A stretch of 64,000 nucleotides of DNA from Chiloscyllium plagiosum (lineage: Eukaryota): the NCBI RefSeq assembly GCF_004010195.1, contig NC_057716.1, positions 45,747,329 through 45,811,328 of the forward strand. The letters run 5' to 3'. Below the pieces are notes generated by a model. The model made no database searches and was not told the DNA's origin. It saw only the letters and a program-made list of their open reading frames with translations. This document shows, piece after piece, positions 1-64,000 of this stretch. The stretch's first letter is position 1; each line of letters starts with the position of its first letter. Made by a program: the position numbers and the translations under genes.

Positions 1-305
1 TTTTCCATCACTATTTTAAAACGAATAGAATTATGGTCACTGGCCCCAAAATGCTCCCCCACTGACACCTCAGTCACCTGCCCTGCCTTATTTCCCAAGA
101 GTAGGTCAAGTTTTGCACCTTCTCTAGTAGGTACATCCACATACTGAATCAGAAAATTGTCCTGTACACACTTAAGAAATTCCTTTTCATCTAAACCTTT
201 AACGCTATGGCAGTCCCAGTCGATGTTTGGAAAGTTAAAATCCTCTACCATAACTACTCTATTATTCTTACAGATAGATGAGATCTCCTGACAAGTTTGT
301 TTCTC
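1..305 (-). mobile_element. CR1 LINE ORF2 endonuclease fragment
   Basis: Reverse strand reads RVVMVEDFNFPNIDWD and GEHFGASDHNSIRFKI, the GDFN and SDH motifs of the AP endonuclease. Confidence 0.85.
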
Positions 306-311
306 AAATGG

Positions 312-448
312 CCTACATTTACCCCTTTTAATCTAACACTACAGGCAATTTAGCATGGCCAATTCACCTAACCCGCACATCTTTGTGACTGTGGGAGGAA
401 ACCGGAGCACCCGGCAGCAGTGCTAACCACTGTGCCACCGTGCCGCCC
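312..448 (-). mobile_element. HE1-type tRNA-derived SINE with internal deletion
   Basis: 5' end gggcggcacggtggcacagtggttagcactgctgcc; matches the copy at 44419-44742 but lacks ~95 bp. Confidence 0.85.
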
Positions 449-454
449 ACAAGG

Positions 455-740
455 ATCCAAGGGTGCAGCCTCAGAGTGAAGGGACAACCCTTTAGAACTG
501 AGATGAAGGGAGTTTCTTCAATGAGAGGGTGGTGAATCTGTGGAAGTCAGAAGGCAATGGAGGCCATGTTCTTGAGCATATTTAAGACAGAGATGGATTA
601 ATAAAGGGATCAAGGGTTATGGGGAAAAGGCAAGGAAATGGGGTTGAGAAATATATCGGCCATGATTGAATGGCAGAGCAGACTCGATGGGCTAAATGGC
701 CTAATTCTGCTCCTGTATCTTGTGGTCTTATGGTCTTATA
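455..740 (+). mobile_element. CR1-like LINE 3' end
   Basis: tttagaactgagatga...gagggtggtgaatctgtgg...gggctaaatggcctaattctgctcct with a (tatggtct)-like tail. Confidence 0.75.
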
Positions 741-2200
741 ATTCCACTTGATGGCTTGACTGCCCAAAAGTGAAACCTGGTTTAATAGATTATTTATTTT
801 TTGTTTAGCTTGTTAACATGGTGGTTAATCAATGAGATATATTTGCTCATGGCTGTAGACTTTCTTTAACAACAGAACAAAAGTTTATTACGTAAAAGAA
901 TAAATATCAAAAAAAGCTAAATATACAACACAGATAGCAAAACCTCAAGTAACAAAACAAAGTTTCAATACGTGTCCTGACACTATCCATTATGGACACT
1001 CAAGTCCAGGGAAACTAGACTATCTTAACTCTTTAAGTTTCTACTTAACAGACTCTTGACAGTTTCCTTGTAGTTTACTGTGAAAACAATTTGATCTTTG
1101 CGTTACAAATTTGCCAATCTGAACTTTTCACAAATCTGAAAACATAAACTTTCTCCATTCTGATAATGAACAGATTATTAAACATCCTTCCACACTTGGA
1201 AATTTCACCAAGTGAACCCTTCTGCTGAGATGGCTGGTTCCCTGACCTACCCCAAATCCCTGTAGGAGAGAAATTAATGATTCTGTACACAACTGTGGTT
1301 TCTTCTCAACGGAGAAAAACATTGCTCTGTCCTAGATTCTTCTGAATTGAGAACAATACTATTAGCCTTACACGTTTACTCTAACTGTCACAAACACAAC
1401 TATATCATCATCTTTCCATTAACATCACATGATGTCCACAGTCACTAGCTCTCTGACAAAATGTTAGATTTAAATCACTGTTCTGGAAGGATATTTTGAC
1501 TTATTGTTAAAGAAAATTATTTGCAAAAGTAACCAACACCCACCTACATCCATTTTGAAATCCAAGTTCCAAAAATGACATTAATACATACATATTATAC
1601 ACCTTTTATTACTCTGTCCCTACATATAGTATATAACTAACCTATATTTGGTTAAAATCAGGATAGATAACATTCATCACCATTATAAGGGGGTTCCTAC
1701 ATTATAATTTCTTAGGCTCTCTATCAGCAGGACCAAGCACAGGAGGAAGCATCACATATTCTTTAACAAGATTGCATAAAATATTTTGGCACCTTTCTCT
1801 ATAATATGTAGATTTGCTCCTCTTTTGTCCAAGTGCAGGTACAACATAACTTGTACTTGTATAGCATCTTTAACAAAGTCATATATTCCACAAATAAAAA
1901 TCAGATGCAAAATAAGTTCATTTATAAGTAATGAGGTTCATTCAATGTAGTCGCTGTTCTAATTAGGTTACGCCAACCTTCGTACAGCACCTTTGACACA
2001 CAAATATTCTAAATTACTTCATAGTGGGGAAGGACAAAACAAACAACAAAACAAAATGCATAGATTATTCCTGAAGCATCGCTTAAGACAGTAAGGTCAA
2101 ATGGTTAAGCTCGTAAGCTGCCCACAGTAGCAGAGCAACAAATTATTTTATTCATGTACAAGCTCCATTGATGGTCACTTTATTGGGTTGCATTAGTGAA

Positions 2201-2360
2201 ACTTACAGACATACCTGAGGGAACAATGTGGGGTTCTGATACCCAATTATTTGTCATCATTTGACATGGTACATACCATTGTCAGGAACTATACTTGAAT
2301 TGCACAACTGACGCCGTTTTCAGAAGAACTGGAGTTCCCACCCAGTATTTATAGAGGACT
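2201..2360 (-). promoter_or_regulatory. Candidate TATA promoter and short first exon of an unidentified downstream gene
   Basis: Minus strand: TATAAATA (2353-2346), Inr-like CCAGTTC (~2330), ACA-ATG (2279-2277) followed directly by GTATGT; further donors CAG|GTATGT (2214) and GTAAGT (2206). Confidence 0.35.
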
Positions 2361-3629
2361 GTTTATTCTTGAGCAATTCATAATGTCCAAATTCTTAAAT
2401 TTTGGTTCAAATATGCACTTTAGCTTATTGATCAAGATTTTAAATAACCATCAAAAATAACATTTGTAGCCCATTTAAATCATATATGGTACAAGCGAAT
2501 AAAAATTAAAACAAAGTGTGAAAATTTATTTAACTGGTTACTATGCAAAAGATGATTGGCATGTGCTGGGCTGACAATATTCAGTGTGCTGAGCGATGCA
2601 AATCTAAATAATTGGAAAATTTTATGCTTGGATCAGGATAGTGTACTTAAATGCCACCTTCAGCCTGGATCAGGAATACCAATCAAGACTGAATAAGCAG
2701 CTCGGGTAACATTAAGATGTGTTACCATCTGGAATAAACTGCATTTAAACTTTGACAAAATACCTTCATAAAAGTGTCAATAGGTCAAGCCCCATAACTT
2801 GAGCAGCACAGCACCATTGTTCAGGTATTAAACAGCCACAATAGACAGGAAATTGGCAATCATTGTTCGCCAGGAGGGTGCCACTCACCAGAATGGTATA
2901 AATCAAGAAATTGGCATGCAGTATCTCTTCCTGAAATAAGCACTGGCCTCACAATATTTGCTGTAAGATAACTTGTTTGCCATGAGGGAGCCAGTTTTAA
3001 CACATTTAGGAAAAACAAAGATTCTTAATGGGATCACTGCAGGCCCTAATCAGAGGGAAGATCTTAACATGTGCTGAATGCAGAGATGGAAGGATCCCAC
3101 ATATAAAGGATGCAAGCTGCTGGGTTTGATGCTCCCCAGCCCACTCATTCCTTTCCACCTCTATTGCCTCCCTTTTTCACCGACCTAATAACAGGCAGAT
3201 GCAGCAACCCAATCTTTAGGCCTGCCTTGTTGACAACTGACCTAATACTGCTAATCACCTCAACAGAAGGTGGTTCACAGTGCCCAATTGTGGATGTACC
3301 TTGGGATTCATCATTCAGGTGCAGGGATTACCCCTTGCCTTCACTCAGGTTTCTGTGCGCATATATATATGCCGATACAGCACGAAGATGGGAAGGATGT
3401 TGCCCTTCAGGTCAGAATACTGCCACTGCGATCAAATGTGGTCAGGACCTTGTGGGAACAGTCATCTGACAATAACGTCATGTGGATTCACACAGTGACA
3501 TGTTAAACCCAGGCTGCCCATACCTCAGGCACTGTAAGTCAGGAACATGGCCTTCCAACTGTGGGGCTTGACCATGATCACAGAGGACACCCCATATATT
3601 GGAAAGGCAAGTTAACTCACTGCTTCGCT

Positions 3630-4560
3630 GACAGGGATCCGGAGGCAGTGGAGAGGAAGGAAGTGCTTCATCCAGCAGACTGACATAGGAGAATGGCCAA
3701 CCAGCCTAGCCCGGTCCAGCAGCCTGGATCAAACAGTAATGCAGAAAGAAGGTCAATGAGCTTCTGCACTCCACAATGGTAAGTGCCATTATGTCTCTGC
3801 TACCTCACACTCTCAGAGCCCTCACTCACTCTCACGGTGCCACTATACAGGCCTCACCAAGGCCTATGCTTTACAACACTTATTATTGCATGCAGGGTGT
3901 CCACCCCAGGGCTCTCACCCACTCAAACTCTGAAATTCCTAAGTCTGCCAGGCCTTTGTACTTCCTACTCACTCCTGCATCACCACTAATGGCTCTCCCA
4001 TCCCCTTCCATCATATTCACTCTTCTCTTTGTCTCCTTTCAGGAAGTTATTGTCCCACAGTCAGGCCGAGAGGGCCAAGATCAGCTTGGTGGGGAAGGGG
4101 GCTGTTGAATTGGGGGGTTGGGCATGGAGAGGGTTGGTGGGGTTTGGTAGGGTGGAGGTGGTTGGAGGTTGAGGCTGATCAGTACAGTCAGGAAGTACCC
4201 CATGCTGTATGAGGGAAATGTACTGGATTTGGCTGGAGAAGAGTGTGACTGCTCACATGGGGACCTGAAGACCTCAATGCGTAAGCAATCCAAGGAGGTT
4301 AATAGTGTTAATTTGCATTTTCCTGCCATTACCAATGTTAACGCGTTCTAGACCTGAACAAGCTCTTATTCGTCAATGCAATTAATTCCTTCTCTTCTAC
4401 AGGCACCCACTCTGCCAGGAAGAGGTCAGTGCCAGAAACCCTCGGTCTACTTCCAGAACTGAGGAGGATGTCACTGAACTTTCAAGGTGCTCATCTGCAA
4501 ACTCTACCAACTCAGAGGCTTTCACCTCAGCAGCCACACTTGCTAGATTAGCGCACAACC
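3630..4560 (+). mobile_element. Degenerate Myb/SANT-like gene of a Harbinger/PIF transposon
   Basis: VERKEVL...Q*CRKKVNEL, then a gtaagt donor (~3779), a polypyrimidine acceptor (~4042) and an RE...LGG exon, as in Harbinger Myb-like genes; disrupted by stops. Confidence 0.55.
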
Positions 4561-6039
4561 TAGTGAGCACTTGATTGCCAAGAATCCTTGACCTCACTCC
4601 AGTTCCTCTCCTTGATGTTGGTAGTTTCATGACCCTTAGTTTTGCAGATTGGTTGAGATTCTCTAGTTTTGCTTCCTTGTCACTGTGATTGAATCCAGCA
4701 TTTGAGACACCAGAGGGTTTTTCTTCGTTCTTTCCTTTCTAACTGGTTTGCAGCACTCAGATTGAGAGAGGTCTTTATCTGCAACACAGGGATAACTAAA
4801 GGGTAGCTCTTCAACTGTGACCATCACAGTATGCTGCTGCTCAAAGCAGGCTGGTACACAAGAGAAGTTCTGTCCCACTAGTACACTCCAGAAGGGTTGA
4901 AGCTGGCTTTTTAACCAGTGTCCTAATGTATTCTTCAAAGGGAAAAGCAGAAAAAGACTCTGCAGTTTGAGACAATTTGCAGGGGTGGATTGCTATTGAG
5001 CAGTGGTTGTCAGTTATCTTTGTAGTCACAAGAGATGACAGCTTAATCTGTTTAGAGTTTCTGTGATAGTTAAGCTGTTACATTCTATTGGTCCATATAG
5101 AATTTTTGGCAGCCAACTAAGTGAGTTGGCCTGCAGGCATTTTGCTTCTACAGTAATTCTCACTTAAAAACCACAGTTTGGAATTAAACGTGAAAAGGCC
5201 CACAGTATTTCAGGACCCAGAACAGCTCTCATCAGGCCTGGGCTGTCTAGGCCCAATCTACAGAGCAGACTCCTTCCAGCTCAATTGCACAGGTTGTGAC
5301 TACATTTGGGCATAGTTAGCATTTTCCTTCCGTCCCTTCAAAATATCATTGTAAATAATCGTACATTTTTGAAAATATGCACTTGTTAAAATATCTTTCC
5401 CGTTGTCAGACCTGGTTAAATCACACCCATGTGAGAGATGACTCTTCAGACATGCCAAGACTGAATAAAGCTGTGATTCCCAAGCATTACTCATCTCTCA
5501 CAAGCAACTGACTTCTTTACTGCCTCAGACATCAGGGATCCTTGACCCGTGATATTAATGACTGCAGCCAAAGCATTTTACTTAAATGTGGACAACACTG
5601 AGGTTAAATGCAATGCGCAGGGATTATGCTAGGGCCTGGGCTGTACACATCTTCCACAACTACACCCACATTGCAGTGATCATTCCACTCATCACTCAAG
5701 GTAAAGTCTCATTCTACTAGCTTTTCAAAGGATTCATTGCCATTAAGACTGTTCATATTTCCAGATTCCTTCACAGTCTAAGGGTTCAATAGTGCCCTAC
5801 AAGATTCTCAAGCATTTCAGGGCAATGTAGCAATGTACAGAAATTCATAAACATTGGTTAACATTCAATGATGGAAGGGTCAAAATAAAGTGGTTCAGTA
5901 TTGCTCGCAAACTGGTGCTCATCAAGAGAGACTTCACTGCACAATTCACAATTATTATGCTGTGTGAAGCTTTAAAACCATCTAACCTTGAACATTACTT
6001 TAATGAGTCACCACACACTGCAGTGCAGAGAAGCTAAGG

Positions 6040-6820
6040 AGAGCAGAGGAAAATCACATATACAGTGTATTCAAAAAGAATGGGTACCCAATGAACACAG
6101 TATGACAATTTCTCAGCAACAAATCCAAATAAGCAGACAAAACATGTCCCGAATCCATATCCACTCTCCCCTACATCAAAGACATCTTGGAAATGACTGC
6201 CAGACTACTCAGATCCCTTGGCATCATGGTAGCCCGCAAACACACCAATACACTAAAACAGCAGCTAATAAACTTGAAAGACCCTACACAGACAACAAGC
6301 AAAACTAATGTCATTTACAAAATACCTCACAAGAACTGTAACAAACAGTGCATTGGACAAACAGGCAGAAAACTAGCCACCAGGATACATGATCATTAAC
6401 TAGCCACAAAAAGACATGATCCACTCTCACTACTATCTTTACATACAGATGAGGAATGACACCACTCTGACTGGGAGAACACATCCATCCTAGGAAAAGC
6501 CAAACAGAATCATGCGCGAGAATTCCTAGAAGCACGGCACTCCAACTAGAACTCTATCAATAAACACATTGACTTGGATCCCATTTACCACTTCCTGAGA
6601 AAAATAATAGGAAATGATATCATCACAGGAGGTCACATCACCAACCCAAGGAAACCTAAACACATAAATAAAAAATGGGCCAAACCACCAGTGCTTCATC
6701 AGAGGTTCACTGATGATGTTACCCAGCATGGTGACACAACATCTGAAAACGAACCTTCCAACTCAGCAAGCGAACTTATATCCAGAACCTCAACCTGAGC
6801 TACAAATCTTCTCAAAACTC
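6040..6820 (+). mobile_element. Penelope-like element 3' part (GIY-YIG endonuclease plus pLTR)
   Basis: ORF 6187-6399 contains NVIYKIPHKNCNKQCIGQTGRKLATRIHDH; the 3' end has a degenerate hammerhead core (CTGATGA at 6710). Confidence 0.85.
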
Positions 6821-6828
6821 ACTACCAC

Positions 6829-7478
6829 TGAAAGTTGCCACCCAGGTAAATAGTGCGGTGAAGAAGGCATATGGCGTACTGGCTTTTATTGGTAGAGGAA
6901 TTGAGTTCCGGAGCCCTGAGGTCATGTTGCAGTTGTATAAGACTCTGGTGCGGCGGCATCTGGAGTATTGTGTGCAGTTTTGGTCGCCATACTATAGGAA
7001 GGATGTGGAGGCACTGGAACGGGTGCAGAGGAGATTTACCAGGATGTTGCCTGGTATGGTAGGAAGATCGTATGAGGAAAGGCTGAGGCACTTGGGGCTG
7101 TTTTCATTGGAGAAAAGAAGGTTTAGGGGTGACTTGATAGAGGTGTACAAGATGATTAGGGGTTTAGATAGGGTTGACCATGAGAACCTTTTTCCACATA
7201 TTGAGTCAGCTATTACGAGGGGGCATAACTTTAAATTAAGGGGTGGTAGGTATAGGACAGATGTTAGGGGTAGATTCTTTACTCAGCGAGTCGTGAGTTC
7301 ATGGAATGCCCTGCCAGTAGCAGTGGTGGACTCTCCCTCTTTATGGGCATTTAAACGGGCATTGGATAGGCATATGGAGGATAGTGGGCTAGTGTAGGTT
7401 AGGTGGGCTTGGATTGGCGCAACATTGAGGGCCAAAGGGCCTGTACTGCGCTGTATTTTTCTCTGTATTCTATGTATT
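6829..7478 (+). mobile_element. Young 5'-truncated CR1 LINE (RT C-terminus)
   Basis: Open ORF 6858-7397 (LYKTLVRRHLEYCVQFWSP...RGDLIEVYK...FFTQRVV); (tattcta)-like tail; TSD ctaccac at 6822-6828 and 7479-7485. Confidence 0.92.
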
Positions 7479-7849
7479 CTACCACCTAACCTTAACCAAA
7501 TGCAACATTACTACTCTGTTTCATTGACCGTTTCCTCCCAAACGAGCTGTAGGATATGTATTGTGGAGATAGTTGAAAGGAGGATCACTAGAAGCATACA
7601 ATCAGCGGGATGACAAACATGTATTCAGCAACAGAAAAGGTCAAGGCCTGTAAAAATAACAAAGTACATTTTATTAGCACTAAATGGGGTGTGCCATATA
7701 AACAGCAGAAAAATTACATAATTGAAAGAAGTCTGACTCCAACTCATTCAAGCTGGAAGTGGGTTCCAATTAGTTTTTGTCTGGCTTTTTGAGCTCAATG
7801 ATGCAATGCTTTTTCAGATGTCCCTCCTGAATAATGTCCTCACCATCTT

Positions 7850-8800
7850 TATTCTAAGGAAATTGCTGCCGATTGCTCATGTCTTCTGCGTATAGGTTAT
7901 TATCCCCTTGTCAGCTCTGGTTGTGAAGAACACAGCCTGCTCTCCAGTGGTGCAGCACATCTTTTCTGGGCTATGCTGCAAGGGCCCATTGAAATGTTCC
8001 AGGCTTCAAACCTCTTATTAAGAATGCTGATGGTCTGCTTCACTCTGGTCCTGCTGGAAGCATGATCAGCACTATACCTCTGATTTGTGTCGATCTGAAG
8101 AGTTTGTAAAGGTGTCATCAGCCATGTTTGGAGGAAGTAATCCTCCTGTCCCAGTAACAATCCCCATATGGTTGGGAGGAGATAGGAGCCTGTGTTTTTT
8201 TAAGTATAATGTAGACATCATAGCAGCTCTCAGGATATGTTGTGTAAGCCTTAAAATCGAGCATTGATGGTCATATATAATTTGAATGTTGAAGGAATGG
8301 AAGCCTTTACAATTGACAAGCACAGCAAGTTGGTAAAAGGACATTCTCAAAGCAATGTGGGCTTTTGCAGCTCACCTGGGGGAAGCCAGCAATGTTGGAG
8401 ACTCCCAGAGTCATAGAGACGTACAGCATGGAAACAGACCCTTCGGTCCAACCCGTCCATGCCGACCAGATATCCCAACCCAATCTAATCCCACCTGCCA
8501 GCACCTGGCCCACATCCCTCCAACCCCTTCCTATTAACAGACCCATCCAGATGCTTTTTAAATGTTGGCTGCATGACTTTTCTCATCGCAGGGAAGGACA
8601 CAAAGTGCTTTAATCTGAATAAAATGGCATCAGTTGTATCTCTGATGCTTTTGTGGGTCAAGGATTGGGAGGTGCCACTCATGCCCTCTGGTCACTTCTT
8701 GAAATGAGATGCGAGCATAAAAAATCAATGGCCAGTGGTTTGAGTTGACTACTCAGTCCTTCTGAGAGCAGGTCCTGCTCCAGCAAATGACAGTTTGATC
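7850..8800 (-). mobile_element. Degenerate Harbinger (HARBI1-like) DDE transposase
   Basis: Fragments GTSQSLTHKSIRDTTDAI, VNCKGFHSFNIQIIYDH and LLG..Y.LQTWLMTP...RY...H...R..VKQTI.ILNKRF across frameshifts. Confidence 0.8.
8408..8566 (-). mobile_element. Short CR1 3' tail inserted in the Harbinger transposase
   Basis: agagtcatagag..tacagcatggaaacagacccttcggtcc, near-identical to 45845-46000. Confidence 0.85.
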
Positions 8801-9679
8801 ATTGGTGCTTATGACAGCTGCAGAATATTACAGCAAGGCCTGTAGATGCAGGATTACACCTTCTTCTGGAAGCTGGCAGACAATCTCTGAAGGGCTTTAT
8901 GATGTTGCCTTTATATTTGAAGCAATTCCACAAGGATTCTAGCCATAGTAATGTCCACATTAGCAGATAACTTGTGGAGAATGTCAGAAAGAGAACACCC
9001 TTTCACTAATGCTAGTCCTGAGCCATACAAACTTCACAAGGTCAATATCATGCCTCAATAAGCTCGGAGGTGGAGGTGTGTAATCTTATCCAAATGCACA
9101 TCTAAAATGCTCATGCTATATTGAGGGAACAAAATTCAGTCATAAGGCCACTGTGTTCCAAATACATGCACATCACAGCCTTCCATACCTACAGCTGAGT
9201 TTAAGAATGTGGCAGCTCCAAAGTGTTCTGGATGTTGTTAAATATTGTCGACTGAATCATTCAATGAATATAATTGCCCTAGCAGGCCCTCACATTTAAA
9301 TGTTTACTCCATCCTGAAAGAAAACCTTTAACTGACTCCACCCACTCTGCTTATTTTGTATCGTTATTGCAGTCAAATTTGGATTGAAGATAGCAAGGTT
9401 TCAACCTCGTGTCCTTGTAAAGACTTTCAAGCTCTGCTTGAGAAACAGGGTTATCTCGCCCATCGTTCATGTCACTTTTTAGGTTCTTGATGATCCTTCA
9501 GTCTCCCATTTCCATTCAGCCTCTTTACATTACTGTTAGTGACCCCAGTTCATCGACAGAGTCTATGGCTTCTGTCAATTACCAATTTTGCTGGCCCTAC
9601 ACTCTACTGATCTCGAGGCCACAGTAATAGAGAGCTGTGAACACACTCCTTCTATGTCCTCTCCTGTTTCTGCAGAGAC

Positions 9680-10170
9680 AGTGCAATGAAGGTTTACTAG
9701 ATTGGTGCCTGGGATGGCAGGACTGTCATGTAAGGAAAGATTGAGTCGGTTATGATTGTATTCACTGGGGTTCAGATGAATTAAGGGAGAGTCACACAGA
9801 GACCTATGAAATTCTAATGGGACTAAATAGTTTAGATGGAAGAAGGATGTCCCTGATGATGGGGAAGTCTAGACCAAGGGGCATAGTCTAAAGAGAAGAG
9901 GTAAACCTTTTATGACAGAGATGAGGAGAAATCTTTCACCCAGAGTGTGGTGAGCCTGTGAAATTCACCACCACAGAAAGTCGTCGAGGCTAAAACACTA
10001 CGTGTTTTCATGGAGGACGTCAATATAGCTTTTGTAGTTAAAGGGGTATAGGGGTGGGAGGAGTGGGGTTATCGTATTGATCAGCCACGATCATATTGAA
10101 TTATGGAGCAGGCTCGAGGGGTCGAATAGCCTACTGCTGCTCATATCCCTTGTATGTATCTATGTCTATG
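9680..10170 (+). mobile_element. Older CR1-like LINE 3' fragment
   Basis: gtgcaatgaaggtttactagattggtgcctgggatg...gagatgaggagaaat...ggagcaggctcgaggggtcgaatagcctactgctgctc. Confidence 0.75.
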
Positions 10171-11434
10171 AATTCCCACCCTTCTTTCTTGAATTGTTCC
10201 TTTCACTGTAATATTTCCCTCAATTACCCAGTCTAATGAGTGTCAATCCCTGGACTTGAGTTTCCCAGTTTTGCCACCACTCCGTGGACAGCTCCTGATA
10301 ACCTTCTAACCATTAATATCTAAAAGCCTAGGGCTGACCCTGCCAGCCAACACCACCACCACCTTCCACTCCCCCCCCCCCCCCCTCCCCACCAACTTTT
10401 ACTAGATAACTATTTAATGTTTAAAGATGAAATGTGTAACTGTGAAAGCAAAGCAGGGAATGAGACACTGTAATGGTCTGTGCCAACATGGATGGCACTA
10501 AAAAGCTACCACTTTGTGATAGGAAAGCCCAGAAAGCCACATGGCTTTGTGACTATCAAGACACTATCCACATAGTGTGGGCTCTTAAAAAAACAGTATG
10601 TCCTCCGATACTTCTGAGGTATTGATCAGGAAATTGGACAAATCTTATCAAAGAAAGTAAGGGAGATTATTACCCTGATGACCCTGAAGAATCTGATGAA
10701 TGCCTGATTACTCACCAGCTTGTTTTCCTAAACTGAAGCAGCAAAGCTACAGAGATGCTCCAGAGTTTAGCACTTCAGCATAATGATACAGAAAGCACTT
10801 TTGACCACATTGACAACATGGTGGACTTGTCCAAATACAGCACACTAATATGAAAAGATTACTGAGCTATTTCATTAGCTAACTTCGAACATTTTCAATA
10901 TCTTTTACTGTATAAGGTCAAGCTGTTGTATGATGTACAAATTGAAAATTAAAAGCATCTTTCACATATCTAGTTTTCATTTGGGTTTATTTTAGTATAG
11001 AGTATGCCTCGAGCCAAATCAGATTACATAGGGATTTCCTTGAGTATCCCGACGATCCACTTTCCTGATCCATGCCAATTTGTGGCCGACCTCCCTAAAA
11101 TGCACCTTGTCACAATTTTACTCTAATTATGGGAGTCTATCTTTGGTAAGACTTACATGTTCATAAACCTTCCATGTAACCATCACCTGTCTAGTACAGG
11201 GTATTTTTTAAAATACTAGACAATAGGTGTAGTAGGGGAGGAAGGGTTAACTTGCTTTAATGAGCATCAAACTGTTTTCAAAGTTAAAACACAAGTAGAA
11301 TAGCTGATTCAAACTGCAGCAAATTTATAGAAATGCAGTGAAGAAATTTACTACGTGGAGATGAGGTGTAATACCAGTCTAAATTGAAAAATAAAAATTT
11401 ACATAAAAAACAAATACCAATCACTTACATGAAT

Positions 11435-11440
11435 TTTATT
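11435..11440 (-). terminator. Candidate distal polyadenylation signal of the JAZF1-like gene
   Basis: AATAAA on the minus strand followed by a GU/U-rich tract (gtgattggtatttgttttttatg), at the edge of a long AT-rich, UTR-like block. Confidence 0.45.
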
Positions 11441-12997
11441 AAATATGTAAAAATGTTTTACATAGACCATTTACAATATGTTTAAACAGAAGCATCCTTT
11501 AAGGCTTTATGTTTCTAGGTCTCATTTGACCACACATTGACATTTCATTGGCAATCATAATCTTTTTTTGGAAAAAAATCCGGTGCAAGTTCTTGACACA
11601 GGTAAAAACTGTAATAAGACTTGACCACAAATTTCTGCCAAAAGTTTTACAAAGTCACAATAAAGAAATTGCATGACAACATAAGAGCAGCATTCAAACA
11701 AAAGTTCATTTTAGCAGCAATACAAAGTTATTTCACTCAGTTTGATCTATACTTGACAATTAACTACAGTGAAACAGTGTTTGGTACATTACGGCTCACT
11801 AACACTGGTATATAAATATCTGCATGCTTCCCTGATTTTTTTTTTGAATTGTCAATGTGCAGGAATAGAACTTAGCAAGACATTAGCCTGTACCATGCCT
11901 TGTCTAGCATCAAAAAACTTAACACTTCATTTGACAGTTAAACAAAAATAACTAGCGGCAGCACAATGTCAACATATAGATTGATTGCAGACATGTACAA
12001 TTGTTTGAAATTTGAAAGTACAGCCCTGTATACGACTAAAATTGAAAATTTGAATGAATGAAGATTTCTAATCAGTATTCCTATTTTCATTCTCTAAAAT
12101 CCATTTGGGAAAGATCTGAACCAAATAAAAATGTTCAGTCTGCTTTAGTGGCTGATCAAACAAAATTAAAAAACGGTAACATAAAAATGCAAAGTTAAGG
12201 TTTCGAAGTACAATTTACACAGGCATTGCATTGTCCCATGCAGAACAGATTTCAGTGCAGTTAATATTCTGGCTGATTTTGTGGAATGGACAAACATGCA
12301 AATGTATACGCTAGAGTAGCATTTCATATACATTCACTGTACAGAAAATTTGGGCAATACTGGAAGACAGCTTTGCAGTAGTATAATGCATGTATTTCAT
12401 ATTTACATGAATTTTGAAAAACCTTTAAAAGGTACCATCTTAAATGCCAATTGTGGGAATCCGAAATAATTCACACACTTGACTGTTGTAAAGCTGAATT
12501 TGATAAAATGATCCAAGACAAAGCACATATTAGTTTAATCTGTACCTGTATTAACTTTTTATAATATGCAATATAGAAATGATTTAAAATGTAAATTCAT
12601 CTTAAATGGCATCAGTACTTGGAGAAAATATCCATTAATGTGAGTGTAGAGATTCCAACACAGCTTAAAACCCTCTTTGCAGCAAGCTCTGAAGTCAGCC
12701 AAAAATGCTCTCAAATTTCTCAAAGTTTGATCCTCTTAATAAAAGCAAAAAAACTGATCAATTATTCAAACTTGTCACACAAGATCTCTCATTCAGCAAA
12801 AACTGGTTGTTGTGTTTGCCTGTGTTCATATTTCAGAAGAAATTAACTGGCTTTAAATGAGGTGTGAGGACATGAAAGATGCTATATACATTGAAAGTTA
12901 CTTGATAGTGACCGAGAGGAAAACAAATTTCCTTTCCAACGTACTCTCACTACAGTGTTTGAAATGATTCCACCAGCACATTTGTACTACACAATGA

Positions 12998-13410
12998 ATT
13001 AGCGGTCATCTTTGCTTAGTGGTAATATTCTTGTTAGATTCAGCAGGTTAAGGGCTCAAATCCCACTCCAGATTTGAATACATAATCTAGTTTGACACTT
13101 CAGTGCAGTACTGAGGGAGTGCATCACTTTCAGGTATGCCTCTTGTTTTGGAATGAGGAGTTAATGCAATCTACCTTATGGGCTGGGCACATAATCCTCA
13201 CTTGACACAATGGGAAAAAAAGCAAGAAAGTTATCCCTCGTGCCCTGACTGAAATTTAACCTTCAACCAAGATTACTATATAAAGTTATCTGATCAACAT
13301 TTCATTCTCTTTGTGGGACCTTGAAATATTACAACTTTGAACACAGTTCAAAAAGCATGTAATTGGTTACAATGTCCTTTAGGATAGTGTGAAAAGCACT
13401 ATTTAAATAA
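12998..13410 (+). mobile_element. Ancient tRNA-derived SINE (SacSINE1/DeuSINE-like)
   Basis: tRNA-like head (agtggtaa...gggctcaaatcccact), cagtgcagtactgagggagtg core and degenerate tail; a related minus-strand copy lies near 58560-58820. Confidence 0.5.
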
Positions 13411-15607
13411 ATGTGAATTCTATGACACCTCTTATTTTATTGTTTCTTTTACATAGGATTTTAACTAGATGTTGTCAAAGTATACATTTTAAAAGTATTT
13501 CTCTATAACTTCATTTCGGAAATTAATTAATTGACTGCAACATTAGTGACAAATTCATTACTTAAACCATCACAAATACCACATTTGTACCTGGTCTAGT
13601 GAAATCTCTACCTGGATTTTTGAAATTATTTTCTCAGGTTCCATTCCTCCTTCCCGACACACTAAAGGGCACAAGATGACAGATCTTTCCCAAGTCTATG
13701 CCAACTAATGAGGTGAATGTGGACTTACTTTCTGTTTGTCTTTTAGAAGATATCTGAAATTAATTTAACATTTTTGAGACGTCCAGTGAAATCAGCATGT
13801 AGAAACCATGAAGGGGGCTAGAAAAGAAAACCCCAATATATGACTCATCAACCGTCGCATCAATGAGCCAGTCTACCAGAATATGAATGCCAAATGATTT
13901 CTTAAAACTAAATACTATTTCAGAACATCATGCACAAAACAGACTCCCTGCTTAAGGTATATTTTTCAAGCATACCTGAAGAAAAATCAGTTTTACTCTA
14001 CTTTTAAGAACTTAATACCATAGCTGTTTTAGGTTACACCTGTTACACTGACAATGATTTTACGCCAACTTTTTAGATTCAAGGCAGTTCAGGGCCGAGT
14101 TTTATGATGTTAAACAACATTGCTGAATCAATTATTATAGTCTGTGCAGATCACAATTATGTCAGCATGTAAGTTATTTACAGATTGACAATTTGCACTG
14201 ACAGAATTTAGCAATTCTTTAAAAAAAATCTATGAAATAAAGGACTTTTGAATGCCAATTAATAAAAGACAAACAAAACAGAAACTACCATTAGCAATAT
14301 CTAAGATTTTACAGAGACCAAATAAACCTGATTCATTTAATATGCAAACTAACATTTCAAGATATGAAACTATTGAAAATGAAATTGATACTTCAGTTTA
14401 TTTAACAAAGACTACTAACGACATTGGAAGAATTTACTCTCAGGATGAGTGGATTATATGGGTCTGAAGAATCAGATTTGAGGGTTTTCTGCTTGTTGAT
14501 TCAGCAATCCAATATCATTGAATTGAGAGAAATATGGAGTTAACCTCACTGTTCAAATATATTTTAAAACTAAAAAAAATCTTTTAAACAACTGCACAAT
14601 GCAAACTTGTCCATCAAATGCCTACACATCAAGAATTGTCAGTGTAATTCAAGATTTGGTAATGGTTGCAAGGACCTTTTTGTGAATTAATACCAAAGAA
14701 ATAATTTTTCAGTGCCTCCTGCTTTGGAGAGGTTGAAAGGGGAAGAAAATACCTTAAACAGAGAGTCACACTAAAATCAGCATCCAAAGTTAGAGTCTTA
14801 GGCAATCTCTAAAGTTCAACTTGCAATATCCAGACTGGAACAAGGAATTCAAAAACACTTACACTATTCAACCATTTCTTGTTCATTGAATAATAATGTT
14901 TACACAGAACTTCAGAATAAACAATTTATAAAGTTTTGACCACAAAGATTATATTCTTGAAAAGCATGAAAGAAAAAAAGAAGCAGCATTCTGATCAATG
15001 TATTGAATTTGTTCTTTTTCCTTAAGGTATGGAATGGATCATATTTACGCTTTTGGCACTTGGTGTCAGCATCAATTGTCAGGTTAAGTACAACATGGGT
15101 CAGTTGCAGAGTGAATATCTCTGTTCTGTCCAACTGCAGTATAACACTGCTTTGATGCCAATACCCTTAATCGCCTCTGAATGAGATCAGTCAAAATTTG
15201 GCACAAATTGGCACTAAAATGGCAGTTTTTTTTGCTGTGGACCCACATCAACTAGAAACTGGATTTATTTTTGCAATCAAATTTCATATAGGATTTTTAT
15301 AGCTTGTATAAAAAGAAAGCTTCATTTGATCACCAGACTAGATTTAATCCAAAAAGCAGTGTGCTACCCACGTGATAAAAATAAATATTTGAAACTATAC
15401 AAAATTAAAACAAATTATCGATATTAATAAGTTCAAAATAGAGTTGGACAGACGGTAGAGGGTCATCACTAAATAAAATGTTTCTTTTTGCTCCTTATGC
15501 TTGCAGATCAGGATGCCTTTGCATCAGGGATACTTAACAGCATTCTTGGAATGAGGTTAAAAATCACACAACACCAGGTTATAGTCCAGCAGGTTTAATT
15601 AAAAGCA

Positions 15608-15642
15608 CACTAGCTTTCAGAGCGATGCTCCTTCATCAGGTG
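15608..15642 (-). ncRNA. Minimal hammerhead ribozyme motif (sense to the JAZF1-like transcript)
   Basis: Reverse strand cac-CTGATGA-a-GGAGC-atc-GCTCT-GAA-AGCT-A-gtg; G-U pair at the base of helix II. Confidence 0.62.
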
Positions 15643-15759
15643 ACAGTGGAGGGTTCAATCCTAGCACACAGAATTTATAGCAAAAATTTACAGTGTGATG
15701 TAACTGAAATTATACATTGAAAAATTGATTGTTAAGTCTTTCATCTGTTTGAATACCAT

Positions 15760-15794
15760 CACCTGATGAAGGAGCGTCGCTCCGAAAGCTAGTG
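15760..15794 (+). ncRNA. Minimal hammerhead ribozyme motif
   Basis: cac-CTGATGA-a-GGAGC-gtc-GCTCC-GAA-AGCT-A-gtg: intact core, 5-bp helix II, palindromic helix III, 3-bp helix I. Confidence 0.7.
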
Positions 15795-16552
15795 TGCTTC
15801 TAATTAAACCTGTTGGACTATAACCTGGTGTTGTGTGATTTTTAACTTTGTATACCCCAGTCCAACACCGGCATCTCCAAATCATTCTTGGAATGACACA
15901 TTTAGTAATATGCAGGAAATGAAAGTTGTTATTGTAAGTTGTTTTCAAATGATTCCAGTGTTTAAGTCATTAAAAATTTGACTAAAATTTGCTGCAAGTC
16001 TAATTTCATTTTAAATCGGCATTGGTACAGAAATATACATAACTGTTTCCATTTTAATACCAAAATGAAGCAGAAATGACAACTATTCTCATCAATTTTA
16101 CTACAAGAAATGCCTTAAGGGAGCAATTTCTTTGCTATTTGTTTGTGCACCAGAGATTAAAAATGGAACAGTATAGTCTAGTATAGTATTCTAGCCTTTT
16201 AAATATTGAATTGATTTCTCAATGTCAGCACAAGATTTGTAAATTCACCTCCCCAATTGGTTATTGGAAAATTATTGGAAAATTTGGTGTAGAACTGGCT
16301 CATATCATCGAGGCGTGCTCTACTCTTTTATCCCATCTCAGTGAGTATAGCGTGTGTGTAATCTATTTCTGCCTGAGCAGGATGTCATGGTCAACTGCGT
16401 GATGACAGGTGCTGCTGCAGTAAATATACTCGAGACAGGGCAGATTTGGACGGTTAGATCATTCTTATTTGCTGTCATTGCCTGTCAATTGACACAGTAA
16501 AATTAAGTTCAAGATCTTGATAACAGAAAGAGGAATCTCACTATTATACTAC

Positions 16553-16647
16553 GGGGTGAATTTCTATAAAAATTCTCTTGATTGTCCAATTTTACCCTGA
16601 CTACCTATGGCTTTTCAATCGGAAGAACACCCATGGAAATTCACCCC
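16553..16647. mobile_element. Small MITE-like element with 12-bp TIRs
   Basis: ggggtgaatttc (16553-16564) and gaaattcacccc (16636-16647). Confidence 0.5.
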
Positions 16648-17249
16648 AACTCACTGACTCTAAAGGCTGTTCAGTCCTGATTCCCCTGTGCCACACTTCA
16701 GTTTGGCCATTAGAGAAAACACAGGAATGGACAGCTGTATATTGACTAGTTGATCATATTACACAAAATAAAACTGAAAGAATTGAGTGTTATTTATTCA
16801 CATTAAATTCAGATTATTCATTAATCTTTATAAATGGATGGATCTAGTAAAGGAAACCAAATCACCCCATTAATAGTTGGTAACCATCCACCAAAAATTG
16901 CGAAATTTAGGTAGCAGCAAAACATTATTTTTCATATTTGTAGTTTGGTTATGGACTGCCTTTGGACTAGATACATTGCACTACAGCTAAACTTGGAAAT
17001 CACTTTAAATCATTACAGAAATGAATAAATAAGAGTAGCTTTAAAGTTGCAAAATCTTTCTCAAATATAAGAAGTCTCTTAAGTCAATCTTTAGAATATT
17101 AAGTAGCACTTCTTTCCATAATTCTTTCTTGGAATATGAGGAAAAGCCGGGATTTACTGCTCATCATTAGTTGCCCTGAGATGATGATGGGATATCTATT
17201 GTCAGTGACTATGATGCAAGTAATTCAAAGTGTTCATCAGACACAAAAC

Positions 17250-17580
17250 GTCAAATCATACAGCACAGAAGAGGCCCTTCGGTTCATCGGGTCTGCACCT
17301 ACCTCACTACACTAATCCCATTTTCCAGCACCTGTCCCATAATCTTGAATATTATTTCGAGTACTCATCCTCGTATTTTTTAAAGATTGTGAGGTTTCTT
17401 GCCTCTATTGCCCTCCCATGCTGTGCATTCCAGATTTCCATCCTTTGGGTGAAAAAACCTTTCCTCAAATACCCTCTAAATCTCAAGCCTTTCACCTTAA
17501 AATGATGCCCCTTGCTACTGACCCATCAACTAGATGAACAGGTGCTTCCTATCCACCTGGTCCATGCTCTCCATAATCTT
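17250..17580 (-). mobile_element. CR1 3' fragment
   Basis: atcatacagcacagaagaggcccttcgg...gggtgaaaaaacctttcctcaaataccctctaaa. Confidence 0.7.
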
Positions 17581-20500
17581 CTACAAATACGGAGCTTTAA
17601 TCATTCTTTGTAACAGCTTGCAAAATATCAGATTTCATTAATAGTTAATCATTTTGATGTGGGACTGGAGTCACATTTAGGCCAGATAGGACAAGACAAC
17701 CTAACAGCTTCATCACTTTCAACAATGCAATAATACTTGGACAATTAGGCATGGGCAATAACTCCTGGCCTCATCAGTGTCACTGATATTCCCTGAACAA
17801 ATAAAAACATTTTCTCCAAATTTACATGAAAACCAAATAATTTTTTCTTCAAATTGCAATGGTGGGATTTGAACTCTCATTCTATTATTAACTCAGGTCT
17901 TGCACTTACTATTTTTGCACATAACCACCACACCCCAGTACATTTAACTCAGTTTTAACTGCAAATAAATATTCAATGTCTTTCTATATTTTTTCTATCT
18001 GTGCATGAGCAATTGGTGAATATCCAATTAAATGAAAACATTTTGAAAACTGCAAAATACTTTCAAATACTTAAAGATCATGAATTTGCTTGACACATAT
18101 TAGAAACGTAAAAGTACACCAGTATCTCAATTAAACATAATTATTTCCATGCTTTTTCTAAACAAAACTGAATACACCTAACTCTATAAATATGTGGTCT
18201 GAGGAAAGGTCATTAATGTGAAATGATAATTCTGTTTCCCTCTTGACTAATACTGCCGGACTTAAGTACATCCGACATGTTCTGTTTTTATTGCATAAAC
18301 CAAGGTTATCTTCCCGTAATTAATACATTATGACAACTGTTCAATTACTAAAAATCTGTCATATGGCTAGAAAGTTTTTTAAAAACAGCAAGAAAGAACA
18401 TTTTTCCCAGCCTCCACAGAACAAGTTCTTACCTATTTCCAATGAATTTATATTGCCATCAATCCAAATACTGTCCTTAAGAACTGGAGATGTAACCTCA
18501 GAAAATTAATTCTTTAAACCTTCTGATAAATTATTTCCATTTTATTAAAAAAGCCGATTTCTTAAGATTCATAATTCAATTTGTCTCTTTTTTTTTGCTC
18601 CCCCACCTCTCACCAAAAAGCATATTCCTAGAAATTCAGAGAAAAATTGTGCTCTATTGTCAAACTCACTAGGTTCAGAATATTTTAGAATATTAATTGA
18701 GAAGGCTTTTTCCTAAGGGGTGAATTCAAGGTACATTTCACAACTTGATGCAATGCTTTTTCAATACCATTTGGCTATCTGTTGCTCAATATCTAATATG
18801 CATATTTTATAATTCAGGTTATTTCTTCTCATTTTATCCCTGTGAAGACCTCAGTTGTATTTTGGGATCAGAATTAAAATGGAGATTTTTCAATGAGTTG
18901 AATTAGAAATAAAAAGTGGATGCAATGTAAATGTCAAAGAGATGTACATTTTAAAAATTTACTGTATTAATAAGGCTTTTGTGCAACGATAGAGTTTCAC
19001 ATGACTGCATCTCTCCCCCTAGTATCTATCTAGCTTTTATTAAAGAACAGCATTTTTCAAGGTGAAAAAAGACATCTTAGCAGTGATTAGAATCACAGAT
19101 CTAAACTAAGTTCATTCAAATAAGAACTTCCCAAACCAGTAATTAACAATGAATTAAAATATTCAAAGTCAATGTTCATGTTATTATAGAATGATTTCAC
19201 TTCTAATACATGCATTTATGCTATGGGGTTTCAATTTTTAAAGCATTATATCATTCACATTTTGATTAAAATTGACAAATTGTTGTTGATCTTTCTCAAC
19301 AGACAAGCATGGGAAACAATGCTTTGAGTTTAACAATATTTATCACTTACCTAGGTTTTAGGTTTACCTAGCTTGTTTAGAAAAGATAGAGGATTGGATA
19401 TTCTGGTTCATGTAACAATAGTTGCAGAAGAATGTATTCAGGAAGGCAGCTTTAGACCTCAGCTTTGGCTGTCTTTTGACCTCTGCTACCCTCTATGGGT
19501 GAGTTTTGCCAAATGTCAGAAGGGCTGTTTTAGTTACTTTGCAGGAGTAGTGAATTCCATTGACAGCATAATAGTGGGTCCACACTTACTAACAAAGCTA
19601 CATTGATTGCATCTGTAAAAGCCTTCAATCCAAACTGCTCAGCTTTTCTCATTTGTAAACCATTTGAAATATGGGGTGGAGGGGATAGAAAACAACAAAT
19701 AGGAAACACATATTCAGATCAGATTTCATCCTATAGTATCTACAGTGTCTATAGCAGCTACAGCACAAAGCGTTTGGGAATGTTAAGGTTTCTTTTGATT
19801 TTTTTTCAATGCCACTACAAAATCTTAATAGTGACCAAATTTTAAGCGTAATCATAAAGTATCAAAGCTTGCAAACAATGTAATAAAGAATGCCACATTA
19901 GGACTGGGGCAATCTGAACGGTTATGGGTTAGTCCTTTTATTTTAAAGAGGAAACGTAAAGTAATAGGAGCATATTACAATTTTATAAGCTAAATCAGGG
20001 CACCTCTATTTTCTAATCCATGGAAATAGAATCATGAAGCCTCCCAAACTGCACAGTATTGTAATACTGAATTATAAAAACAGAACTGGGTCAGTATTAT
20101 GTATTAGGCAGGCTTCCAAAAATACTAACTAAATTATCGTAGCTTAACTTGCTGACAACAGAATTTTTAAAATGCAACTGTACGTTATTTAGCTGCAAAC
20201 CGACTAACCTTATGTAGAGCCATATGGTACATACTTCTTTAATTAAACACACATACTGATTTAGAAAACTAAAGATCACATATGCCTCAAGAAATTAAGT
20301 ATTTTCTAAGCTGTGAACAATGATTACTACATATAGTTCTATACTTCTTTATTTACTACATAACTAGTGTGGTGATTCCTTCTCTAATTTCATGACAAAA
20401 ACTACCAACAATGATGTTCTGCATCAGATTACCAGATCAAGTAAATTTAACTCCCAGTTATAGATTCTGACACCACCTGATTCTATCTATATCTATGTTC

Positions 20501-21274
20501 CAAATTTAGGTTGCTGTTTGAAATTCAGTATTTTTTCTTCAAATCAAGGGTAGAGGAATTTGAAAAACTATGTAACAACTGCCAATGCTACTTGTGAATA
20601 GATTGATATAAAGTATCTTTAGTACACGTGAGAAAAGATTGTTCCCACACTCCATCCTCTTCTTCCCAAAAAACATGATAATCCAACATAACACAGCACT
20701 CAACCTAGTGGTATATGTCAAATGGGTCAGGTAGAAAACTCCCGTCAACACCCACACCTAACCCACCAAAATCGGCTGCTAATCTACAAATTACAGTGGA
20801 AAATTTAGTTTGCCTTTATTTGGATCTGTAAGTTTGGAACACCTAGGTTTAAAGTGTAGCAGCACCTTAGTACACAACTGATGACAGTTTTCAAAAAAGT
20901 TTGAGATAGAATAAAAAAATAAAACTATTCTGTAGACAATTTTAAGTTATGACCTAAAATTGCATATTGTAAAGTATTAAAGAAAAAGTGCTTTTAGAAG
21001 CACTGAAATCATTTAAAGTATTTTCCGTGGAATTCAAAATTAAAATTTAAAACACTGTACCTAATTTGTAGCAGCATCTTATGCCGTTATGGGAACACAT
21101 TTTGTTTTAGCTAAAATGTTCATTTCATGCAGAAGTAATTCACTTGAAAACAAATATTAAGGAATCTTTTTACTCCCCAAGACTTGTAGCAGTAAATCCT
21201 GAGGAAAAAAAATTCCTACTCACTCCTGTTAGAACATCTAGCCTGCATTTTTAAGGTCAGTCAGGTATAATGTC

Positions 21275-21451
21275 TCACAATTGCATCTTTCTAAGTATAT
21301 CAACTGACACTGGTGGATGAAAGGTAATAGTGTGGTGACGAAGCCCATGAGCAGTTTTGTAGCTTTTCCCACAGCGACACTTGAAAGGCTTCCGGACACG
21401 GCTCTGAGTACGATGGCCATTCTTGGCATGATACTTGATTCCATTAACATT
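21275..21451 (-). CDS. JAZF1: JAZF1-like terminal coding exon 5 (end of zinc finger 2, zinc finger 3, stop)
   Basis: tttctgttag|AATGTTAATGGA...; encodes NVNGIKYHAKNGHRTQSRVRKPFKCRCGKSYKTAHGLRHHTITFHPPVSVDILRKMQL then TGA at 21275-21277. Confidence 0.95.
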   Translation of the reverse strand, partial: NVNGIKYHAKNGHRTQSRVRKPFKCRCGKSYKTAHGLRHHTITFHPPVSVDILRKMQL

Positions 21452-24400
21452 CTAACAGAAATGAAGCATAGTTAGAGTCATCGTGAAAATCTGTTCAGAT
21501 ATTGCAATACATACATATTAACAGAATTTAGTTAAATATCTGTTAGGAATCCCAATTTGGCTTGTATCCTAACTTTGGTTTTTTTGGTATTAAACAAGTC
21601 AAACACTAACAGATAATAAACTTCAACTGCTCTAAATTGGAGATTATTAGCTTATAATATCAGCAAGAGATTTAATAATGATACATTTACCTTGTATGTG
21701 CAACATAAACATCAGCTTGACTGAGTCTCACAATCAGAGTTTGTGTTAAATTTATATGGCTATATCTTCGAAATATCAGTATTTCAAACATTTTTAAAGT
21801 AAAATTTAAATATAATGGTAAATAGGAAAAGAACAATTTCCACTAACTAATATTCTTCATGATTCTAGCACAATAAAAGATTAATGAAGTCCTAAACATT
21901 ATGATTAACCAACTCAATTAGAAATACTACTAATTCACAAAGCATGATAAAGTTCACAAAAGCAACTGAATGAAAATTATTGCATTGGTGTAAAAGTTAG
22001 TTAATGCATTTTAATAATATTTCCATAACAGTCCACCTCACTATGCATCTGCACCATCAAGGTTTCAAAATAGACATTGGCAATCCTTAATTTCCCATTG
22101 CAAAATTATATCAATTTATAAAAATACAACTTCTCTATTACCCTTCCCACTACACATTGTACCAATCATTACTAGTCTCACAGGCAACTAAAGTTGCAGG
22201 AAAAAATGTTAGACATACATAATAGAAAAGGCAATTATATTAAAATGTGATCCTTACATGTCATTTCAAGGTAAGTGGTTTTGTCTTCTAATTTTCATTT
22301 ACTCTTATTCCATGGGTAGATTTCTTACTCTTTCACTCTTTTCCTTTCCTCCCCAGGTATGCTTTGTGTTTAGTATATTTAACAAGCAGTAATCCTGTCA
22401 ACTCTGCAATACAGGGTTTTAATAGATCTAACTGTAGTTGTGGGTGGGCTCAGTTCTGCCTCCAACTACCATAAAATACTTGGAATTCTAAGCACCTCTT
22501 AACAATTACATTGTCCAGGAACCAGACGAAAGGATTAGGTTTCTCTGCTGTCAAAAAGGTATTCCAATTAAGAAATTAATGAAAAACTGTAGTGGTTTTG
22601 ATTTCCTTCCGACAAATGTACATATTTATAAAATGGATAGGAAACCAGTGAAATTTGCAGTAAATGGACTTGAATTTTCTCATCACAAAATATACATAGA
22701 AATAAAATCAAACTGTTGGGGTTAAAATCAAGGGCTCAATTGTACAATAATGGTCACAGTTGAACTTCAAGACATTAAGATGTTTTATATGTTAACAACT
22801 TACAAAAAAGTGATTGTTCCTTCACCACAACTGGACTGAAATACATAAGGAGATGGTACTGAGCTGCAAATAAGTATAATTAGATTCTGTTCCATATTAG
22901 GTTCCAGTTGCCTTTGGGTTATATGTGGAAGTAAATTGATAAGAAATGTTTATTCATGTTGATATTGTTCATCTCTGCAAAAGCCAGTTCACATTCTGAT
23001 GCTGCAATCCTTCCACAACATAATTGAAAGGCTGCTGCACAATATCAAAATATCACAATTCCGAATGGTTATATCATGGTAAACATCTATCCACATTTCA
23101 AGTGACCAATGTATATATGTACAACATATATAAATACACTTTCTGGGAAATGTAGTCCAATGTTTACTAAGAAATCAAGGTCATTAACAAAGCAAGGCAG
23201 CAAAGAAAATTTGGGGAAAATGAAAAGATAAACACACAAAGCAGACCAACTTTGGTAACAATATGTAAGTAGGTAAGATTTGCACCTTTTGAAAGAGTTG
23301 CATCTAAGTTTAAGTTAATTTAGTTGTTGTCAGGATAATAATTTAATAATAATAATCACTTCACTGTTTCCAAAATAAAATCCTGTTGAAGAAATTAATT
23401 TTCAATATTAAAGAGGAGTCTCTATTGCAATGAATCATTGTTTTAGATGCCAATCAACAGCAACATAAGAGGTAAATGACTTTCCTGCAGTGGAAATTTC
23501 TGTAGTATTATAAATATCTGCACCTTTCATAATGCTAGACATATTTTCAACCTGTTGGTTATAAAACTAAATTTCAGACTGACATTAGCAGCACTAGTTA
23601 AAATGAGTGCCCAATTATGACATTTAATCACATGAATGATAGATACCATTAAACAGAAGAAAAATAACTGTGGACTCAAAGAATGGGTTATTAACATGGA
23701 AATTATTGATAGATTGCTTTTTAATATTACATGGAATCCTCAAAATGTTTATACTGATACAGTGGTAACAAACTGAAGTCATACGTGTCTAAATTTCTAT
23801 TTTAGTTAAGACATAAATCAGAATTAAAAGCCAAAAGTTAGCTTTTTGAAATATTGTAAAGTAAAAATTCTCAATGTATTTAAATATTTATCAATTCAGC
23901 ATGTTCTAATCCAGTCCACCAGAGTCAAATTTGAGCTTAATGCAAAAATCTGCTAAAATAGTTAAGCTTCGCTCCATACCACTACTTCCTCCTCAGTCAC
24001 ATAAATAGCAGCTCTTCAAAACCAGCAAATTTGCCTTGCATTATCCCCTACAGAGGGTCTGGTTTAGGCTTCCGTCTAAACCATTACCCTTTATTTGTTG
24101 TTCCTCCATTGTACCAGGCATTCCAAAGACTATTAATCTACTGAGTCTGCTTGTTCTTTCAATAATGATGTTTGAGCAATTCAGCTGGACGGCTCTCGTG
24201 CATCAGACGTGGAGCCAGAAAGATTTCAGAATAACATAGAATAGCTTTGTTATACTGGTAATTAAGACAGGACTGACATTCAAACAGGACCTGGACAGGA
24301 TGTGGCAAATTACTGTATTCTTTGTGTGAAAAGCTGTTCCCACTATGGTTTGCCTGGCCTCCAGGGAACTCATCATCTTCACTAACAGTCAGAATGGGAT

Positions 24401-27400
24401 TTTGTACCCTCTATTCCCTCTCCAAAACCTCACTCTAATACACATTTATGATTCATAGGAACACGGAGCAAAAGCTTGTTAATTTGAAAAGTTGTGAAAA
24501 ATGAAATCTCTGATCTTAGTTTCTGTTATGCATTGCAGAACAGTGTAAATAGAAAGGTGTCACCTTTTAAGAGCATTTTTATTGGCATTTTCAAGGACAG
24601 CTTGTTTGCTGGACACAATACATACCTTGTACCTCTTTTTACAGCCAGGCACAGGGCAAGCAAATGGCTTCTCATCATCCCCATTCAAGCACATTGAACT
24701 TAGAATAGTCTCAGAGCTGATAGCACTTTCTGTTGTCCATGATTCATCACTGTCAGAATCTTCACATTCAATTTCTTCTTCATCTAATTCACTGCCTAAA
24801 GATTCAGGAAAGAAAATAAATAGGGATGAGGTTAGCTTTTTTTAATAAATAAAAATCCATATTTAGAAGAATTGCTTTAAATGAAGACTCTTGTCCACTT
24901 CCCCTGCCCTGTGAAATTATTATAAATGTAAGACATTCAATAGCCACATAGCTAACACACTTGTGTTTTGAACTGCCAAAGGCATCCTGGGTAATTAGCC
25001 ANNNNNNNNNNNNNNNNNNNNNNNNNNNNNNNNNNNNNNNNNNNNNNNNNNNNNNNNNNNNNNNNNNNNNNNNNNNNNNNNNNNNNNNNNNNNNNNNNNN
25101 NNNNNNNNNNNNNNNNNNNNNNNNNNNNNNNNNAATCATTTCAACTAGCAGCACACTAACCAAGCAACTGAAGCAAGAATAAACAGTTCAACAAGCACCA
25201 CACACAGAAAAGAGAAAGCTACAATAATGTGCAAGAAAGAGGGAAGCGAAGGCAAGGAACAAAGTACAAATGGAAAAGAGCACTTTTCAGTTTAAACTGA
25301 AAAACAGCTACTGCTCCAAAAAGTTAACATGGAGCACAAAGATACAAAGTGAGCAAAGAAAGCACACAATTCTTCACTTGGAAAACTTCAATCTACTTAC
25401 TCACATTTTATAAGATATTAACAGTCAGGCAATCTGTATCGAATGTTACCTCATGTTTCACTACATGAAAATTTAGAACCTCAGTAACAACTTGTAAACT
25501 AAAAATTACAACTGAAAGTCTTCTTATATACAGAAAGGTATCCTGAAAACAAGAAAACTATGAAAACTACACATTTAATTTTATAATGCATTCTGGAAAT
25601 ATTATTGGTGTAAATAGTCCATTTTCAACTTAAAATTTATGTACGCTGTCGTTAAAGTGTTTTTGAAAGCCAAGCACAGTCTTATTCAGACACCAGCTAC
25701 AGATCGGAATCGTCAGATTTAATCACATAGCTGTGCAAAGAGTCTGCTAACATTTCCTTTAATTAAAAGACACACAGAATCTATTTCAGCTTTGCATATT
25801 CTGATGATAGAACATTGATACTCATTATTTTCAGTCTCTAAACACTGAATCAGTGTCAAGAATGCATCCATCACAAGAAGGCTACTGATGGCGAAATTTT
25901 CAACTGCATCAGCAAATTTTGCATTTACAATTTCTGCAAGTGACATGTTTTTTATTAGATGGAGATCATTTTCAAACAACAAGATCATGAGTCTGATGCT
26001 TTGTTGCACCTCTTAGCAGCCTACCTAATGACAGTAATTAACAGTCTGCAATTAGCATCCACTTCAGAAGACATTCAAATGTTAATTTGCCTTCTCTAAT
26101 GTGATGCACAGCTGTGCAACAAGATGCATGCCATGAATCGTACATGAAACTGCGAGTCTGGTCTTTTGGTTTCAATGTGTCTGGCAAAACCTAAATATTG
26201 AATACAAGAAAGATTTCTTTCCAGCAATACAGATTTTTAAATAAATCATGACCCAGTTACATTAACAAGTTGTGTTGATACTACATTTTTAACCAACGTA
26301 TCTTTCCCAAAATACTTTTTGAAAAATAATTGATTCATTAAACGCACTATATTCAGTTAGAAGCCACATAGTTTTTGCATTGGAAAGAGCACTATTCAGA
26401 ACATGTTAGACCCTACAGTACCTCATGCACAGCTTTGCGTGCAAGTAACTGTGGCTGCAGCTTTCAACATAACGATCATATTACCTCTTTATGAAACTAC
26501 TAAAAACCAGCACCAGGTCATCCCCATGGCTCCTATCTGCCCCACACAGTGCACCTTCCATGAGAAAAACACTTCAAGCATAACTTCATGCTGAATAAAA
26601 TGGTCTGTTTTAAATGATCAAATTATATGAAATAAGTGTCTTAAAATGTTACTTTCATATTTTAGCTGCTGCAATCAATCAAGGAAGACACTCTGTAATC
26701 TGCATAGCATGCTGAGAATCTGAATACTTTACTTGAACAGTGAATAACTTAGGTTTATGTTACTTTCTTCAAATAGCTAGTTACACATTCGTTGTAAGCT
26801 AATTTCTGAAGAAGGAGGAATGGAGTCCAAATTAGTATTTGATTCTACCTAAAGCTTATGACTTGGGAGTTTAATAACCGGAATATTGCAAAGAAGATAT
26901 CTGGTATTAAGTGTTTTTCTCATGTGCCAAAAATATACAATGGAAAATAGGAACTGGAATGATTGTAATGACTGCATAAATCCTATAGAATGTCTACCAC
27001 ATACCTAAGAATTGCAAAAAAGCTGATGGACTCTTATTGTATTGCATGTTTAGTAAAACTAAGAATTAATCATTTCCATATATGGATGACCTGCATGCAT
27101 TTAATGAAAATTGCATAAACCTCCAACGTAGCTCAGCTGTGGTAGAACTTCCATTTTCAAAGATTAACAGTGGATCCAATGCAAGTTCATGGCTTAAAAT
27201 ATTATTTATATATAATATATGATATCATAGTTGTGATCTTGCTGCCCTAATAAAGTATGATTTTTTTCAAAAAACTTTCAATCTAATTCAATACTCATTT
27301 ATTTTCTTGGCTCAGTTCAGCAGCTAAACTTCCTTTTCAACATTTCATCCCCACTAATGTCCCCAGCAAATCTAAAATTCTTGACCTTAAATCTATGGTC

Positions 27401-30400
27401 TTGTCCTCCTTAGCTTCATCTCTTCTGCAGTACTTAAAATAAACCTCTTTGAACTCTTCGTTCATGACTCCAGTTTTGTTATTCACTCCTTTCAATCCAA
27501 CAGCGGCCAACCTTCCGCGTTCCTAGATTTCATTCTCCTGAATTCTTTTCACCTCCACCTGTTAGAGGTTCCTCTTAAAACCCACTTTCACCAAAGCTTT
27601 GGTCTCCTACAATCTTTCTCCAATCTCTGTAAAATGCCTTGGGAGATTTATGTTAAAAGAACTCGATATATGCAAATTATAGCTCATTTCCTTTTCTGCT
27701 TTCATGACTAGAAAAGCGCATGGTCAAACCAGTAATTCCCACTAGATTATATTAAAATCAAAGTTTACCTAACCACCACAATTCTACCAGCATTCCAAAG
27801 ATTCCATTACAAGCAAGACAGGATACTCAGTTCAAATTACTTTGCCAAAATAAATAAATCTACATTTATAGCTGCATAGTACCTTATCTGCTCATAAGAT
27901 CCAGCAATGTAAGGGACTCAACAATGTGTTTTGAATTGTACAGAGGTTTTGCTGATTTTCAATATTAATTCATTAAATAAGTTCTACCTACTTAGCCCAT
28001 GGATATCTTGTATAAGTCTATTTTAAAATGTATATTTATACAATGTTTATGTAAATTTATTATTGATATAATTATCAAAATCTGGCTCTAAAAGGCTGAT
28101 GTAGTTTTGCTTTGTTTAGAAGTACCAACCTGTTGGTGTTCCACTGCAGGCTGAAGAGGATGGTGTAACTGGTGGTGTCCCTGGAAAAGCAGAGCTTCCG
28201 TTACCAGGGTGAGGTGATGCAGGTGTGCCGCCCCTTCCCACAGGACTGGAAAGGGCTGGTGTTAACTTGGCCTGATGTCTTTTTCTCATCTGCTCACGCT
28301 CACGGCGTGCAGCATCAGTTAGAAATCTGAATAGGTTCAGGAATGTAAACAAGAAAAATAGCTGTATGATTACTGATTGTGAAGACCTGGCCACAAATCA
28401 CAAAATACCTACATCTTATTTGTTGCTGGTCACTTTTCATGTTAAGGTTTTTACTGCATCTACAAATAAGGGTTAAACTTGAAAGATCTTATTACAAGTC
28501 TGTGGGAGGTCTCTAGCTTTACTTACTGACTCTGGGGATCACCACTTTCAAGGCAAGATGAAACAAAACAAGTTTCAAAATACCCACAAGCTGCGTGCAA
28601 GAGTTCTAACTGGATTAACATTTATTGACTGTTTAAGCTTCCCTGCTTTTTTGCTGGAGGACAAAAATAAAGAAGTTTAAACTAGAGTTGTAGAAAACTG
28701 GACCGTAAAAGCAAAGACCAAAATTTAACCTACTGTCATCTTTTTTGTTGAGGTTTGACTCTGAATTTTTATGTTTTTATCTCAATGTAAATTAAAATAT
28801 ATTTTGATTTTGCACAACCATCTGATCTGTTTTCATCTCAAGTTTAAATTGTAAGATTCTTGCAAGAGAGAAAGATAGTTAAGGGTTTACGCTGAGTTTG
28901 CATTTTTGTATTGATTTTATGATACACAGGTATTTTGATTTATGGAGTGGTCATGTCAGTTTAACAAGCTGAAGGACATGCAATATCTCCAACATCATTA
29001 AAATTCAGAAGCCGCTAGAGCTAAATCGGTACACTGTCACGCACTATGTTTGGACAACAGGGGTCTTGGACATATGGGATGTCACCATTTTCACAGATAA
29101 ACTTACAACAAATAAGACTAATGTTTGGTCTAGGTTGAAGAATGAAAAACAGGATAACTGTTTGCTTTTTATAACTGATGAAACCCCCAACCTCAAGAGT
29201 GGTTCAAATAAAATTAGGATATAATTATCAAACATCATAAATGGATAAAGGGCCATTCTGTGATGCATCAGAGACCCCTATGGGTTATTGCGAATAATGA
29301 CAAATACACACTTACGTCAGTCAACAGTGCAGTCCTACTGGTTATTTTTTTCTCATACCATATAAAATTATATTTAGAAGGTGTGTCAAAATGGTCTGTT
29401 TTACATTTTTATTTTGTTTTTGAATTTAGCAAAAGAAAGAAATAAGGAGTAGTAGTAGACGAAATGGGTCCTTTAAGCCTGCTCTGCCATTCAATATGAT
29501 CGTAGCTGATTTTAGACTTGAATTCACTTTCTTGCCTGCCTCCCCCCCACCCCCATCCTTCAGTTCATTGGATCAAGAATCTGCCTCTCTGCTTTAAATA
29601 TAGTGGCACATTTACAACTCCCTGGCACAGAGAAATCCAGAAATTTACATCACTTTAAGTGAATAAATTTCTCATCACCCCATTCCCAAACTATTGCCTA
29701 TTTGTCTTGAGATTGGTGAATTTAGAATGCATAGCACAGACAGGCAAATAACCTGCCAATGCCTATCCTGTCAGAACCTTGTATTTTTCAATGGGATCAC
29801 CTCTCATTCTTCTGAACTCTAAGAATATAAACCCAATTTATTGAGCCTCTCATCACAGGACAAATCATTAACCTCAGAATCAATCTAGTGAACCAGCGCT
29901 GCTTTGCCTCCAACATTTCTGATGAAGGGCTTTTGCCTGAAACGTCAATTCTCCTGCTCCTCGGCTGCTGCCTGACCTGCTGTGCTTTTCCAGCACCACA
30001 CTCTCAACTCCAACAGAATATATCCTTCCTAATATATGGAGAGTGTATTTAAAACCGCATTTCTGGGTATGTTCTCAGTCAAACACTGTACAACTGTAGC
30101 AAGACTTCATTATCGCTGTACTCAAATTCCTTTGCAATAAAAGCCAATGTGCATTTGCATTCCTGTTTACTGTACACTTACATGTTTACTTTCTGTGAAC
30201 CTTGAATGGGTATATCCAAGTCCATCAGAAAATCGACAAATTTCAAGCCTTCTAAAAATGTTTTGTTTACTATTCTTATGACAGCTGCAACCAGCCTCAT
30301 ACTTCTCAATATTATACTTCATCTCACTAATGTCAGTTTGGACCTAAGCAAGTTGGTGAGACAGTAACCAAGACACCTTTCTTTGTCATAGAGTCTGACA

Positions 30401-33400
30401 GCACGGAGACTGGCCCTTTGGCCCAAACTGGTTCATACTGACCAAAATGTCTATCCACTCTAACCACATTTTTCTGCATTTGATCCATTTCCTTCTAATC
30501 CTTTCCTATCCATGTATTTATCCAAATGCCTTTTAAATGTTGTTAATGTACCCACCTCAACTGCTTCTGCTGGCAGCTCATTCAATATGCACACCACCCT
30601 GTGTAAAAAAAAAATTGTCCCTCAGATTCCCTTTTATTCTTTCCCCTCTAACTTTAAACTGATGCCCTCTAGTCCTTGATTCCCCAACACTGGGGAATAA
30701 AACTGAGTGTATTCATCCTATACATGCCCCTCATAATCTTATACACCTCCATCAGATCCCCCCTCAGTTTTCTAGGCTCAAAAGAAAAAAAACTCATGGC
30801 TTATCCAACCTCTCCCTATAACTCAGACTGTTGAGTCCTGGCAGCATCCTTGTAAATTTCTTCTGCACTCTTTCCAGCTTAATAATATCCCTCCTATAGC
30901 GAGGTAACCAAAACAGAACACGATATTCCAAGTGTGGCCTCACTAATGTCCTGTATAACTGCAATATAACTTCCAAACTTCTATACTTAATGCCCTAACT
31001 GATAAGGTTTCTTCACTGCCCTGTCTACCTGTGACTCTACTTTCAGAGAACCGTGCACCTGAACTGCGCTACACTCCTTAAGGCCCCACTATTCAACATA
31101 AAACTCTTATCTTGATTTGACTTTCCAAAACGCAAGACTTCACACTTTTCTATATTAAACTCCATTTGCCATTTCTTGGCTCACTACCCCAGCTAATCAA
31201 GATCCTGTTCAATTTCTGATAACCTTTCTCCCAGTCCATGATACCTCTTATTTTTGGTGTCATTGGCAAACTTACTAATCATGCCTTGGACATTCTCATC
31301 CAAATTATTGATTATAGGTAACAAACAGCAGTGGGCCCAGCACCAACCCCTGAGACACTCCTCTACTCACAGGCCTCCAGTCCGACAAGCATCCTTCCAC
31401 TATTACCCTCTGCTTTCTACCATCAAGGCAACTGTGTATCCGATCTGCCAGCTCTCCCTAGATTACATGTGATCTAATCTTCCAGAATAGCCGACCACTT
31501 GGAACATTATCAAAGGCCTTACTGAAATCCATATAGACTATATCTACCATCCTGTCCTTGTCAACCTTCCTGATCACTTCATCATAGAACTCTAACAAAT
31601 TTGTGAGGCATGATCTCCCACTCACAAAGCTATGCTGATTACTCCTAATCAACCCCTGTCTTTCCAAATGCATGTATATCTTATCTCATTATCTTCTCAA
31701 GGAACTTACCTACCACAGATGTTAGGCTTACCGGTCTACAATTCTCATGGATTTCTTTGCAGCCCTTTTTGAATAAGGGCACAACACTCGCTACCCTTCA
31801 ATCTTTCAGGACCTCACCTGTGGCTAACGATGTTGCAAAAATATCAGCCAGGGCCTCCACAATTTCTTCTCTAGCCTCTTGCATCCAATTCTCATACATC
31901 TAACACCTTTCTACTGTGATATTGAATGTCCTCAAGGTATGATCACTAACATCCCCAAGTTCCTAAGTCTTCATGTCTTTCTCCACAGTAAACACAGAGG
32001 AAAAATATTTATTGAGTACCTTGCCGAGAAATTATTGGCTACTCAATCTTACTGCTCCGTTCCACAACCAGTTCAATCTGTTCACCCTTTATATAAATAA
32101 AATCTTCAAAAGAGGGGAAATAAAACTGTGAAAGTCATTCAAACAACTCTGAGCAAAGATAAGCTTCATATCTCTCGGTCACCTTGAGATAGCAGGACTG
32201 ACGTTGAAGGGAAGGTTGAATTAGCTAGGATTATATTTGCTGAAAATGTGTTGCTGGAAATGCGCAGCAGGTCAGGCAGCATCCAAGGAGCAGGAGAATC
32301 GATGTTTCGGGCATGAGTCCTTCTTCAGGAAGGATTCCTGAAGAAGGGCTCATGCCCGAAACATCGATTCTCCTGCTCCTTGGATGCTGCCTGACCTGCT
32401 GCGCTTTTCCAGCAACACATTTTCAACTCTAATCTCAGCATCTGCAGTCCTCACTTTCTCCTAGGATTATATTTGCTGGAGTTCAGAAAAATGAGGAGGG
32501 ATCTCTTTGAAATCTATAAAATTCTAATAGTATTAGGTAAAGCATATATAGAAAGGTAGGGAGAGTTCCCAACGGTCATGGTGACAGTGGCTGATGCAGG
32601 AATTTTTGGGGGTGTGGGGGTGGTGGTGGACGAGATTTCCTGCACTAGGGCTCACCGTCTAAACCATTTAGGACTGAGATGAGGATAAATTTCTTCACCC
32701 AGACTGTGGTGGGTATACGGAATTCACTACCACAGAATGCAGTTGAGGCCAAAAAATTGTATGATTTCAAGAATGAATTGTATCTCGCACTTGATGCTAA
32801 AAGGATCAAAGGATGAGGCAAAAAAGCAGGAACAAGTTATTGGGTCGGATGATTGGCCATGAATGGCAGAGTAGTTTTGAAGGGGTAAATGGGTTACTCC
32901 TGCTCCTGTTTCCTATTATTCTATGTCACACAAGGCTTGAAAATTGAGTGTGTTTTCACAAATTCATTTCTTTAACATTTTATTCACTTTCAAGGCTTCC
33001 TCAATAACAGCATGTTTCAGTTCCAATGCATCATAACTTCTATCAGGCCTAGTCTGAACCCACAATGGATTGTTCAAACTTCACAACTGGTCTGATTCCT
33101 CCCTGGAAAATCATCTTTCTGCAAGGACCTGCCCTGATTTATCAGAATGTAATTAATAGTTTAAAAGACTGCTCATCCAAAATTACTTTTCACTCATTCT
33201 GGTTAATTTTTAGCCCTTTGTATATAAATGCTGACTTCCAATCTTAGATTCTTTTTTGTTGCTTGATCTATCACACCACTCAAATTTTATCGAACCTCCT
33301 CACAGATAATCACTGATGTGCATCATATAGGTGCCTGTAATTTTCTTTTTGTGGTAGCAGTGGAACATTGCTGAATTTGCTTGAAGCAACTTACTTCCAG

Positions 33401-36400
33401 CAAGATGACATGCATTCTCACTACATCATTCAAACCATAAAGACATTTGTTTAATTTTCATAGCTTCCCCTCTGTATCACCTACTTTTTAGGTGGTTTCA
33501 TAATATTCTCGTTTGAAACTTTTCGCCCTGCAAAAATATAGCTTTGATTAGCTTTCATTTTCAGGAGTATGTTGCGAAAGGAACTAAGGTCTTCAGGAGC
33601 ACTCATCCTGCAGTAGGGGAAGCCACTATAACACCTTGATCACCAAGTTTATTCTTTTTTGAAATCCAAGACACTCTTGACTTTAGCACTATGTGTCCCA
33701 TCAGGAAACAACTTTTCTGTACACAGCCAATTGTATGAGAAAGCTGGCTGTTCCCTATCTAGTACCTCAATGTATACACCAAACTGTAGAGATTTCCAAT
33801 TTTTGTGTTCGACATCCTTTATTAATTTATGCTCTAATTTGTTTGGAGCCACTAAAACTTCTCAATCATTAGGGCTTCTACTTTGCGTGATATTCTGAAT
33901 CCATTCCATAGTCCTTGCTCTTATTAAATTATGACCTCCGCACACCCTTCTGTTGCATTCTGGATTACTACTGCTAGATCTCTCTCCCTATGCATTACCC
34001 TTTTCTCAAGTTTATCATATTTTCCTGGGGCCAAGTTCTCTTTCAGAACTTGACTTTGGGCTTTAAAGCTTACCACACCTTTACCTCACTTGGCCAATCC
34101 ATGGATCTTACCTCCTGTCCCTCATTTTGCACATTTCAAGAATGCTTGAAGTTGCCAGTGGCTATCCCCCACTCCCTAGCATGGTGGAATTCCTGCATTG
34201 ACTGGATCCTCCAAGCATATTTGCTATTTTGGCACTAACTTCCAAATCCTCTCACATTCAAGAAGTATGGGCAGCAGATCTATGTAAAAGGGAAGATTAG
34301 CTATGTCCAGCCATCTTGTAAGGAAAGTTCCACACAGTTTCTCACATCTGCAGGTAAAGCACCAAAGTTCTATTGCAGACTTTGGTAAGGTGGCTCATTC
34401 CAATATTAACACACCTTTAAAGGTTTTTCCTCCAGCTTCTGGATCACAACCACAGAGCCAATGAGGATGAGGAAGATCCCCATTCCCCCTGAACCTCTCT
34501 CCATGCTCCGTAAAGTCCACTTCTGAGGGAGCACCTGGGACCCTCCAAGGAATCACTGCCAGCATGCTATCCACCAAAGCAGAGAATCCCACCTTAGTGA
34601 ATAATGTTTATCTAGAATAGGTTGAGGGTCACATTCTGGTGAGCATAGCACTGACACAGGCCAGAGAAGAAAGAAATGGCCAAGCTCTCTGAAACTTGGG
34701 TGGTTGCTAGAGATCAGGCTCATGCTGAGGCCAGCACAGATGAGGAGTTTCCAGCCAGATTCGGTCATTAATGAATCAATGGAGATGTAGAGGAAAGCAG
34801 TGGAACGTGCTGTAGAGGTGCCAGAAACCTTGTACAGGCTGAAGTGAAGGGCAGAGGAGTCTGTTCATATCCTGTCTGATCTGCGTCTCTGGTGTGCCAC
34901 CACATGGCTGTCTCAATGGACAGCAAGGTTTAGCACAACCTTCAGTAGCTGTCAGATATGCACTCAGACTTGCACTCCATCGTTTGAGCTGTAGGTGCTT
35001 TCATCCATTGGTTCTGTGAAAGGGGGCCAAATAACCTTCCCTCCAGTTGCCACATCCCATCAAGGGCTGCGAGATGTCCATGGTGTACCAACAGGGAGGC
35101 AACCAAGAATTGTCCATTCAGAATCCAGCAACTCACCTCTGCCAGGAACCCAAGCAGATCGGAGTGCACTTGTGCGGGATACCCACAAGCAGAGTGGGGG
35201 CGGCTACGTCCAGGGTCACAAAAGGACAACACTAAAGCTTTCAGTGGCATGTTAACAAAGCAGTTAGCAGGCTTCCAGCAGCTCACTGCTGCTAAGGGAT
35301 CATCCAGACGTAGTGCAAGGAAACATGGGATGAAAGAAAATCGAATTCACTTTGGGTACATGAATGTGAACATTTTGTAAATCACTTCTATGTAAATAAC
35401 AGTTTTGTGTTCCCTTCTGGAATACCTTGAGAGGCAATGAGCTCCGTGAACATGTTCTTCAGCTGCAGGGCTGAACACCGCTTAAAGACTGCTTAGCACC
35501 GACACTTGCATGCACAGGTCCCATCTGCGAGTCGGAAACCCTCTGGAAATCTGCAATCTAAGCTTCATCTAGTCATAAAGATGTACAGCACAGAAACAGA
35601 CCCTTTGGTACAACTCATCCATGCCGATGAGATATCCTAACCTAATCTAGCCCCACCTGCCAGCACCCAGCCCATATCCTTCCAAACCCTTCCTATTCAT
35701 ATACCCATCCAGATGCCTTTTAAATGTTGCAATTGTACTAGCCTCCACCACTTCCTCTGGCAGCTCACTCCATACACGTATCACCCTCTGCGTGAAAAAG
35801 TTGCCCTTTAGGTCTCTTTTATATCTTGCCTTTCTCACCCTAAACCTATGCCCTCTATTTCGGGAGTCTCCCACCCCAGGAAAAAGACTTTGTCTATTTA
35901 TCCTATCCATGCCCCTCATGATTTTATAAACCTCTATAAGATCACCCCTCAGCTTTCGACACTCCAGGTAAAACAGCCCCAGCCTACTCAATCTCTTCCT
36001 TAGCTGAAATCCTCCAACTCTGGCAACATCCTTGTAAATCTTTTCTGAACCTTTTCAAGTTTCACAATAGTTCAATGTTTGTGTTGCTTGAGTCAATCAG
36101 CCTGGTGTAGGCCCACTACTTCTCCGTGAGAGATGTATGTCCCTCGCAATCAAAGGTTTCTATCATTGAGATGGGTTCGTGCAGGTCACAGCCAATAATG
36201 ACTCTACTGGGGATCCTGCCCAGTAACTAATGGTGTGCTCCTTCTGAGTGGTTCAGGCAGTGGAACCACATCTTCAAGGGACCAACAGTCTGATCAATGA
36301 TTGTCCTGGTGGATTGATATTGCAGCTTTAGAGCATCAGTTTGACAATTTCACACTGGGTCATTTGCCATCTTTTCTGGGGGTACCCCTTGTCACTCACA

Positions 36401-39400
36401 AGTGATGTGGTGGGGGGGGAGGGCGGGAGTGGTGTCATACAGAATATAAGTGACATGGCAGCTCCCTGGATAGTGGGCACACACCTGCAGGAATTGTTGC
36501 TTGTGGTTCCAAAGTAACTGGACATTGAGGGATTGAAATCTCTTCCTGTTCAGGAGTCTGGCTGCCAGGGAGTTGCAGCACCACATGGGTGTACTCAATA
36601 ACCCCTTGAACCTCAAGGAACTAGCAATAGCTACAAACCCCACAGCTCAGGTAGCTTGACTCTCCGTCTCCATGGTGAACTGGACAATTACTTTTCTGTA
36701 AAGGGCATGAGTAATTTCACAAACACAGTGTGGCCTTCTGATTGGGAGATGCTACACAAAACTCCAACTGATCTGTGAAAGGAGCTGGTATTAAGACACT
36801 GCGATACTGCTGTGATCATCAGGCCCCATAGCACTGCATCCCAAGCTTTAAGGCTGCAGACCTGCCTACAGGAGGTGGCAGATGTACAAGGATGGTTTCT
36901 TAAGTTATGCAAATACATTTCCTGCCCTACCTTCACTCACTGGAAGATAGCTACATGCCTCTTGAACCCCTTTCCCCGTGGACTGGTTAATGTCATTATT
37001 TCCCTCCTTCAGGTAGTTAATATAGTAGTTAGAAGACATACAGTAAGCTTGCCCTTATCAGGCATGGTACAGATTCAAAGATCAGTGAATTGTTGAAGCA
37101 GTACATAACTTTAGTTAGGCCACAGCTGGAGTACTATGTGCAGTTCTGGTCACCACACTGTAAGAAGGGTGCAATTGCCCTGTAAGGGGTGCAAAGGAGA
37201 TTCATCAGGATGTTGCCTAGATGGAGCGGTTTAGCTAGGAAGAGAGGCTGGATAACTTCAGTGAAGGTTGAGGGGATCTGATTGAGATGTATAAGATTAT
37301 GAGGAACACGGACAGAGTGAATAGAAAGAAGTTTGTTCTTCTTAGTTGAAAGGTCAATAGCATAATTTTAAAGTGAAAGGCAGGAGGTTTAGAGTAGATT
37401 TGAGGAAAACCTTTTTCACCCAGAGTGGGTGGGAGCTGGAAATTCACAGCTTGGGAGAATAGTTGTGGTTGGTAATCTCAAATGTTTTAAAAGTACTTGG
37501 AATGAGCATGGAGTCATAGAGATGTACAGCGCGGAAACAGACCCTTCGGTCCAACTCGTCCATGCCGACCAGATATCCTAACCTTATCTAGATCCATTTG
37601 CCAGCACTTGGCCCATATCTCTTTAAGCCCTTCCTGTTCATATACCATCCAGATGCCTATTAAATGTTGTAATTGTACCAGCCTCCACTACTTCCTCTGG
37701 CAGTTCATAGACACACCATCCTCTATGTGAAAAAGTAGACCTTTAGGTCTTTTTTATCGCTTTCCCCTCTCACCCTAAATCTATGCTCTTGAGTTCAGGA
37801 CTCCCGCACCCCAAGGAAAACATAAGGGGCATCTTTTATCTCTATTTCTCCTATCCATGCCCCTCATATTTTTATAAACCTCTAGAAGGTCACACCTCAG
37901 CCTCTGATTCTCCAGGGAAAACAGCCCAAGCCTATTTAGCCTCTCCCTATAGCTTAAATCCTCCAACACTGGCAACATCCTTGTAAATCTTTTCTGAAAC
38001 CTTTCAAGTTTCACCACATCCTTCTGATAGGAAGGAGACCAGAACTGCACGCAATATTCCAAAAATGGCACTGAAGTGTTAGAATATTCAAGGCTATGGG
38101 ACTAGTGTTGGAAAGTGGGACCAGTGATGGTAGTCTTTTTGGAAGTACAGATTTGATGGGCCGAAGGGCCTATTCTGTATTGTATGATTCTGTGAATGGG
38201 AGACTTCAGCATTAACACAATAGGCATTTCCATGAAAGGCATTTCGGAGGGCGATAAGTTAGTAAAGTAATACTTACTCACCAGGCATTGGAGGAAGCAG
38301 TGGACCCCACCAGGTACATGCCTCTTATTTACAGTCAACTTTGTGAACAGATGGATGTCATTTTTGGGGACCATAATTGCAATCCTAATTTTGTGACATA
38401 TTTTCAATAACTTCAAAAGCTTGAAATCAAAACTGTGATGGGTAACGTTTTTTGCTTCACCTGTCTCTGGAAACAGTTGTAAAGCAAACTGTTCAATGCA
38501 GAACGTCAGCCCAATTTCAGAGGCAAATTGATGACCATTGCAGAAAAAGAAGGACGACAGCAGGAATAGGCAAAACAAGGCGGTCTTTTTGAAAAGAAAA
38601 TTCACAGCTGTTCATCATGTAGGGACTGCAGCTATTTTCCAAAATACCAAATTAGCATTGTAAACATCGAAATCAGACCTTTCAAAATTCAACCTATAGC
38701 CCAATTTCTCTTCGATCTTAGTTTAATCTCAATTCATCAATAATGTACACTTATTATGGGATTCTGACAGCAAGCTATGGCTTTTGATAAATTATATATC
38801 TCAAGCCAGATTTAAAATTTGAAGCCCAAGTGCTAATTAACAATACAGGCCTAGTTAATAACGAGATTTCTTGTTGAGTATCTGATCACAGCATGGGCGT
38901 CATTTGTCAAGAATGCTCAAATCTACCTTAGAGACCAGTTTCTGTAATTCTCCCATGCCTACCATATGTAAAATTGGGATCTTTGTTTCTATAATAACCT
39001 TTTATTAGGGAACTGACATAATGATTAAGCTCACTGAGACACATACAATGAATTAGACGATTACCCTTGCTGCTTTAAGCTTTTCGGAATTGCAGCAAGA
39101 CAAAATAATTAATATCGAATTTTAATTTGATGTGTTCCACATTTAAACCCCAATTTGCAAAGTACACCTGGAAAGCTGCCACTGTTCACTCGCAGTTTAA
39201 GCTGATGAAAGAAAGGCTCCTGCAGTTTGAAATACTAGTTGAAGTGTGGAGGAAATAACATGGGCTAGGTAATGACTTACTCCTGACTTTCTACTCTTAT
39301 CACAACACGTGGTCATGGATTTTAAAAATGAGCCACCAGTCTTTCAAAAGAATGTAATGTATCAACTGGTTGAGAGAAACAAATTAAATTTTTTGCAATA

Positions 39401-42400
39401 CTAGTTAATACTGATATGATATTGTTAGTCTTACAAAATTGTTTATAAACGATTTATTAATTCAACGTGACTTTCTTGCACATTTCACCAATTCGGTTTT
39501 AAAACTATGGATATTACATTTGTCTAACTGATATGAGTAAAACATCAACTTAAAAAAATTGAGCTTCATCTTAAAAACGTTTTACTACAGAAAAGCTATT
39601 TAACATTGCGAGACCAAATTCTTACGTTTCCCATTATTCTACACAATAAAATTAACCCTGTACATTCCAACAGCTTGCTTAAAATGATAACACTTGTTAC
39701 TTGACACATGTATGCATTCCTTGGACTGCGACTTTCCCTTTCTTGACACTAAAAGTTGGGGGGTGGGGCGACCATGAACTAATTACCCATATGCTGATAA
39801 ATCTCAACTAATCACATGCGAACCAGCTGAAGAGTTGACTGGTGAGCATTAGTGAGTAATTCAGCCTCAACAGTCATTGTCAGTGGAACCCTCACCCCAG
39901 AAACTGCCGGAAATCAAAGGCTGGCAGCTTCCGTGTCTGAAAGTCCAGCAGTAAAGTCTTGCAGTGGTCTTCAGGGAATCCAACAGCGAGAAGGCAGGTC
40001 TTTTTCTTTTTACTCCTGCAGGGTGGGTATCATTGGGATAGGGGATTTGAGGGGTCAGAGACAAGGTCAAAGGGTGGTTTTCAGAGCCACCCCACTGTCC
40101 CCAGACAGTTTTCCCCCAACATTGGAACAACTGGAGATTTCCCCCCAAAGTGATTTCCCCCCACTCTCCCTGCAAAACCTGGCAAGCATGTTGTCTTGGT
40201 TTCCCAGTGGAGAAATCAGCCAATTTAATGGCTTGCCAGGAGGTATGTAATCAGGAAGGTGGTGAGTTAATATCCATAAATGGCTGTTCACTGGCCACTT
40301 AAGTGCTTTAATTCGAAGCTGGTCAGGAAAGACTCCAATTTACTTTCTCACCTAGAATTTATTTTTGATGTGGCAACAGGGAAGTGAATATCTCTCCAGG
40401 GTCAAATTGTCCAATAATTGCCCTTTCTCACTACCTCCAGGGAGAGGATAAATTCCAACTCTTGTGTAGCAATGATTGAATTTGTGCTTTCTGGACAAGG
40501 ATTAAAAGTCTGCAATAACTATGCTTCATGCTGACTGGAAAAGACATTCATATGAATTTGAATATTTCCCAGCTATGAATTTTCAGGATGCAACTCACCT
40601 CTAAAAGGAAACATGTTGACTTGTAGATTAATGTTTATGGCTATAAAATTCTAATTTACATTTCTTGACAAATTTGTGATCATTCAACATGCACCATTAA
40701 GAATTCTCACAAATTCATTTGTGAAAGACAGCATATGTTACAACAGCATGTACACTTTATCCCTGAAATTTACCATTTTTGAAATGATTGAATGTATTTA
40801 CTGGAAGAAATTCAGAATTATTATGAATGTGAGAGTTAAGAAGCAGTCTGTTGAGGTCTAACAGGTTGTGGTATGACAAGCTTTTAGATTCTTTCTGCAA
40901 TTCTCACATTGTAGGGATGTGGAAATGACAGTCACCCAGGAATTAGACGAAGGAAGATCAGAGTTATTATAATACAGCTCATCCACTCCATTCCTGTCTT
41001 CTATGGAAAAGACCATTGAGTCTCATTCCACCATCTTATTACTGCAGCCCTGCAAGTTTATTCGAAAGTGCTTATCATTTTGTTTTGAAATTGCCTCTGG
41101 TCCATCATTCTCATAAATAGGAGGTTTTTTTTTAGATTAGATTAGATTACTTACAGTGTGGAAACAGGCCCTTCAGCCCAACAAGTCCAAACCGACCCTC
41201 CGAAGAGCAACCCATCCAGACCCATTCCTCTACATTTACACCTTCACATAAGACTACGGGCAATTTAGCATGGCTAATTCACCTAACCTGCACATCTTTG
41301 GACTGTGGGAGGCAACCAGAGCACCTGGAGGAAACCCACGCAGACACTGGGAGAATGTGCAAACTCCACACAGACAGTTGCCTGAGGTGGGAATTGAACC
41401 CAGGTCTCTGGCGCTGTGAGGCAGCAGTTCCAGGTCTTTACCATTTACTGTGTACAAAATTTCTTCCTCACCCCCGTGCACTTCTTGCCTTAACCTGAAA
41501 TCTACGAACCTAGCCTTCTAATAACCAGCTAATGGGAACAGCTTTTCTTTGTCTATCTTATTTAAACCTAGTTAAAAATCACACAACACCAAGTTATAAT
41601 CCAACAGGTTTAATTGGAAGTACGCTAGCTTTCGGAGCATCGCTCCTTCATCAGGTGATAGGGAGGTAAGGAGCGATGCTCCAAAAGCTAGTGTGCTTTC
41701 AATTAAACCTGTTAGACTATAACCTGGTGTTGTGTGATTTTTAACTTTGTACACCCCAGTCCAACACCGGCATCTCCAAATCATTATTTAAACCTGTCAT
41801 TATATTATCCAATTCCATCAATGTCTGCTGCATTTCCTTTGTTCCAAGCAAAATAGCATCAACTTTTTCAATCCAATCTTGTAGTTAAAATCCCTCATCT
41901 TTCGAACAATTCTGATAAATCTCCTCTGCACCCTCTCAAGGTCCACATTGTTCTGAAAGTATGGTGGACAAAACTAAAGACTGTGTTCTAGTTGTGGCAT
42001 GACTATGCTTTCTAAAGGTTCAGCACACCTTCTCTAATTTTGTATTCTATACCAGAATACCTACAGCTCCGCCTTCAACGCTATAATTCCAACCAAACTA
42101 ATCTCTAAACTCCAAGACCTAGGTCTCTGCTCTGCCCTCTGCAACTAGATACTTGACTTCCTGACCCACAAACCACAATCAGTGAGGATAGGCAACAGCA
42201 CCTCCTGCACAACAACTCTCAACACTGGTACCCACAAGGCTGCATTCTCAACCCTGTTCTGTACTCTCGATACAATCATGATTATGTGGCCAATTCCGTC
42301 CTAACTCCATCTACCAGTTCACTGTAGGCTGGATATCAAACAATGACAAGACAGAATACAGGAAAGAGATAGAGTGCTTACTGTTGTGGTGTAAAGATAA

Positions 42401-45400
42401 CAAGCTCTCCATCAACATCAGCAAAACTAACAAGCTGATCATTGACCAGGAAGCAAGGAGGAGGGCATGCCCCTACTACATCAAGAGATCTGAGGAGGAG
42501 ATGCTTCTGAGTGTCAGGTTGCTAGCAGTGAGGATCACCAACAATCTGTCCTGGACCACTCACGTTGATGTCAAGAATATGGTGCTGGAAAAGCACAGCT
42601 TTTCCTGATGAAGGGCTTTTGCCCAAAACGTCGATTCTCCTGCTCCTCGGATGCTGACTGACCTGCTGCGCTTTTCCAGCACCACATCTTGACTCTAATC
42701 TCCAGCATTTGCAGTCCTCACTTTCACTCACGTTGATGGACAGTCAAGAAGGCACAACAACACCTCTTCTTCCTCAGGAGATCAAGGAAATTCAACATGT
42801 CTCACTAACAATAATAAATGCACCATAGAAAGCATTCTGTCTGGATGCACCATGGCTTGGTTTGGCAATACTTTTGCCCAGAACTGTAAGAAACGGAGAG
42901 TTATGAACACAGTCCCAGTCCATCATGCAAGCCAACCTTCCATCTATTGACTCCATCTACAAGGCAGCCAACATCAAAGACCTCAACATCAAAGACTATA
43001 ATCTCTTCCAACTTCTTCCATCCGGCAGAAGATACAAAAGCATAAACACATGTACCAACAGTTTTAGGAACAACTTCTTTCCCGCGGTTATTAGACTTCT
43101 GAATGGACCGTTTAAATTTCAAATCTAATGTTGATACTGCTTTTTGTGTACTTTCATTGCAGCTATAACTTTGTATTCCTTGCTCTGTTCTATCATCCTA
43201 TGATCTTTGTATGGTAGTGATCTGCATATACTGCACACAAAAAAAATTTTTTCACTGTATCTAAGTACATATAATAATAATAAATCAAACCAAATCAAAT
43301 CTTATAAGAAGCCCATGATTCCATATATGTTACCATTGTAATCTTAATATGTCCTACCACCTTCAAAGATCTGTGTATGTGAAATCTAGGTTCAACTGTC
43401 ACTGGATCATGTTAAAGCGCAGATCCTTTTAAAGGTCAATCAGGACAGGTCCAGAGTTGACTGAGAGCCAGTGATACTGATTTGTATTTAGAACATAGAA
43501 CATAGAAGAATACAGCGCAGTACAGGCCCTATGGCCCTCAATGTTGCGCCGATCCAAGCCCACCTAACCTACACTAGCCCACTATCCTCCATATGCCTAT
43601 CCAATGCCCGTTTAAATGCCCATAAAGAGGGAGAGTCCACCACTGCTACTGGCAGGGCATTCCATGAACTCACGACTCGCTGAGTAAAGAAATTTAAGAG
43701 CTCAGTTCTTGGAGAGGGCTCTTGCGGTGTTGTGGTAGCACTGCTATCTCTGGACTAGGAGACCTAGGTTCAAGTCCCAGTTGCTCCAGAGGTATGTAAC
43801 GCTATCTCTGAACAGGTTGATTAGAAAATATGAAGAGCTGAGTTCCTAAGAGGGGTGCAGGCAATGTAATGCAAGGGTAGTGTCCAATCAGATTTTCTTC
43901 CCTAATAAGTATATTAGTCAACCAGATGTATTTTTATAATAATCAATGATAGTTTCATGGTCAATGTATCATTACTAGCTTTCAATTCTAGATTTAATTA
44001 ATTGTTGTGGATTTAAACCCTTGCCCCAAGAGTATTAGCTTGAGCCTCTGGAATATTAGTCCTGTAACATTACCACTACACCATCTTCTCTTCTCAGTTT
44101 ATTAACATGAATCGTATCTGATGATTCTTGCAGGCTTGTTAACTCCCAGTTCAAGAATGCCATTAGAGGGGCTTTAGAGAAGGCTTAATGTTCAGAACAC
44201 AACCTGGAGATAAATATCATCTACAGCAACTAGAATTTTGAAAAGTAAGCAGAAAGATGCAAGTGGATTGATCAAGTTATATTTTGCATTGCACACATGA
44301 AACAATATCCCCTTCCAAATTACATGTGAAAACTAAACATCACTGCACCAACTTGTTTAAAAAGAATGAACTGATGGGAAAATATCCCAACTTTTCAATG
44401 CTTTCTGCAAAACGGAGTTTAGATTAGATTAGATTACATTACATTACAGTGTGGAAACAGGCCCTTCGGCCCAACAAGTCCACACCGACCCGCCGAAGCG
44501 AAACCCACCCATACCCCTACATTTACCCCTTACCTAACACTACGGGCAATTTAGCATGGCCAATTCACCTGACCCTGCACATCTTTGGACTGTGGGAGGA
44601 AACCGGAGCACCCGGAGGAAACCCACGCAGACACGGGGAGAACGTGCAAACTCCACACAGTCAGTCGCCTGAGGCGGGAATTGAGCCCGGGTCTCCGGCG
44701 CTGTGAGGCAGCAGTGCTAACCACTGTGCCACCGTGCCGCCCACGGTGTTGTACTATGTGACTTGTTTTCTGGTACAGCAGTCTTCAATCCCATTATCTT
44801 TAGCTTTCTTTCAAGCCTCTGATTTAATTACAATGCATTATGCTCTTCAGTTGTTTAGTTGGTCAAATAAGAAATAAAATAATAGCTATCATCATCTTCT
44901 CCCCACAAAAATATCATTTGTCTCCAAGTTAGATATATTACTGAGGAAGGGTCACTCGTCCCGAAACGTTAACGCTGATTTCTCTTCACAGATGCTGCCA
45001 GACCTGCTGAGCATTTCCAGCAATTTCTGTTTTTGTCTCTAGATATATTACTAGCAGGATAGAGATACGGGACACAGTGAAGCAGAGGTCGATAAAATCT
45101 ACATAAAGAAATAGGCTGTCCGTTAGCAAATACAACATAAAAACTATTATGAATGGATGGCTCAGTACCTACATTTTCAATAAAACATGCTGAAAACAAT
45201 GTATTAGTATATGACAAAACAAAACTGAAATGGATGAATTGTCACAACATAAAACTACATGCATTTTACTACATATTATTATTTACATATTTTATAAATA
45301 AACAAGCTATTACAGGCAAAGAAATGAGTTGGCTCTTCAAGTATATTCAAAAAGCATTTGAAATAATTGATAAAAGACATTTTATAAAACATAAGTTGTT

Positions 45401-45527
45401 CTAAGCTCAGATTCAAAATTTTGTTTTAGGGTAAAATATAAAAAGTGTTTATACCTATTGATATAACTTAGTGCGATATATGATGGTTGCTGCTGTTCCT
45501 GCCGCTCCAAAACCTTTGGATCATTTT
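21275..45527 (-). CDS. JAZF1: JAZF1-family zinc-finger gene, partial (exons 2-5; exon 1 not seen in window)
   Basis: Join of 45455-45527, 28130-28326, 24626-24795 and 21275-21451 gives ...NDPKVLERQEQQQPSYIALSYINRFLTDAARRERE...TPPVTPSSSACSGTPTGSELDEEEIECEDSDSDESWTTESAISSETILSSMCLNGDDEKPFACPVPGCKKRYKNVNGIKYHAKNGHRTQSRVRKPFKCRCGKSYKTAHGLRHHTITFHPPVSVDILRKMQL*. All junctions are GT-AG and in frame. Exon lengths (73/197/170/177 nt) match the JAZF1 structure as I recall it. May be a paralog. Confidence 0.95.
24626..24795 (-). CDS. JAZF1: JAZF1-like exon 4 (170 nt), acidic region and start of zinc finger 2
   Basis: aatctttag|GCAGTGAATTAGAT...AGGTACAAG|gtatgt; encodes SELDEEEIECEDSDSDESWTTESAISSETILSSMCLNGDDEKPFACPVPGCKKRYK. 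Confidence 0.95.
25002..25133. other. Assembly gap (N run)
   Basis: 132 N. Confidence 0.99.
28130..28326 (-). CDS. JAZF1: JAZF1-like exon 3 (197 nt)
   Basis: cctattcag|ATTTCTAACTGATGCT...CCAACAG|gttggt; encodes FLTDAARREREQMRKRHQAKLTPALSSPVGRGG...TPPVTPSSSACSGTPT; overlaps ORF 28116..28394. Confidence 0.93.
29440..30330 (-). mobile_element. Older CR1-like LINE 3' fragment
   Basis: agaaataaggagtagtagtagac...gcctgctctgccattcaatatgatc...gatcacctctcattcttctgaactc. Confidence 0.7.
29916..30007 (+). mobile_element. Single-arm hammerhead-bearing Penelope mini-insert, family A
   Basis: CTGATGA-a-GGGC-tttt-GCCT-GAA-ACGT-C at 29919-29946; TSD ctccaaca at 29908-29915 and 30008-30015. Confidence 0.8.
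30385..32020 (-). mobile_element. CR1 LINE ORF2 (RT domain to 3' end), degenerate
   Basis: QHSFVSGRSCLTNLLEFYDEV...VDIVYMDFSKAFD (31458-31673) and LYRTLVRPHLEY (30794-30976). Confidence 0.92.
32180..32925 (+). mobile_element. CR1-like 3' fragment interrupted by a palindromic mini-element
   Basis: ggagttcagaaaaatgaggagggatctc...ggactgagatgaggataaatttcttcacccagac...actcctgctcct. Confidence 0.75.
32241..32460. mobile_element. Palindromic Penelope-derived mini-element, family A (two hammerhead cores)
   Basis: 91-bp inverted arms at 32241-32331 and 32335-32425 with 2 mismatches; CTGAAGA-a-GGGC-tcat-GCCC-GAAAC at 32338-32362; TSD ctaggattatatttgctg at 32225-32242 and 32461-32478. Confidence 0.9.
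34600..36960 (-). mobile_element. Second degenerate Harbinger element (transposase at ~36070-36960 on minus)
   Basis: LLNRKRFQSLNVQLLWNHKQQFLQVCAHYPGSCH, SDKGYPQKRWQMT and TRTIIDQTVG.LKMWF; probable Myb-gene 3' part on plus at 34600-35330. Confidence 0.75.
35570..36068 (-). mobile_element. CR1 3' fragment
   Basis: ORF 35647-35991 contains LRGDLIEVYKIMRGMDR...FFTQRVIRVWSELP. Confidence 0.9.
37100..37505 (+). mobile_element. CR1 3' fragment
   Basis: gttaggccacagctggagtactatgtgcagttctggtcacc...ggggatctgattgagatgtataag. Confidence 0.8.
37510..38070 (-). mobile_element. CR1 3' fragment nested in the previous copy
   Basis: ORF 37781-38071 contains LEYCVQFWSPSYQKDVVKLER. Confidence 0.88.
41132..41428 (-). 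mobile_element. HE1-type SINE
   Basis: (ttaga)n tail; matches 44419-44742; 5' ~30 bp missing. Confidence 0.9.
41570..41783. mobile_element. Palindromic Penelope-derived mini-element, family B
   Basis: Inverted arms; minus-strand core CTGATGA-a-GGAGC-gat-GCTCC-GAA-AGCT-A (41625-41654); TSD ttatttaaacct at 41558-41569 and 41784-41795. Confidence 0.85.
42060..43300 (+). mobile_element. Rex1/Babar LINE (RT to 3' end), degenerate
   Basis: SSAFNAIIPTKLISKLQDLGL...ILDFLTHKPQSVRIG, WCKDNKLSINISKT, LPSGRRYKSI...FRNNFFPAVIRLLN; (aaatc)n tail. Confidence 0.85.
42571..42724 (+). mobile_element. Family A mini-element with short inverted 5' arm, nested in Rex1
   Basis: CTGATGA-a-GGGC-tttt-GCCC-aAAACGTC (G12 mutated); TSD cactcacgttgatg at 42557-42570 and 42725-42738. 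Confidence 0.85.
43489..43692 (-). mobile_element. Young CR1 3' tail
   Basis: Near-identical reverse complement of 7275-7475; (agaacat)n tail. Confidence 0.9.
43711..43832 (+). mobile_element. Short tRNA-derived SINE
   Basis: A-box-like ggtgttgtggtagc, B-box ggttcaagtccc; degenerate TSD aagagctcagttctt / aagagctgagttcct. Confidence 0.6.
44419..44742 (-). mobile_element. Full-length young HE1-type SINE
   Basis: CpG-rich; 5' gggcggcacggtggcacagtggttagc, B-box gggctcaattccc, microsatellite tail. Confidence 0.93.
44941..45039 (+). mobile_element. Single-arm hammerhead-bearing Penelope mini-insert, family C
   Basis: CTGAGGA-a-GGGTC-actc-GTCCC-GAA-ACGT-T; TSD tagatatattact at 44930-44942 and 45040-45052. 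Confidence 0.82.
45455..45527 (-). CDS. JAZF1: JAZF1-like exon 2 (73 nt)
   Basis: ttctttcgacag|AAAATGATCCAAAG...ATCAATAG|gtataa; encodes (E)NDPKVLERQEQQQPSYIALSYIN(R), similar to JAZF1 DTDPRVLEKQELQQPTYVALSYINR. Confidence 0.93.
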
Positions 45528-45844
45528 CTGTCGAAAGAACATACCAGAATTAATTAACAAGAATCTTACTGTTACATAATTTTAAAAGCAGCTATTAAAT
45601 ATTTGGCATGCAATGAAATATCAGATTTATTTCACAGGAATTTCACATCACACAATAAAGTCAACTCAATGGAGAAAATATCTGCCTCATTACTTCTCGT
45701 TTTTCAATGTAAACAAGAGGGCAGTGAAATCATCTTTTAAAATCCTCACAGCTCTTAACTGAGGTCCATATTATGCAACTTCTGAGTGAGCCTTGTAATA
45801 GGTACTCAATACTCCTGTATTGCAGTAGGCAAGAGTTGTACCTC

Positions 45845-47002
45845 ATAGAGTCATAGATATGTACAGCATGGAAACAGACCCTTCGGTCCAACCCGTCCAT
45901 GCCGACCAGATATCCCAATCCAATTTAGTCCCACCTGCCAGCACCCGGCCAATATCCCTCCAAACCCTTCCTATTCATACACCCATCCAAATGCCTCTTA
46001 AATGTTGCAATTGTACCAGCCTCCACCACATCCTCTGGCAGCTCATTCCATACACGTACCACCCTCTGCATGAAAGAGTTGCCCCTTAGGTCTCTTTTAT
46101 ATCTTTCCCCTCTCACCCTAAACCTATGTCCTCTAGTTCTGGACTCCCCCACCCCAGACTGTGCCTATTTACCCTATCCATGCCCCTCATAATTTTATAA
46201 ACTTCTATAAGGTCATCCCTCAGCCTCCGACGCTCCAGGGAAATCAGCCGCAGCCTGTTCAGCCTCTCCCTACAGCTCAAATCCTCCAACCCTGGCAACA
46301 TCCTTGTAGATCTTTTCTGAACCCTTTCAAGTTTCACAACATCTTTCCGATCGGAAGGAGACCAGAATTGCACGCAATATTCCAACAGTGACCTAACCAA
46401 TGTCTTGTACAGCCGCAACATAACCTCCCAACTCTTGTACTCAATACTCTGACCAATAAAGGAAAACATACCAAACGCCGCCTTCACTATCCTATCTACC
46501 TGCGACTCCACTTTCAAGGGGCTTTGAACCTGCACTCCAAGGTCTCTTTGTTCAGCAACACTCCCTAGGACCTTACCATTATGTGTATAAGACTTACTTT
46601 CCTGCTCAGATTTGCTTTCCCAAGATGCAGCACCTCGCATTTATCTGAATTAAACTCCATCTGCTACTTCTCAGCCCATTAGCCCATCTGATCAAGATCC
46701 TGTTGTAATCTGAGGTAACCTTCTTCGCTGTCCACTACAACTCCAATTTTGGTGTCACTTGCAAACTTACTAACTATACCACTTTTGCTCGCATCCAAAT
46801 CATTTATATAAATGACAAAAAGTAGAGGACCCAGCAACGATCCTTGTGGCACTCCATTGGTCACAGGCCTCCAGTCAGAAAAACCACCCTCCACCACCAC
46901 CCTTAGTTATCTACCTTTGAGCTAGTTCTGCATCCAAATGGCTATTCCGTAAGATCTAACCAGTCTCCCATGGGGAACCTTGTCGAACGCCTTACTGAAG
47001 TC
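45845..47002 (-). mobile_element. CR1 LINE RT to 3' end
   Basis: GVPQGSLLGPLLFVIYINDLD...KFASDTKIG (46679-46900) and ORF 46113-46640. Confidence 0.93.
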
Positions 47003-47184
47003 TGGGTTTGGTGGAGGAAGCAATAATTGACTCCCCCCAACCCCGTTGTACGGAGAATACCTTACAGTTGACATGGAGACAGGTTTGGCAGTAAATCAGC
47101 AGCTACATTGATTGAAGTGGATATGATGGAGCGCAGAGGGACATGATTTCAGATTTTCATTTTCTGTCCACATATTAGGCAAAA

Positions 47185-47620
47185 CATGTCAGGGCAGAGT
47201 TTACACTTTCCGTATTCATCAGGTGGACGGTGGCCCCGCCAATTTCATCACCATCCTGACTGGCTTCACTGGAGGTCTGAGCCATTTACTGCCACGTTAA
47301 AAGCTGTTACTGTAGACTGGAGGAACACAGAGGATATATTGAGAAGAACATCTCAGGAGAAACAGATGCTGAGAATTGGGCAAGCCAGCCCCTCACAATC
47401 CTCTGATGTGGACACATATCTGATGCTGGAGGCTGTGAGGCAGACCAAGATGGGTCTTTTCCTGGGGAAGGCTCCATCCAGACAAAGCAGGTAAGGATGA
47501 ACATTGCTGGCACACAGTCAGCAAAAAGGGTGTGGTCCAAAGACCCATACACTCAGAGCCACAAATCGTTCAATGATTTTGTACTCTCTGAGGTAAATGA
47601 ACCTGAAGCATCAGGATGAG
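47185..47620 (+). mobile_element. Harbinger Myb/SANT-like gene remnant
   Basis: MLEAVRQTKMGLF... followed by a KSFNDF-like motif and a donor-like aggtaa. Confidence 0.45.
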
Positions 47621-48529
47621 CCTCTATTTTTCCACCCTCTGGTAGACACACCACCCAAAGAGCCTCCATGGAGCAGTTTGCTTCTGAACATGGGAGAATG
47701 GAGTGCCCAGGTCACAGAATGACCACCCCTCATCCTCTCCACAACGATACTGATTTGCATTATGTTGTGAAGCTGTTGTTTTTACAAGATAGCTATATTT
47801 TAAAAAGTAATTTTTGTTACAATTCCCATAGAGATCAATAACATTTAAAAATAATTTCTGAATGACCAGCAAAAATAACCAAAGGACAACATTTCACATT
47901 ATAAGACTTTTACAGAACAAACAAGTTAAAATCAACATAAATCATGCACAGGCAACTAATACAACAACCTAAAGAAAAGTTTCTTTCACATTAACTAACT
48001 AAAACAATCACAAAATGTCTTACTTGAGCTAAGTACTACACCTCTGGGAGATATGTAGCATTACTAAAACAACTGCAATATAGGAAGCTCCAAAGTACCT
48101 CCCTGCTCCCCAGCATGTTCAGGTCTCCCAGCCACTGGAGGTTGAAACTTCCAGTGTCCACCAAAATCATTCAATTCAACTACAGTAACTTCAAGATCTG
48201 ATTTTCACCAGATAAACCCACCTCAGAAATGCCTTGTTCCTTAAATCTCTCTGTTCTGTCTAATTCCAAACAGAAAGCAAACTTTCATAAGTATGTGCTT
48301 GGCTGTTGACACAAAACATTTCCACTGCTTCATTCACAGCAGTAAAAACAGCTATCCATTTCCTGAGTTACTGTGTCAATGTGTGAAAACTGTCACTTCA
48401 TTTCAATAGATTTTTATTTGGCTTTCTCCCATATGGCATGCATATCACAAAAGCATATGGAATGCTTCCATAATTCTCAATTTTACTTTAAGTTAAAAAG
48501 GAACATTTTATAAAAGGACCGTCCCATAA

Positions 48530-48635
48530 TACCAAAACAGAAGTGCTAGAAAAGCTCAGCAGGTCTGGCAGCATCTGTGAAGAGAAATCAGAGTTAACGT
48601 TTCGGGTCCAGTGACCCAAAACATTAACTCTGTTT
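48530..48635. mobile_element. Family C mini-element folded back at helix II
   Basis: cagagttaacgtttcgggtc-cagt-gacccaaaacattaactctg. Confidence 0.7.
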
Positions 48636-48642
48636 TTTTTTT

Positions 48643-48945
48643 AAGATTAGATTCCCTACAGTGTGGAAACAGGCCCTTTGGCCCAACAAGTCCACACCGA
48701 GACTCCGAAGAGTAACCCACCCAGACCCATTTCCCTCTGACTGACGAACCTAACACTATGGACAATTTAGCATGGCCAATTCACCTGACCTGCACATCTT
48801 TGGACCTTGGGAAGAAACCAGAGCACCCGGAGGAAACCCAAGCAGACACGGGGAGAATGTGCAAACTCCACACAGACCGTTGCCTGAGGCTGGAATCGAA
48901 CCTGGGTCCCTGGTGCTGTGAGGAAGCAATGCTGACCACTGAGCG
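48643..48945 (-). mobile_element. HE1-type SINE
   Basis: Matches 44419-44742. Confidence 0.88.
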
Positions 48946-50732
48946 CATGGCCTGAGGTAGTCACTGAGGAGGATGAGGTTACCATCCTCACAGAGTGATG
49001 TCATGATCTTTGGCTTCCTTTCGTCCTTTGATAGTAGGAATATCTGTGCGGCAGGTAGCCTTGCAGTGCTCCAGTGCAGCAGTGCGTATCTCAAACACAA
49101 ACAGAGACAAATCAGCAAGCTGTCTCCACCTAATTTGAGGCCAGATGGACAGAATGACTTAGAAAGGGCCAAGAGCAGAGCCCACAGCATACATGGGCCA
49201 CTGAGGTCTTCTCTTTATGACTGTGCAGTATTGTGCTTTACAAGTACAATGTAAATAATGACACTTGAAGTTATTGTGTGAGCCTCCATTTCTAATGGTG
49301 AAGCAATGAAACTGGCATGAGGTGATGAAGGTGAAACAGTTGGGCACATATCAATCCTTCATGGTGATAAGAGTGGACACATTCAGGCTGCATCTTCACT
49401 GGGCACATAAACAGCTCAGACTGAGCTCCAGAACTGTGGCTCCATGAGACTCAGGTGAAACATGCCTCAATCAAATGATTCCTGAAATTTGACAACTCAA
49501 TGAGACCTTCATGTCTTGTGCCAGGCCTGGCCACCTCCCTGGGCAGCTGGAACTAGGGCTCTGTTTCTTCTTTCTCCAACACCAATGATGAGCTGTGTCT
49601 TTCAAAGACTTTGTACTTTTCAGGGTTCATATCCCTGAAGGGTCATATATATTAAGGAGAACATAGCAGACTGTCACATTGTGCAAGATTTTTAATGAAG
49701 CAGCTACCTGACCAGTACAGGAACTGAAGATACATCTTCAGAAGCCTGATAGTCAGCTGAGATATTGGCTCTGGTCAAATCGCTTGTGTGCCTGTTTCTC
49801 AGATTCTTGTGAAGAGGTCTTCAAGTGATATCCCTCGTCCCTTAGAAGTTTTCTATGTACTTTTGGGACGATTGAGTAAACAATTGTGGCAGCCTAACTG
49901 TGGAGGATTAAGGGATCATGGTGTCTGCCAGGAAGTCAAGCCCACATATGAAGAAAGCTCTTCTTTTGGTCATTGAGGGAGTAGGAGCTATTCCTGTTGA
50001 TGTACTTAAGCCAATCACTGGACAATAATGATGCCCTACAACTGGTGGAATTCAGTGATGACAGTGATGAAAAGAAATGCCCTTTTAGCCTGGGAGGTCC
50101 CACTCATATTGATGTACTGCCCTGCTCTGGAAAATAAGGCAAATGTCACCTGAACAGTCAAGTTTGTGCAGCCATTTGTGAAATGCTACCACAGCCCACA
50201 GCCTGTCTTTGGAAGAAGCAGGAAACAAAGCAGTTGTGTGTCAAACCTATATGGATTGCCACAGTCTCCTGTAATACTGGGTCTCAACTATCTCCAGGTA
50301 GCTCTGTGTTCACTTGTAGATTCTGTTCTAAATGGACAACCTCCCTGGCTCTCTGTGGAAGATGAAGCCCAAATGTGACAATACCCTTTCGTGCTTAGGA
50401 GGCAACTGCCCACTCTCCTAATCCTTTGTGCTGAGCTGATGATGCCTATTTCTCATTGGGTGAGTTGCGTTTTGCACTGTTCACCCCTTTATCAGTCTCA
50501 GTTAATCCTCTAAGGGGGTGGGGGGTGGGTCGCAAGGATTGATTCACTGCAGTCTTCGTGTAGCTGGTCTTTCCCAGACAGTGAACATAGCGTTTGTGCC
50601 CTATGAAAACCACAACAATCTCTTAACAAGTGACTCTTGAAGAATCTTGTTTTGCCTTTGTAATGGATCATAATGGAATGAGTAGGATTGATGTTCTGGT
50701 TTCCCAGTGAAATTGGCCAACACAGGAATGGA

Positions 50733-50876
50733 CAAAGTGAGGACTGCAGATGCTGGAGCTCAGAGTCGAGAGTGTAGTGCTGGAAAGGCACAACAAGTCA
50801 GGTAGCATCTGAGGAGCAGGAGAATCGACATTTCGGTCTTAAACCCTTCATTAGGAATTTCTGATGAAGGGCTTAT
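50733..50876 (-). mobile_element. Family A mini-element (minus arm plus start of inverted arm)
   Basis: aaagtgaggactgcagatgctgg...gacatttcgg...cccttcattaggaa-tttctgatgaagggcttat. Confidence 0.75.
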
Positions 50877-51956
50877 CCAATCCTTACTGAATTGGATTAA
50901 CAAGACTTCACACATTAGATGACCAGGCATATAACACATTCGATCTGATACTAGTCGAAACGTCATGCTGATTAACCGGAATGTTTGTTCAAACTTTTTC
51001 CAACTTTGGCTAGGTTGGGGAAACAAATATGAACAGAGGTTTTTATTCTGGCACTAGATGTATCAGAATTGCATCTGAAGATTATTGGGACTTCTATTCT
51101 TGTAGCCAGTGGCCTTTCCATTGATAAACTGATATAATGTTAATGTGGAAGAATAAAATCTGTGCTGCTAATTCTGGGCAAAAAAAAATTCAATTAATGA
51201 TTTAATAAAGGATGTCGTCATGCAAATGTGTAACTTAAAAATTTCTGTAAATAATTTTGAGGGCAAAATAGGAAGTTTTTTTCAGAAAATCTTCACATTT
51301 CATAACTGTGTCACAAATTAAAACATACATTCTAAAACGTCAAAACCTTTTGCAAATAGATGACTACTTTTCAATATATTACATCACTGTCTCCTCTTCC
51401 TGCTCTCTTCCCTCCTTTCCAACTATCAAAAGATCAGTTTAAAGCCTTAAATGTTTAAGGATGCCTCTTAAAATGTGATAGCAGAAAGACTGAAACACAG
51501 TTTCCTGTAAAGAAAAAACTTGAAGTTGCATCGTTATACAGTTCCTTGTTTAACTTCAGGTTCCAGGTTCAGTTTATCATATCTGGAGAAACAGACATTT
51601 CTATGATATTTTTATTAATCAACTTACTTGGGAGAAACATTTGAGATGAATTGCTACAGCATGCAGATTATAATAAGGAGTTTCTTTCTATCATATTCTT
51701 GCAATACAATGAGGCCTGTCAATCTCAGTCAACATTAATTTGTTTGGTTTGTTATTGCTTTAGTGAGTAATCACTCAAAGTTCAATATTGAATATAATGT
51801 TGCCCAGAAAGCAGTTTCTAGTTTTGCTTCTTCTCTACAAAACATAAATACTCTTTAAAAGAAAATGATCTAACTTTTTTTGAACCATTTATACTACTTT
51901 GATTTTATTATGCCAGGAATATATGCCTCCTGAAAAAAATAGCAGGCATCACAAAG

Positions 51957-52153
51957 CAGTCCAAAGATGTACAGGTTAGGGTGAATTGGCTACGCTAAAT
52001 TGGCCAAAGTGTTCAGGGATGTGTAGGTTAGGTGTATTAGTCATGGGTAAATATAGGGTGGGGAATGGGTCTGGGTGGGTTACTCTTCAAAGATTTGGTG
52101 TGGGCATCTTGGGCCAAATGGCCTGTTTCCACACTATAGGGATTGTAAGATTC
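51957..52153 (+). mobile_element. HE1-type SINE 3' half
   Basis: cagtccaaagatgtacaggttagggtgaattggctacgctaaattg...ggcctgtttccacacta. Confidence 0.82.
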
Positions 52154-52271
52154 TGTGAGTACACACTCGGACCTCAAACAACACAGATTTACTTATTAGT
52201 CATTTCATTGAACAACAAAAACACAAATAGCTTGAAGTGCTCTACATTAACAGTTTTTAACAAAGCTGTTA

Positions 52272-52420
52272 TCTGTTGTTGTGGTTCTGTTCGCCGAGCT
52301 GGAAGTTTTTGTTGCAAACGTTTCGTCCCCTGGCTAGGCGACATCATCAGTGCTTGGGAGCCTCCTGCGAAGCGCTTCTTTGATGTTTCCTCCGGTGTTT
52401 ATAGTGGCCTGTCCCTGCCT
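52272..52420 (-). mobile_element. Penelope (Poseidon-like) pLTR with intact hammerhead core, family D
   Basis: Reverse strand gca-CTGATGA-t-GTCGCC-tagcca-GGGGAC-GAA-ACGT-T-tgc (52313-52353); related to 6690-6770. Confidence 0.8.
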
Positions 52421-53200
52421 GCCCTGACTGTTTGACTCACTTCTGTTCTCAACTGTACAATTCTCAGATTGATCTCTTTCCTTACTATCTCCCTGGGTGC
52501 CACCCCAACTCCCCCCCTCCACCTTACTCGTTTTGAACCCTCTCAAGCAGTTATCGCAAATTCCCCTGCCAGTATATCAGTCCACTTCCAATTCAAGTGC
52601 CATCCGTCCTTGTATAGATCACTTGCACCCTAAAAGACATTCCAATGATGCAAAAGTGTGAATCCTTCTCCCATACACCAGTTCCTCAGCCATGCATTCA
52701 TTTGCTCTGTCCTCCTAATCCTGCCGTCACCAGCTCATAGCACTGGGAGTAATCCAGATATTACTACCCTTGAGGACCTCCTTTTTAAATTTCTGCCTAA
52801 CTCTCTGTAATCTCCGTTCAGAATAGCAAACTTTTCCCTTCCTATATCGTTGGTTCCAATGTAGACAATGACCTCTTGCTGGCCCCTCTCACCCGTGAGA
52901 ACATTCTCCATCCTCTCTGAGACATCCTTGATCCTGGCACCAGGGAAACAACACACCATTCTGCTTTTTCTCTACTTGCCACAGAAACGTCTGTCTGTAC
53001 CTTGGACTACAGAATCCCCGAACACAATTGAGCTCCTGAAAGCCGATGTATCTCTCGTTGCATTAGAGCCAGTCTCAATACCAGAAACTTGGTTGTTTGT
53101 GCTACGTTCCCCTGAGAATCCATCACCCTCTACATTTTCCAAAATGGCATACATGTTTGAAATGGGATATCCACAAAAGACTCCTGCCATGGGTGCCTAA
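52420..53200 (-). mobile_element. CR1 ORF1 fragment (SGNH esterase domain)
   Basis: SIVFGDSVVQGTDRRFCG, VCCFPGARIKDV and VIVYIGTNDIG...VVISGLLPV. Confidence 0.88.
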
Positions 53201-53204
53201 CTCT

Positions 53205-53425
53205 GTTACCCTCTGGTTGTTGAATGTGAAGTGTGTTGTGAGGCACATGTCCAGTAGTTTAAGTATGCCGTCTTTGTTGATAGGTTCAGAGTCCTGTTTT
53301 CTGTTCTGTATGTCCAGTAGGTTGGCTATTGTTTCTCTGGCTAGGGTTTTGTCAATCGAAGTGAACAGTGCCGTCACGTCGAATGATATCATGGTTTCTT
53401 CTTTGTCTATGTGTATCTTTGCTGT
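53205..53425 (-). mobile_element. Penelope-like reverse transcriptase fragment
   Basis: MISFDVTALFTSIDKTLARETIANLL...ILKLLDMCLTTHFTFNNQ. Confidence 0.85.
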
Positions 53426-53499
53426 TATCTTTCAACTAATTGGTGGCATAGCGGATGAGATGTTGTTATTGAAGTCTAGGACCCAAGGTCTAATAAAAT

Positions 53500-54265
53500 G
53501 ACACTCCAGGTTGGTCAACATTTCCCTTGCAGGCCTGCTGCAGTCACAAACTTGAAAAACGGCATCTCATTTTCTCCTTAGGGATCCTGCAGCCTCGAGG
53601 ACTCAACACAGAGTTCAATAAATTTAGAAAATAACAATCAAAGAACTGGAGGTGCTGGAAATCAGAAATACAAACAGAAATTGATGGAAAAGCTTAGCAA
53701 GTCTGGAAACATCTGTGGAGAGAAATCAGAGTTAACATTTTAGGTTCAGTGAGTTTTCTGTGGAAGGGTCACTGGACCCAAAAGTTTAATTTTGATTTCT
53801 CTCCATAGATGCTGCCAGATTTGCTGAGTTTTTCCAGTAATGTCTGTTTACTCAACCCACACCCAGTCCTTTTTTGACATGGGGTGTTTTTAGCACAGTC
53901 ACTCATTGTCATGTATTGCCAAGTCTGTTATCACATCATACCAGTTGCATTCAGTACAGTTCACCCATTTTCCCCTACTCTTAGCTCTTATGATCACTTA
54001 TTCAGCTTATCTTATGCCCTCACCCTCAATCCATAATCTCTTTGTTCACCTACCCCTTTCATACGTCACCCTCTCTCTGGGCTCTATCTCCACCTATCTC
54101 TTATCTTCCTCTGCCCCACCCAACAACTTTGGCTTCCACATAAATACCACCTTTACCTAGCTGCTAACAACATGATGTAGCATCATCAGACTCAAAACAT
54201 TAACTCTGCCTCCACAGATGCTGACAGACCTGCGGAGTCTCTCCAGCAACTCCTGCTTTGTTATT
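53500..54265 (+). mobile_element. Old Neptune-like Penelope 3' end with nested family C palindrome (~53630-53850)
   Basis: KLEKRHLIFSLGILQPRGLNTEFNKFR; C/T-rich 3' region; inverted family C arms around ~53760. Confidence 0.7.
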
Positions 54266-57057
54266 GGATGGAAGAATTATTTATTTGTTGGCTCTAAAGA
54301 CTCCATGTCAAATTAGTTTGGATGCTTTTCAATCGTTTTCCTAACAAGCATGAAACAGTCCCTAATTTGTGGTCTAAACTGGTAATTCACTCTATTTTAT
54401 AAAGTGATGCCAGAATGAAAAGAACTCATATGACAGCATCAGGGATGGGATTCTCAGACTGAGGCTAAATCTTGCTTGTTTGGACAGAGTACAGCTTTGC
54501 TTTATGTCTACAGTTGATGTTCCAAACCAGGAAACAATGAAAAGTGGAAGTATTTCCTTCTCCAACATTGATTAAATTCATTTTAATGAACATAATGTTT
54601 AAACAAGGTATTTACCAGCTGTTTCATTCTGTATTTTTTACTATTTCCCATTAACTGTTTCTGATCTCTTTTATGAAGCAAAGCTACTTACTGATCCAGA
54701 ATGTCTGACTAATTAATCCCCATTTTCCATTGTCTTTGTTTCATTATTGTAATATAGCTTTCCTCTATATTACATTCATTTCATTGACAATGCTTTGAAA
54801 TGTATTTATCATTAATATCCAAACACAAGTGAGTGGAATTGACCTAACTTTGGTTGACCCACACTCCACAGCAGTCCTTGTATTAGTTTGAGACAAAAAG
54901 GATTCATTTTTACCAAATATTATTGTATTATTTTGGGGACAAGATATTTCTATAATACACATATAAGTAACTTGACACTAAATTTTAATTATTATTGAAT
55001 ATGAAATCAATGTTATCATTCCTGAGTCTAGCTGTTCGCTTGTTGTTTGGTATGCAGGGTCAAACATTTATGGTCTGTACATGCAATCAGCCCTATTATT
55101 AAAAGAAATTCCTGAACATTTGATCTCTATCCCACAGTGACACCTCCCCCCTCCACGTTACCCACCCAAAATGGAAAGCATGAATCTACAGTGAGGTAGA
55201 GGCAATTCTTGTACATGAGACAAAAAGAAAGTGATAGAGGAAAGAATGAAAGAAAGGAGAAACATCAACACTGACAGATAATTAGGAGTGCAGGGCAGAA
55301 AGAGCATGTTTTGTAGTCTTTTCTACCCTTCTTCCACTATATTTTGTTGGTTTTTGTATCTCAGCTCGTTCTCACACATGAATCTTAATGCCTGATTTTC
55401 ATAACTTCACCATCCTTAATATCCATTTTACTCTACTTAATTGGCGCTGGATAGCAAGGAATATAACCTTTGCATTGATTATTTTAGCTACTTAGAAGCA
55501 TCTTATACATACGCAGGATCTGTCACCCAACTTGAGATCTTGTTTCACACTGTAAATAAATGTATTGTTTCAAATGATGAATGAGATTGTCAAATAAGGA
55601 AAATGTATCGCTTCTTTTAAAAAATGCAAAATATATTTATAAAATTATTTTCTGTTTTTTAAAATACCAGCAACAAGAGAATGAGTAGCCTAGGCCACTA
55701 ATTGCCTCATCATATCATCTCAATAAAGATAAACCAAGTATTACCAATTTTGTTTCAGTACAAGCTTTCAGCCAATTCATATTTACATTATTTATTCCAC
55801 TTCTTAAAGTTGAATGAATCATTACCAGGACACTGCTCGACAGGCTTCAATTTTGAAGTATAATTCTAAAGAGCTCAACTTCAAGGACTATACTTTCTGT
55901 AAACAATTCAGTAATATATGCAATGACAGTAGGCAACACAATTATCATATGAAGAATTGCTTTTGCTCATTCCAACCAAAAAAGGCCTTTTTACTGTTTG
56001 ATTGGCCTGACCGCATACAAGACAAACATAAGCAAGAAAGTTTAAACGTTATTTAAAATGGAACTCAGCATTTTGTGAGGGAAGGGGTGTAAAAAAATTT
56101 TTTAGTTGAAGCACTTATTAGAATAGAGCACATTAATGTTGAGAATCTAAAAATGTTTGAGAAGAAAATGTACAGGATTCAACATCAAAATCTTATCAGG
56201 AAGTTGATAGTCCTATTGTTCTTGCTGGAACTCCATATGGAAACACTATATTGGCTGACCTTATCTTCAAATGTTCTATGCTATTATGTGAGCAGCATTC
56301 AGCTGCATAATTCTGTTACATTAACATCAATCATTTCCTTCCTTTTTCTATAAATATATAGTTTATGTAAAACTCTTGAAATAAGCTGCTCAATAATCAT
56401 GCATACTGGGTTTTACAGATGAAGCTCCTTGATATTTCTCTTGATGAAATATTTGCTGACTTCAATCACCTAGGGGACTTCTATACTGATGAAGTCACTG
56501 ATACGTGCCCCATTAGTCTCTGTGGATTTCCCCTAGCCCACTTCTCACCTCGTTCTTGCCAATTAAGGAGCCGAATTATGTATAATAGTTGGAGTCACTT
56601 TTAGTTTTGAGTCCTAGTATGCAGTGGAAGCTTTGACAGAAACATACTGGTGAATAATTAGAGCGATTTTTTAAAGCCAAGAAAACTCCATCTTTCTTCT
56701 GCCTATTTTTATCTGAATCGATGAATAGTACAAGAGCAATGAGCACCACACTACTAAAAGCAAAGACAATATAATAAGTTAGAATGCATAATTATGGTGA
56801 GAAAAAAAGTAGCCAAATAATTTTAGATATATTTATTAAATTATCTTTAAGAATTAAAGCAGCCAATTTATTTTTGATCTGCGGCCCTCTTTCGAAAAGA
56901 AATTTGGCAACAAAACAAAATCAGCTTCTTTAATGATCTCTTGAGATAGCTGCCCTTCAAGAAAAGTTTTAGGCCTGAAACCTTAAATCAGCAAATATAT
57001 TAAAAAATAGTGTAGTCCTCATCCAAGTGATGGATTAACACCTGCTGTTATCTAGGA

Positions 57058-57290
57058 GGCAATGGCTGGGTGACATTGTCACTATTGTAACAATGATATG
57101 GAATTACAGTTTCGAATGGCAGATGACGAAACTTGAATTAACTAAAAATCTGGAATGAAGAGCCTAATGATTTTACCTGGTCTAGCAAGATGTGACTCCA
57201 GACCCACAGCAATGTGTTGACATTGAACTGCCCTCTGGCAATAAATGCTAACCTAGGCCAGTAACACCCATATCCTGTGAATAAAAGAAG
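57058..57290 (+). mobile_element. Degenerate SINE with L2-like tail
   Basis: gtgactccagacccacagcaatgtg...ggcaataaatgct...acccatatcctgtgaataaaa. Confidence 0.55.
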
Positions 57291-58823
57291 ATTCAAATGG
57301 AGAAACATGTCACATGGATGAGCAAAGCATCAAATATCCAAGTGGACAAAGAATCAGGTATCTCTCTTAAAAAAAATGGATGCTCTTCCTGTTGACACTG
57401 ACTGTTTTCCAGCCTGCATACGTATGCAATAAAATGCATTTTATCTTCCTCTAAAGGAAGTACTTGCTTAATTGTGAAATGGCACTGCATTAGTTACCAG
57501 TTTTAGGGTGTTGTTGCATGATGAGTTTCCATGCCCATCCTCTGTGTCACTGGAATGGTTGCCTGCACATGAGCAGCAATGAAGCCAACCAGCATAACTA
57601 AAGTCTAGGAAAGGAGAAGGCAGCACTTGTGTCAGAGGCCAGTTTCCTGGGAAGGAATAGAAGAGGGTGGTATGTCCCAACCAGTTAACATCAAAATCAC
57701 CTTCCTTTTCCCTCCTAAGGGGGAAGCTGGAATGCACCCAGCCTTCTGGTCTCCAGTTGAGGTGTCTGACTTTTGTTCGTTGAGGATAGTCCCAGCTTCA
57801 GCCTCAAAAACCAGAATTGAAAATAAAAATTCCAAAATCCTAGATTGAAACACTTTAATGCCAGCCAGGTTTCCCTGGGCAATAGTTCTGAGGAAGAATT
57901 GGCTACGGTAGATATGATCTTAAGTTCATAATAAATTTAAATTTTAGCAATTCAGTTTATGCATCTCCAAGTTAGAAAGTTCTCGAACAACCTGTTTTTT
58001 AAAAAAATATTGAACTATTCTGACAGTTTCTAACTGTTGCCAATATGCACACTGTTAGGCTGTGCCAATCTGAGAAGAGAATCGCTAGAGTTCATTGGGC
58101 AAAACAAAGTTCTACTTCTTTTTGCACATTGCTGGAATCCTTGAAGCTTTCTTGAAGATTCTTATGTTGAGAAATGCTGGCTTAGCAGAGGTAACAATAA
58201 ATGTTTGCAATAACAACTGTCACTACCAAATGAATCACATTTAGAGACTCTGACACTCCTACTTGAGGAAGACAGAGAGAGATTAGACTTGGCTAATTCT
58301 GAGTGACAAAGAGAGCATCAAATTCTTTGCTTCAGATCCTTTAAGGTCAAAATGGAAAACATCTGCCAATTCAACTAGTCTGCAGTATGTAATAAGTGGC
58401 AAGCAAAATATTTGCAAGGAACAACATCTTTTTTCAATTCCCAATGGAGGAAGCATCAGTTAAATAGAAATATTAGTATAGAAAAAGAAAGTATTGGCAT
58501 ATGTACAGGTTATTCACCATTTCTGACACCTCAATATATCTTACAGCAAATTAACTACTTTGAACATGTCATTATTTTAGGAAACAGAAGCCAATTTATG
58601 CAGCATGAAGATCACATAAACTTCAATGTAACTAGTAACAGATAATCTATTTTAGTGGTGTTGATTGGATAACTATTGGCATTATTTTGAAGACATTTTA
58701 TGTTGACCTGAGAACACAACAGGGCTTTAGTTTATTATTTTACAATGAACACTCACACTAACAGTGCAGCACTCCCTCTGTACTGCACTTAAGTGTCCGC
58801 TAGGCTCTTGTGATCAAGTAGGC

Positions 58824-58895
58824 AAAAGTGAGGACTGCAGATGCTGGAAATCAGAGTATAGATTAGAGTGGTGCTAGAAAAGCACAGCAGGTCAC
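58824..58895 (-). mobile_element. Truncated family A tail
   Basis: aaagtgaggactgcagatgctggaaatcagag...gaaaagcacagcaggtca. Confidence 0.7.
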
Positions 58896-59004
58896 TAAGC
58901 CAAAGCTGCCTGCTCTTTTCTGGCTGTTGGTTTAAATGGTTCTTAGTCACTGTCATTGTGCTTTGTATTATTTTTCTAGATCAAACCAATTATGATTTTG
59001 GCAA

Positions 59005-60140
59005 CTTTCTTGTATTAATTCATGGGACTGGCCAGCATCTATTGCCTGTCCTTAGTTGCTCTTGAGAAGGTGGTGCTGAGCTGCGTATTTGAACCGCTGC
59101 TGTCCATATTCTGTAGGTTGACCCATAATCCTTGAATTCACTCCCTAATGGCATTTTGATCCAGTGACAGTGAAGGAACAGTGATATATTTCCAATTCAA
59201 TGAGGGGAGTGACTTGGGGGGTAACTTGCAGGTGGTGGTGTTCCCAAACATCTGCTGCCCTTGTCGTTTAGATAGAAGTGGGTGTGGGATTGGAATGTGC
59301 TGTCTAAGGAGCTTTGATGAATTTCTGCAGCGCATCTTGTACATAACACACACTGCTGCTACTGAGCATCTGTGATGGAGGGAATGGATGCTTATGGATG
59401 TGGTGCCAATCAAGTGGGGTGCTTTGACCTGGATGGTGTCAAGCTTCTTGAGTATTGATGGAGCTGTACCCATTGGGGAGTATTCCATCACACTCTCGAC
59501 TTGTCTTGTAGATGGTAGATAGGCTTCAGGGAGTCAGGAGGTGAGTTACTCACTGCAGCATTTCTAGCCTCTGATCTGTTCATGTAACCACTGTGTTTAT
59601 ATGGCAAGTCCAGTGAATTTCTGGTCAATAGTAACCCCCCAGATGTTGATAGTGGGGGCTTCAGTTATGGCAACACCATTGAATTCAAGGGGCAGTGGTT
59701 AGATTGTAACTTACTGAAGATGATTATTGTCTGGTATTTGTGTAGCGTGAATGTTACTTCCCACATGTCAGCCCAAGCCTGAATATTTTCCAGATTTTAT
59801 TGCATTTAACAGGAATTGCTTTGGTATCTGAGGTATCATGAATGCTCAATGTTCAGCACCAATCATCAGCAAAACATCCCCACTTCTGGCTTTATGATAA
59901 AGGGAAGGAAACTGATGAAGAAGCTGAAGTTGATTGGGCTTAGGATATTACCCTAGGGAACTCCTGCAGAGATGTCCTGTAGTCAAGATGACTGACCTCC
60001 AATAATCACAACCACTAGTATGACTCCAGCCAGAAGACAGTTTGCACGCTGATACCCATTGATTCCCATTTTGCTACGGCTACCTCATGCCAGACTTGGT
60101 CGAACATGGCTTTGATGTCAAGTGCTGTCACTCTCACCTA
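59005..60140 (-). mobile_element. L2/CR1-group LINE RT 3' fragment, degenerate
   Basis: MMEYSP...LKKLDTIQVKAPHLIG...SLHHRCSVAAVCVMYKM; upstream GVP.G.ILSP motif. Confidence 0.75.
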
Positions 60141-62082
60141 TCCTTATGACACATAATAACCATCAAGCTAGAGATTTTTGGCACTTCTGTAGTGGTCTAC
60201 TGAACATGTATGCTGGGAAATATTCAAGGATGGAGCTGCTTTCTTTTGTGCTTTTGGTTTTGTATCTGGTTGCTTCAAGTTGATTACATTGTATGGTAAT
60301 ATTTGGTCAGGGGAGCAATTTTACAAAACTGCAACTAAACATCATATTTCCAATAAACAGTTCTATGCTGGAATAGAGTTTAACTTGGTTGCACCAGCCA
60401 AATTTAAGGTATGATGTAATGAAAAACAGGTTCTCCAACACATCACAAAACCATCTTAGGAGTCAGAAAGGAATTAAGCTAGCCTGCAGGAAAAGTAATT
60501 GCTCTACTAAGAACAGATCAGACAAATTCCTCAAGGCACTGTATATCCGTTCCTGCTAAGTGTTCAAGATTTCTCTGTGGGGCCTCAGTTCTAGCAGTCA
60601 GTGACTACTACACAATTCTCATTTCACACAATCTCAGCACAGCTGGAGTGCATCAAATCCTAATACTCCATTTGGTCATTTCATGACACCATCATGCCAC
60701 ATTGTTCTCTACCTTTCACTAGATCTATTAAATTCAATTGTTCCACACCATAATAACTTCGGCAAGTTTCCTTTGGACTCACAAATGATGTACTACGAAG
60801 TGCTGACAGAGAGTGTTCTTTCCATTTTGGGAGCTGGGTGGATGGAGATAAGCGCCTGATTTATAAAGAACTGAATTTCCAGATATGAAAATGTGATTGA
60901 AGTTTGCAGGCCTCCCACAGAGCATGCAAAAGCCTTATTAGAGCACTGAAATTAATGCTAATGGGTCCCATAATGCATTTAACAATGTTTCTCACCTCAT
61001 CACTCTTTTGGCACTGTTTGCCAGTTTAAAACAAGCACTAGCAGGATTTGCTAGTCTGCCTTAGAGAAGTTGGATTCTCGTAGCTGACTCTTTAGGACAA
61101 AGTTTCAATTTTCTTCCTTTAAAATAATTTCATTTGTATTATATATTTTCTGTCACTTGTCAGATTGTTGCTGGCACTTGCAGCTAGATTGCTGCATTTT
61201 CAAAATGATTTTACACCAACATTTTCCCCATAGCACAGTTGCTTACAGCAGCTGCTTCATTAGCAGTAACCAGAGTGTTAAGCAGAGCATTTTTATTGCG
61301 CATTCCAATGCTGTTCTGGATGTGAAGAAGGAAAGAAAGAGGACTGCATGCAGAGGGAACAAATGCACATCGAATTGTATCTCAAAATTATAACAGCTAC
61401 TTGGTTCCAATCCAGCAGTCAACTTTTAAGGTCTAGGCAAACCATGAAGAGATCTGTCTTCCTCATCAACACTTCATATGGGAGTTATACAGGTTTGGAT
61501 TTTGCAATTAGCAACAATGTAACTGCACTTACCATTTATCATGCTTACAGTTGCCCAGAATTTTCATGGACATTTGAACAGAAACTTACAGCTACAAGAG
61601 ATCCTTTTCAGCATTCTCTTTTAGGGATCTATGATGTTTGTCCTGCTCATACACATATCATTTTAGGCGGATTGAACAATCCTTAAAAACAGACAGGTTG
61701 CAAGATCAGTTTGACAGTTTGGGTGACTTAAGCACTACATTGGTTGGATAAGGAAAAGATTTGGGGCAGGTCCACTCCTGAAGACTTCAGACCACCGACT
61801 CCCACAGCTACCTGGATTACACCTCTTCCCACCCTACCTCTTGCAAAAATGCCATCCCGTATTCCCAATTCCTCCGCCTCCGCCGTATCTGCTCCCAGGA
61901 GGAGCGGTTCCACCATAGAACACACCAGATGGCCTCCTTCTTTAGAGACTGCAATTTCCCTTCCCACGTGGTTAAAGATGCCCTCCAACGCATCTCATCC
62001 ACATCCCGCACCTCCGCCCCCAGACCCAACCCCTCCAACCGCAACAAGGACAGAACGCCCCTGGTGCACACCTTCCACCCTA

Positions 62083-62567
62083 NNNNNNNNNNNNNNNNNN
62101 NNNNNNNNNNNNNNNNNNNNNNNNNNNNNNNNNNNNNNNNNNNNNNNNNNNNNNNNNNNNNNNNNNNNNNNNNNNNNNNNNNNNNNNNNNNNNNNNNNNN
62201 NNNNNNNNNNNNNNNNNNNNNNNNNNNNNNNNNNNNNNNNNNNNNNNNNNNNNNNNNNNNNNNNNNNNNNNNNNNNNNNNNNNNNNNNNNNNNNNNNNNN
62301 NNNNNNNNNNNNNNNNNNNNNNNNNNNNNNNNNNNNNNNNNNNNNNNNNNNNNNNNNNNNNNNNNNNNNNNNNNNNNNNNNNNNNNNNNNNNNNNNNNNN
62401 NNNNNNNNNNNNNNNNNNNNNNNNNNNNNNNNNNNNNNNNNNNNNNNNNNNNNNNNNNNNNNNNNNNNNNNNNNNNNNNNNNNNNNNNNNNNNNNNNNNN
62501 NNNNNNNNNNNNNNNNNNNNNNNNNNNNNNNNNNNNNNNNNNNNNNNNNNNNNNNNNNNNNNNNNNN
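62083..62567. other. Assembly gap (N run)
   Basis: 485 N. Confidence 0.99.
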
Positions 62568-62630
62568 ACTCTCTCCCCACCCCTACCCTCCTCTAGCTTA
62601 TCTCTCCACGCTTCAGGCTCTCTGCCTTTA

Positions 62631-62666
62631 TTCCTGATGAAGGGCTTTTGCCCGAAACGTCGATTT
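62631..62666 (+). ncRNA. Minimal hammerhead ribozyme motif
   Basis: Intact CUGAUGA and GAAA core, 4-bp GC helix II with UUUU loop, ACGU helix III, GUC cleavage triplet; helix I is weak. Confidence 0.68.
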
Positions 62667-63039
62667 TGCCTGTCCTCGGATGCTGCCTGAATTGCTGTGC
62701 TCTTCCAGCACCAATGACACCCAGTGAACCAACTTAACCTTTTATTGTATGGGACTGCTTCAAACATCACTATCTGTAATGATGAAATTCAAACTCATGC
62801 CCCCAGAACATTTGTCTTGGGTTGAAGATTACTAGTTCAATGATACCACTACACTCACCATTATCTTCCTTTCCTGTCATTTTAAAACAAACTGTAATCA
62901 GATAGCCAGCCCCGATACAGCACCATAACAAAAATAAAATCAAACGGTCAATGGAAATGTACAGAAACAAATGGAACCTTATCAAAATCAAATCAAAACA
63001 TTGTTGTCTGGGGTGAAATTTCATCCCAGGCTGGTCCCT

Positions 63040-63142
63040 AAAAATAAAAACAGAAAAACTGCGGATGTTGTAAATCAGCAACAAAAACAGAAATTGCTGA
63101 AAAAGCTCAGCAGGTCTGGCAGCGTCGAGCGACCCTTCCTCA
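63040..63142 (-). mobile_element. Family C fragment
   Basis: aaaacagaaattgctgaaaaagctcagcaggtctggcagc...gacccttcctca. Confidence 0.7.
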
Positions 63143-63316
63143 AAATGGCCGAAAAATCTCTACTATATCAATGGGCACCACATATTCCTTCTCAGTGGAC
63201 GTCCAAATGTCAATGTAATTGGGGAAAAGGGGCTGACAGTCAGGTACTGAGCGCTCCTCCATGATCTGCTGCCTGCTCGTGTTGATGGTCACTTTAGCCA
63301 GGCCCCGGAAGAGATT

Positions 63317-63434
63317 TGAGCTGAAAATGTGTTGCTGGAAAAGCGCAGCAGGTCAGGCAGCATCCAAGGCACAGGAGAATCGACGTTTCGGGCATAAGCC
63401 CTTCTTCACTTCTTCACTGCAGTCCTCACTTTCT
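63317..63434. mobile_element. Family A palindromic element with right arm deleted
   Basis: Left arm like 32241-32327 joined directly to the tail ctgcagtcctcactttct; TSD cccggaagagatt at 63304-63316 and 63435-63447. Confidence 0.85.
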
Positions 63435-64000
63435 CCCGGAAGAGATTCTCCTATCAGCCCACACCAATTCACACATAGGGCTGATAGTTTAATTAGGAGC
63501 CGAAGTGCAACCAATCATTTAAAAGCAGCCTCTTTTTAAAAAAAACTGAACAGGGGCTGCAAATGAAAACACTGAACATGAACACAGAATACTGTTCCGT
63601 CTAGGTCACAAACCTGGCACTCTGTGAAGCTAATTAATCTCTTATCCCTTGGGAGTGCTGTATGCAACATTTGTCACCTGAGGTTGTCAATGGAAAGGGG
63701 CAGGACCCCCTATAGAGGCTGTTCCACTAGGGATGTCTGTTCTTTTTCTAATTTTTTTTCATGGCAATGTTTATGTGGTCTCCATTACACATAAACATTT
63801 ATTGAATTAAAAGTTTCACTATTTCCTATGATGGTGGTTCTGGACTCCTGACCAGTGAAATTACCACTATGCCAATACCTACTCGCTATTCCTCGTTCTA
63901 TACCCAGTTTAAGGGCTATTTGATCAACATTGGTTGAGGATGAATCACTGGTGATTCTTAACAAGAAAAGTAATTTGACTTACCAAGATAAGGTTTATTA

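Follow-up and report, generated by a model that had tools for sequence, protein, structure and literature searches.

The insert at positions 32225-32478 of the window (the 64,000-nt stretch of the Chiloscyllium plagiosum genome analyzed here) probably consists of two head-to-head copies of that end of a Neptune-type Penelope-like element (PLE) which carries the hammerhead, set between target site duplications (TSDs) by way of two separately primed short cDNAs that were joined at insertion. We are confident that this is a PLE-end insertion whose palindrome was made at insertion, lean toward the two-primer route, and put the 5' end of an RNA, as the cause of a pile-up of arm ends described below, just short of an even chance. 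This insert, the type copy, is laid out as follows, with offsets numbered from the C of CUGA in the hammerhead:

32225-32242, left TSD, 18 bp, of which the final 4 nt equal the element end
32243-32331, minus strand, inverted tail-less arm, putative PLE terminal repeat (pLTR), offsets +85 to -3, C of CUGA at 32328, hammerhead core antisense to that of the right arm
32332-32333, junction letters GG between the arms
32334-32425, plus strand, direct arm, putative pLTR, beginning at offset -4
32426-32460, plus strand, PLE "tail", 35 nt, predicted to pair with sequence just 3' of the hammerhead
32461-32478, right TSD, the target being the 3' part of an older LINE-like repeat

The inverted arms of the type copy pair as 32241-32331 with 32335-32425, 91 nt each and 98% complementary across a spacer of 3 nt, and differ at two positions (32318/32348 and 32261/32405). 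This agrees with a sequence-only reading of the window, which had described 91-bp inverted arms with two mismatches, a 3-nt spacer and a short tail. The flanking duplication, given there as 14-18 bp, is exact over 18 bp (32225-32242 and 32461-32478), the range having arisen because the last 4 nt of the repeat also match the element end; this overlap of the left TSD with the element is likely primer-template microhomology. The motif CTGAAGA-helix II-GAAAC, claimed for each arm, is present in both, but on opposite strands and with a mismatch in helix II of the left arm (32318). In the right arm a minimal type I hammerhead core spans 32338-32365, with a predicted cut after 32365, and ACAT replaces the palindromic ACGT. 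The type copy itself is without coding sequence. Its empty site aligns across the join with two repeats of the window (9710-9825 and 30826-30735) at 71%. The insertion thus lies within an older repeat, which has frames resembling LINE RT ends and which we take to be a LINE. The statement that several copies interrupt older LINEs is borne out in this respect for one of the seven copies with TSDs, the type copy; at 42571 it stems from a flanking frame that we presume to resemble a LINE RT end.

The window contains 14 short copies (2,026 bp in 64 kb), about one per 4-5 kb and most of them an arm alone, compared with three ends that carry more upstream sequence. These and related features are:

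63317-63434, family 1, nearest sister of the type copy (92-94%), inverted arm to +1, 8-nt duplication, 19-nt tail end, 13-bp TSD
42571-42724, family 1, short inverted arm ending at about +60, tailed arm from -3, 14-bp TSD
29916-30007, plus strand, family 1, single tail-less arm from -4/-3, 8-bp TSD
50731-50876, minus strand, family 1, tailed arm from -4, inverted arm reduced to its inner 20 nt, symmetric junction
58825-58894, minus strand, family 1, tailed fragment from +54, without hammerhead
15555-15882, family 2, long inverted arm to about -119 (by eye), tailed arm from -4, 14-bp TSD
41570-41783, family 2, inverted arm to -13, tailed arm from +6, 12-bp TSD
44943-45039, plus strand, family 3, single tail-less arm beginning at CUGA, 13-bp TSD
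48531-48635, family 3, inverted arm and short stub, junction within helix II
53630-53850, family 3, diverged (81%), minus-strand tailed arm to +11, tail-less arm from about -2
54186-54259, plus strand, family 3, fragment from about +15
63043-63145, minus strand, family 3, tailed arm with internal deletion, inner end at about -2 (by eye)
52270-52440, minus strand, family 4, PLE end that extends upstream of its hammerhead (52350)
6232-6790, plus strand, family 4, decayed coding PLE end with GIY-YIG-region similarity at 6232-6495 and hammerhead at 6710
61778-62715, plus strand, 5'-truncated coding PLE of the type arm family, RT thumb 61794-62081, N gap 62083-62567, upstream pLTR sequence, hammerhead arm 62630-62715

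The copies to which the sequence-only reading extended the design of the type copy do exist, but only four of the eight two-arm copies (the type copy, 15555, 41570 and 53630) have two arms of at least 79 nt, the others pairing a long arm with a stub of about 20-30 nt; the eight belong to three sequence families. All seven TSDs claimed as clean are exact (14, 8, 18, 12, 14, 13 and 13 bp), compared with a longest flanking repeat of 9 bp, and 11 repeats of at least 8 bp, among 3000 random position pairs; these exact duplications support the earlier view of the copies as discrete, TSD-flanked insertions. A search for flanking duplications of at least 8 bp at the boundaries of 48530, 50733 and 53630 found none.

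Judged by its sequence context, the arm appears to be the pLTR of a Neptune-type PLE. A sister arm (62630-62715) has only 77-79% identity to the type arms, and 84-85% to two other copies. It is found, in the sense orientation, downstream of a PLE RT frame (61794-62081) that has 89-92% identity to three Chiloscyllium punctatum proteins. Because a 485-base N gap, apparently about 400 nt shorter than Stegostoma spacing would predict, separates frame and sister arm, we can only infer their linkage; in a Stegostoma PLE protein the C-terminal frame continues into a hammerhead-like stretch. Relatives of the RT frame carry RVT_1 and GIY-YIG, the latter above the Pfam cut-off in one of three hits, and two of them (P0002 and P0004) contain a linker of the form CxxxxCxxC, in a region that falls in the gap in the window's own copy. 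Statements on published work here refer to the accessible portions of the sources cited, among which a CX2-5CxxC linker before the endonuclease is given for Neptune and Nematis (PMC8557442). The provisional Neptune-type label comes from this linker motif, which Nematis shares. The inserts also bear the signature of endonuclease-positive (EN+) PLEs, namely an inverted 5'-truncated copy, a one-sided tail of 35 nt, fixed outer ends and seven exact TSDs. Together with the covariation of the hammerheads in four families described below, the sister arm downstream of a PLE RT upholds the earlier proposal of a Penelope origin with minimal hammerheads, and dependence on PLE protein is likewise supported.

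The family is very abundant, a 903-base stretch with three arms being matched by 94,080 and 98,145 contig records from two species, figures that are not a copy number. Pattern scans gave no matches in viral contigs and five in metagenome contigs, all 21-25 nt and by chance. Pfam returned nothing useful for three frames of the window. An open frame in the arm was considered as an ORF start and rejected: it has no homologues, apart from two chance repeat matches, and the near full-length relative P0121 begins with another peptide, to which nothing in the window corresponds. A MITE or other DNA transposon was rejected on the one-sided tail, the TSDs of 8-18 bp and the variable centers.

The hammerhead is, by its pattern of covariation, a genuine minimal type I motif. 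Across 13 arms from four families, seven of nine pairs change on both sides, a score reached by none of 500 shuffles and exceeding that of slid controls, the rows being related; helix I is only 56% paired. An Rfam search gave eight matches, all far below gathering scores (hairpins) and none to a hammerhead family. Metazoan PLE pLTRs carry minimal type I hammerheads with a short helix I, an unpaired base before helix II and a palindromic 15.2/16.2, which occur as many families per genome, mostly as solo motifs of truncated PLEs, and also as pairs 100-700 bp apart on opposite strands (PMC4209133). The predicted motifs described here share these features with those in the accessible part of that account, where the shark families are unnamed. 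The whole type insert is predicted to fold as a single hairpin (-186.5 kcal/mol), in which the pairing probability of helix II falls to about 1e-16, compared with 0.95-1.0 in a single arm. A transcript of either strand would accordingly contain one sense hammerhead, predicted to be sequestered in the long hairpin.

Outer ends are constant to within a few nucleotides in each family. Tailed arms reach about +119 to +124, and arms without a tail stop near +85 to +92 in family 1 and at +83/84 in family 2. Matches of 1-5 nt between target and element occur in several copies, and among the copies with TSDs three of six tail-less ends have a target match of 3-5 nt. The inner-end pairs of the two-arm copies are -3/-4 with GG (type copy), +60/-3, -4/-4, +1/+104, about -119/-4, -13/+6, +8/+17 and +11/-2, and the longer arm may be either one. 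Recurrent identical junctions had been named as the mark of a palindrome that replicates as a unit; instead, all eight junctions of the window differ, as do all 11 inversion joints found in contigs of two species among the 12 rows listed of 405, the twelfth (63437 to 62676) being head-to-tail and outside the inversion count. Young perfect palindromic centers fold in assembly graphs and would be missed among such joints. The strongest listed inversion joint has a depth of 264 over five contigs, where unique DNA has about 4-7 and the arms reach millions. Against such diversity of junctions, the joint 63404 to 62630 recurs in 19 contigs of one species (X1) and 15 of another (X9), and the joint 63408 to 62630 in 20 and 9, respectively, with exact letters not shown in either case. 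Among 15 joint rows listed of 242, 10 (62665/62667 to 6336x, 62701/62713 to 63417, and 63311 to 63417) were excluded because colinear arms switch there between two reference copies. Since arm ends concentrate in one place, identical junctions will in some cases arise repeatedly even without replication of the palindrome as a unit.

That place is the 5' edge of the ribozyme. Eleven of 24 inner arm ends in the window, from families 1, 2 and 3, lie within -5 to +1 of the hammerhead CUGA, the 5' strand of helix I, several of the offsets being set by eye and the arms of one insertion not being independent. Counting one end per insertion, the pile-up still holds at least 6 of 13, and among ends bounded by a TSD or a partner arm 10 of 18. 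None of 200,000 runs of a uniform simulation put 11 of 20 ends (-40 to +105) in any 7-nt window. Nine of the 22 contig-joint ends, among the rows listed, fall in the same zone, where -4 is also the divergence point of two subfamilies and can inflate the pile-up. The stop at the hammerhead edge is preferred, not absolute. At the predicted cut site (+27/+28) lie none of the 18 bounded window ends, on which ground cleavage was rejected as the cause of the inner ends, and one of the 22 contig-joint ends (+27). A match to the initiator consensus YYANWYY is centered on -4 in family 1 and absent there in family 2, which makes it a weak lead to a start site. A cap-derived G at the junction was rejected as a sign of such a start, being present in the type copy and inconsistent elsewhere. 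Splicing that would place the end of an intron at helix I of the template, as in D. virilis (PMC4209133), was also rejected, since no AG precedes -4 in families 1-2 and no constant upstream exon is seen at the junctions.

From the TSDs, the two fixed outer ends, the variable and piled inner ends and the 3-5 nt target matches, all legible in the DNA itself, we infer two target-primed cDNAs, run-off or stalling at the hammerhead 5' edge, and end-joining. The PLE RT-endonuclease would nick both target strands, 8-18 bp apart. Each 3' end would then act as primer for a cDNA that starts at either of two fixed internal sites, at times with the help of a microhomology of 1-5 nt, and the products would be a tailed arm (+120 to +124) and one without a tail (about +85 to +92). 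Each cDNA would stop early, about half the time at the hammerhead 5' edge (helix I, -5 to +1), most simply if this edge is also the start of the template RNA (run-off from the 5' pLTR); alternatively, the template may be trimmed back to a folded, protein-bound ribozyme, or the RT may stall at it. Each junction would be new because the two cDNA ends would be end-joined with short insertions or microhomology, and loss of one arm would leave a single-arm insert. Ribozyme cleavage is likely not part of making the inserts. More tentatively, shark PLE transcripts may begin a few bases before the hammerhead, with priming in the 5' pLTR yielding a "strong-stop"-like run-off cDNA for each subunit of a dimeric RT-endonuclease and most insertions being two of these joined head to head. 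In twin priming of L1, the second target strand primes a second cDNA, which produces a 5' inversion with microhomology. The segments of L1 are different parts of one RNA, whereas here the two arms represent one and the same sequence, which would call for two RNAs or two pLTRs.

Poseidon of Anolis (PAc) offers the nearest biochemical parallel to these steps in vitro, where two internal RT start sites delimit the tail, both strands undergo cutting and extension, product length is set by where the template RNA has its 5' end, and hammerhead cleavage is dispensable for insertion; its hammerhead lies about 100-140 nt upstream of the start sites (PMC11167929). The fixed outer ends found here match this tail and the two RT start sites. 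PAc belongs to another clade, in contrast to the Neptune-type linker found here, and the accessible part of PMC11167929 finds no target-RNA homology, compared with the 1-5 nt matches here, and does not address the joining of two cDNAs.

The palindrome could instead arise by fold-back self-priming, in which one cDNA (or an antisense template) folds and the first arm acts as template for the inverted one, as has been proposed for rotifer PLEs (PMC3846280). A center that is symmetric at 50857 and nearly so at the type copy, a junction at about 48612 within the self-complementary helix II, and variants shared by both type arms are in keeping with such folding. Many junctions, however, are strongly asymmetric, and in both directions (+60/-3, -119/-4 and +1/+104), and single tail-less arms with TSDs exist (29916 and 44943). 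Moreover, the tail-less outer end is fixed and, in half of the six TSD copies, accompanied by the target match that a second priming event expects. We consider fold-back quite improbable. A different question is which RNA serves as template. A single-arm RNA, non-coding and short (about 130 nt from hammerhead to tail), might be produced by short genomic copies and mobilized in trans in the manner of a SINE; the palindrome would still be built at insertion. Short copies far outnumber coding ones in the window (14 compared with the three longer ends), 5' ends pile up at one place, and both type arms carry the CpG-decay-like ACAT, as if the template had been an aged copy; moreover, pLTRs suffice for trans mobilization (PMC3846280) and non-autonomous PLEs exist (PMC8557442; 10.64898/2026.07.22.740005). 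Against this, three unrelated arm families have the boundary in common, which points to one mechanism for all of them and not to a master for each; it is common for copies of the type subfamily to continue upstream; and no discrete RNA ends appear among 3,814 reads, a weak test. Such a template is unlikely, in our view, as a replacement for the two-primer insertion of PLE ends, with which it is compatible; both may hold.

The shared ACAT had been taken to mean that both type arms were copied from one template. It is indeed in both arms, but as evidence it is weak, given that ACAT occurs in three of 13 other legible arms and ATGT in two (CpG decay), and that at 48530 one arm reads ACGT, the other ACAT. 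It fits a single template weakly and is predicted alike by separately primed PLE cDNAs and by the short single-arm RNA. Had the template carried ACAT, it would have been inserted despite having lost the palindrome proposed to permit cleavage of the dimer (PMC4209133).

The sequence-only reading had proposed a retrozyme-like population, that is, a palindromic unit that would be transcribed, self-cleaved or circularized, and reinserted whole. Genuine hammerhead motifs, high density and clean TSDs would suit it, as would the recurrence of junction positions near the hammerhead edge, and animal retrozymes derive from PLE pLTRs (10.64898/2026.07.22.740005). Retrozymes consist of same-sense tandem units that are cut to monomers and yield circular RNA (PMC7229834; 10.64898/2026.07.22.740005). 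The present inserts resemble non-LTR retrozymes, as far as the accessible accounts go, in being non-coding, hammerhead-bearing, PLE-derived and flanked by larger TSDs, and differ in being inverted, non-tandem and not ending at the cut site. The reading is not supported because the hammerheads lie on opposite strands and are buried, the 64-kb window holds no tandem array, and all two-arm junctions of the window and all listed inversion joints differ. No head-to-tail same-sense units were seen, which, with the opposite-strand hammerheads, led us to reject a non-LTR retrozyme; unit ends set by cleavage were rejected on the avoidance of the cut site in both window and contigs. The arm is, in addition, shared with coding elements, the depth of the top listed joint is minute next to that of the arms, and the type copy has lost the palindromic ACGT thought to be needed for dimer cleavage (PMC4209133). 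A palindromic retrozyme unit is largely refuted by the diversity of the junctions, and we hold it to be highly improbable.

The RNA reads that match the arm stretch (3,814, on both strands) come from one polyA single-cell run, a kind of library unsuited to detecting small circles. None of them forms piled ends or marks an RNA start, which a fragmented polyA library could hardly show, and reads from both strands without piled ends fit passive transcription. In the coding-linked subfamily, read depth is 397 at +36, 132 at -13 and 107 at -25. From the type-subfamily arm 540 reads run out, and their plurality consensus (agreement 0.5) resembles upstream element sequence.

In architecture these short PLE ends, or stumps, are ordinary PLE insertions. 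Published EN+ PLE insertions have an inverted 5'-truncated pLTR and a tail of 30-40 bp (PMC3846280; PMC8557442), and share with those described here the head-to-head arms, one-sided tail, palindromic centers and heavy 5' truncation. Their TSDs are 8-10 bp in the accessible accounts, compared with 8-18 bp here, and the present inserts differ further in being mostly an arm alone with inner ends piled at the hammerhead 5' edge, a pile-up not found described in those parts. Titles and abstract openings of openly accessible papers likewise yielded no description of a 5'-end pile-up at the hammerhead or of shark PLE stumps. With the architecture already published, the pile-up is a modest mechanistic lead.

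The stumps warn against labeling such hairpins as retrozymes, MITEs or miRNA precursors. For the replication cycle of PLEs, including the origin of inverted pLTRs and the role of the hammerhead, the density of stumps together with the pile-up makes two primers versus fold-back, and RNA start versus stalling, testable questions. If transcripts do begin just before the hammerhead and are copied as run-off cDNAs joined head to head, the shark genome would amount to an enormous natural archive of first-strand intermediates of PLEs, in which the start of the RNA and the two RT start sites are mapped; the fold of the hammerhead would then serve as a 5' boundary and not as a cutter.

The tails of families 1 and 2, two of the arm sequence families of Penelope-like element ends, pair in single-arm folds with sequence lying directly after the hammerhead (32438-32449 with 32368-32384 in family 1, and 15859-15876 with 15807-15822 in family 2). 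The z-scores of these folds are not significant (-0.4 and -1.6), and the stem common to both families is possibly a shared protein-binding stem. The end of the family 1 tail and the letters following it (32440-32464) also resemble a branch point, a pyrimidine tract and an AG.

Three minus-strand frames in the window bear resemblances to known genes:

24560-24841, minus strand: exon-like frame, presumably resembling a JAZF1-like zinc-finger gene
28116-28397, minus strand: exon-like frame, presumably resembling the same gene
53123-53470, minus strand: frame with the reverse transcriptase (RT) motif ISFDVTALFTSI, which we take to be Penelope/Poseidon-like

A Pfam search of frame 24560-24841 gave no match. 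The type copy, a palindromic insert at 32225..32478, may be located in an intron or flank of this putative JAZF1-like gene. Downstream of the RT frame, at a distance of ∼800 bp and separated from it by unrelated-looking sequence, comes the hammerhead of family 4 at 52350; a family 3 palindrome lies immediately beyond the frame.

At 63409-63416, 8 nt of the adjacent arm are duplicated at a junction, like the templated insertions of end joining. The tailed end of the type copy may also have ∼3 nt of microhomology, because reads often show the family 1 element running on as CTA past the tail end. Among the rows listed for RNA run X21, inversion joints are rare: 2 reads carry one, whereas 540 reads have a loose end at that position. 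Either the library captures hairpin RNAs poorly, or further joints may fall outside these rows.

Among the joints listed for X9, contigs of a related species, one (63437 to 62676) connects a tail end head-to-tail to an arm beginning at ∼+42 from the C of the hammerhead CUGA. This joint is a partial tandem, and tandem forms therefore exist elsewhere, in a related genome.
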